Part shown: piece after piece, positions 1-42,055 of the stretch | How the letters are laid out: the number at the start of each line of letters is the position of its first letter | How positions within the stretch are numbered: position 1 is the stretch's first letter | DNA from: Macrostomum lignano | Lineage: Eukaryota | Assembly: GCA_002269645.1 (NCBI GenBank) | Contig: NIVC01001875.1 | Coordinates: 1 to 42,055, forward strand | Length of the DNA: 42,055 nt | Direction: 5' to 3' | Translations under genes and position numbers: made by a program | Notes under the pieces: model-generated | Told to the model about the DNA's origin: nothing | Seen by the model: the letters and a program-made list of their open reading frames with translations, nothing else | Database searches by the model: none

Positions 1-1100
1 AGATTTAATAACCTTCAGGAAGTACATCATCAGATTTAAATAACGCTTCAGGAAGTACATCATCGATTTAATCAACCTTCAGGAAGTACATCATCGGATT
101 TAACAACCTTCAGGAAGTACATCATCAGATTTAACAACCTTCAGGAAGTAGATCATCAGATTTAATAACCTTCAGGAGTACATCACAGATTTAATAACCT
201 TCAGGAAGTACATCAATCGGATTTAACAACCTTCAGGAAGTACATCATCAGATTTAACAACCTTCAGGAAGTAGATCATCAGATTTAATAACCTTCAGGA
301 AGTAATCTCATCAGATTTAATAACCTTCAGCAAGTACATCATCGGATTTAAACAACCTTCAGGAAGTCAATCATCAGATTTAACAACCTTCAGGAAGTAC
401 ATCATCGATTTAACAAACCTTCAGGAAGTACATCATCAGATTTAATAACCTTCAGGAAGTACATCATCGATTTAACAACCTTCAGGAAGTACATCATAAG
501 ATTTACAACCTTCAGGAAGTAGATCATCAGATTTAATAACCTTCAGGAAGTACATCATCAGATTTAATAACTTCAGGAAGTACATCATCGATTTAACAAC
601 CTTCAGGAAGTACATCATCAGATTTAACCAACCTTCAGGAAGTAGATCCTCAGATTTAATAACCTTCAGGAAGTATATCATCAGATTTATAACAACTTTT
701 CAGGAAGTACAATTATCAGATTTAACAACATCCAGGATAGTACATCAGATATAACAACCTTCAAGAAGTACATCATCAGATAAAACAACCTTCAGGAAGT
801 AAATCATCAAATTTAACAACCCCAGGAAGTTTACCATCAGATTTAACAACTTCAAGTAGTACATCATCAGATTTAACAACCTTCAGGAAGTTCACCATCA
901 GCTTTAACAACTTCAGGAAGTACATCATTCAGATATAAAAACCCTTCAGGAAGTACATCATCAGATTTATAACAACTTTCAGGAAAGTAGACCATCAGAT
1001 TTAAAAACTTCAGGAAGTACATCATCAGCTTTAAACAACCTTCAGGAAGTACATCATCAGCTTTAACCTTTAACAACATCAATCAGATGCAATGCAACAA
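1..1100. repeat. 31-bp minisatellite (agatttaac/taaccttcaggaagtacatcatc), intronic, runs off the left edge
   Basis: Unit at 1-31 recurs at 32 onward. Many 1-bp indels, and it decays towards 1100. Confidence 0.95.
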
Positions 1101-1248
1101 CCTTCAGGAAGCACGATGTACACTACGCGACATTTGGTCAAGTAAGCAAGACATTAAAAGTGCTCCTCAATTAGGTAAAGCTTTAGGAGGATTCGAGAAG
1201 AGTCGAATAGAAGCCAAACTAAGTCAGAAATAAACGCATCTCACTAAC

Positions 1249-2032
1249 CATGCTTAGCAGATTGGTACGGAGGCGAATCTCTAGATTTAAGCTGCTCCAA
1301 ATAGCGCTCAAAAGCGCCAAATTCCATAGCATTTTCAACGCAGAAGCTATCATCTTCTGTATCGTCCATTCCGTCCGCACCATTCCAGATCTCCGGCTCA
1401 GGAGCATCGTTAAAGTGCAACCCATCCTCGGACGAAACATCGTCCACCTGGCCTTCTCCAATTCGGCCATTATTAGTTGATAAGCGACCATTTCTATCTC
1501 TACCGTTGCTATTCGAATTAACAGAAGACGATTTAGATTGGGAAAATTCTACGTGCCTATCGATGCATTCCATCCATAACTGTACCGGGCGGTTACACAC
1601 GGTGGCTTCGCAGACCACATGGCACTGGTCTTTATAGGCTATGTAGATATCAGTGTCAGGCAAACGATGACGCAATGGCTGCAATCTGCGTATTAGACTC
1701 TCTGTTAGCACTCGCATCACCAAGGCGGAGTTGCTCGGCCCTATATAGGGTATTAGACGTGATTTAGTTCGACCCGGATATGGCAGTCGAGTGAACACAA
1801 CGATAGCCCTTCGAGATCTCTGAGTATTGTGAAACAGTTTCGCTACAGACTGAACCAGCGGAGCAAGAAATTGCAGAGTAACCAGCCAATTTAACAGCTG
1901 CACTGGCCAGCGACAAACGTGACCAGCCACTCTGACAGCGATGCGAATGGTTTCTATAGCAACTAGCCAGATTAGCAGCGCATAGGTGTGCAGCATGCTG
2001 CGCTTTCGTCTGAGCATAGAACCGTGCAGCAT
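1249..2032 (-). CDS. DUF2064/TIGR04282-family (CofC-like nucleotidyl/glycosyltransferase fold) protein, 5' coding exon; gene continues past the left edge
   Basis: AIVVFTRLPYPGRTKSRLIPYIG..SALVMRVLTESLI (from 1807 downward) matches the family N-terminal motif aliiFtr.P.pGktKTRLip.lG. ATG at 2032 has an in-frame TGA two codons upstream. A phase-1 donor G|GTTAGT lies at 1249/1248, just before the ORF stop. Confidence 0.75.
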
Positions 2033-2469
2033 GTTTCAAAACAAAATAAACTAATCAAGTTAGATTAGATTGATGCCTGCAATTTGAACCTTGGCTGACA
2101 ATGCTGCAAAATAATTCGGGTGGAGCGGGGGGGGGGGGGTTAAACTGACTATGGGTTTGAACTTCTGATGAAAATATGTAATGAACTTGTATGCAATGGT
2201 GAGCTCAGCACGCCTGTGTAGTATGAGACAAACCAGGCTTACAACCTAAGGTCTGCAACCCTGCACACCTGTACCCCCTCTATTATGGTGCAGGAATAGC
2301 AGAACTCTCCCAAGCTGACTCACAAGCCAACCCAGGGGTTCACATTCCACATGTGCTCAGGGCACCTCTAGGGCTGCTGGACTTGGCTTCTGTCTTGGCC
2401 ATATTGGGTGCCCAGAAGCAAACCTGTGTGTATCAAGGTATATCTGGCTATGGCTCTGAAGATCAGGAA

Positions 2470-2641
2470 CATGCTTGGGCGCAACCTAAGGATTCACCCG
2501 GCCGTTTCTATTGGCAACACACGCATGAAAGTCGCTATTGGACGGAATAGTAGTCACGTGACTGCTCTCAACCAATAGCGACTTACATGTGTGTGTTGCC
2601 AATAGAAACGGCCGAGTGATTCCCAAGGTTGCGCATGTATG
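2470..2641. mobile_element. Palindromic hAT-type MITE (172 bp)
   Basis: 8-bp direct repeat atcaggaa at 2462-2469 and 2642-2649. Arms 2499-2541 and 2572-2614 are reverse complements (2 mismatches in 43). The right end ttgcgcatgtatg matches the TIR of the 3961-4259 element. Confidence 0.75.
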
Positions 2642-3769
2642 ATCAGGAATCACCCCCTCTGACCTTAACAGGGTATGCAGCCAGTTTGCAGGTTCTAGAG
2701 ATAGCCTTCCTGTTGCCCTCAAGGGCCCAGTGTAGTACTGAGCTAACGGACTTAAGGTATGGCTTATAGTTTTTCCAAGCTTCTCAGTTGCTAGTGGTTA
2801 TACCAATAAGGGCCACAGATACTAAAATAACTAGATGAGCAACTCAGGCATATTATATATATATATATACTTAGTAAAATAGCATTTTTACTTTTAGTTC
2901 AATTGCAATGAAGAACACAAGCTATTTCATAAAAATAAAGGTACCTCAAATGACTGAACTATAAAATTGAAATTTTTTATTTCTACAAGTATTACTCGTA
3001 TAACTCCTTTTTAGTCATAATTTTGACTATAGATAACTATTTTGAGTTTCTTAATCTTATAAAGGTCTTGGTTAAGGGCTAAAAAATATCATATTTTTTT
3101 CGTTTTTTTAAGACTCAAGATCTATACTATTAAGACAATTGAGATTTGACCAAGATTTAAGATTAAGCCTAATTAGTATATAGTAGGTCTATTTATAATT
3201 AAATCTATTAATGCTAATATTTTTATTTTTTAAATATATACAATAATGATAATAGAAGAAAAAACAATGATAATTTAATATTGAGCTTGTTAATAACTTG
3301 ATATATTCATTTATACCCTTTAAATAAAAACTTTTTCTTCAAATATAAGTATAATAATATTATTCATAATCACAAAAAATCATAGTCATGATATAAATCA
3401 TAACTTTTTCTCAGGATCTTAAAGCCAAGATTGAAATTAAGTGAAGTGCTAAAATTTTAAGAATCAAGATTAAGATCTTGACTTGTCCAACCTCTAGTCT
3501 TATACTCTTAATGACCTACTTTCTATTATTTTCTATAGTTTTATATTGCAACAATCTTTAAACAAAAAACAATTTATTGAATAATCAATAAAATAACAAT
3601 AAGAAAACTATTAAAGTTTTAATTAGCTTTGCATAATTAATTTTAGTTTGAACTAGCAATCTTCGCCTACCAATGGGGACATCTGGATAGAATCTTTGTT
3701 CTTTACAAGTAACAAATAGACAGCAAAATAAAGCCTTCATAAAAAACAACAGATATTCCTTCTAAAAAC

Positions 3770-4690
3770 AAAACATCCCAAGACAGCAAGCATCCCCAGA
3801 CAGCATTCAAGCATTGATCCCCAAATAGCAAGCATCCCTCAGATTGCAAGCATCCTACAGATAGCAAGCATCCCCCAGCTAGCAAGCATCCTCCAGACCC
3901 TAGATAGCAAGCATCCCCCAGACTATAAGCATCCCCCAGATAGCAAGCATCCCCCAGATACATACATGCGCAATAGTCGGCCGAGTTGGCCAATCTGGCT
4001 GACCGATTTGGCGGCCAACCAAGGAAGTCGCAAAAATGCCCACCCAAAAAAATAACCCAAGTAGTAGTACTAAGTAGCTGACAAGGCATTTTGGCTTAAT
4101 AAGACAGTCATAGTTACTTCTGCCATTTACCCAAAGTTGCATTAATTTTGCTTTAGGGTTTTTTTACATGTAAGTTGCATTTTTGGCCAAAAACTATGTC
4201 GCATTTTTGTTAAAACTAAGTTGCATGGCTGACCGAATTATGGAAATTGCTCATGTATGCCCAGATAGCAAGCATCCCCCAGATAGCAAGCATCCCCCAG
4301 ATGGCAAGCATCCCCCAGATAGCAAGCATCCCCCAGATAGCAAGCATCCCCCAGATGGCAAGCATCCCCCAGATAGCAAGCATCTCCCAGATAGCAAGCA
4401 TCCCCCAGATAGCAAGCATCCCCCAGATAGCAAGCATCGCCCAGATAGCAAGCATCCCCCAGACTGCAAGCAACCTCAGATAGCAAGCATAACCTAGATA
4501 CAAAGAGACCTTATAGATATCTAGCAACCCCCTCTCAGATAGCAAGTACCCTCCACCCCCCAAAAGCAAGCATCTCCCAATAGCAGGTTACCCCAGTAGC
4601 AAGCATCCCCCCAATAGCAAGCATCCCTCAGATAGCAAGCATCCCCCTAATAGCAAGTATTCCATCCTTAAATAGCAAGCATCCACCAGA
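3770..4690. repeat. 18-bp minisatellite (agatagcaagcatccccc), interrupted by a MITE at 3961-4259
   Basis: Clear 18-bp period at 4261-4500. It generates the DSKHPP, QIASIP and LGDACY ORF artefacts. Confidence 0.95.
3961..4259. mobile_element. hAT-type MITE (299 bp) inserted in the 18-bp array
   Basis: TIR catacatgcgcaat / attgctcatgtatg (13/14). 8-bp duplication cccagata at 3953-3960 and 4260-4267. Subterminal gttgcat/gtcgcat motifs. Confidence 0.75.
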
Positions 4691-4739
4691 GAACAAGTAG
4701 CTAGTGCAATAATTTCCTTAGCTTTATAGTGGCTCCATT

Positions 4740-6460
4740 TTGTTTGGCATGATACTTCTTTTTATGTTTGAAATGTTGGCTCTTTAGTGTTTGACATGGT
4801 GGCTCTTCTATGTTTGACATGGTGGATCTTCTATGTTTGACATGGTAGCTCTTTAATGTTTGACATGGTGGCTCTTTAATTTTTGACATGGTGGCTCTTT
4901 AATGTTTGACATGGTGGCTCTTTAATGTTTTATATGGTGTCTCTAAGCCTCTTCTACATGTATGTTTGACATGGTGGCTCTTTTCTGTTTGACATGATAG
5001 CTCTTTAATGTTTGACATGGTGGCTCTTCTATATTTGACATGGTAGCACTTTAATCTTTGAAATGGTGGCTCTTTAATTTTTGACATGGTGGCTCTTTAA
5101 TGTTTGACATGGTGGCTTTTTTATGTTTGACATGGTGGCTCTTTATTGTCTTACATAGTGGCTCTCATGTTTGACATATTGGCTCTTATGTTTGACATGG
5201 TGGCTCTTTTATGTTTGACATTGTGCCTCTTTAATGTTTGATATGGTGCTTCTTTTTTGTTTGAAATGGTGGCTTTTTAATGTTTAACATAGTGGCTCTA
5301 ATGTTTGACATGGAGTCACATATATGTTCAACATGGAGTCACATATATGTTCGACATGGTAGCGCTTTTTTATGTTTGACATGGTGTCTCTTTAATGTTT
5401 AACTTGGAGTCACGTATATGTTTGATATGGAGTCATATATATGTTTGACATGAAGTCACTTATATTTTCAACATGGACTCACATATATGTTTGACATGGA
5501 GTCACGTATATGTTTGACATGTAGTCTCATATATGTTTGATATGGTAATTCTTTTATGTTTGACATGGTGTCTCTTTAATGTGGGACATGGTGGCTCTTT
5601 AATGTTTGACACGGTGGCTTTTTAATATTTGAAATGGTGGCTCTTTTATGTTTGACATGGAGTCATGCATTTGTTTGACATAGTAGCTCTTTTATGTTTG
5701 ACATGGTGGCTCTTTAATTGTTTGACATGGAGTCATGTATATGTTTGACATGTAGTCACGTATAAATTTGACTTAGTGGTTCTTTTATGTTTGACATAGT
5801 GGTTCTTTTATGTTTGATATGGTTGCTCTTTAATGTTTGAAATGGTGTCACATATATGTTCAATATAGAGTCAAGTATATATTTGACATGGCGGCTCTTT
5901 TGTGTTTGACATGATAGCTCTTTAATGTTTGACATGGTGGCTCTTCTATGTTTGACATGGTAGCACTTTAATCTTCAACATGGTGGTTCTTTAATGTTTG
6001 ACATGGTGGCTCTTTAATGTTTGACATAGTGGCTCTTTTATGCTTGACATGGTGGCTCTTTATTGTCTTACATAGTGGCTTTCATGTTTGACATGTTGGC
6101 TTTTATATTTGACATGGTGGCTCTTTTATGTTTGAAATGGTGGCTCTTTTAGGTTTGACATAGTGGCTCTTTTATGTTTGACATAGTGGCTCTTTTATGT
6201 TTGACATAGTGGCTCTTTAATGTTTGACATAGAGTCACGTATATGTTCAACATGGAGTCACATATATGTTCGACATGGTAGCTATTTTATGTTTGACATG
6301 GTGTCTCTTTAATGTTTGGCATGATGGCTCTTTTAAGTTTGACATGGAAGCTCTTAATTGTTTGACATGATGGCTCTTTTATATTTGACATGGTGGGGCT
6401 TTTTTATGTTTGACATGGTGCTACTTTTATGTTTGACTTTGTGCTTCTTTTATGTTTAGC
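4740..6460. repeat. ~22-23-bp minisatellite (atgtttgacatggtggctcttta) with a gagtcacatat subtype
   Basis: Repeated tttgacatggtggctc core. A variant block is duplicated at ~917-bp offset. Confidence 0.95.
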
Positions 6461-7260
6461 ATTTTTCAAGTGTTTTATTAAAAAAATCATTTTGCGCTAT
6501 TAAGATTCGAATCTAGGTCGCTACATTAGCAGTCCAGTCTGTTCGCATCTAGGCTATCTCTTTTCAATTGGAGAATATGAACTGTTGCCCTTATAATTCA
6601 ATTTTACAGCAAGTCAGTTAGTAAAAAGTTATGACATAATCAATATCTCAGTCGGCTAGTATCAATCTCAATTAAAGTTAGCAATACGAGCTCGTATTGG
6701 TTACGCAATTTAAATCAAGTTGTATATGCATTTCTTTGGCACTGTTTTCAACTTGTGATGTAATCTTTATCAGATTTGAAATTCAGTCAGTCAGGTTTTT
6801 TCTAGTATTCTTACAATGCATTTCAAGTCGAAAAATTTTTTTGACCTCTGCAAAAGAGCATGTTTTTCGAATATTTAATCTGTTTAACATTGATAAATTT
6901 CTTAGCCAAGATGCATGTACTGCCCTAGGAAAATTTCTGATTGAATGGTGCAAGTTTGAAGAAAATAAATTAAGCTGTTTTTTCTGAAATCAATCGCATA
7001 CCCATATATATACATATACAGACAACTCATTTTTAGTATATTGGACTAGCTGGGGTAGGCTGTCTGCCAGTATCCAGAATTTTTATTATACCCCCCTTAA
7101 TTGGTTACACAAGTTAAATAGAGTAATTATCTAGGCAGTGAGGCAGAGTGAGTTTTCTTATCAGTTGGCTCTGGCACAATCATTAAAATTGACTGTGAAG
7201 TTTCTTGCTGATAAAATTTGCATTGAAAAACCCCATTTAAAACAGTTTTTCAAATATTTA

Positions 7261-7500
7261 ATCCCTTTAGCAATGAGCTAGAGCTTAATGAAAATGCATG
7301 TACCGTCCTGGGCACATTTGACATCTTTTGGTGAAGAAACGAAGAAAATCAGTTAAGCCATTCAGGAGAAAATCGATTTAATTCCTTTAGCAATGAGCTA
7401 GAGCTTAATAAAAATGCATGTACTATACTGGGCATATTTGACATCTTTTGGTGAAGAAACAGATAAAATTGGTTAAGCTATTCAGAAGAAAATTGATTGC
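7261..7500. repeat. 120-bp tandem duplication, with a related degenerate copy near 6890-6995
   Basis: cctttagcaatgagctagagcttaat...gacatcttttggtgaagaaac occurs at 7261-7380 and 7381-7500. Confidence 0.85.
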
Positions 7501-10500
7501 GTACAAGCAAGCAAGCAAGCAATTTTTTCATTTTTAGAATATTAATTAGAGATTTAGTATATTTAGATGAAGAATTGCTCTCTCTAGAGTGTTATGGACA
7601 TTCAAGCAAGCAAGCATACAAACCTTAGAGATTTAGTATATTTACACTATAGATTTGTACAAGTGACTATCAAATAACATAGAAAGTATTATTTGGCATG
7701 CCGCATTGCCGCATGGCAAGCCTAGGCCTATATGAATATAAACTTATAAAAATTATGTAAAACAAACTACAACATTGTTGTTTTAGTCAAGAAAACAACT
7801 AAATAAACTTATCTATTGCATTTAAGCCTACTTTATAAGAGAAAAAATGAAATTAAATCCTAATGGCATTGGTTTTACTTTTAGTTTATATTTGTTTCAT
7901 TTGTTAGCTTGCCATATATAACTAGGTAGGGTATAACTTTTTTAAGGCATTTACTAATTTTCAAAAGTAAAGACTAAAGTAGGCCTATCTTTTTAATTTT
8001 AGGCCTAGCCTACTTTTATCTTTTAATGAGACTTGAATAAAATGGAAAAATAGTAGGCCTAGGCCTAGCCCTAGCCCCTAGCTAGGCCTAGGCCTACTAA
8101 ATAAAAATAACTCAAAAATCACATTGGAATCTCTAGGTCTAGGACTCCAGGCTAAACAATAGTAATGAATAGGGGCCTACCTAATAAAGAGGTCAAAAAG
8201 ATCTTAGCCCTAATCTTGATCTTGTCTTAGGGCTATCGCCCTATTTAAGTCCTCTTGAAAATTGACTTCTTCTTCTTGATTGTAGATTTATATTTTTTAA
8301 GATGTAAGTTTTTTATCTAAAATTCCACTCCCTAGCAATATTTTACTAATTAACTCTAGTAGCCTTGTTCGTACATACACATCAGTACTGCAAAGTGGAA
8401 GACTAGTGACGTGTAGGCCTAGAATATTAGGCATAGCTTAGTTATGTATTTATGTTATTCACGTCATTAGTCATTTGAACTTAACTCAAGGAGTCACCGA
8501 CAGTTCATTGATCACCCATGGAGTACATGCATAGTATTTGGAGGTCTAATGGTTCCTAAGGATTTATATATGGCTAGATTTTTTGACCTGGCTGGGCACC
8601 TAAACTAGACATGCGTAGGGTGCGTGTTATGCAAAATTTTCACCTAGGCTCAGATAGCTAGCTAGCTTGGAGCACGCTCTAACTTGGGTAGTCCGTGCAC
8701 CCTTAACTGAAAATTTTCTAGACTTAATGCGAAGTGCATGCGCACTGTGATAAAAATTAACGCAAAACTGCTCCGGGCCGTAACTTTGTTTATTACGCTC
8801 ATTATAAGTAAATATTAAAGCATTTAGCCTAAAAACGTTGAATTAACACTAAAATTTAATTAAATTAACTGTTTTAAACTATAATTACTGTTAATATAGA
8901 CTGTTTTTGTCGGCATGCTAGGTTTAAGAAAGCGTTGTACTAAATTTAACCTGCTCAAAAAGGCAGCTTTTAAAATATAATCGTCGTACTTCGTACTTGT
9001 AGACTTCTTGTTGTTATTGTAAATGAAATTGCTTTGGACCTTTACTGTGATCCTCTCGCTTTTCTCCGAAAAGAAAAAATCAGGATTTTTTCGTTTAGTT
9101 CAGCGACTTTTCTCTCCATTTGCTTTAATTGATTTTTTGCGAATGATAGGGCTCTTAATGTTAGTGTTAGGCTTACTTAATATAGACCTTGCCATACTCG
9201 TACTCTCTCAGGATTTCTGAATTAAAATCACAAGAAGCTTAACCTTTACCCAACTATTTTTATGTATGAGGTATATAGACAAATCTTAAATCCGATTTTA
9301 TTGTACCTTGTATTGTTCTTTTTGTCAGCTAGGAATCATACATAGCATCACTTCATATCTATCTTGCATCTAATCCAGACTAGAGAATAGATTAGTATAA
9401 TTTGAACTTATGGTATTAATTTTGATTTGTTTTGTCAATATTAAACTATGTGGAGGTTCACTCAATGTTGCACTTTTGGCCCTATTATTGTACTTTATAT
9501 ATTTCTCAATTTAGATATAGCTAGTAACCCATTGGATTGCATTGATTGAAAACATAAAACTTTCTTATCTATTATGCATCTTTATCAGACTAGACTTTAA
9601 GTTTAACAGTCAGTCAATTAAGTTTCTTGTGATTGAACTATATAAGGTGCAAATAAGTTAAACTACAACACACTGGTACAATCTGTATGCAATGTTTTAT
9701 TTATAATATTTTACTTAAGGCAATAAAACTATGGTCATATTGATTAAAATAAGTAACTTTCCAATCATAAATATTATAAATTAAAAATGGCAACATTGGA
9801 TAAACATTTATATTTCCCAGGCCTAATGCTTTCTATTCAGTAATTAAGAAATTTGGTATTGAATTCCGAAGAATATATTACTTATAAATTATTATTTTAA
9901 ATCATACATAAATGTTACTACTTGTAGCCATAACAAGGCTCGCGTATCAGTAAAATTTTATGATAGAATACTAGCATCGTTTTAAGATTTTACCATAAAA
10001 AAACAGACCTGTTGCAGTGTACAGCTTTTGCAGCAGTATAAGTAAACAGCATCTTGTGGCGAATCATAAGTTCGTAAAAATCTTGTAATGATTAATCAGA
10101 AATTAACTGAGATGAAGTGACGCCCAAAGTTGACATTCAATACTTTGCTAGCCGCCTATCTTTAGAGATGTCCAACAATGTGGGCATTTAGCTGACTGAA
10201 TTATAATGACTAATTGGCCCCATCGTACGTCGACCTGTGATAATCGGCACTCTTATCAGTTCCAATGGACAAGATCAAACCAGAGCCAGAACGTGTACAC
10301 CCACACACCCACAGACACACGCAGCTAAACATAATGCAGAATGAAGTCGCCTTGGCAAAGGAATTGTGTCTAATTTTAGTCATGCTATGGCTAAACACTA
10401 AAGAGGTAACAGAATCTCTATCGTTCCTTTATCCAACCCGTGTATATGCTCTATACGCAATCTCTTATCTACGAATTAAGCTAAGTCCCTCTATTTGCCC

Positions 10501-10539
10501 AGACCCAATGGCGCTTGCCTGCATTTCTATGCTCTGCGC

Positions 10540-10665
10540 GTAAACGCGTGCGTAACGCCCAATTCCAAGCCAAACCGTGGCCAATGAGGCGTGGACAAAA
10601 ATGTTCGCATCGGCCAATCGATGCCCATGCAGTCCGTTACATCCCCGGCGAGCTTATTTAAACAA
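10540..10665 (+). promoter_or_regulatory. Probable promoter of the C2CD2L-like gene
   Basis: CpG-rich island with CCAAT at 10581 and 10614 (33-bp spacing) and TATTTAAA at 10655, about 300 bp upstream of the ATG at 10955. Confidence 0.5.
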
Positions 10666-10954
10666 AATTGTAGGCGTTTATAGCAGAAGAGCTTTCTAAT
10701 TTTCCAATAACCGATACTAGAATAGCTTGAAATATTTCAGCTTTTCCCTGGCAAGCTACACCGCATGAGAAGACCTGCAATAAGAACTCAACGGCTATAG
10801 AAATCCATTTTTTCGCAATTTCTCCGCAAACATGACTGGATAGATTTTATTTAGCAACGCCTCCTATTGAGAGAAGAGCAAAAGTCTTCTCTTGTTCGAG
10901 ATTTTGTTTTGCTCTGATTTTTCTTCTTCCGTCATTGTTGAACCAAGCACCGGC

Positions 10955-13900
10955 ATGGCCGACATCACAATGCGACTCATCTGGTACCGGCTGAACGAAC
11001 TCTATAATAGTACGTCGGAACAACTGGCCGGTACAGATCTGGCTAAATTAGACGTCCTTGACCTGCTGTTTGTCGGCTGGTGCCTATTCGGCATTCTCGC
11101 CGTTGTCATAATCAATTTTATCTACGAATTGGTTCATCCAAAGCAGCAACAACAGAAACAGACGGTTGGCAATAAGAAACAGGAGAGCCAGCACGTGACG
11201 CCAGTGCTTCTGCGATCCAAACAGACTCCGCCTGTTCAGCAGAATGGGCCGCTGAGCTCCATCGACGAGTTGATTGAACCGAACTCATCAAGCGCAGAGT
11301 CCTGCTGCTGGCTCAACACTCTGGTTGCTTGGCTGTTTCTGAATAGAAGCGGCGCTCCAGCCCTGCTAGAGGCCTGGCTCAGCGCACTGAACTATGCGCT
11401 ATCCAAAGAGAAGCAATTTGATGGACGAGTGAGTGTCACGAATATTAGCCTTGTCTGTTTTGTTTATCGTATCGGGGTTTCTTCAGTTTGCAACCAACTC
11501 TACCTTATGGTTCTGTTTCTGATTGTCAGATTTTCATTTCTTTTAGTTCAGGTTGCTCCACATTGATCTAGTTTGATTCCGGTTCATCTAGTTTGATTCC
11601 AGTTCATCAAGTTTGATTCCGGTTCATCTAGTTTGATTCCGGTTCATCTAGTTTGATTCCAGTTCATCAAGTTTGATTCCAGTTCATCAAATTTGATTTC
11701 GGTTCTTCAAGTTTGATTCCGGTTCATCTAGTTTGATTCCAGTTCATCAAGTTTGATTCCGGTTCATCTAATTTGATTTCGGTTCATATAGTTTGATTCC
11801 GGTTCATCTAATTTGATTCCGGTTCATCAAGTTTGATCCCGGTTCATCTAATTTGATTTCGGTTCATCATGTTTGATTCCGGCTTATCAAGTTTGATTCC
11901 GGTTCATCTAATTTGATTTCGGTTCATCAAGTTTGATTCCGGTTCATCAAGTTTGATTCCGGTTCATCTAATTTGATTTCGGTTCATCAAGTTTGATTCC
12001 GGTTCATAAAGTTTGATTCCGGTTCATCTAGTTTGATTCCGGTTCATCAAGTTTGATTCCGGTTCATCTAATTTGATTCCGGTTCATCAAGTTTGATTCC
12101 GGTTCATTAAGTTTGATTCCGGTTCATCTAATTTGATTTCGGTTCATCAAGTTTGATTCCGGTTCATCAAGTTTGATTCCGGTTAATCAAGTTTGATTCC
12201 GGTTCATCTAGTTTGATTCCGGTTCATCAAGTTTGATTCTGGATCATCAAGTTTGATTCCGGTTCATCAAGTTTGATTCCGGTTCATCAAGTTTGATTCC
12301 GGTTCATCAAGTTTGATTCCGGTTCATCAAGTTTGATTCCGGTTCATCAAGTTTGATTCCGGTTCATCTAGTTTGATTCCGGTTCATCAAGTTTGATTCT
12401 GGATCATCAAGTTTGATTCCGGTTCATCAAGTTTGATTCCGGTTCATCAAGTTTGATTCCGGTTCATCAAGTTTGATTCCGGTTCATCAAGTTTGATTCC
12501 GGTTCATCAAGTTTGATTCCGGTTCATCTAATTTGATTCCGGTTCATCAAGTTTGATTCCGGTTCATCAAGTTTGATTCCGGTTCATCAAGTTTGATTCC
12601 GGTTCATCAAGTTTGATTCCGGTTCATCAAGTTTGATTCCGGTTCATCAAGTTTGATTCCGGTTCATCAAGTTTGATTCCGGTTCACCATGTTTGATTCC
12701 GGTTCATTAATTTTGATTCCGGTTTATCAAGTTTGATTCCGGTTCATCAAGTTTGATTCCGGTTCATCAAGTTTGATTCCGGTTCATCTAGTTTGATTCC
12801 AGTTCATCAAGTTTGATTCCGGTTCATCAAGTTTGATTCCGGTTCATCAAGTTTGATTCCGGTTCATCAAGTTTGATTCCGGTTCATCAAGTTGATTCCG
12901 GTTCATCAAGTTTGATTCCGGTTCATCAAGTTTGATTCCGGTTCATCAAGTTTGATTCCGGTTCATCTAATTTGATTCCGGTTCATCAAGTTTGATTCCG
13001 GTTCATCAAGTTTGATTCCGGTTCATCAAGTTTGATTCCGGTTCATCAAGTTTGATTCCGGTTCATCAAGTTTGATTCCGGTTCATCAAGTTTGATTCCG
13101 GTTCATCAAGTTTGATTCCGGTTCATCAAGTTTGATTCCGGTTCATCAAGTTTGATTCCGGTTCACCATGTTTGATTCCGGTTCATTAATTTTGATTCCG
13201 GTTTATCAAGTTTGATTCCGGTTCATCAAGTTTGATTCCGGTTCATCAAGTTTGATTCCGGTTCATCTAGTTTGATTCCAGTTCATCAAGTTTGATTCCG
13301 GTTCATCAAGTTTGATTCCGGTTCATCAAGTTTGATTCCGGTTCATCAAGTTGATTCCGGTTCATCAAGTTTGATTCCGGTTCATCAAGTTTGATTCCGG
13401 TTCATCAAGTTTGATTCCGGTTCATCATGTTTGATTCCGGTTCATCAAGTTTGATTCCGGTTCATCAAGTTTGATTCCGGTTCATCTAATTTGATTCCGG
13501 TTAATCAAGTTTGATTCCGGTTCATCAAGTTTGATTCCGGTTCATTTAAAAGTTTATCTCTGGTGCATCCAGGTTGCTTCCGACTTCTCTATATTTCCTT
13601 CTATTTGGCTTCCATCTAATTTATTCATTATGATTCTGAAAAAGTACTCTTTTCAAACGTATTTTTAAGCTAGATCCTAATCTGGTTGATTGCAAAAGCG
13701 AGCATAGAGAGTAAATTCTTCACCCGGCTTGAAATAAAGAGTCCTTAACAAGAATTAGGTACACGTTTATTACAGCGTGCTAATTCTTCCACATGCACCC
13801 TGTTACCATGCATAATTAACTGGGCTGCCGCCAGATAAACCCTACAATACTGTAACGTGTGTAGTTCTGATAGAAAGAAAACGGACTTGAAAGAGTTTTT

Positions 13901-16681
13901 AAATGCATCTTTTAGCTCATCAATATACATGATAAACAAAGTCCTTGAAAATCGTTTTTTTTTGCTTTAAGGTTCTAATTTTTTGTGGCCTTTGCTTCCA
14001 TCAGCTTCAAGCTCCGCAGTTCTAAGGCAGAAGTTGTTTCTATATAGGGGCTAACAGTATACGCAGTATGTATAGGTCAAGTTTTAGTCAAGTTCACTGC
14101 GTTGGGAAACTGCATGGCCCAAACAGCTAGTGGATTTTGGTTTGGCTCTGTCCGAATCTTGATTTGCCTGATTGGGAAGGCAGGAGGAAAAGCAGCGGTC
14201 GGTGCAAGGTTTGGGGGAATCTGGATTTGCAAGATTTGCTTGTCCTTCGCTGCCCTCTGCTTTGCCTAAGCCAAGAAGACTTAAAACACCAGAACCAGAA
14301 CCAGAAGCAAACAGACCGTGCAGTTTCAATTATTATTCAATATTTCAATTTTTTTCGAACTAGACATCAAAGAAGTTTGATGTAGAAAAGTCAATATTAG
14401 CTTCATAAGTGTGTTAGCCCAGAATTAAATGATTGTTTTACTCAAAGACGATAATTACTTATGGACTACCAGGGGCGTCGCCATGGATTTTATGGTGGGG
14501 GGGGGCAGAGCAAAGAATTTTAGATATACATGTACATGACTAAATTCCTATGTGTACATTATTTTGAATGTCGGTGTTGTCAGCGCTCATTTTGGCGCCC
14601 AGGCACTCGCTTTAGCGCCGCAGGAACTCATTTTAGCGCCGCAGGCACTCATTTTAGCGCCACAGGCACTCATTTTAGCGCCACAGGCACTCATTTTAGC
14701 GCCACAGGAACTCATTTTAGCGCCGCAGGAACTCATTTTAGCGCCACAGGCACTCATTTTAGCGCCGCAGGAACTCATTTTAGCGCCACAGGAACTCATT
14801 TTAGCGCCACAGGTACTCATTCTAGCGCCGCAGGTGCTATATTTAAGTGCCCAGAAAAAAATTATTGATTTCCACAACGGGTCACAAGGTGGGGTTGGTG
14901 GATATAGCATTGTAATGTCCCCCATAGCTTTTACTGGGGGGGGGGGTACATGTCCCCCTTGTCCCTCCCCCGGTGGCGACGCCCCTATGGACTACTCAAG
15001 TAGAAGAAGAAAGAAAGATGGATTCTACACTCAGTTTTCTTAGAGATGAGATGGAGGCGTTTTAAGGAACGATAATTTGTCGCATTTAGTATGTTCTCGA
15101 GAACGCATAGCCAGGGAAACCTCTATGACCGCAGCGACCATAGAAGCTTCCTTGGCATAGCGCTTAATGGGGTTTTGCCATAGACAAAATCGGTGGAGAA
15201 AACATCCGATTTAGCTGTCCATGTGATGAATTTAGTAAATCATGACCCAGAAACTGCAGTCAGACAGAGTTCTATTTAGACATTCTTGTGGCTAGATCCC
15301 CGTCGCAGCTCCATACCAGCCCCTCGCGCAGCGGGGAGCCTGCAGGTTGCAGCTGCACCAAGTCTGGATTTTGGGCCGCAAGCCAAAATGCACTGTTTTT
15401 GTTTGGCTAGAACTAGAAAGCTTCTGTTGTTCTGTTTTTTCTGTGCTGCAGTTCTGCAATAAAATTGGGATAGAAACAGTCTGCTTGCAGCATCCAAGGA
15501 TTCAGAGAGGTCAAGCTGTTGTGCTGACCCCTTTCGTTTTGAGGTTTTACCCCGCTAATTGTTTTCATCAAGAAATCTGACAAGCATGATTGACAATTGT
15601 TTCTTCAATTCCAAACTTCCAATATTTATACTTTATGGTTGCGTATGGCAGAGCAGCGTTGGGCGGGAGGGGCCAACCCCTAAGGCCTCAAGACACAGAG
15701 AGGTACATGCCTGACCGATTAGAAAGTCAAAGGGCCGCTGTGAGCGTGTGTGCATGAGTGCACAGAATGGTCAAAATTGCCTCACCGTTGATTGCGTGAT
15801 GATGCCAGCGAATGTGAGCTGATACCGCAGGGATATTTATTTCATCAAATCAGTAAACCCCCCAAAGCCTTTTGTCTTTTGAAGTCTACGAGTACAAAGT
15901 TCTTCAAAACAATTCCCTAAGCCAGCTTTGTTTACCTTTTGGCAAATTGTTTTTCTGGTTTATTTGTTCGTTTTATTGTGGCCATTCAACTCCTTCCTGT
16001 CTATTTATGTTTACGATTTATTGTCCTTCTTAGTTCTTTACTTGGTTTTTTGTTTGTGAAGATTCACACTATTTCTTCCAAATTTAGCACCATATATTCA
16101 GCTGAAGGTAGAGGTAGACGGTGCTCCATTTTCTTAGAGATGAGCTGGGGGCATTTTGCTCGACCGAACTTGTCTATGGCTAAACCTCATTAAACGCTAT
16201 GCGTTCTCTCTAGAGCGCACTAAATGCAATTGGCAATACGACAGATACGCGTTCTTTACTCGCGACGGTAGCGCGTTCTTCTACTTCAACTGCCCATGTT
16301 TAGCATAAGGAAAGATATAAGTGCAATTAGTATGGCGTGTATTTGCGTGCATACGTGTACACCACACCTCTTTCTAGTCTGCGTACACTCAAATTCACTC
16401 AAGTGTACTAATATCTAGAAAATGTGAATACTACATTACTCGTATGTGTATAAGTGTAATGGGCGTTGGCCTTGCGCTATATTTTCGGGCTCGCGGTCGT
16501 GTAGAATATAAGTCGAGCTACAAAACAACCCTTCCTTTTTTGCTGCTCCCTCTTGTCTTGCCGGCTAGGGAGAAAGACGGGTTTGTGGGGGTAGAGAGTG
16601 GGAAACAGGCCTGAAGAGACAGAGTGGCCTGTCACCCAATGGGAAAAATTGCACAATCGCATAATCTATATGGCAACGGGC

Positions 16682-16738
<57 letters not shown>

Positions 16739-19700
16739 GTAGCTCGTGAAATTGATTTTTCCCTGTGTTAGTTGAACACCGTGCATGGGCCCGGTGACGC
16801 TATAGCTAGCTAGTGCGGGGTGATTTTGGCACTTTAGGTTTCTAACAGCCTTAGAAACCTGTGTTATTCAGGCTAACGGATTAGAGAAGGCCAGCTTGTA
16901 AAGTTAGGAATTAGAAGTATTAAATGTAGTAGTACAGTGTAAATTTATGGACAATATGTCATAATTACTTTACTAAATAATTTACCAAGCTTAGTAAATT
17001 GAATTTGGATTAAAATCCAAGGGGAAATTTCTTTTTTTTTCAAGGGAATTCGTTAGGAAACATACAAAAATAGGTGATGCCCTATATTCTGTTGTGGCAT
17101 TGTATCTTATATCCTGATGTGGTGTCCTATATCCTGATGTGGTGTCTTATATCCTGATGTGGTGTCTTGTATCAAGCTGTGATAGATAACATCCTCCTGA
17201 AGGGGAGGCTTATGCTATATAGTGTGTTTTGGATACACACTCAACTGATAGCTTCCATCCTAAGGTGGTAGCTTCCACCCTGAGGTGGTAAGTAGCTTCC
17301 ACCCTGAGGTGGTAAGTAGCTTCCATCCTGAGGTGGTAAGTAGCTTCCATCCTGAAGTGGTAAGTAGCTTCCATCCTGAGGTGGTAGCTTCCACCCTGAG
17401 GTGGTAAGTAGCTTCCACCCTGAGGTGGTAAGTAGCTTCCATCCTGAGGTGGTAAGTAGCTTCCATCCTGAGGTGGTAAGTAGCTTCCATCCTGAGGTGG
17501 TAAGTAGCTTCCATCCTGAGGTGGTAAGTAGCTTCCATCCTGAGGTGGTAGCTTCCACCCTGAGGTGGTAAGTAGCTTCCACCCTGAGGTGGTAAGTAGC
17601 TTCCATCCTGAAGTGGTAAGTAGCTTCCATCCCTGAGGTGGTAAGTAGCTTCCACCCTGAGGTGGTAAGTAGCTTCCATCCCTGAGGTGGTAAGTAGCTT
17701 CCATCCTGAGGTGGTAAGTAGCTTCCATCCTGAGGTGGTAAAGGGGGGGGGGCAAAGTCGCCTGTCTCTACACAAAAACTTATGTACGCATTAATAGCTA
17801 GTAAATCTCATTGTCTTGGAAGCTAGAAACGCCTATTCTATCACAAACTATAATATAGGTTGAAGTACAAGAGTACATTATGCGAGATCGAAAAATCACA
17901 AAGTGGCTTATCTTATAATGCTCGACCCGGGGTCCGGAATTAGTAAATCATTCAATGCACCTGTACACTTGACGTCGTTCAGGTCCATTTTGCTCATATT
18001 AGTTTATCGATTCAAAATTAAATTATTAACTGAAAAAAATTGCATTAAAACTATCAAGTTCACTTATTTCTGACACTATTTCAATGCGCATACAGAGCCT
18101 TGTATTCGAGGACATCATTGTGGGCGACACTCCTCCGGAGATCGTTTCGGTGCGCGGATCTCAAGGTGACGATTTGCATAATATGGTAAGTATTTGCTTA
18201 GGGGAGGGGCGGCTATCTTTTATGGTTTGACTACCTCTGTAGCTACAAATCTAGTAGGTGTTACTTATACATATGAGTGAGATACTGCAGAGCGGCTGTT
18301 GGGTGTGATACCACTAGAAAGTGATAATGGTTCAGACACTGAAGCGTGTAATACATAAGGGTTGAGATACTGGGTGGTTGAGACACTGGGTGGTTGAGAC
18401 ACTGGGTGGTTGAGACACTGGGTGGTTGAGACACTGGGTGGTTGAGACACTGGGTGGTTGAGACACTGGGTGGTTGAGACACTAGGTGGTTGAGACACTG
18501 GGTGGTTGAGACACTGGGTGGTTGAGACACTAGGTGGTTGAGACACTGGGTGGTTGAGACACTAGGTGGTTGAGACACTGGGTGGTTGAGATACTGGGTG
18601 GTTGAGACACTGGGTTGTTGAGACACTGGGTTGTTGAGACACTGGGTGGTTGAGACACTGGGTGGTTGAGACACTAGGTGGTTGAGACACTAGGTGGTTG
18701 AGACACTAGGTGGTTGAGACACTGGGTGGTTGAGACACTAGGTGGTTGAGACACTGGGTGGTTGAGACACTGGGTGGTTGAGACACTGGGTTGTTGAGAT
18801 ACTGGGTGGTTGAGACACTGGGTTGTTGAGATACTGGGTGGTTGAGACACTGGGTTGTTGAGACACTGGGTTGTTGAGACACTAGGTGGTTGAGACACTG
18901 GGTTGTTGAGACACTGGGTTGTTGAGACACTGGGTGGTTGAGACACTAGGTGGTTGAGACACTGGGTGGTTGAGACACTGGGTGGTTGAGACACTAGGTG
19001 GTTGAGACACTGGGTGGTTGAGACACTAGTTGGTTGAGACACTGGGTGGTTGAGACACTGGGTGGTTGAGACACTAGGTGGTTGAGACACTGGGTGGTTG
19101 AGACACTAGGTGGTTGAGACACTGGGTGGTTGAGATACTGGGTGGTTGAGACACTGGGTTGTTGAGACACTGGGTTGTTGAGACACTGGGTGGTTGAGAC
19201 ACTAGGTGGTTGAGACACTGGGTGGTTGAGACACTGGGTGGTTGAGACACTAGGTGGTTGAGACACTGGGTGGTTGAGACACTGGGTGGTTGAGACACTG
19301 GGTGGTTGAGACACTAGGTGGTTGAGACACTGGGTTGTTGAGATACTGGGTGGTTGAGACACTGGGTTGTTGAGACACTAGGTGGTTGAGACACTGGGTG
19401 GTTGAGACACTGGGTTGTTGAGACACTGGGTTGTTGAGACACTGGGTTGTTGAGACACTAGGTGGTTGAGACACTGGGTGGTTGAGACACTAGGTGGTTG
19501 AGACACTGGGTGGTTGAGACACTGGGTTGTTGAGACACTGGGTTGTTGAGACACTAGGTGGTTGAGACACTGGGTGGTTGAGATACTGGGTGGTTGAGAC
19601 ACTGGGTTGTTGAGACACTGGGTTGTTGAGACACTAGGTGGTTGAGACACTGGGTGGTTGAGACACTAGGTGGTTGAGACACTGGGTGGTTGAGACACTG

Positions 19701-22700
19701 GGTGGTTGAGACACTGGGTGGTTGAGACACTGGGTGGTTGAGACACTGGACGGTTAAGACACTGGGTGGTTGAGACACTGGACGGTTAAGACACTGGGTG
19801 GTTGAGACACTGGACGGTTGAGACACTGGACGGTTAAGACACTGGGTGGTTGAGACACTGGGTGGTTGAGACACTGGGTGGTTGAGACACTAGGTGGTTG
19901 AGACACTGGGTGGTTGAGACACTAGGTGGTTGAGACACTGGGTTGTTGAGACACTGGGTGGTTGAGACACTGGACGGTTGAGACACTGGACGGTTAAGAC
20001 ACTGGGTGGTTGAGACACTGGGTGGTTGAGACACTGGGTGGTTGAGACACTAGGTGGTTGAGACACTGGGTGGTTGAGACACTAGGTGGTTGAGACACTG
20101 GGTTGTTGAGACACTGGGTGGTTAAGACACTGGACGGTTGAGACACTGGGTGATTGAGACGCTGGGTGGTTGAGACACTGAATGGTTTAACTCTAGATCG
20201 CATGCTAATAGAGTTTAACTCTAGAGAACATGCATACTACGAGTTCAGGGTGGTATACCATACTGCACTTTTGTTTATAAGTAATACTTCCTGCGCAATT
20301 CGAAAATAAAATCAGGAGTTACTGCTCGATGTGCGCGCGGCAGAAGTCAGACTGAAGGTTCGCCTGTCCCGACTGGAAGCGTGCGAGGTCATTCTGAGCG
20401 AAATTGTGGCCCAGGTAATTGTTATATATAGTTCTTTCAAAGTGTAAATTCTCTAAACGTTACTATTAGTTAGGAAAAATGCGCAGTTCTGTCACAAAAA
20501 GTCATTTTCAGGCGATTTTTCTGTCTACATAAAACGCAATAGAAACACGAGCGTATACGAGCCGTACGCGTCTGCAGTCAAAGTGTGACTCAGTATAGCG
20601 ATTTTTCTTCACTAATTAGAACTCTGGGGATTGCTTTCAAACTTTGAAGACGCTTTTTGCCAATTAGTTTCCGCTACAGTGTTGACAGCTGCAACGGGCG
20701 GGATGTTCTCGTCGGTCGGTTTTTGTTTTGTTCGCTTGTAGTTTGTATACTCGTAGTATTCCCCTGGCTGTGTGCTTCGTGAAGTGTCAAGTTATTAGCA
20801 TAGGGTTATTTCAGTCTCCCAAGGAGAAAAGCATTGCTGAATGATAAATTCGAATCTTTAGGCTCCTAATTAGATGCGTAGGGTGACCTATTGAAATTCG
20901 TCAGAGGGTTATGTAACAGCTATCAAGTAGATTAGTGCGGTACTGCATTGATTAGTCAAGTCGATTGATTCAGCACCTCATCGACTTGTCAAGTAGATCG
21001 ATTTGGTACCTCATCGATTAGTCAAGTAGATTGATGCGGTACCGCATTGATTAGTGAAGTAGATCGATTTGGTACCTCATCGATTAGTCAAGTAGATTGA
21101 TGCGGTTCCGCATTGATTAGTGAAGTAGATTGATGCGATACCTCATCGATTGATTAAGTAAATACGGTACGTCATGTGCGAAATCGAGAAATCAAGTAAA
21201 TTTTCATCTCCGTCGACTGTTATTCAGGTGTCCGCCGACTTGCGCCTCTGCCCCGAAGGATTCAAAGGCTCCCTACGTCTAGTTGAGCGGCCAAAGCTTC
21301 GCTCCGAGGTGGTCCTGGTCGGCAAGCCATCGTCTACAGGGGCGGCTGCAGCAGCGACGGGAAGCTACGCTTGGATAGCCGAGGAGGTAACCACGGCTGT
21401 CAGTCAGGCCGTCACTGAGATCTTCCTGACTGACAGCGAGCGAAACAGCGGCTCCGGAAGTCCGCACCTGCAGCCGCCAAGTCGATCGTCCGCAGTTAGC
21501 GGCTGCTTCGAGTTCGGTCCAGGTGGCCAGTCAGCGTCCGCTGCGGTCAGTAGACGAGACAATGCCAGCCAGACGACGTCTTTACCACCGTTGCCTCCAT
21601 CAACATCGTCGACGGTAGCCGCGGCTGCTGCAGTCGCTGCTGCTGCAACTGTAACAGCTGTTGTGGCACCGACAGGTGACGCTAAAAATGGCGTCCCAAT
21701 AAGCGACGATAGTTCGGTGAGATTTTTTCATTGCTTCGGTCCATAGCTATGGATATTTGAAATCGGCCGTTTAAAATTTTCTTTAGCTCAAATGCTTCAG
21801 GCATAGTCTACTAATACTAAAACTCTAGCGATGTTTGTCTGTTTGTTTGTTGCAGTTTTTCTCCTAGACTACTGGCAACTCAGCGTCGAAACTTATATGG
21901 GGAAACTGCATGGAATTTCAGGTGATGGATTTCAGGAAATGGAATTCCGATGATGCGAGTTCTTCCTCTTTCTTTTCCGAAGGAGGAGTTCCACTCGTTC
22001 TTTTTCTATAATTAAGTAGAAGTGCGAGCGTAATTTAGTACAACCGTATGCTGTAAACTGACTTTTCTATTGATTGATAATCTGCTACTTTGATATTAAA
22101 GCTTTATAACTGAGGCTCCAAGTAGCAAAGAAGTTTATGCATCGACGCTTCCAAATCTGCACATTTTCTGTTGCAATTAATGGCTTGAAGTTTCTATTCA
22201 GTCATAAAAAATGTTAGCAGAAATTTTCAAGCTGCAGGGGGGTCGCAAAAAACACTTACTTTTTATTGCAGTGCAGCTAATGGAGCGTGAGGAATTGGGT
22301 TGCAAAGAATGCTTTGCTTGTACAATTTCGTCAAACTTTCTTCAACCAGGTCTTGTGCCTTCATCTTGCGTATAATAGTCGCACTTGGGACATAGTAACA
22401 TTTTTTACCCTGAGGAATCGATGTGCAGCAGATTTTATGATCAGATTTTTAAGTAAACATCTAAATGGCGCCGATTGTTAGTAGCTACGACTTCATGCGG
22501 CAAAACTTTCAGCTAAAGATTCGAATAACACTTAGATATTCCGTTTTTAGGGAGCTGGTGTGCTATACCTTTCGCTTATATCTCGGATTGCTTTTTGTTT
22601 TTACCAGTTCTTTGTGTACATTTAACGGTAGTTTTTTAAAGTAAGTTGTAGCCTTTATGGGCTCTCAACGAGTCCGGTTTTTTCAATTCATCTTTCCGGC

Positions 22701-25700
22701 TCTCAACAAGTCCCGTTTCGGGGTTTTCAAAGCATCTGTTGGACTTTTAAGGCTGTCAACGAGTCCAATTTTTTTGTTTCTCAGTGCATTTGTCGGACTT
22801 TTGAGACTCTGAACGAGCCGATTTTAAGTTTTTCGATGAATCTGTAGGAATTCTGGGACTCTCAACGACTTGTGTTCTTAGTTTCTAACAGCAGTTTCAA
22901 ATACCGGTAGCTCGCAGTACGGCTCTTAACGTTATCATTACGTCAGTTTCTCTACTTTTGGGCTCTCGGCCCTATTTCTAGGAAAGTTGTATTAGTATTT
23001 TATAGTTCTGACTCCAAAACGACAAATGATGAAAGGCTCATTTTAAAACATTATTTTCGCAGCTTAAAATTCAGAATGAATCCCTCTTTCTCTTTTAAAT
23101 TTTTTTCTAAACAGGTTGGTATCAAAGAGACCGTCAGCAGGCGCGAGAACCGGCCCAATACGGTTAGTAGAGAACCTCAAAAACAGCCGCAAGCCGTGAA
23201 CGGATCCGGCCCTAACTCAACCAGTCTGTTAATAAAGCTGATCAAAGCCACCGGACTCAAGCCCGGCATTAACGCTATGCCGCTTAATCCGTTTGCATGC
23301 GTTGAGCTGGACGAGCCTTATCAACGTCACGTGACTGGCAGCGTGTACGGCTCCGCGAATCCCTATTGGGATCAGAGCTACATGCTGTGAGTGGCTTAAA
23401 CAGTTGGGGGTAGTCAGCCATATTTGGAGTCGGATTTATTTATAGTCGCATAGGGAGCCATTTAAGGTGAGGCATTAGAATAACTTATCATAACATTTCC
23501 ATCGCCAGAGCAAACATCAACTTGTTCTCGAATGCATAGAAATTTTATCGACTCCAAACTGAGCTTTGTGTAGCAACAAATCTGCAGTGTATTATTTATA
23601 CTTGAATCGAGGAAATTATTCATGTAGTAAATAGTAGTCCTCAAAATAGAATATGACTGGCAACCCAACAATCACAGGACGCTATAACCATGACAGACTC
23701 GCACACATACATGTAAATTAGTACTGACATAATTTCTTCATTCTGAACCCCATCGCAGAGACCTGACGCCTCAGTCCAAGCGTCTATCGCTTCACGTATT
23801 CGACCGAACCAACCAATCCGATTTACTGCTCGGCTCGGCCAGCATCCTTCTCGACGACCTACCGTCCCAGGGGGCCCGCGTCATCCAGCCGCTTCGAATG
23901 CCGCGACGCGACACAGCCGCCTCGTCGTCGGTTCAACCGCCAACGTTGACCGCTGAATTACTCTTCGTATCAGCGGCAGCTCCTTCCACAATGGCGGGGA
24001 ACAGCAGCGGTAGCAACAGCAACAGGTTCGCAGGACCTCGAGCGGCCAGTGTGTCTAGCGTATCCGCAGAGTCGGCTGTTACAGTCGTTCACGTGTCTCC
24101 CAACAGCGCGCATCGTAGCTCAGGCGTCGGCTCGTCGCCGGAATCGGACGAGTCAATGGTCGTTTTGACTTCGTTGGAAGCGGCAAAGTCAAGGACGACG
24201 CCAGCTGCGGCGTCTGCCGACCAACTGGAACAGCAGCAGCAACAGTCAGGAAAGAAACAGAAAACTGACGGGACCAGTGAGTGTTTAGTTAATAATTTTG
24301 AATATAGTGAACGAGGCAAAGCAGATCCCCCGTCCCTGAGCAAACATGCACACACAGGTGCGTACGCAAGCACACTCTCACATATGGGTGTACAAAACAT
24401 CTTGTCGGATTCCGGCATAAAAAAACTTATGTGGACTGTTTGTCAAGCATCGTCCTCTAGATCGTAATTTTTTTGCTTTTAAATCTTATGTGGTCCGAAG
24501 GTTGGACGAACTGCAAGCTGCTGCAATATTTTGCAGCGACAAAATAATCCATCCATCGCGATAAATGTTTAAATTCCAGGTCGACGTCAATCAATGAGTG
24601 TGACACAGTTATAAATACATTAAAAATAAATTCAGTGGCCTAGGCAGGGCATAACCCCTTAAAAAGCGCTTCTCCAAAAGCTTTTGTCACCTCTCGGACG
24701 AGGCCACAAACTGGCTTAGGAGTCAAAGATAGAGACGCTCACAGAGAGGCTGGGCGCCTACCTCTAGGAGATGAAGAGCTAGTATTTCGTTAATTTTATT
24801 AACAATCGATGAAACAAGCCGCGCTAAACAACAACAACAACAACAGGCATTCGTAGGCAGGCCTCGTTGCCAAAGACTGTGCACTTCAGCGAACCGTCGT
24901 CGCTGAACAGGGTCAGTTCCGTTGCTGGACCGAGTGGCGGCACCAAGTCAGCTCGAGAAGCTGCTACAGCCGCGGAAGCCGCGGTGCCAGCTGCTCAGGA
25001 AGAGACGTCTAGCAATGCAGAGAAATCTGCATGGAAGCAGTCGGTTAAACGCTTCCTAGATCGGTCCTGTAGGTCGCACTTCCTATGCCAGTGAAAGCTA
25101 CTGATTAAGTAGCAAAATATGCGAATTTTGTCTGAATTTACAGCTTTCTGGAGGAGTAGATTTTCTTATTTTAAAATCAACTTTAATTCCTTGGTGCTTG
25201 GAAGCAGGTTCGCGACCGGATGTCTAATTCGTTGAAAATTGATTGTGGTTTCCACTTAAAATTCGAAAATCTTCCACAAACAAACACCTAGAGAACTGAT
25301 AGAATGTACATGTACTAAATTAAGCTTATAAGTACCTCATAAGTTTACTCGTTAGTTTAATTCTAGGAGCACTTTTTACAGCTTTGGTGACTTTTTGAGC
25401 TTCATCTGCTTTTATTATTATATAGTTGCCTCTGCTATTGCCAAACTTTCTCTGCTTGTTGCATGTAAAAATGTGATACATGTAAATCAACAACAGACTG
25501 AAGAGTTCCCATTTCAAACAATCCAAACAGATTCTTCACTGTCCCGTACTGTCGACGAGTTCATGAAGTCAACGGACGTCTCCTACCAGCCGATGAGTTC
25601 AACGGACAGCGCCGCGAGTCAGCAGCAGCAGCAACCATCGTTCTCTGGCGTGGCTGATTCGCCGCCTAAAAAGCCACCACCAATTCCGCTTCATCATGGC

Positions 25701-28700
25701 CAATTAGTTAGCGAAAGCTTCCCGCCAGGTAAGCAACAGTTTACCCGGTTTGAATTTAACCTACCTGCTTACTTTCTGAAGTAATATTAACGTTAAACAG
25801 GTGTGAAAATTTAGATTAAAAATATTACCTATCATTTACTATCACTACTATCAGGGTAGTTTCTTAAAGTACGAGTATCAATAATTTATTTCAGCTGCAC
25901 AACTTCGGTAAAATGCTTTAGCTTCATACATACAGTGAATACAGTGAGGGACAGTGAATAACTGTTTTCGTTGTAACTATTCGACCTTCAAAGAGATACT
26001 CGAAAATTCTAAAAAAATGAAGATATATTTTCGTTTTTAGTCTGTTTATTTTCGTAGTTTCGTTCAATTTATTTTTTATAACATTGCATTAGACGCTAAT
26101 AATTTGCTTTACTTATAATGACTAAAAGAATATTTTTCGTTTTACTTAACTGTTTTATTATACATTTAGTAGCTGTAGTCTTTAACATGCTCAAACAAGC
26201 AATTGTTTGAAATTAAAAGAAATTTTCTTATATTCAACTGAATGAACCAGGGGCGTCGCCATGGATTTTATGGTGGGGGGATAAAGCCAAGAATTCAACA
26301 TGTTCATGAATAAATTCCTACACTAAATTTCCATTATTTTGAGAATCGTGCTGTCAGCGCTCATTTTTGCGTCAAGAGCGCTCTATTTTGGCACCCTAAC
26401 CCAGTGGCGACCCGCCTGGAATAAACAGTTATGAAATTAAATGTTCGCTTGGTCATTCGCACGTACATACTGTTAAAACAAAACACACGCATACGCTTGT
26501 AACACAACAATAAAGATGACGCGGAGCCGTTGTACGTGACAGTTGAGACTCTAGTTGTGCCGCAGCTGCCAGCAGCCAACGCTCAGGCCGTAAGCTTAAG
26601 ACCTGCACGCAAAGCAATGGGAAACAATTATCTGGGATAATTTCTTGTTATACTATACATAGTTACTGTTTTCTTTCGCTTTTTGGCATTCCGGGATTTT
26701 ATGGGTGAATGCGCCGTTCAATATTTGGTTTGCTGCATGAAAAAAACACCTTTAGAATAAACAGATTTAGATATCAACTCTCGTCTTATTGCTTTACGAA
26801 TCTTGCTTTTTGTTTTACTAATATCTAAGCGTACGAACTTTGCTCAGGAATTTTTTGTGGCATTATGCATATATGCATTATGCATTATACTATTGTCTAT
26901 CAAAAATCAGTAAAATATTATTAATGTATTAAGATCAGTTATACTCTATATACTGTTTCAAGTAAGTTATATAATTATGCATTGAATTATCTTGCTCGTT
27001 TGTTGTCAAAAAATATGTTTAATATTTTCTATATTCGGCTAAAATTACGCAGACTCCCATGAAAATCAAGGCGAAAATTCCATGGCCTCTCTGGCCTCAA
27101 CCGGTGACAATCAACTGGAAATGGACTTCACACAGAGTCTGCCAGTGCTAAATATGGTGCGCAGATTTGGAAACCAAAGACAGACTCGAAAAATCACATA
27201 GTTTTTTAAACAGTATAACAAATTCAACTAATTAAAACAAAAAATTACTACATCAAAAATACTGAAAAAACGTTATAAATTTTATGCTATTGACAATAAT
27301 TTTGTAGAAAGAGAGCGTTGCACACTGAACTTAAAAAGTAATTTAGAAAATATTAAAACGATAACATGAAAAATAGTATTCAAGAGTGCAGCGCCCTCTT
27401 TAATTTACTGGACTAATTCACAAATCGTCCTTAAAACCTGTTGATTGTACATACCATACCTGAAATTATTGCATGTACACGTATAATCTCATTTATTACA
27501 TCTAGATACTTTGGTTGCGGTTATAATTAACAGCTACACAGGTTATTACATGTGCGGCTATTTCTTTTTTCTAAAATGGTCAAAATCCAAGTTTTGTGGG
27601 AATGGTTTGTTCGAAATTTGCGTCGCTTATATTAATTATTGCCTACAGTGTATTTGATTTGATGATTGCTATGATTTGAATATTATATAGTTTGCACGAT
27701 AATACCGTGGCTACATGCCGACTTATTCCATACCCTGCAGTGAATTGGAGTGCCTGCTCACAATCATTAGGCAGACTCAATCTGTCGGTAAGACATGATT
27801 TAACCAAGCTCAGAGAAGGCCGACCAAACCCATTTTTAAATTGGACATTTACTTTCTTATTGTCACGATGTTTGTATTGAATACTATCAGAAGTTTCCTG
27901 ACCTTCTGTCACCCTTGTCAATCTTTATAAACTGTTGTCCTTCAGAGCTTATAGAGTCACCTAGGAGAGTTACAATGTTTGCTTGCTATGTACAATGTCT
28001 GCTCAGAAAAAATGCAAAACAAGTAATTATCCATGTAGTCACAAATGTGAACGTGTGCTGTCCTTGATCATAGAAGTACATTCATATGTATCGAAAGACA
28101 AAACGATCAGAATAAAAACACGTAGTTTTATTGCATACTTTTTCAGATTCCCGGCGAAGACGATGGTCGCGGTACAACAAAATCGAAAGGTGATTATTCT
28201 GTTGGTCAATTTGGTCATTTGGGATTTTGATAACTATCATTTCAAATCCTCAACCCTACGTAGGCAAGAAAGCGTCCCGATCTGGCAGTTTTGCCAGTCG
28301 GTTCCGCCGAGTGTTCCGTGGTCCCGACCGGAAGTCAACTGGAAAACAACAGCAACAACAGCAGCAGCAACAGCCGCAGCAACAACGTTCGCCAAGCATA
28401 GACCAGGTGTTCTCAGATGAAAGCTACTACGCCCAGCAGCCTGGTACTAGCGGCTACTCAATTCAGCCCTACAGCTACGGAGACGGTTATCAGCAGCAAC
28501 CGATTCAGGCGAATCCTCCTCCTACCGACGAATTCGGCAGCGGGCAGCGCAGAAATCGCAGTCTCAGCAGCAGCCTGCGTCGGCTCTTCACAGGCGGTGG
28601 CAAAAAGAAAAAGAGACAGCGAGCTGAATCAGGTAAGGTCATAGACATTTACAGATATTGCATCTGTGTCCAGCATAGCCGAGTGAGGCCATAGACATTT

Positions 28701-30091
28701 ACAGATATTGCAGCTGCGTCCAGCATAGCCGAGTGAGGCCATAGACATTTACAGATATTGCAGCTGTGTCCAGCATAGCCGAGTGAGGCCATAGACATTT
28801 ACAGATATTGCAGCTGCGTCCAGCTTAGCCGAGTGAGGCCATAGACATTTACAGATATTGCAGCTGTGTCCAGCATAGCCGAGTGAGGCCATAGACATTT
28901 ACAGATATTGCAGCTGCGTCCAGCTTAGCCGAGTGAGGTCATAGACATTTACAGATATTGCAGCTGTGTCCAGCATAGCCGAGTGAGGCCATAGACATTT
29001 ACAGATATTGCAGCTGCGTCCAGCTTAGCCGAGTGAGGCCATAGACATTTACAGATATTGCAGCTGTGTCCAGCATAGCCGAGTGAGGCCATAGACATTT
29101 ACAGATATTGCAGCTGTGTCCAGCATAGCCCGAGTGAGGCCATAGACATTTACAGATATTGCAGCTGTGTCCAGCATAGCCGAGTGAGGCCATAGACATT
29201 TGCAGATACTGCAGCTGTGTTCAGTCTATTCGAGTGAGGCCATAGACATTTGCAGATGTTTCAGCAGCTGTGTCCAGCCTAGTTGCTTAAGTTGGACAAA
29301 AATTTCTTTGTGACTTCGAATTCGTAGGACCTGTGCCAGTATTTGGATACCCAACTGGCCAAATTCCATTGATGAGACCAACAGGTAAATTGCTTGGCTA
29401 TTAAATCTGCAGATCTCGTATGATGCCATTCTGGGATCTTGCATGTATTGTTCAATTACGATTTTTTATACAAAATATCGTTTATGCACATTCTTTGCTA
29501 TAATCTGCATGTAAGCTTTTCATATTTAGCAAATGATGAAATGAATGAACTATAGCTCTCACCTTTTTGAGACATTATCGCCTTTACAAGCTAAAACATA
29601 TGCAATGCAGTATAACAAATGAGATCTGTTTACTCTGTTTCGAGTTAAATGCCCATGAATATGCTGTGTGTGCAAAAAACTCATTGAAAAAAACCATTCC
29701 CAGGTCAAAAAGACTTTTACGATCCCATTTAGATGCAACAGACCGCCACCTACCCCATTTATCTCAGGTCACACAGACCGACACCCACCCTATCCATCTC
29801 AGATCAAACAGACCGACATCAACCCCATCTCAGATCAAACAGACCGACACCCAACCCCATCTGAGATCAAACAGACCGCGAAACACACCCCATCTCAGAT
29901 CGAACAGACCGAGACCCAACCCCATCTCAGATCAAACAGACCGACATCAACCCCATCCGAGATGAACTTGCATGCACTTGTCTCACTTTGCAGAGACTCG
30001 ACAGCAGTATTCAAGTGGGCAGCAACAGCAACAGGCCGCATCAAGCAAGTCTGGTCGAGATGGCGGCTGGAATAGCGAGGAGATTCTGTAA
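10955..30091 (+). CDS. C2CD2L: C2CD2L/TMEM24-C2CD2 family ER-anchored SMP + C2 domain phospholipid transfer protein, ~991 aa, 12 exons
   Basis: Phase-consistent GT-AG exons: 10955-11428, 18096-18185, 20316-20414, 21228-21716, 23115-23386, 23759-24276, 24847-25068, 25531-25728, 27053-27156, 28147-28189, 28264-28632, 29994-30091. The protein has an N-terminal TM (LLFVGWCLFGILAVVIINFI), an SMP start (ESCCWLNTLVAWL..WLSALN, then SLVFEDIIVGDTPPEIVSV) and a C2 domain (LLIKLIKATGL..CVELDEPYQRHVT..PYWDQSYMLDLTPQSKRLSLHVFD..LLGSASI). It ends in a low-complexity basic tail. The 3' exons are less certain than the domain exons. Confidence 0.85.
11570..13547. repeat. 20-bp minisatellite (ggttcatcaagtttgattcc), ~100 copies, intron 1
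   Basis: Near-perfect 20-bp period. Confidence 0.97.
14470..14987. mobile_element. hAT-type MITE carrying an internal 21-bp tandem array (14585-14830)
   Basis: TIR caggggcgtcgcca / tggcgacgccccta. 8-bp TSD tggactac at 14462-14469 and 14988-14995. Confidence 0.85.
15040..15232. repeat. Degenerate ~190-bp interspersed repeat (probable MITE), copy 1; a second copy in opposite orientation lies at ~16133-16310
   Basis: gcatttagt...gagaacgcatagc...ttaatg.ggttt.gccatagacaa..cggt.gag matches the reverse complement of 16158-16228. Both loci start tcttagagatgag. Confidence 0.6.
15112..15154. mobile_element. 43-bp TIR mini-element with a 7-bp target duplication
   Basis: cagggaaacctctatg / catagaagcttccttg (13/16 inverted match), flanked by gcatagc on both sides. 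The paralogous repeat at ~16195-16205 has a single gcatagc and no insert. Confidence 0.7.
16685..16736. repeat. (GA)n microsatellite
   Basis: Pure GA run. Confidence 0.97.
17091..17170. repeat. 20-bp tandem repeat (tgtggtgtcttatatcctga), ~4 copies
   Basis: Direct inspection. Confidence 0.85.
17248..17740. repeat. 24-bp minisatellite (agtagcttccatcctgaggtggta) with 20-bp deletion variants
   Basis: The period gives the SGWKLLTT and MEATYHLR ORF artefacts. Confidence 0.95.
18358..20180. repeat. 16-bp minisatellite (gggtggttgagacact), >100 copies, intron 2
   Basis: Near-perfect 16-bp period. A ggacggttaag variant is confined to the 3' part. Confidence 0.97.
20923..21160. repeat. 33-bp tandem repeat with two alternating variants, centred on ggtacc
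   Basis: tcaagtagattgatgcggtaccgcattgattag alternates with tgaagtagatcgatttggtacctcatcgattag. Confidence 0.85.
22659..22875. repeat. Old, degenerate ~40-55-bp tandem repeat
   Basis: Five recurrences of a ggctctcaacgagtcc-like core. Confidence 0.6.
26248..26418. mobile_element. hAT-type MITE, short array-less copy of the 14470 family
   Basis: Starts caggggcgtcgccatggattttatggtggggg, identical to 14470, and ends tggcgacccgcctg. Flanks gaatgaac / gaataaac (7/8 TSD). Confidence 0.8.
28633..29270. repeat. 50-bp minisatellite starting at a splice donor, ~12 copies, alternating A/B units
   Basis: gagtgaggccatagacatttacagatattgcagctgtgtccagcatagcc recurs at 28681, 28731, 28781 and onward. Confidence 0.95.
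29720..29962. repeat. ~32-bp minisatellite (aaccccatctcagatcaaacagaccgacaccc)
   Basis: Period of 31-33 bp. Confidence 0.9.
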
Positions 30092-32425
30092 TGCCGACAG
30101 CGTTAATCTCGAACAAGTTTCGCGGGCGCCCTTTATTGTGACTCAGTTTTGAATTCGATGCTGTTTAAGCCGATTAATTATAAGTTCAAACAAACGCTAT
30201 TGATAGCTTAATTTAGACTGAAAGTTACTAACTGGCTTTTGATTAAATCGAATTCAAAGAACATCAAGAACGAAATTATAATGTCAATTGATTTTGCATT
30301 GCTCAGCCTGCATGCATGCTGTCATTCCTGACGCACTGACCACAGTTTGTAATTGTATGTAATCCCAGTTTTAAATTCTCATTTTTTCTACTTTGTGAAC
30401 CATTGTACTTTTAAAATTAAAGTGTGCAATATTTTAATAGTTTGTACAATAGAAAGTCCGTTGTGTATTTTTATTTACTTTGAATTTAGCCTCTGTTCGT
30501 AATTGTTTTCGATGTTTAGGATCGTATTATAGGACAGTTCAATGTTCAATGATTATTCCGTTCGTTTCGGTGAGTAAATGCAAATTTATCATTAGCTTAA
30601 TTTGCTGTTAATTACTGTTTATTCTTAATTGACAGTTGTTCAATCTTTTAGTCTCAGTCATAGACTTACTTCAAGTCCTGTTGGCATACTCAGATTTCAA
30701 AGTACGTAATTATTGCTGTTTTTCGAGTTTTTCGGTTCTTTCGTTTGAAAGAAAAACAAACCAGAGCCTTTTCTAAAATTTGTTTAAAGGACCACTGATA
30801 GCAAACGAAGCTAATGCATCCCTGAAAACTGATTCAAATTTAATTGAAACCCATTTTTTCGTGATAGGAATGTTTTACTTTATAATTAGCTCAAAAATTA
30901 AGTTGGTAAGTATTTCAACATATATTGTTGTTTCATTTTAGTAAAGTTTAATTTATTTTATTATACGAGCTCGTGCAATAATTGTTGTAAGTTAATTATT
31001 GTTTTTATTACAATTATTCTTCATTTTCAAAATGCATTAGCATTATCTACACTAGTTAAAAGGGCGATCACCACAGGCAACTTTCCAAACCGGAATAGTC
31101 AATAATAATTTCTTTAATAGCTATCTGAAATAATTATAGTAAAAATCTTGGATATAATTTGCGATTAGAGTTGCAGTTTTGTTGTAAATTTTTTTGCTGG
31201 TAAAAAGTCAATTTCGTGCTGAAAACGGAGAAATTCTTTTTTGATTTGCAATTTACTTGAGAGCAAAATCCGGCCTTCAAAGAATTGTATCAGTCTGGTG
31301 TTAACTATACGTCTCGTTTATTATCAGTGGTTCTATATTGTTTTTTGTTTCGATTTGTTTTAGCTAGCTAGAAATCGTTTTTACGATAGCTAGAATTCGT
31401 TTATTAGATCTTATGTTTCTCGATTCTCAACTTGCTATAATTTGGACAATTTTTTAATTATGACCTACTGACGTCAGCTACACACAGATCAAGCACATAT
31501 CAAGCATACATTGTGGTGTAGCTATATCATGATTCTTAAACTTGTATGACAAATTTTCATGACAAACTTAAAGTCTTGAGATCCACACGCAGTCTATCGA
31601 AGCGAGTTTTTGGAGTAGTATTTGTTGTTGGACGATCTTTGTCGTAAACTTTTTAGTAAACAAAAATACTTGCTTTGATGTTTAACGCCATGTCGCCAGG
31701 ACAAATAACTATACGTGCTTCCTGTGAATCGCAAGAAAGCATACTTGTGTAAATAGTTCCACGTTGATTTGCAAATTTATTCACGCGCACATTAAATATA
31801 CTACTGCCTTATTTTGGTCGGATAAGTAGGCCATGCAGGGCCTGTCTGAAATTATTTTCTATATTTTTCATTTATGTATTAATTTTTTAGCTAGCCAAAC
31901 GACTAATTTGCTAATAGATAAAGTTTAAAAATGTTGAAATCAAATTAATGTTTCCGATATTTGGATATTATTAATATAGCTATAATCAAATTTTGGGTTG
32001 AAAAACATGATTTGCTTCTAGAATTGGAACATCCGAAAACAATGTAATCACAACTAAAATTACAAGTAGCTCGTAGAATAGGAGACAAGAAATTCAGAGA
32101 AATGTTTTGGCTAAACAGCATTTCTGTTTGAATTGTTTTAAATAAATCCAATTTAAATTAACGCCAAACGTTGATCCATGTAAATGTCAAACACTTTTTT
32201 TTTCTCCATTAAAACAATGTTTGCAGATTTCATAGATCATTATAAAAGTGTTTATATGCGCTTAACCGTCCTTTAAAAATGTTTACCATTTGGCACGAAT
32301 TTGAATTCTGTAGACAAACGCCCGGCCATTTTTGTTAACGAAAAATGTGAAATTTTTACTCATTCATTGCCTTGCCAATAAAAACTTTCAGCCTTTGGCA
32401 TGCTGCACAAGCATCTAAAACTGAC

Positions 32426-33845
32426 ATGGACCTCCTTCTCACAGCCCTGCCAGCTCCATCTTATTCTTTGAAGCCGTCTCAGAATCCTGCGGAGCCTCAT
32501 CATCATCATCATAATCATCGTCAACGCAAATCGCAACGCCGTCGTCAGCGTCGACGCCAATCGGTGAGCATCGACAATTCTCGATTGATCGAATCGAATC
32601 GTCGGCAGCCTAACGATGCCTCTGCTAGACGTCTGTCAGATGCTGCTTGTGAAAGTCTGCATCAGCCAGTTCGTCTGCGGCAGCAACAGCAAAAGCAACA
32701 GCAGCAGCAATCAAACAATAAAGGTCGAACTGTGTACTATTCATTGCGACAAACTGAATCTCTGGTCGACTGCGGCGTCAACGTTCCCGGCGCTCCGCCA
32801 GCTACACCGTTGCCAATTGAAAATCCCGGATTAAAATACGTGCTCAGCATGCAGGACACGAAGGTGAAGATTTGGGATGGCGTATTTTATTGTTGGATTA
32901 TATCATCATTTAGATACACACAAGCTACATTTGTACGTCATTTTCTTAACTTATGCATAGTCAAACAAAGATTGTGCTTATTTTTTCGAGAAAATTTTGT
33001 TTTATGTCAAAACCAACACACCTGACATGTCGCATTCATAGCAGAATACTAGAGTAACTTGCACCGTTCGGCATTAAAGAATGTAGGTTAAAAAACTATT
33101 TTCACTTTTTGGATTGTAGGTAGCACAATAGAGTACCCTATCGAGTGTTTTAAATTAAACAAATCGATCAATCAATCAATCAATTATTATAGATTGATTA
33201 AGTAACCAATTCACAAAATTAATCTATAAATCAATCAATCGATCAGGCAACAATCAAACAACAAAATCAATTAATCGATCGATTAAACGATCAGTCAATT
33301 AATCAGCCAAAACAATCCATAAATCAAAAAACCAACCAATCAATCAACCAGTCGATAAAGTAATCGATAGATCAACTAATCAATCAATAAAATCAATTAA
33401 TCGATCGATCAAACCATCAATCAAGCAATCAAATAATCAATCAACAAACCAATCAATCAACTCCAGTCAAAACGCGAGCTGTCACTGAGACTAACGGAGA
33501 TTCGGGACAAGCGCAAGGACAATGCTATCCGGTCGGATTTGAAGGCTCAGCTAGAGGAAAGAGAACGAGAGCAAGCTCGACTCGCACAATTGCGAGTTGA
33601 GCAGAGAAATCGGGTAAATGCCCTTCATACTGTTTATAGTAGAGTTTAGCGAAAATTGCTGTCTAAATTTGCAAATGTTCTTGAAACACCATTCGAATTT
33701 AATTGATTAAACTGTCAGAAATCTAAGCTTTGGGAGTCATTCATGTAGCCTTTCCAAATTTCAGATATACGCGCTGAACAAACTGATGACTGAGTTGGAG
33801 CTGACCGATTTTAAAACATTTCGCGCATCGAAGGAAGCCAACTGA
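32426..33845 (+). CDS. SVBP: 221-aa protein with a C-terminal SVBP/CCDC23-like helix
   Basis: Exons 32426-32863, 33467-33613 and 33765-33845, all phase 0. The spliced end QRNR|IYALNKLMTELELTDFKTF aligns with human SVBP [23 protein letters not shown] (14/23 identities). The start ATG is inferred; an upstream acceptor lies at 32391. Confidence 0.75.
33165..33460. repeat. Degenerate (ATCA)n/(ATCG)n microsatellite-like tract in an intron
   Basis: Runs of aatcaatc and atcgatc. Confidence 0.8.
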
Positions 33846-35071
33846 CGATCACGACAACAATGACCATAGTTGATCAGTTTAAAGGCTGTAATTTCTGCAT
33901 TATGCATTAGAAATTTAGTTTGTTTGCAACAATAATATATTTTCTAAGGATTATTTTTCTTACTTACCAACAAAAGATATAAACATATGGAAATAGGCAT
34001 ATATTAAAAATATTTTTTTGTCTAACAACTAACCCTAAAAAGCAAGCTGACAAAAATTCGAAGCATTGTTTAGGTTCAAAAATGGAAAATTTTTGCTTTA
34101 ATGCATAAAGCACGTAAATAATCTTATCTCGTCAATGTTTTTCCATGAAATTTGTAACTTTGTGCTCTTTGAATCGATTTAAACAAACTTCCTTTTCTAT
34201 TTTCTAATGTTATCATTGTGTAGGAAATCACCTTTGTTATTTTTTTACTCAATTTTATAACAAACCTTTCTCACTTGCTTATCAGCAGCTATAAGAAAAT
34301 GCCTGTCTGTAATGAACAGTGGCCTTCAGTAACAGCTTATATTTCGTTTTTTAGCAGATAAACTGACTAAGTTATGAAATTTCTTTTATTATCAGCTAGC
34401 TTAGAACGATGCATTTTTTATTTTCTATTTCGCATGTTTTACTTAAAAGCTTTCGATTTGTGTTAAAATTGTTGTAAATTTCGTAGATTTTCTTTTACTC
34501 GTTAAAAAGCGTTATTAAATAAATTGAATGATTTTCAAATATAGAACAAATTCCAATTCACTTTTCATATGCAAAAGCAAATCAATGAAGTCTAAAATAA
34601 TTTGGGTTTTTGTCTTGTCAAGAGCATCACGGCTTCAGTAAGCTAATAGTTGCGTGTATTGAAATACGTTTTTTCAGGTGCTCAAATTCAACACTCAGTT
34701 TGCGATGCTGAGAACGAAAAAAACACAAATAATTTAACAACAACAGCTTGATGATGATGAGGTATCATTTTGGAATGTCGGAACCACTATGTTGATCTAC
34801 AGAGCTGAGCTTACATAGGATCGGTTTGGTGTTTAATATATATTATGCCTATCGATAGTTTCGAAACGGTTCTTCAATCCCAGGTCAGTATTTACAATCA
34901 ATCGCCTCTGAAAACCTTCGATAAGGAGGACCGGTTTTCGCCGCAAAACGCAAGATATCAGTTTAGTATATCGCTTTCTTCCTTCGCTTTCTAGCCAATG
35001 AATTCTTAATTGCCATAACTGGATTAGCTGATTAAGTTTTAATACGCCTTGCAGCTCTGGATCAAAATATT

Positions 35072-36717
35072 CTATTTGTGCACGATGCAGTTCTTCAGCA
35101 GAGCCTGTCGTTGCTGCTTCTCCTTCCGGCGTCGTTCGCGACGCTGCTTTCGCTTGTTGCGCCGTCTCTTACGGCCACCACCTCGACGACGGCCTTTCCT
35201 TTTCTCGTCATCATTGTCGACAACCGGAGCGTCGCCTTGCATTTTATCTTTGCTGGCTGGTTGTGAGCTGAATTCGATCTGGAATTCGATTGAAGTGGTG
35301 CAGATTTGAGTCAGTTGGCGAGCGGCTACTGGTATGAGCTTAGGATCTAGGAGGTCAGGTGGTGACGCTGACGCAGCAACTGAGACTCTGGGAGGCTGGA
35401 CCAGCAACTGACACTCTGGGAGGCTGGCCCAGCAACTGACACTCTGAGAGGCTGGCCCAGCAACTGACACTCTGGGAGGCTGGACCAGCAACTGACACTC
35501 TGGGAGGCTGGACCAGCAACTGACACTCTGGGAGGCTGGACCAGCAACTGACACTCTGGGAGGCTGGCCCAGCAGCTAAGGATCTGAGAGGCTGACCCAG
35601 CAACCGAGAATCTGGGAGGCTGGCCCAGCAACTGAGGATCTGAGAGGCTGGCCCAGCAGCTGAGGATCTGGGAGGCTGGCCCAGCAACTGACACTCTGGG
35701 AGGCTGGACCAGCAACTGACACTCTGGGAGGCTGGACCAGCAACTGACACTCTGGGAGGCTGGCCCAGCAGCTGAGGATCTGAGAGGCTGGCCCAGCAAC
35801 CGAGAATCTGGGAGGCTGGCTCAGCAACTGAGGATCTGAGAGGTTGGCCCAGCAACTGACACTCTGGGAGGCTGGCCCAGCAACTGAGAATCTGAGAGGC
35901 TGGCCCAGCAGCTGAGGATCTGAGAGGCTGGCCCAGCAGCTGAGGATCTGGGAGGCTGGGAAGTTGAGGGGCTGGCGTTATAATCTCGTTATATCCGAGA
36001 CCGTTACTAATGTCCCCGCTATGAGAAACGAGCACAATTGAGCTACAAATGCTTACACCAAGGCTTTTTGCTTGCTGCAGAAACGACAGCATGCACTGCC
36101 GGATGCAATCGTGACAGTACTCCTAAAATATCCAATCGAAGAGTGAAGTTTGGTAATATTGCATATCAGGAACATCTTAGACTAGTTATAAATTTAAGTA
36201 CGCATTGGGTCTCGCACCATCATTACCTTCTTATCCGTGTAGATGTACACCAGGCGGTCGCATTTGGCTATGCATTCCCGACGACATTCCAGGAAAGCGC
36301 GAAGCTTATCTGCAATACAATTTTAAAAATATATTTTTAGGTGTGCTCAAATTACGAGCTGCATAATCGCAAATTTGCATCAATCAAGTAGAGAAAAGAT
36401 TTGTGATAAACGATATTGTGTTTTCCAGCTGAGTGGCAGATTGAATTATTCAATCAACAACAAACATCAAAAGCACACAATTAATTGAATGCTAAAAAAG
36501 TCTACCAACCGCTCTGGGAGATGCTGTCAGGCAGAAACTTCGCCACCACCGGCTCATGATGAATGCCCCGATGGTTGCCAGCTAGTGAAGTTGTCGGAGG
36601 CTGGTCAACTGCTGGCTTAGTTGAGTCGTACTTCGAGTCGGCATAGATTCCCATCGGTGAGACTGGCTCCAGCATTAATAAGCCACTCGCTAGCAAAAGT
36701 GTCAGAGTTAACAGCAT
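35072..36717 (-). CDS. Uncharacterised secreted ~187-aa protein: signal peptide, six-Cys module, Lys/Arg-rich tail
   Basis: Phase-consistent exons 36717-36510, 36309-36227, 36122-36057 and 35278-35072. Sequence: MLLTLTLLLASGLLMLEPVSP...DKLRAFLECRRECIAKCDRLVYIYTDKK|EYCHDCIRQCMLSFLQQAKSLG|...KRKGRRRGGGRKRRRNKRKQRRERRRKEK. The last-exon choice is less certain. Confidence 0.65.
35375..35960. repeat. 28-bp minisatellite (ctgggaggctggcccagcaactgacact), intronic
   Basis: The 28-bp period is not a multiple of 3, so it is not coding. Confidence 0.95.
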
Positions 36718-36884
36718 CCTTTGATGGAGCACAAGATCGTGGCAAAAGTTGCAAATTGCTTCGCTGTAGAAATGCGAGATTGTATAAATTTGCATATTTA
36801 TTTGATAAATCAGGACAGGAGTTGATTTCTAATTCCCCCATATAAGATTTTCTCAGGTAGCTAAAATTAATGATGGCTGAATCA

Positions 36885-37661
36885 TAGCTTTTTGCAGCCC
36901 TATTTGGGCTTACGCGCATTTAATTTAATCCAAGATATGTTTACCAGTGTAACAGAGCTTTTGTCTATGGTAGCGAGGCTGGCACAGCCCATTTAATTTG
37001 GTCCAGCAAGCATCAATTTGGTCCAAGTGCTCGTGAGCCATTCGGAAAATGCTTGCCTTTTCGCAACTGTCTGCAGGTTGTTGCGTACTGCTGGAATGTC
37101 AGCGGCTCTACCAACAATTTTCAGTTGCTTTTCCAGAGCTCTGCCGATAGTCGAAATCTGATAACCAACTGGAACTGTTCCTTCAACGTCTGCTGCATTT
37201 TCTGCACCGTCAACAAAGGGTTTCTCAATTACATCGAGTAGCAGTGGGGCCTGAGGCTCTTGAGCAACATGCCTTGGCGATTCCGCGATTGCCACCCTTT
37301 CGCAGGCGATCTCTGCCGCCAATGGTTTCAACGCGCTGATTGATGCTGTAAACCATATTTTTTTTATATTCAACAGCCTTACAATGTCCTTTGAGTGTTC
37401 ACCTCTGTCGAGTGCTTCGATCACAAGCCAATGGTTCGACAGCCTAGCATATGGTCCACAATTTGGGGGCTGATCTTGCTCCTCCTCCGCAGCAGTTGCA
37501 AATAAAGCTATGGACCAAATTGATGCTTGTTGGACCAAATTAAATGCCGCTGTGCCAGCCTTGCTACCATAGACAAAATTAGCTCCGTTACATTAAGCTC
37601 GTGGCAAACGTATCTTGGATAAATTCAATGCGCGTGAGCCCAAATAGGCTGCAAAAAGCTA
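36885..37661 (-). mobile_element. Decayed Tc1/mariner-like non-autonomous element with ~140-150-bp TIRs and a transposase N-terminal remnant
   Basis: 36885-37025 is the reverse complement of ~37511-37661, with TA at both outer ends. Internal VIEALDRGEHSKDIVRLLNI followed, after a frameshift in the A-run, by MVYSINQRVETIGGRDRLRKG resembles a Tc1-like paired HTH. Confidence 0.65.
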
Positions 37662-39620
37662 CATTAACTGTCAAAATTTGATGGATTTCTTTACCTAAAC
37701 ATTAAAGAGAGAGAGAGAGAGAGAGAAGAGAGGTCACGGCGTGTTAAATTATTTCATTGAAAGTAGGCTACCGGTTTCAAGCCTCTGGGCTCTTTGAGTA
37801 AAAAGGTAAAAAGGTTTGAGTAAAAAAACATTCATATTAATCCCCAGGACGAAAACATTTCAGGCATGGGCAGAAAGGTACTTACACAGCCACAGATCTG
37901 AAGATAGTAGTTAGTTGACAGCACTGAGAGACAATCAATTGACTACGTTGTAAACCGATATACAGGTTGAAAAAGAACCAAAAATGGGCACCTATATATG
38001 GAAAATATGGCAACCAATGATGGCTTAGCTATGCATACAGTATTAGTTGATATTCATCTCGTCATTGGCTGCACAAGTCGGATAGGGACACAGGACAGAA
38101 CTATTGCTCTGCAAAGAATAGAAAACAAATTAGACATGTGAGAATCCGATAAAAATTGGATAACACAGTCGCAGGAAACTTTCTCACCCACAGATGAAGA
38201 ATAAGAAGAGCATATGCCGAGCAGTGTCTGCTCAGTTTGAGCACTTGAACAATGCCCCATTGCCTAGCAAACTGACTACCTCAACACCGCGCTTTGACAG
38301 ACTCTACGCTCCTATAAAGTTGTCAGTCAGAGCGTGGGAGAGAATGAGGGGGGTCACAAGGGTTTATAGAGAGGCGGGGGTATTCTCTTTACCTTTACTA
38401 TGCACCTACCTGAGAGTTTTGCTGTCGTTTTGTCCACTACTTACTCGTTGCATTACATATGCCTGGGTATTCTTTTAATCTAATCTATAGCCATGGCGTG
38501 TATGGAGGTTGCACAGGTTCAATGGGATGACACTGCTAGCACTACTAATTAATACAGTGGAGAGAAAGTGTCAGGCGTGGCAACGCCTATGAACGGGTGC
38601 CATAGTTTATAGACTGGTTTTAGCTATTTCATTTATGTATAGCTAGAGCTAAATTTAGATTTGAAAAAACTTGGTCTACGCTTTTAATGAGCAGCAAATG
38701 GGTTTGCTTGAGTTGTTGAATGAGTGAGAAGAGATCCTTTTGTGAGAAGTTTAACTAACTATACAGTGTGTCATCTACACAGGTATAATGGGTGTGAAAC
38801 GCTTGCAAATTGAATTACGAGTAAATAGGCTTCCAAACTGTAATACCGACACATTTCGTTTGCTAATTTTCACAAACTAATCTATCTTCATAAAGTATGA
38901 ACTACAACAAAAATTCTTACTTTATCTTCTTTCATTAACGTGAAGGAAGCGAAGTGAGTAAAGAAAATTTTTTAGAATAACTAATCATTCTAGCACGCAC
39001 GTAACGTACACGTTAACAAGAAACGGCACATATAAACAAACAAATATTGTTATCAATCAACATTAAATATATACGCATAATAACTTTGTTAATATAACTC
39101 AAGTCGGCCACAGAATATCAACGTAAAATAAACAACTAGCCGCCTATCAATTAGACTCAGAGTAAACTGGCAGATATTCTCGCTTGTTTGAGAACAGATA
39201 AAGCTTCGAACTGCGTAGTTTACTTTCCATAATAGTTGCTACGCCCATATAATTAAATAAGTTTACGCTCATATTCTAAACTGTTGGTAATTTATTGAGC
39301 GACCACATCCTAACTATTCAAATCATAAAAAACTTTATAAAACTCGTTCAGCGTATCTAAAAAACTGAGTCATAGTTATGAGTCATAATTAAATTTAAAA
39401 AGTCGCATTCTTTTGATAATATAAAATTTACAGATGTTGTCTTTCAACATCGCCAACATACTTTATGGTTAATAAGTATGAATAAAATGTAGTTTTCTCA
39501 TTATTTATTTGATCAACAAAAGCAACACGTAAATAACATTGAAGCCTCATTCTCGTATTGTTTAGTGTTTTTGAGTCAACAATTAGACAATAATAAATAG
39601 AATATCGGCCCGAGGATGAG

Positions 39621-42055
39621 TTAGCTGGCGCTACTAAGCGCCATAGTCTCCCTAATCCAGCTAATGTAGCCGGTAATCCGCATGAAATTAGCCGGATAAA
39701 GCTCCGGATTAGCTCCAGTGGCCGCGGAGGAAGCTATGCCAGCCAGATAGGGTTGACCGTTGTGCTCACACCTGAGACCGCCGCCGCTGTCTCCCTGAAA
39801 AGACAATTGATTTGAGAAAATAAACATTTTAGTGTTGAAAGACCGATTCTGCACACAATTATAATAATGTCTTAGTCTTCTAGAATAGGTTTGTTGTTAG
39901 CTTTTTTCACTCTTCTGTGATATTCTACACGCTTCTACATCCTACATCTTTGCTATTTTGTTATACCCATCTGTTCTTTGTTATACCCTTCTGTTGTTTG
40001 CTATGCCCTTCTGTTGTTTGCTATACACTTCTGTTGTTTGCTATGCCCTTCTGTTGTTTGCTATACCCTTCTGTTGTTTGCTATACCCTTCTTTTGTTTG
40101 CTATACCCTTCTGTTGTTTGCTATGCCCTTCTGTTGTTTGCTATACACTTCTGTTGTTTGCTTTACCCTTCTGTTCTTTGCTATACCCTTCTGTTGTTTG
40201 TTATACCCTTCTGTTGTTTGCTATGCCCTTCTGTTGTTTGCTATACACTTCTGTTGTTTGCTTTACCCTTCTGTTGTTTGCTATACCCTTCTGTTGTTTG
40301 CTATACCCTTCTTTTGTTTGCTTTACCCTTCTGTTGTTTGTTATACCCTTCTGTTGTTTGTTATACCCTTCTGTTGTTTGTTATACCCTTCTGTTCTTTG
40401 CTATGCCCTTCTGTTGTTTACTATACACTTCTGTTGTTTGCTATACCCTTCTGTTGTTTGCTATGCCCTTCTGTTGTTTGCTATACACTTCTGTTGTTTG
40501 CTATACACTTCTGTTGTTTGTTATACCCTTCTGTTGTTTGTTATACCCTTCTGTTGTTTGCTATGCCCTTCTGTTGTTTGCTATGCCCTTCTGTTGTTTG
40601 CTATACACTTCTGTTGTTTGCTATACCCTTCTGTTGTTTGCTATGCCCTTCTATTGTTTGCTATACCCTTCTTTTGTTTGCTTTACCCTTCTGTTGTTTG
40701 TTATACCCTTCTGTTGTTTGTTATACCCTTCTGTTGTTTGTTATGCCCTTCTGTTCTTTGCTATGCCCTTCTGTTGTTTACTATACACTTCTGTTGTTTG
40801 CTATACCCTTCTGTTGTTTGTTATGCCCTTCTGTTGTTTGCTATACACTTCTGTTGTTTGTTATACCCTTCTGTTGTTTGTTATACCCTTCTGTTGTTTG
40901 TTATACCCTTCTGTTGTTTGTTATACCCTTCTGTTGTTTGCTATGTCCTTCTGTTGTTTGCTATACACTTCTGTTGTTTGCTATACCCTTCTGTTGTTTG
41001 CTATACCCTTCTGTTGTTTGCTATACTCTGCTGTTGTGTGCTATACCCTTCTGTTGTTTGCTATACTCTGCTGTTGTTTGCTATACTCTGCTGTTGTGTG
41101 CTATACCCTTCTGTTGTTTGCTATACTCTGCTGTTGTTTGCTATACTCTGCTGTTGTGTGCTATACCCTTCGATTCCTGGCTGTGTCATCGACTCGCGCA
41201 TCAAAGCGTGGATCAGGACCCAGCACCGCTCGACTTGGGCGAACTGCACTACCTGCAGGCAATCCAGAGGCGCTGTCCCTCAGCCCTCTCACCAGCTCCG
41301 GAAGCTCCTCTTGCGCCTCTCGCGCAGAGACATCCGGGCTGCCACCATGACCCTCTCTGGTCACGGCTGCTTCTCCAGGCACCAGTACCTGCAGGGCAAC
41401 GCCACCAACGCCACCTGTAGTTTCTGCAACTCAGGTGACGAAACCGCTGAGCATTTCGTCAGCATCTGTCCCGCCTTCACGCGGGCCAGACTCACTTACC
41501 TCGGGCCACACACATCTATTACTGAAGCGTGCAAACCCGAAAACTTTAATCAGCTCATGCGCTACCTTCGGGCCACCCGCAGGGCTGAACTCTCCTTTCC
41601 AGAGAGCACTATAGCTGCTGGCGACACTGGGGGACCTCCCTGGGCGGCGCCAACCCTCCGTCCATAGCGACGCGTCGGCCGTTCAGGGACTAGCGGAATG
41701 GGCGCCCGCGCCTTCCCGCTGTGTCCCCTCCGGGACAGCCCTGCAGCTAAGTCAAGTAAGTCAAAGCTATACCCTTCTGTTGTTTGCTACATCCTATGGT
41801 TTTTAAATACTCCACAAGGAGTCCACAAATAAATAAGTCCACAAGGAGTCGCTTCCATATTGCTATAGCTTCTTCTCACCGGACACACTGTCGTCCTATT
41901 GGCCTGAACGCACAAATTCTTTTGCCAAAGCGCCGAATCTCCTCCCTGAAAGACGCTGGTGCAATCGCCCAACGTTTAACAGTGAACTGCGCCATCAGTA
42001 GTTTCTCTCGAACGCTGCCCTTCGGACGAGTGCAGCCCCAGCCAGAGTAGTCACA
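39621..42055 (-). CDS. Trypsin-like (S1A) serine protease, last two exons (partial; 1-nt frameshift near 41975)
   Basis: Exon >42055-41880 reads CDYSGWGCT...LLMAQFTVK / LGDCTSVF...NLCVQANRTTVCP. It splices (gtgag...ttttcag, phase 0) to 39794-39621, GDSGGGLRCEHNGQPYLAGIASS..PANFMRITGYISWI*. The catalytic GDSGG motif is intact. Confidence 0.9.
39940..41171. repeat. 20-bp minisatellite (ctatacccttctgttgtttg) in the protease intron
   Basis: 20-bp period, stop-free on the + strand, which produces the 477, 569 and 480-aa pseudo-ORFs. Confidence 0.97.
41172..41765 (+). mobile_element. 5'-truncated non-LTR retrotransposon (LINE, probably I/R1/Loa group): ORF2 C-terminus and 3' end
   Basis: LSGHGCFSRHQYLQG..TCSFCNSGDETAEHFVSICPAF is the CX2C..H..C knuckle of LINE ORF2, with a stop at 41667. 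Short-repeat tail taagtcaagtaagtcaa. gctatacccttc lies on both sides (41160-41171, 41766-41777). Confidence 0.85.

Follow-up and report, generated by a model that had tools for sequence, protein, structure and literature searches.

On the minus strand of a 42,055-nt stretch of Macrostomum lignano DNA (contig NIVC01001875.1, assembly GCA_002269645.1; the whole stretch is called the window below), positions 2032..1249 are, with a probability of roughly 80%, the 5′-most coding exon of a functional gene in the nuclear genome, for a probably membrane-tethered DUF2064-GT2 enzyme of an old, patchily retained family. The features at this end of the window are as follows.

1249..2032, minus strand: coding sequence of the first exon (784 nt) in the M. 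lignano DUF2064-GT2 gene, comprising residues 1-261 and one base of codon 262.
1808..2032, minus strand: residues 1-75, hydrophobic N-terminal region and likely membrane anchor, with two predicted helices at 3-36 and 41-71 (AF2 model and hydropathy).
1625..1807, minus strand: residues 76-136, first beta-alpha-beta unit of the DUF2064/TIGR04282 GT-A-like domain (TIGR04282 profile, pLDDT ~90).
1739-1807, minus strand: FTRxPxPGxxKxRL motif within residues 76-136 (near-invariant residues).
1249..1624, minus strand: residues 137-261, the N-terminal three quarters of a flatworm-specific ~165-aa insert spanning 137-302 (alignment, pLDDT ~30).
1247..1248, minus strand: GT splice donor of intron 1, phase 1 (sequence and gene mapping).
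1..1248, minus strand: 5′ portion of intron 1, in which a 31-bp satellite (TRF), with 34 copies in the window, occupies 1-1067.

The exon lies in an open reading frame of 262 aa (1244..2032, minus strand) with an in-frame stop directly 5′ of the ATG at 2032, and the 784 nt are the coding length of exon 1, the 5′ UTR not being counted. Residues 76-98 (1807..1739) read AIVVFTRLPYPGRTKSRLIPYIG. At its end the exon runs AAGCATG/GTTAGTGA, with the donor G/GTTAGT at 1249/1248. The gene corresponds to GenBank PAA49238.1/PAA51690.1 (714 aa, 6 exons); the GenBank protein P0001 was 100% identical over residues 1-261 and continued with an Asp from the next exon, as expected for a phase-1 intron splitting the codon G/AT. 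The first-pass annotation had placed the motif at 1807-1739 in a 784-nt exon ending at a donor, and this reading is borne out by the open reading frame and by the protein junction.

The exon is identical in nucleotide sequence to that of both sister contigs (L001 and L002), where exon and intron map exactly. Intron 1 measures 2.3-2.7 kb in these contigs, and the satellite array there aligns with the window in several registers. Exons 2-6, which encode the rest of the DUF2064 domain and the whole TIGR04283/GT2 domain, lie beyond the left end of the window. The window is collinear with L002 (99.1% over 11.7 kb). Rfam gave no match anywhere in the window and Pfam none to its other long open reading frames, most of which are tandem repeats read as protein. 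No record matched the 262-aa reading frame, the Ptychodera protein or the Lingula protein exactly.

Taken alone, the exon matched NCBIfam TIGR04282 with residues 77-138 on profile positions 1-58 (E 2e-7; 31 bits against a cut-off of 134), and it had no Pfam match. When 1.84 billion representatives were scanned with HMMER, the exon had 28 further matches, all on query residues ~53-164; seven were retrieved, five of them DUF2064-GT2 fusions. The sole PDB sequence match to the exon was the DUF2064 structure 3CGX (residues 73-121), and it was weak (E 0.41). With the full protein, the Pfam gathering scores were passed for both PF09837 (41.9 vs 25.8) and PF00535 (44.7 vs 23.3), but the NCBIfam scores for TIGR04282 (91.1 vs 134) and TIGR04283 (147.4 vs 182) stayed below the curated cut-offs. 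The oyster orthologue exceeded both (165.1 and 191.5, respectively). TIGR04282 is itself graded 'hypoth_equivalog' in NCBIfam. The profile check suggested by the first-pass annotation gave a score above the gathering value of PF09837 and a TIGR04282 match below the curated cut-off. Together with the spliceosomal introns, these matches agree with its proposal of an intron-bearing gene of DUF2064/TIGR04282 type in an aquatic animal, and the downstream exons and fused TIGR04283/GT2 domain that it anticipated are present in the 714-aa protein.

The flatworm form of the FTRxPxPGxxKTRL motif, VFTRLPYPGRTKSRLIP, occupies residues 79-95 (window ~1798-1748). F80, R82, P84, G87, K90, R92 and L93 fall on near-invariant columns of an alignment of 55 sequences, and position T91 is occupied by Ser. 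The motifs Q..gDLGeRM and iGsD.P, also predicted at first pass, occur in degenerate form. Of Q..GDLG.RM, the flatworm QSGCTIGATLES in exon 2 keeps Q310 and G316 with D, L, R and M replaced; the Asp of this motif is variable in other animals too. GxDxP reads SSDVP, with the invariant D340 and P342 kept and G338S. In the second domain, the TIGR04283 motif residues N458, E459, D486, S489, D491, T493, H552, D554, E644, D645, S668, R670, R671 and W672 are kept.

Overall, 22 of 84 strongly conserved columns hold a different residue in the flatworm protein. Nine replacements affect positions conserved throughout the 14 other animals and in 90% or more of bacteria, and two of the nine are aspartates: D369, where DGGYYL has become SGGLYL (D369S, Y372L; D and Y are kept in all 14 other animals), and D621, where (Y/F)GDQ has become IGSQ (D621S). 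Y372L also counts among the nine, as does G488R, a further changed residue of the TIGR04283 motifs.

The AF2 model has pLDDT >90 in residues 75-136 and 303-711, including 75-136 and 303-446 for the first domain, with residues 137-302 disordered (pLDDT ~30). Foldseek searches with this model retrieved tandem GT-A enzymes, GT2 enzymes and, on domain 1, 3CGX (E 5.8e-12, TMt 0.76). The disordered insert is rich in Ser, Ala, Gly, Asp and Asn and is without counterpart in all other animals and bacteria of the alignment. Of ten orthologues checked from other animals, eight had a single N-terminal hydrophobic segment, followed by a basic cluster in seven of the eight; four bacterial proteins checked had no such segment. 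The flatworm anchor is atypical in that it is longer and has two helices in place of the single segment. The flatworm product is probably tethered to the membrane through residues 1-75, and the basic cluster after the anchor in most orthologues predicts a cytosolic catalytic part, a topology read from hydropathy and the positive-inside rule only.

The flatworm gene has five GT-AG introns, after residues 261, 333, 404, 495 and 622, and is present in three genomic copies of identical structure on three independent contigs, where the neighbouring genes (C2 and DIX/CH-domain genes) are eukaryotic. Synonymous divergence between paralogues is 5%. We counted 28 synonymous and 11 non-synonymous differences (pN/pS 0.127; binomial P 6e-10), and for the folded C-terminal part a pN/pS of 0.083. 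The counts show purifying selection on both flatworm paralogues. As for expression, the oyster orthologue is an uninterrupted coding sequence on a 1.9-kb Logan contig, in a cluster of 227 member sequences, and the GenBank annotation of the M. lignano assembly was derived from RNA-seq transcript assemblies (PMC5730564).

The product is predicted to carry two GT-A-fold domains in tandem, a DUF2064/TIGR04282 domain (a CofC/MobA-like nucleotide-binding transferase) followed by a TIGR04283 GT2 glycosyltransferase. The first domain would bind or activate a nucleotide-linked substrate, and the second, which appears to retain the NE, DGxSxDxT, HAD, ED and TSxRRW motifs, would pass a glycosyl or ribosyl-type group to an acceptor at the membrane surface. 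Our literature search found no assayed enzyme of either family, bacteria included.

The loss of nine conserved residues, D369 and D621 among them, means that the chemistry of the flatworm enzyme may be altered or reduced. The copy might even be a pseudoenzyme, or be neofunctionalized, while still under selection, with the disordered insert serving a new purpose such as scaffolding. The replacements named above and the scores under the curated family cut-offs are consistent with this, as is the low pN/pS of the insert (0.14), albeit from small counts (10 synonymous and 5 non-synonymous differences). However, the flatworm protein keeps 18 columns invariant in all 55 sequences, including D340, D424, D426, D486, D491, H552, D554, E644 and D645, its modelled fold is of high confidence, and a catalytic role of D369 and D621 is only putative. 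We consider loss or change of function a real but minority possibility.

Less likely is an endogenous arsenosugar or selenium-sugar step in marine invertebrates, as the NCBIfam family name would imply. Marine and other aquatic animals accumulate organoarsenicals, and all the animal taxa in which we found the gene are aquatic and nearly all marine. In bacteria, ArsS (TIGR04167, 454.6 bits) was encoded at most 8 kb away at 8 of 80 loci, five of the eight with fused genes. Its product, 5′-deoxy-5′-dimethylarsinoyl-adenosine, is an intermediate that requires further glycosyl chemistry (PMC13598754). On the other hand, ArsS was not seen nearby at the other 72 loci, nor within 6 kb at the loci of two named bacteria, and a VTT/TVP38 membrane protein and a MerA-like FAD oxidoreductase were commoner neighbours (17 of 80 loci each). 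The animal loci examined have unrelated neighbours, with no rSAM gene next to the enzyme. The arsenic or selenium function is an annotation by association, hypothesized from bacterial gene neighbourhoods only. Still more doubtful is the fuller proposal that a fused two-enzyme gene of bacterial ancestry, older than the protostome-deuterostome split, performs a membrane-bound step making or remodelling 5′-deoxyribosyl conjugates of arsenosugar or seleno-sugar type in the aquatic, mostly marine invertebrates that almost alone have kept it. If it were true, marine animals would owe some of their organo-arsenic chemistry to enzymes of their own and not to diet or microbes.

As to ancestry, fused orthologues were found in bivalves, gastropods, a brachiopod, a nemertean, a hemichordate and echinoderms, giving at least six animal phyla. 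There were no vertebrate, arthropod or nematode sequences and no non-animal eukaryotes among the best matches. A word-indexed homologue search gave no match with the exon alone and only two bacterial GT2 matches with residues 319-714. Oyster, sea star and nemertean have all 10 intron positions and phases in common, and in both oyster and sea star an Ank-BTB gene lies head-to-head with the orthologue and is homologous exon by exon (tblastx E 2.7e-105). This neighbour is absent from the nemertean and flatworm loci, and the flatworm locus has no synteny with other animals. Nor does any flatworm intron coincide with the ten conserved animal introns, only the second lying as close as 3-4 alignment columns, so that common descent has to be argued from insertions, tree and architecture.

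In a neighbour-joining tree, the phylogeny that the first-pass annotation had called for, Macrostomum grouped with animals with bootstrap values of 0.80 for the whole protein and 0.88 for the GT2 half. With the DUF2064 half alone, animal monophyly including Macrostomum was not recovered (0.33). These values come from neighbour joining only. Macrostomum sits on a very long branch there, and the searches turned up no close flatworm relatives that would break it. Macrostomum also has residues in 26 of 29 animal-only alignment columns, which form 11 sites. The comparison indicates that the flatworm gene is a divergent orthologue of a family kept in marine Spiralia and Ambulacraria, which places the gene in the protostome-deuterostome ancestor, with patchy retention since.

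The competing view, that Macrostomum or the flatworm lineage received the gene recently from bacteria and domesticated it through intron gain, could draw on the identity of the flatworm protein to bacterial fusions (up to 34%), which is similar to that with other animals (28-32%), on intron positions unlike those of other animals, and on the failure of the DUF2064 half to place the flatworm with animals. Yet the whole-protein and GT2-half trees do place it there, although a long-branch artefact would draw it towards bacteria. Moreover, it has residues at 10 of the 11 animal-specific insertion sites, which at least 90% of bacteria lack, and the N-terminal hydrophobic extension of most animal orthologues checked but not of the bacterial proteins checked. 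We therefore regard a lineage-specific transfer as very improbable. Bacterial contamination or mis-assembly, conceivable because the family is overwhelmingly bacterial in databases, was rejected as next to impossible in view of the five GT-AG introns, the 31-bp satellite in intron 1, the C2 and DIX/CH flanks, the three contigs and the 5% synonymous divergence.

An old bilaterian gene with patchy retention, and not a recent bacterial import, fits the data best. The first-pass annotation had left the choice between a horizontal acquisition and a patchily retained gene, and orthologues, introns and synteny favour the latter, and a recent or lineage-specific transfer is not supported; the shared fusion, ten introns, neighbour gene, tree and insertions amount to the vertical inheritance across animals that it had set against horizontal acquisition. 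At a deeper level, the fusion that animals have in common with many bacteria, the animal-bacterial identity of ~36-40% and the lack of non-animal eukaryotes among the best matches suggest that an early animal lineage may have acquired the fused gene from bacteria, before protostomes and deuterostomes split.

These results present the family as a conserved, intron-rich gene under selection in at least six animal phyla. The literature search found no paper on the DUF2064/TIGR04282/TIGR04283 family, or on ArsS, in animals, and nothing relevant on horizontal gene transfer in Macrostomum. The spread over six phyla, with no vertebrate, arthropod or nematode among the best matches, makes the gene a clear candidate either for ancient descent with loss in model organisms or for a bacteria-to-animal transfer of great age. 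Whether marine animals synthesize organo-arsenic or organo-selenium compounds themselves is a long-standing question. M. lignano is amenable to RNAi. It can also be transformed (PMC5730564), and oysters are easy to sample, so that such endogenous synthesis would be directly testable. If the chemistry is ordinary glycosylation, the interest is mainly evolutionary.

The closest known systems are bacterial fused TIGR04282-TIGR04283 proteins (for example of Chrysiogenes arsenatis, Bremerella volcania and Baaleninema sp.), which have the identical domain pair in the same order and are named 'arsenosugar biosynthesis glycosyltransferase', formerly 'rSAM/selenodomain-associated transferase 1/2'. They share the motif set FTRxPxPGxxKTRL, GxDxP, WG, DVD, NE, DGxSxDxT, HAD, ED and TSxRRW, and are 28-34% identical to the flatworm protein and 33-40% to the oyster protein. 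Those checked are 420-460 aa long without an N-terminal hydrophobic segment, and the bacterial genes are without introns; the flatworm protein adds the 75-aa hydrophobic N-terminus and the 165-aa disordered insert, and lacks D369, Y372, G488, D621 and further conserved residues. The animal orthologues, for example those of Magallana gigas (XP_019918188.3), Mya arenaria (XP_052781881.1), Lingula anatina, Tubulanus polymorphus, Ptychodera flava, Asterias rubens and Lytechinus variegatus, resemble the flatworm protein in their fused architecture, N-terminal hydrophobic anchor and animal-specific insertions and form a clade with it in the tree. Unlike it, they are 490-590 aa long, have the conserved aspartates and score above or near the curated cut-offs, with 10 introns where checked.

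3CGX, a putative nucleotide-diphospho-sugar transferase of Desulfovibrio desulfuricans G20, matches domain 1 but is a single-domain, soluble protein. CofC/MobA-like proteins (PF01983, PF12804) have the Rossmann-like GT-A fold and the N-terminal phosphate-binding loop in common with the family; the CofC and NTP_transf_3 profiles matched some family members weakly, with no significant match to the flatworm protein. Over both domains, the top Foldseek matches were K4CP chondroitin polymerase (2Z86), LARGE1 (7UI6) and heparosan synthase (8VH7), each with two GT-A folds per chain. Their identity to the flatworm protein is 10-16%, with TM-scores of 0.2-0.3 and an rmsd of ~16 Å, which indicates a likeness of architecture and not membership of the same family.

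The open reading frame on the minus strand starts with an ATG at 2032 and stops at 1244 (262 aa). Motif AIVVFTRLPYPGRTKSRLIPYIG forms its residues 76-98, exactly at 1807..1739, where the first-pass annotation had placed it, and the exon end proposed there is a good splice donor (AAGCATG/GTTAGTGA at 1249). The NCBIfam profile TIGR04282 matched exon residues 77-138 at profile positions 1-58 of 189 (E=2e-7); the score of 31 bits, against a family cut-off of 134, was expected to be low because the exon is a fragment. A Pfam search with the exon alone gave no match, and a PDB sequence search returned the DUF2064 structure 3CGX as sole, weak match (E=0.41). When 1.84 billion representative proteins were scanned with HMMER, one was identical over residues 1-261: P0001, a 714-aa Macrostomum lignano protein (GenBank PAA49238.1/PAA51690.1, BOX15_Mlig000337g1/g2). 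The 28 weaker matches all lay at exon residues ~53-164, and five of the seven retrieved were DUF2064-GT2 fusions (three bacterial-type, two bivalve). PAA81193.1, encoded at a third locus, is a 10-residue variant of P0001.

Exact spliced mapping revealed six exons and five GT-AG introns, located after residues 261 (phase 1), 333, 404, 495 and 622 (the last four phase 0). The window, which is collinear with contig NIVC01003939 (99.1% over 11.7 kb) and is thus M. lignano DNA, includes no more of the gene than exon 1 and the initial 1248 nt of intron 1; exons 2-6 lie past its left end. Most of intron 1 is occupied by a 31-bp satellite (AGATTTAACAACCTTCAGGAAGTACATCATC; 34 copies at 1-1067, ~85% matches), which extends over ~11250-13240 and ~11000-12700 in the sister contigs L001 and L002, respectively; the window terminates within the array. 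C2-domain and DIX/CH-domain genes flank the transferase locus in all three copies, and contamination was therefore rejected. Gene models in GenBank for this assembly come from RNA-seq transcript assemblies (PMC5730564), which is indirect evidence for transcription of the gene.

Other features of the window
2479-2541/2572-2634: inverted repeat with 63-nt arms (90% complementary, 30-nt spacer), ~450-600 bp 5' of the ATG
~10900-11566 and ~23226-23387, plus strand: C2-domain gene, divergently transcribed from the transferase gene
39624-39896, minus strand: exon-like ORF, C-terminal region of a trypsin-type serine protease with the GDSGG active-site motif (Pfam Trypsin, E=2.3e-7, profile positions 156-220 of 220)
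3819-4690, 4760-6457, 11566-13545, 17249-17741, 18360-20180, 28636-29282, 35367-35959, 39957-41171: tandem arrays

The inverted repeat may represent a MITE-like element or form a promoter-region hairpin. Short-period arrays (16-50 bp, up to 114 copies) crowd the window, and several yield spurious long ORFs, in two or three frames. The strong GC skew at 18360-20180 is due to the 16-bp array there. ORF 22911-23387 has a weak Pfam C2 match (E=0.0018), and the C2-domain gene is annotated with 917 aa in L001 and 781 aa in a further locus, L007, with differing 5' ends.

The downstream motifs, in degenerate form, and the fused GT2 domain, both predicted from exon 1, were found in full-length P0001. 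Its Pfam scores exceed the gathering scores for DUF2064 (41.9 versus 25.8) and Glycos_transf_2 (44.7 versus 23.3). The NCBIfam scores are below the curated cut-offs: TIGR04282 matched in two pieces (77-138 and 308-431; 91.1 versus 134) and TIGR04283 at residues 451-704 (147.4 versus 182). An AlphaFold2 model based on a 55-sequence alignment (mean pLDDT 76, pTM 0.70) scored above 90 for residues 75-136 and 303-711 and ~30 for residues 137-302, which are thus predicted to be disordered. Exon 1 thus encodes a hydrophobic helical hairpin (residues 1-75; predicted helices 3-36 and 41-71), beta1-alpha1-beta2 of the first domain (76-136) and three quarters of a flatworm-only loop rich in Ser/Ala/Gly/Asp/Asn; at this site, the proteins of other animals are only two or three residues longer than those of bacteria. 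Foldseek searches of the PDB matched the tandem GT-A enzymes K4CP, LH3, LARGE1 and heparosan synthase, the single GT2 enzymes WrtF, TarS, TarP and PcManGT, and, for domain 1, 3CGX (TMt 0.76). The predicted architecture is two GT-A folds per chain.

A word-indexed search with the oyster homologue, which can miss divergent orthologues and missed the flatworm protein, listed 120 matches. Fused full-length orthologues were present in bivalves (oysters, mussels, clams, scallops, Solemya, Pinctada and the freshwater mussel Potamilus), gastropods (Haliotis, Patella), the brachiopod Lingula, the nemertean Tubulanus, the hemichordate Ptychodera, the sea star Asterias and the sea urchin Lytechinus. They were followed only by bacterial or metagenomic fusions (33-40% identity); vertebrates, arthropods, nematodes and non-animal eukaryotes were missing from the 120 matches listed. 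The description of the gene as a bacterial-type, intron-bearing, fused transferase holds. The Tubulanus orthologue (P0059, locus L006) carries an acidic C-terminal tandem-repeat tail (residues ~470-591; …DVSRGGE(A/T)DV… repeats) absent from all other orthologues.

The oyster, sea star and nemertean genes have 10 introns each at the same alignment positions, with equal phases at nine. Directly upstream, head-to-head, lies an Ank+BTB gene in oyster (L003, 591-9677) and sea star (L005, 1630-8493). These two genes show exon-by-exon homology (12 collinear tblastx segments, E=2.7e-105). This microsynteny block is common to a protostome and a deuterostome; the gene was therefore at that genomic place before the two lineages diverged.

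In a neighbour-joining tree (15 animals, 90 bacteria, 431 columns), every animal including Macrostomum fell on one side of a split (bootstrap 0.80), with weakly supported groups of deuterostomes, molluscs, and Lingula plus Tubulanus. In half-protein trees, the support for the animals including Macrostomum was 0.88 for the GT2 half and only 0.33 for the DUF2064 half. Independently of the tree, Macrostomum residues fill 26 of 29 animal-specific columns (11 sites), defined as columns with a residue in 11 or more of 14 animals and a gap in at least 90% of bacteria. The N-terminal hydrophobic extension occurs in the flatworm and most animal orthologues checked and in none of the bacterial proteins checked. 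None of the flatworm introns coincides with the ten conserved animal introns (one is 3-4 columns off), and the gene neighbours differ from those of other animals. These differences count against simple orthology, and we tentatively attribute them to rapid genome and intron turnover in flatworms. The first-pass annotation had offered horizontal acquisition or patchy retention: the tree and the animal-specific columns do not support a recent transfer, and with the spread across bilaterian phyla they favour the second option. We conclude that DUF2064-GT2 is an ancient gene of bilaterians with a patchy pattern of retention. An even older transfer from bacteria into animals may have occurred, as suggested by three points: bacteria have the same fusion, identity between animal and bacterial proteins is fairly high, and the best matches included no other eukaryotes.

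Between the coding sequences of the two flatworm paralogues, 28 differences are synonymous and 11 non-synonymous (pN/pS 0.127; the binomial probability of such a low non-synonymous count is 6e-10). The regional ratios, on small counts, are 0.083 (folded C-terminal part) and 0.14 (insert), and introns 2-5 are 88.8-93.0% identical where they align. Purifying selection therefore acts on both copies. A pseudoenzyme still under selection is a credible alternative: the flatworm protein deviates at 22 of the 84 columns with at least 90% conservation in bacteria (other animals: 6-19), and nine replacements (G338S, D369S, Y372L, G376A, E481Q, G488R, Q535M, F550V, D621S) affect residues kept in 14/14 other animals. 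All 18 columns invariant in 55/55 sequences are kept, however, including D340, D424, D426, D486, D491, H552, D554, E644 and D645, and an active but diverged enzyme is the likeliest reading of the sequence.

The arsenic/selenium names of both NCBIfam families rest on association, TIGR04282 being a 'hypoth_equivalog'. We clustered neighbours within 8 kb of 80 bacterial loci, 41 with fused and 39 with split genes. The radical SAM protein ArsS (TIGR04167, 454.6 bits) occurred at eight, five of them fused. The commonest cross-phylum neighbours were a VTT/TVP38-type membrane protein and a MerA-like FAD disulfide oxidoreductase (NF004991), at 17 loci each (L013, L019-L022, L035, L042, L043, L049, L079, L083 and others) and together at 11; 25 loci had any of the three, with frequent co-occurrence. 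ArsS produces 5'-deoxy-5'-dimethylarsinoyl-adenosine (PMC13598754), which makes a downstream glycosyl or ribosyl transferase plausible. The link is loose, and the arsenic- or selenium-sugar role proposed for the animal gene appears improbable.

The animal sequences, including that of the flatworm, were already in GenBank/UniProt as 'hypothetical', 'uncharacterized' or 'Glycosyltransferase 2-like domain-containing', and a literature search for the family in animals found no paper. The flatworm protein is a newly recognised, divergent member of a known family. The findings define an uncharacterised, conserved enzyme family of marine invertebrates with a testable link to organo-arsenic chemistry; no mechanistic surprise was demonstrated.

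Being fused, the two domains may carry out successive steps on a single substrate. Domain 1, whose N-terminal loop (encoded in exon 1) is the family's most conserved motif, is probably a member of the CofC/MobA-like group of nucleotide-binding GT-A proteins, and domain 2 would be a GT2 with HAD as its DxD-equivalent motif. A nucleotide-linked group would be bound or activated first and then transferred to an acceptor. Eight of 10 other animal orthologues checked have a single N-terminal hydrophobic segment, followed in seven by a highly basic cluster (net charge +4 to +8) and preceded by a neutral or acidic flank. Under the positive-inside rule, this cluster predicts that the catalytic part would lie on the membrane surface, facing the cytosol. 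The putative anchor of the flatworm is an atypical two-helix region, in contrast to the one segment of most other animal orthologues checked.

What the first reader, a model, noticed from the sequence alone, without database searches (positions are those of the whole stretch)
32426..33845. A long invertebrate protein ending in the SVBP vasohibin-activating helix
Seen: the motif appears only after splicing (QRNR|IYALNKLMTELE..F..F) and is invisible in the ORF track. Known: vertebrate SVBP is a 66-aa chaperone/activator of the VASH1/2 tubulin detyrosinases and binds through this helix. Here it is preceded by a coiled coil and ~145 aa of disordered, Arg-rich sequence (HHHHHNHRQRKSQRRRQRRRQ). Inference: an extended, possibly ancestral VASH cofactor whose basic N-terminus could bind microtubules or target the enzyme, for example in cilia.
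Basis: partly seen in the sequence, partly recalled or inferred. Interest (0 to 1): 0.75.

Follow-up and report, generated by a model that had tools for sequence, protein, structure and literature searches.

The report
Flatworm long-form SVBP gene
This is the flatworm Macrostomum lignano's copy of SVBP, the helper protein of the tubulin-trimming enzyme vasohibin, in a long form that turns out to be the normal, ancestral form in animals and carries a second conserved motif, held at a fixed distance by a charged helix, that I found in no Pfam family or searchable paper.

Summary
Three GT-AG exons (32426-32863, 33467-33613, 33765-33845, + strand) give a 221-aa protein. From the first Met on it is identical to GenBank PAA63073.1, a Macrostomum lignano "hypothetical protein". 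Its last 46 residues match Pfam PF15674 (SVBP/CCDC23) above the curated cut-off and align to human SVBP chains in the PDB.

A profile search of 1.84 billion proteins shows the long form is the rule outside vertebrates. Sixty-three proteins of 153-606 aa, from a choanoflagellate, sponges, cnidarians, a nemertean, molluscs, annelids and a crinoid, end in the same ~125-aa module:
- a small beta motif (KVYLSxxQS…P[CG]APPxTPxP…YEYVPSxxDIRSQR), which no Pfam model matched;
- a charged helix of exactly 47 residues in 55 of 60 sequences;
- the SVBP helix IYALNKxMTELE..F..F.

At 221 aa the flatworm protein sits at the short end. Only residues 1-95 are lineage-specific low complexity, but a dense basic cluster recurs in about half of the long forms.

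Best reading: an ancestral-type vasohibin cofactor. The motif/ruler function and microtubule tethering are inferred. I could not verify a vasohibin gene in M. lignano. The family assignment already exists in databases. The extended module is a new variant.

The parts
32386..32391 (+). TTTCAG, the probable spliced-leader trans-splice acceptor (or 5'UTR exon acceptor) that marks the 5' end of the mature mRNA
   Evidence: The annotated 5'-partial CDS starts at 32393, the first in-frame codon after the AG at 32390-91. The sequence matches the M. lignano trans-acceptor motif [T/C]TNCAG (PMC8629364). The annotation pipeline cuts transcripts at SL sites (PMC5730564). Inferred; no reads were inspected.
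32392..32425 (+). 5' UTR (34 nt), open in the CDS frame. It holds an out-of-frame upstream ATG at 32400. The SL's own terminal AUG would open a 9-codon uORF ending at TAA 32416-32418.
   Evidence: Read directly. SL sequence from PMC8629364. 100% and 96% identical in the two other genomic copies.
32426..32863 (+). Coding exon 1, aa 1-146: start codon in a G..ATGG context, the low-complexity basic N-terminus, and most of the conserved beta motif
   Evidence: Donor AAG|gtgaag. The same intron position (after ..D-I-R/D-T-K) is seen in exon fragments from other animals that end '...DIR|VS'.
32498..32560 (+). His5 plus the Arg-rich cluster HHHHHNHRQRKSQRRRQRRRQ (aa 25-45)
   Evidence: It has 9 K/R and 6 His in 20 aa, and is more clustered than shuffles of the N-terminus (p about 0.05). 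Comparable K/R clusters occur in 32 of 62 long-form homologues. No sequence homology outside M. lignano.
32723..32863 (+). Conserved N-motif, exon-1 part (aa 100-146): TVYYSLRQT...G..VPGAPPATPLP......YVLSMQDTK
   Evidence: Invariant or near-invariant S106, P121, A123, P124, P125, T127, P128, D144 across 31 sequences. Family consensus. AF2 predicts strands 101-104, 113-115, 118-120, 136-139 at pLDDT 75-87, and the same pattern in the annelid homologue. Among the three genomic copies there are 4-7 synonymous and 0 nonsynonymous differences.
32864..33466 (+). Intron 1 (603 nt, phase 0), containing a degenerate (AATC)n array at 33217-33460
   Evidence: It shows 28-47 gap columns between genomic copies, against none in the exons.
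33467..33613 (+). Coding exon 2, aa 147-195: end of the N-motif (SKR149) and the charged helical spacer up to ...VEQRNR
   Evidence: The R149-to-I196 distance is 47 residues in 55 of 60 family members, with a median E+R+K+Q content of 57% (50% here) and no heptad register.
33614..33764 (+). Intron 2 (151 nt, phase 0), immediately before IYALN
   Evidence: The same position is used in the second M. lignano paralogue and in siboglinid annelid fragments ending 'QRxQ|V'. A vertebrate-type (teleost-like by sequence) read-through hit reads '...QRQRAE|STCRV'.
33765..33845 (+). Coding exon 3, aa 196-221 plus TGA: the SVBP vasohibin-binding helix IYALNKLMTELELTDFKTFRASKEAN
   Evidence: The Pfam PF15674 match covers aa 175-220, i.e. 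window 33551-33613 plus 33765-33839. It aligns to human SVBP residues 39-57 in PDB chains. It is invariant among the three genomic copies. pLDDT about 97.

Best explanation
The locus is an expressed, three-exon, probably SL-trans-spliced gene. It encodes the Macrostomum lignano orthologue of the ancestral long form of small vasohibin-binding protein (SVBP).

Shown:
- The C-terminal 26-30 residues are a bona fide SVBP helix.
- Upstream of it lies a module shared with homologues from a choanoflagellate, sponges, cnidarians, spiralians and an echinoderm: a ~50-aa beta motif carrying an invariant P-x-A-P-P-x-T-P core and a Y-V-x-S-x-x-D segment, then a charged helix whose length is fixed at 47 residues although its sequence varies.
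- In front of the module is a lineage-specific, net-basic, low-complexity N-terminus.

Inferred mechanism:
- As in the human VASH-SVBP complexes, the amphipathic C-terminal helix (I196, Y197, L199, L202, M203, L206, F211, F214) inserts into the N-terminal helical groove of vasohibin. This stabilises and activates the enzyme as an alpha-tubulin detyrosinase.
- The contiguous ER/K-like helix acts as a rigid spacer of about 7 nm. It holds the beta motif at a set distance from the enzyme, where the motif docks on a second site. That site could be vasohibin, the neighbouring tubulin, or a regulator. The invariant PxTP is a candidate proline-directed phospho-site.
- The His/Arg cluster gives electrostatic tethering to the acidic microtubule surface, the role played in vertebrates by the basic disordered tails of VASH1/2. 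Alternatively it serves as a localisation signal.

Vertebrate 66-aa SVBP is then a truncated derivative that kept only the helix.
For: Gene model and expression:
- The model is identical to the transcript-derived annotation.
- The 5' end coincides with a consensus trans-splice acceptor.
- Three genomic copies are 97-98% identical with intact ORFs. There are no exon indels but 28-47 gap columns in intron 1. pN/pS is 0.06-0.31.

Family membership:
- PF15674 scores above the gathering threshold.
- Human SVBP PDB chains are hit.
- The intron before IYALN is conserved.

Ancestral long form:
- The 129-position profile gives 213 hits at E <= 1e-3.
- 63 proteins of 153-606 aa match both the N-motif and the helix, with the module within 10 residues of the C-terminus in 56 of 63.
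- Named members: Salpingoeca, Oscarella, Ephydatia, Hydractinia, Clytia, Paramuricea, Lineus, Mytilus, Mizuhopecten, Haliotis, Littorina, Ridgeia, Lamellibrachia, Antedon.

Module anatomy:
- Consensus and invariant columns.
- The spacer is 47 aa in 55 of 60 sequences, E/R/K/Q-rich, with no heptad register.
- AF2 predicts four short strands plus one 79-80-residue helix at pLDDT 97-99 in both the flatworm and the annelid protein.
- No Pfam model matched the N-motif.

Basic N-terminus:
- Clusters of at least 10 K/R in 20 aa occur in 32 of 62 long forms. The clustering exceeds shuffles in 36 of 62. Median K+R is 16% against D+E 8%.

Precedents:
- Basic disordered VASH tails set microtubule residence time (PMC9750192).
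- Disrupting the Chlamydomonas locus chosen for its match to the human SVBP peptide (VashL) depletes axonemal detyrosination (PMC11770126).
- Vasohibin is present in schistosomes and a planarian (PMC2194728).
Against: - No vasohibin gene of M. lignano was identified. The search listed only the best 120 of 821 hits, all vertebrate. No paper or supplement I could read mentions one.
- No complex could be modelled.
- The ruler, docking and microtubule-tether functions rest on conservation patterns and analogy only.
- AF2 gives high confidence to long isolated helices whether they are single helices or coiled coils.
- The beta motif has only moderate confidence (pLDDT 75-87) and no structural match in the PDB.
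- The pN/pS figures rest on 13-15 substitutions per pair among copies that are not independent.
- Family lengths come from automatic gene models, some of them fragments, and organism names are known for only about 20 members.
- The 5'UTR holds an out-of-frame upstream ATG (32400), so translation efficiency of the main ORF is unknown.
Confidence: 0.7

Rival explanations
1. The protein has a largely vasohibin-independent role. The arginine-rich cluster would be a nuclear or nucleolar localisation signal or an RNA-binding arginine-rich motif. The conserved beta motif and long helix would serve another partner, and the SVBP-like helix would be a generic amphipathic interaction helix.
For: - RQRKSQRRRQRRRQ is compositionally like arginine-rich NLS/NoLS motifs (my own knowledge).
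- M. lignano vasohibin is unverified.
- The N-motif has no known function and no Pfam model matched it.
- M. lignano has a second SVBP-helix paralogue group that lacks the N-motif (P0014/P0015). That group could be the canonical cofactor.
Against: - The helix keeps every hydrophobic position of human SVBP residues 39-57 and is invariant among copies.
- The motif and helix are always linked at a fixed distance in lineages that keep the family.
- No named member comes from nematodes or hexapods, the groups reported to lack vasohibin. Only about 20 members are named, so this is weak (PMC4866520).
Confidence: 0.13
2. The long helix (aa 142-220) is a dimeric or oligomeric coiled coil rather than a single-helix ruler. 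The long form would then be a scaffold that brings two vasohibin molecules together, or bundles the enzyme with another coiled-coil protein.
For: - AF2 predicts one uninterrupted 79-80-residue helix with very high confidence in two species. This is also typical of coiled-coil segments.
- A human VASH1-SVBP heterotetramer has been crystallised (PMC7543661).
- Pfam itself names the family 'coiled-coil domain-containing protein 23'.
Against: - No heptad register: the best of 7 registers puts a hydrophobic residue at only 8 of 23 a/d positions.
- The spacer is 50-57% E/R/K/Q, the signature of ER/K single alpha-helices.
- In the solved complexes the SVBP helix is buried in vasohibin as a monomer (PDB hits; my own knowledge of those structures).
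Confidence: 0.12
3. The long ORF is a gene-model artefact: an unrelated upstream exon or UTR fused to a short SVBP gene, or a decaying duplicate. The real product would be a short, vertebrate-like SVBP or nothing.
For: - The GenBank protein is flagged 'partial', and the ORF is open upstream of the first Met.
- The N-terminal 95 aa are low complexity with no homologue outside the species.
- The genome is highly duplicated and repeat-rich.
Against: - Exon 1 also encodes the conserved N-motif, which in more than 60 other proteins sits at the same fixed distance from the helix.
- Intron 1 is at the position conserved in other phyla.
- Exons 2-3 have no in-frame ATG before Met203.
- The annotation is built from RNA-seq and a de novo transcriptome.
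- Three copies keep the whole ORF, with no exon indels and pN/pS below 0.35.
Confidence: 0.04

Closest known systems
Vertebrate SVBP / CCDC23 (human Q8N300, 66 aa; Pfam PF15674; PDB 6J4O, 6J4V, 6OCF, 6NVQ and others)
   Same: - The C-terminal helix IYALN-x-x-MTELE-x3-F-x2-F, with all hydrophobic positions kept.
- The Pfam match is above threshold.
- An intron lies immediately before IYALN.
- Presumed role: chaperone and activator of vasohibin tubulin detyrosinases.
   Different: - 221 aa against 66 aa.
- It carries an extra conserved beta motif (aa ~100-152), a 47-residue charged helical spacer and a basic low-complexity N-terminus. Hits I judged vertebrate-type by sequence match only profile positions ~70-127.
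- Binding to vasohibin has not been tested for this protein.
Long-form SVBP homologues of non-vertebrate Holozoa, e.g. Ridgeia piscesae KAK2192820.1 (153 aa), Mizuhopecten yessoensis XP_021374610.1 (563 aa), Antedon mediterranea XP_071944382.1 (441 aa), Oscarella lobularis XP_065842703.1 (266 aa), Salpingoeca rosetta PTSG_07106 (597 aa). All are uncharacterised; some are auto-named 'Small vasohibin-binding protein' in UniProt.
   Same: - The same C-terminal ~125-aa module in the same order and spacing.
- The same two intron positions where they can be seen.
- The same predicted fold in Ridgeia.
- A basic cluster in the N-terminal extension in about half of them.
   Different: - The M. lignano protein is near the short end of the range.
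- Its motif is more diverged (Y-Y-S-L-R-Q-T for Y-L-S-E-K-Q-S; D-T-K-S-K-R for D-I-R-S-Q-R).
- Its basic tract is Arg/His/Gln-based rather than Lys/Ser-based.
Chlamydomonas reinhardtii VashL (Cre05.g241751), reported in PMC11770126
   Same: A non-vertebrate locus chosen for its correspondence to the human SVBP peptide. Its disruption depletes axonemal tubulin detyrosination. This is functional precedent for an SVBP-helix gene outside vertebrates acting in cilia.
   Different: I did not retrieve or align its sequence, so its length and relation to the module are untested here. Unidentified GC-rich, multi-repeat SVBP-helix proteins in the search (P0111, P0125, P0135) lack the N-motif and repeat the helix 3 times.
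ER/K single alpha-helix (SAH) spacers, e.g. in myosin VI/X and caldesmon (my own knowledge; functional analogy only)
   Same: A long, highly charged E/R/K/Q-rich helix without a heptad register, with conserved length but variable sequence, placed between two functional elements.
   Different: No homology is claimed. Monomeric state and rigidity are untested. The M. lignano spacer is only 50% E/R/K/Q.
[quoted passage not shown]
   Same: Net-basic, disordered segments attached to the detyrosinase complex. In vertebrates they control microtubule residence time electrostatically. This is the proposed role of the His/Arg cluster.
   Different: They sit on the enzyme, not on the cofactor. No sequence similarity. 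The function here is inferred only.

Membership tests
SVBP / CCDC23 (Pfam PF15674) | Match to the family HMM at or above the curated gathering score (27 bits) | tested here: met
   30.3 bits (full protein) and 33.8 bits (last 75 aa); aa 175-220 match profile positions 15-60 of 63.
SVBP / CCDC23 (Pfam PF15674) | Amphipathic helix motif I-Y-A-L-N-x-x-M-T-E-L-E-x3-F-x2-F, alignable to the vasohibin-bound helix of solved human SVBP | tested here: met
   phmmer hits 13 SVBP chain sequences, best E = 1.3e-4. The alignment 'riyalnklmteleltdfktf' versus '[20 protein letters not shown]' keeps I, Y, L, M, L, F, F. I196, Y197, N200, E207 and F211 are invariant in 31 family members.
SVBP / CCDC23 (Pfam PF15674) | Phase-0 intron immediately before the IYALN codons | tested here: met
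   Seen in the window, in M. lignano paralogue 2, in annelid fragments and in a vertebrate-type read-through hit. It is a supporting feature rather than a formally defining one.
SVBP / CCDC23 (Pfam PF15674) | Small size (about 66 aa, essentially one helix), as in the characterised vertebrate proteins | tested here: not met
   221 aa. The survey shows small size is a trait of the vertebrate-type hits and not of the family, so it does not argue against membership.
SVBP / CCDC23 (Pfam PF15674) | Physical binding to vasohibin and enhancement of its tubulin detyrosinase activity | not testable with these tools
This needs co-expression and pull-down experiments.
SVBP / CCDC23 (Pfam PF15674) | Co-occurrence with a vasohibin (PF14822) gene in the same genome | tested here: inconclusive
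   The search with the verified human VASH1 core returned 821 hits but listed only the best 120, all vertebrate. There is none in the window or the fetched loci. Vasohibin is reported in Schistosoma and a planarian (PMC2194728).
Long-form (ancestral-type) SVBP, a class defined here | N-motif K-V-Y-L-S-x-x-Q-S ... P-[CG]-A-P-P-x-T-P ... Y-V-x-S-x-x-D-x-x-x-x-R upstream of the helix | tested here: met
   Window aa 102-149 carry V103, Y104, S106, Q109, G117, P121, A123, P124, P125, T127, P128, Y138, V139, S141, D144, R149. The full-profile match of the near-identical copy P0001 has E = 7.8e-55.
Long-form (ancestral-type) SVBP, a class defined here | Spacer of 47 residues between the motif's terminal Arg and the Ile of IYALN, with the module at the extreme C-terminus | tested here: met
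   R149 to I196 is 47 residues, as in 55 of 60 members. The window protein has 7 residues after F214, and the module ends within 10 aa of the C-terminus in 56 of 63 members.
ER/K single alpha-helix (SAH) domain | Long helix rich in E, R and K, lacking a heptad hydrophobic seam, monomeric in solution | tested here: inconclusive
   E+R+K+Q is 50% here (family median 57%). The best heptad register scores 8 of 23. AF2 predicts a continuous helix at pLDDT about 97. Monomeric state is not testable in silico here.

The most novel reading that the evidence does not exclude
Ancestral SVBP is not a mere chaperone helix but a three-part adaptor. A fixed-length (47-residue, about 7 nm) single alpha-helix works as a molecular ruler. 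It places a conserved, possibly phospho-regulated beta motif (invariant PxAPPxTP) roughly one tubulin-dimer repeat away from the vasohibin active site. A basic tail clamps the complex to the lattice. Together these would give the pre-vertebrate detyrosinase lattice register, processivity or cell-cycle/ciliary regulation. Vertebrates would later have lost these functions from SVBP and rebuilt them in the disordered tails of VASH1/2.
Probability: 0.15. Interest if true: 0.7.

Novelty: new variant of a known kind. Interest (0 to 1): 0.5.

Why it matters
All mechanistic work on SVBP that I know of uses the 66-aa vertebrate protein, where it is treated as a small chaperone or activator helix. The survey here indicates that this is a truncated derivative. 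From choanoflagellates to echinoderms, the cofactor carries a second conserved motif at a strictly conserved distance, plus a basic tail.

If that extra module contacts vasohibin, tubulin or a kinase, it is an unstudied layer of control of tubulin detyrosination. It would also explain why vertebrate VASH enzymes acquired their own basic tails.

M. lignano has transgenesis (PMC5730564). It is also, from my own knowledge, transparent, RNAi-amenable and has a ciliated epidermis. The gene in this window is therefore a practical entry point for testing this.

At the level of this single locus the result is modest. It is a correctly spliced, already annotated (as 'hypothetical') orthologue of a known family.

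Tried and rejected
1. Finding M. lignano vasohibin. I recalled the human VASH1 core and verified it as 100% identical to PDB 6OCF_A. The one remaining homology search listed only the best 120 of 821 hits, all vertebrate. tblastn of VASH1 against the window and four fetched loci found nothing, as expected. No paper holds both 'Macrostomum' and 'vasohibin'. Supplements of four M. lignano papers contain no VASH, SVBP or Mlig017488 entries.
2. Pseudo-multimer prediction. The construct was window aa 95-221, a (GGGGS)8 linker and the human VASH1 core, with a block-diagonal alignment. The first MAFFT run misaligned the SVBP rows onto VASH.
3. The apparent similarity of the N-motif to VASH1 'PSVPTFQPSTPVPERLEAVQRYIREL' that the misalignment suggested. 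An N-motif HMM against 120 VASH sequences gives at best 9.9 bits. This is chance and was rejected.
4. Foldseek of the AF2 model against the PDB: no match at E <= 0.001.
5. Rfam scan of the whole window: nothing.
6. Homology of paralogue group 2 (P0014) to the N-motif: BLASTP aligns only the C-terminal 34 residues, so that paralogue lacks a recognisable motif.
7. One literature search with min_terms=2 returned only generic flatworm papers and was uninformative.
8. Classical coiled coil for aa 142-195: rejected for lack of a heptad register.
Full report
**1. What is in the sequence**

The window is a eukaryotic contig with 40.8% G+C. In the flagged interval, three exons with canonical GT-AG borders join into a 666-nt ORF of 221 codons: 32426-32863, 33467-33613 and 33765-33845 on the + strand. 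Both introns are phase 0. No single ORF in the six-frame list contains the motif.

A homology search identifies the source. The model is identical from its first Met to PAA63073.1 (BOX15_Mlig017488g2, 'hypothetical protein, partial'), a 232-aa Macrostomum lignano protein. That protein lies on a contig of 42,055 bp, the length of this window. Two further genomic copies exist, PAA51688.1 and PAA81195.1.

**2. Is the gene model real?**

The M. lignano annotation was built from RNA-seq, a de novo transcriptome and mapped spliced-leader and poly(A) reads, not ab initio (PMC5730564).

- The annotated CDS is 5'-open and starts at 32393. This is the first in-frame codon after the AG of a TTTCAG at 32386-32391.
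- TTTCAG fits the published trans-splice acceptor motif [T/C]TNCAG (PMC8629364).
- The mRNA therefore very probably begins at 32392 behind the 35-nt spliced leader. The leader's terminal AUG is out of frame and would open a 9-codon uORF ending at 32418. A second out-of-frame ATG lies at 32400.
- The first in-frame Met, at 32426, has a G at -3 and a G at +4.
- Exons 2 and 3 contain no in-frame ATG before Met203. A short, vertebrate-like product cannot arise from them.

I fetched the two other copies and aligned them with the window.

- Exons have no indels, while intron 1 has 28-47 gap columns.
- Nei-Gojobori pN/pS is 0.27, 0.31 and 0.06 for the three pairs.
- Residues 100-152 carry 4-7 synonymous and no nonsynonymous differences.
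- The C-terminal helix (193-221) is invariant.
- The spacer (153-192) has 1-4 nonsynonymous changes but no length change.

The counts are small and the copies are not independent. Even so, the pattern matches the between-phylum conservation described in section 4.

**3. Is it SVBP?**

Pfam PF15674 (CCDC23, i.e. SVBP) matches aa 175-220 at 30.3 bits, E = 4e-7, against a curated cut-off of 27. The last 75 residues alone give 33.8 bits. phmmer against all PDB chain sequences returns 13 SVBP chain sequences from vasohibin-SVBP entries, best E = 1.3e-4. The one non-SVBP hit (8ppr_G, Spc25) has E = 3.5. The alignment pairs RIYALNKLMTELELTDFKTF with human [20 protein letters not shown]. All hydrophobic positions are kept.

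**4. The length survey and what it revealed**

The first search found, besides the M. lignano copies, only a 153-aa protein of the tube worm Ridgeia piscesae. That protein also has an N-terminal extension. It shares with the flatworm protein a second block upstream of the helix: V[YF][YW]S..QT......G...PGAPPxTPxP......YVxSMxD....R.L.

A profile search then added Lamellibrachia, several exon fragments, and a second M. lignano paralogue group, Mlig024393 (175/193 aa).

I built a 129-position profile covering both blocks and ran it against 1.84 billion cluster representatives. It gave 213 hits at E <= 1e-3, 59 at <= 1e-10 and 23 at <= 1e-30. I reclassified the best 150, plus hits from the earlier searches, offline:

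- 63 proteins of 153-606 aa (median about 400) match both blocks. The module ends within 10 residues of the C-terminus in 56 of them.
- 60 match only the helix. By sequence, most of these are vertebrate-type SVBPs of 54-140 aa.
- 25 match only the N-block. These are exon fragments ending '...DIR|VS'. They reveal an intron at the same place as M. lignano intron 1.

Names were available for about 20 full-module proteins:

| Group | Species (length, aa) |
|---|---|
| Choanoflagellate | Salpingoeca rosetta (597) |
| Sponges | Oscarella lobularis (266), Ephydatia muelleri (253) |
| Cnidarians | Hydractinia (339), Clytia (398), Paramuricea (310/329) |
| Nemertean | Lineus longissimus (571) |
| Molluscs | Mytilus (466), Mizuhopecten (563), Haliotis (280/425), Littorina (268) |
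| Annelids | Ridgeia, Lamellibrachia |
| Crinoid | Antedon mediterranea (441) |

The ctenophore Mnemiopsis (239 aa) shows a partial match.

So the long form predates animals, and the 66-aa vertebrate protein is the derived state. At 221 aa the M. lignano protein is among the shortest long forms. UniProt already auto-names several of these proteins 'Small vasohibin-binding protein', so family assignment exists at database level. Pfam, however, matches only the last ~55-60 residues of them and has no model matching the upstream block. In six full-text searches I found no paper describing the long form.

**5. Anatomy of the conserved module**

The consensus of 60 sequences is:

KVYLSEKQSG.....G...PCAPP.TPT.......EYVPSL.DIRSQR..K..L...E ...(charged)... 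QR.EIYALNK.MTELE...F..F

- In a 31-sequence alignment S106, P124, P125, P128, R149, L155, Q192, R193, I196, Y197, N200, E207 and F211 (window numbering) are invariant. P121, A123, T127, D144, Q148, A198, L199 and M203 are at least 90% conserved.
- The distance from R149 to I196 is exactly 47 residues in 55 of 60 sequences, although the intervening sequence is poorly conserved.
- That stretch is 57% E+R+K+Q (median; 50% in the window protein). It has no heptad hydrophobic seam: the best register scores 8 of 23.
- AlphaFold2 with this alignment predicts four short strands (101-104, 113-115, 118-120, 136-139; pLDDT 75-87) and a single helix 142-220 (pLDDT about 97). Residues 1-95 have pLDDT 55-82, with no alignment support.
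- An independent prediction for the annelid protein gives the same succession: strands 32-35, 44-46, 49-51, 67-70 and a helix 73-152 at pLDDT 97-99.
- Foldseek finds no PDB counterpart.

Of the '145 disordered residues', the last ~45 are a conserved folded motif.

**6. The basic N-terminus**

The tract HHHHHNHRQRKSQRRRQRRRQ (aa 25-45) has no sequence homologue outside M. lignano. As a compositional feature, however, it recurs:

- 32 of 62 long forms have a window of at least 10 K/R in 20 residues in their extension, and 12 have at least 12.
- The clustering exceeds composition-preserving shuffles (p <= 0.05) in 36 of 62.
- The extensions are net basic, with median K+R of 16% against D+E of 8%.
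- The S. rosetta protein even has a His-run followed by Arg/Lys.

Its function is not shown: microtubule tether, NLS/NoLS or other.

**7. Mechanism proposed**

By homology, the C-terminal helix binds the N-terminal helical groove of vasohibin and stabilises and activates the tubulin tyrosine carboxypeptidase, as in the human complexes.

Three further steps are inferred.

- The 47-residue helix is about 7 nm long as an alpha-helix. It acts as a spacer of selected length, positioning the beta motif at a defined distance from the enzyme. The conserved length with free sequence, and the absence of indels even among recent M. lignano copies, argue for a geometric constraint.
- The invariant P-x-T-P inside P[CG]APPxTP fits the minimal proline-directed kinase consensus (my own knowledge) and could be a regulatory site.
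- The basic tail may tether the complex electrostatically to the acidic microtubule surface. This is the role shown for the basic disordered tails of VASH1/2 (PMC9750192).

There is precedent for an SVBP-helix gene outside vertebrates acting on ciliary microtubules. Disrupting Chlamydomonas VashL, a locus chosen for its match to the human SVBP peptide, depletes axonemal detyrosination (PMC11770126).

**8. What remains open**

I could not show that M. lignano has a vasohibin. The last homology search listed only vertebrate hits, and literature and supplement searches were empty. Vasohibin is reported in Schistosoma mansoni, S. japonicum and a planarian (PMC2194728). It is reported absent from nematodes and hexapods (PMC4866520).

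A complex prediction was not possible.

M. lignano also has a second, older SVBP paralogue group (Mlig024393).

- It lies in the same gene neighbourhood: a C2-domain gene upstream and a minus-strand gene downstream.
- It keeps the intron before IYALN.
- It has no recognisable N-motif.

Which paralogue serves which function is unknown.

**9. Verdict**

- Right about family membership and about the long form being ancestral.
- Imprecise about the architecture.
- Untested about microtubule binding and cilia.

The locus itself is an ordinary, already annotated orthologue. The family-level finding is a variant of SVBP that I found described in no searched paper and matched by no Pfam model: a holozoan-wide module of beta motif, fixed-length charged helix and SVBP helix. 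It is worth an experimental look.

Noticed in passing
window 1-1067, 4260-4690, 4760-6457, 11566-13545, 14586-14834, 17249-17741, 18360-20180, 28636-29282, 29761-29957, 35367-35959, 39957-41171: The contig is studded with long minisatellite arrays of unrelated units, with periods of 16-50 bp and up to 114 copies (about 2 kb) each. Together they cover roughly a quarter of the 42 kb. Several produce spurious long ORFs in all frames.
   Followed up: partly
window 35072-37983 (- strand), array at 35367-35959: The annotated downstream minus-strand gene (235-aa product, no Pfam hit) overlaps a 28-bp x 21 tandem array. The array is open in all three minus-strand frames and encodes Cys/Trp/Pro/Ser-rich repeats. 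The ORF ends in a highly basic tail (KRKGRRRGGGRKRRRNKRKQRRERRRKEKQQ).
   Followed up: partly
window 33217-33460 (intron 1 of the SVBP gene): A degenerate (AATC)n microsatellite of about 61 units (64% matches) fills much of the intron. Intron 1 is also where nearly all the indels between the three genomic copies lie.
   Followed up: partly
window up to ~30091 (+ strand); L001 1-3019; L002 1-1153; L004 1-4646: A multi-exon C2-domain gene (917 aa here, 707 aa at the paralogous locus) lies upstream of the SVBP gene at all four M. lignano loci examined, with a minus-strand gene downstream. The two SVBP paralogue groups therefore stem from a segmental or whole-genome duplication that kept gene order.
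   Followed up: partly
L004 6001-7728 (M. lignano NIVC01000873.1), proteins P0014/P0015: The second SVBP-helix paralogue group (Mlig024393, 175/193 aa) passes PF15674 at 29 bits. It has two coding exons, with the intron again right before IYALN. It has a different Pro/Gln/Ser-rich N-terminus without the conserved beta motif or charged spacer.
   Followed up: partly
library proteins P0111 (437 aa), P0125 (772 aa), P0135 (763 aa), P0143, P0144, P0156: GC-rich, Ala/Pro-rich proteins from unidentified organisms (possibly algae or other protists) carry two or three tandemly repeated SVBP-like helices (R-A-Q-[IV]-Y-A-[LVI]-N-[KR]-L-[ML]...F..F). This architecture may relate to the Chlamydomonas VashL locus reported in PMC11770126.
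   Followed up: no
window 32392-32425: The short 5'UTR contains an out-of-frame ATG at 32400, which opens a 24-codon uORF (23-aa peptide) overlapping the main start. If the mRNA is SL-trans-spliced, the leader's own AUG would open a 9-codon uORF ending at 32418. Both may modulate translation of the main ORF.
   Followed up: no
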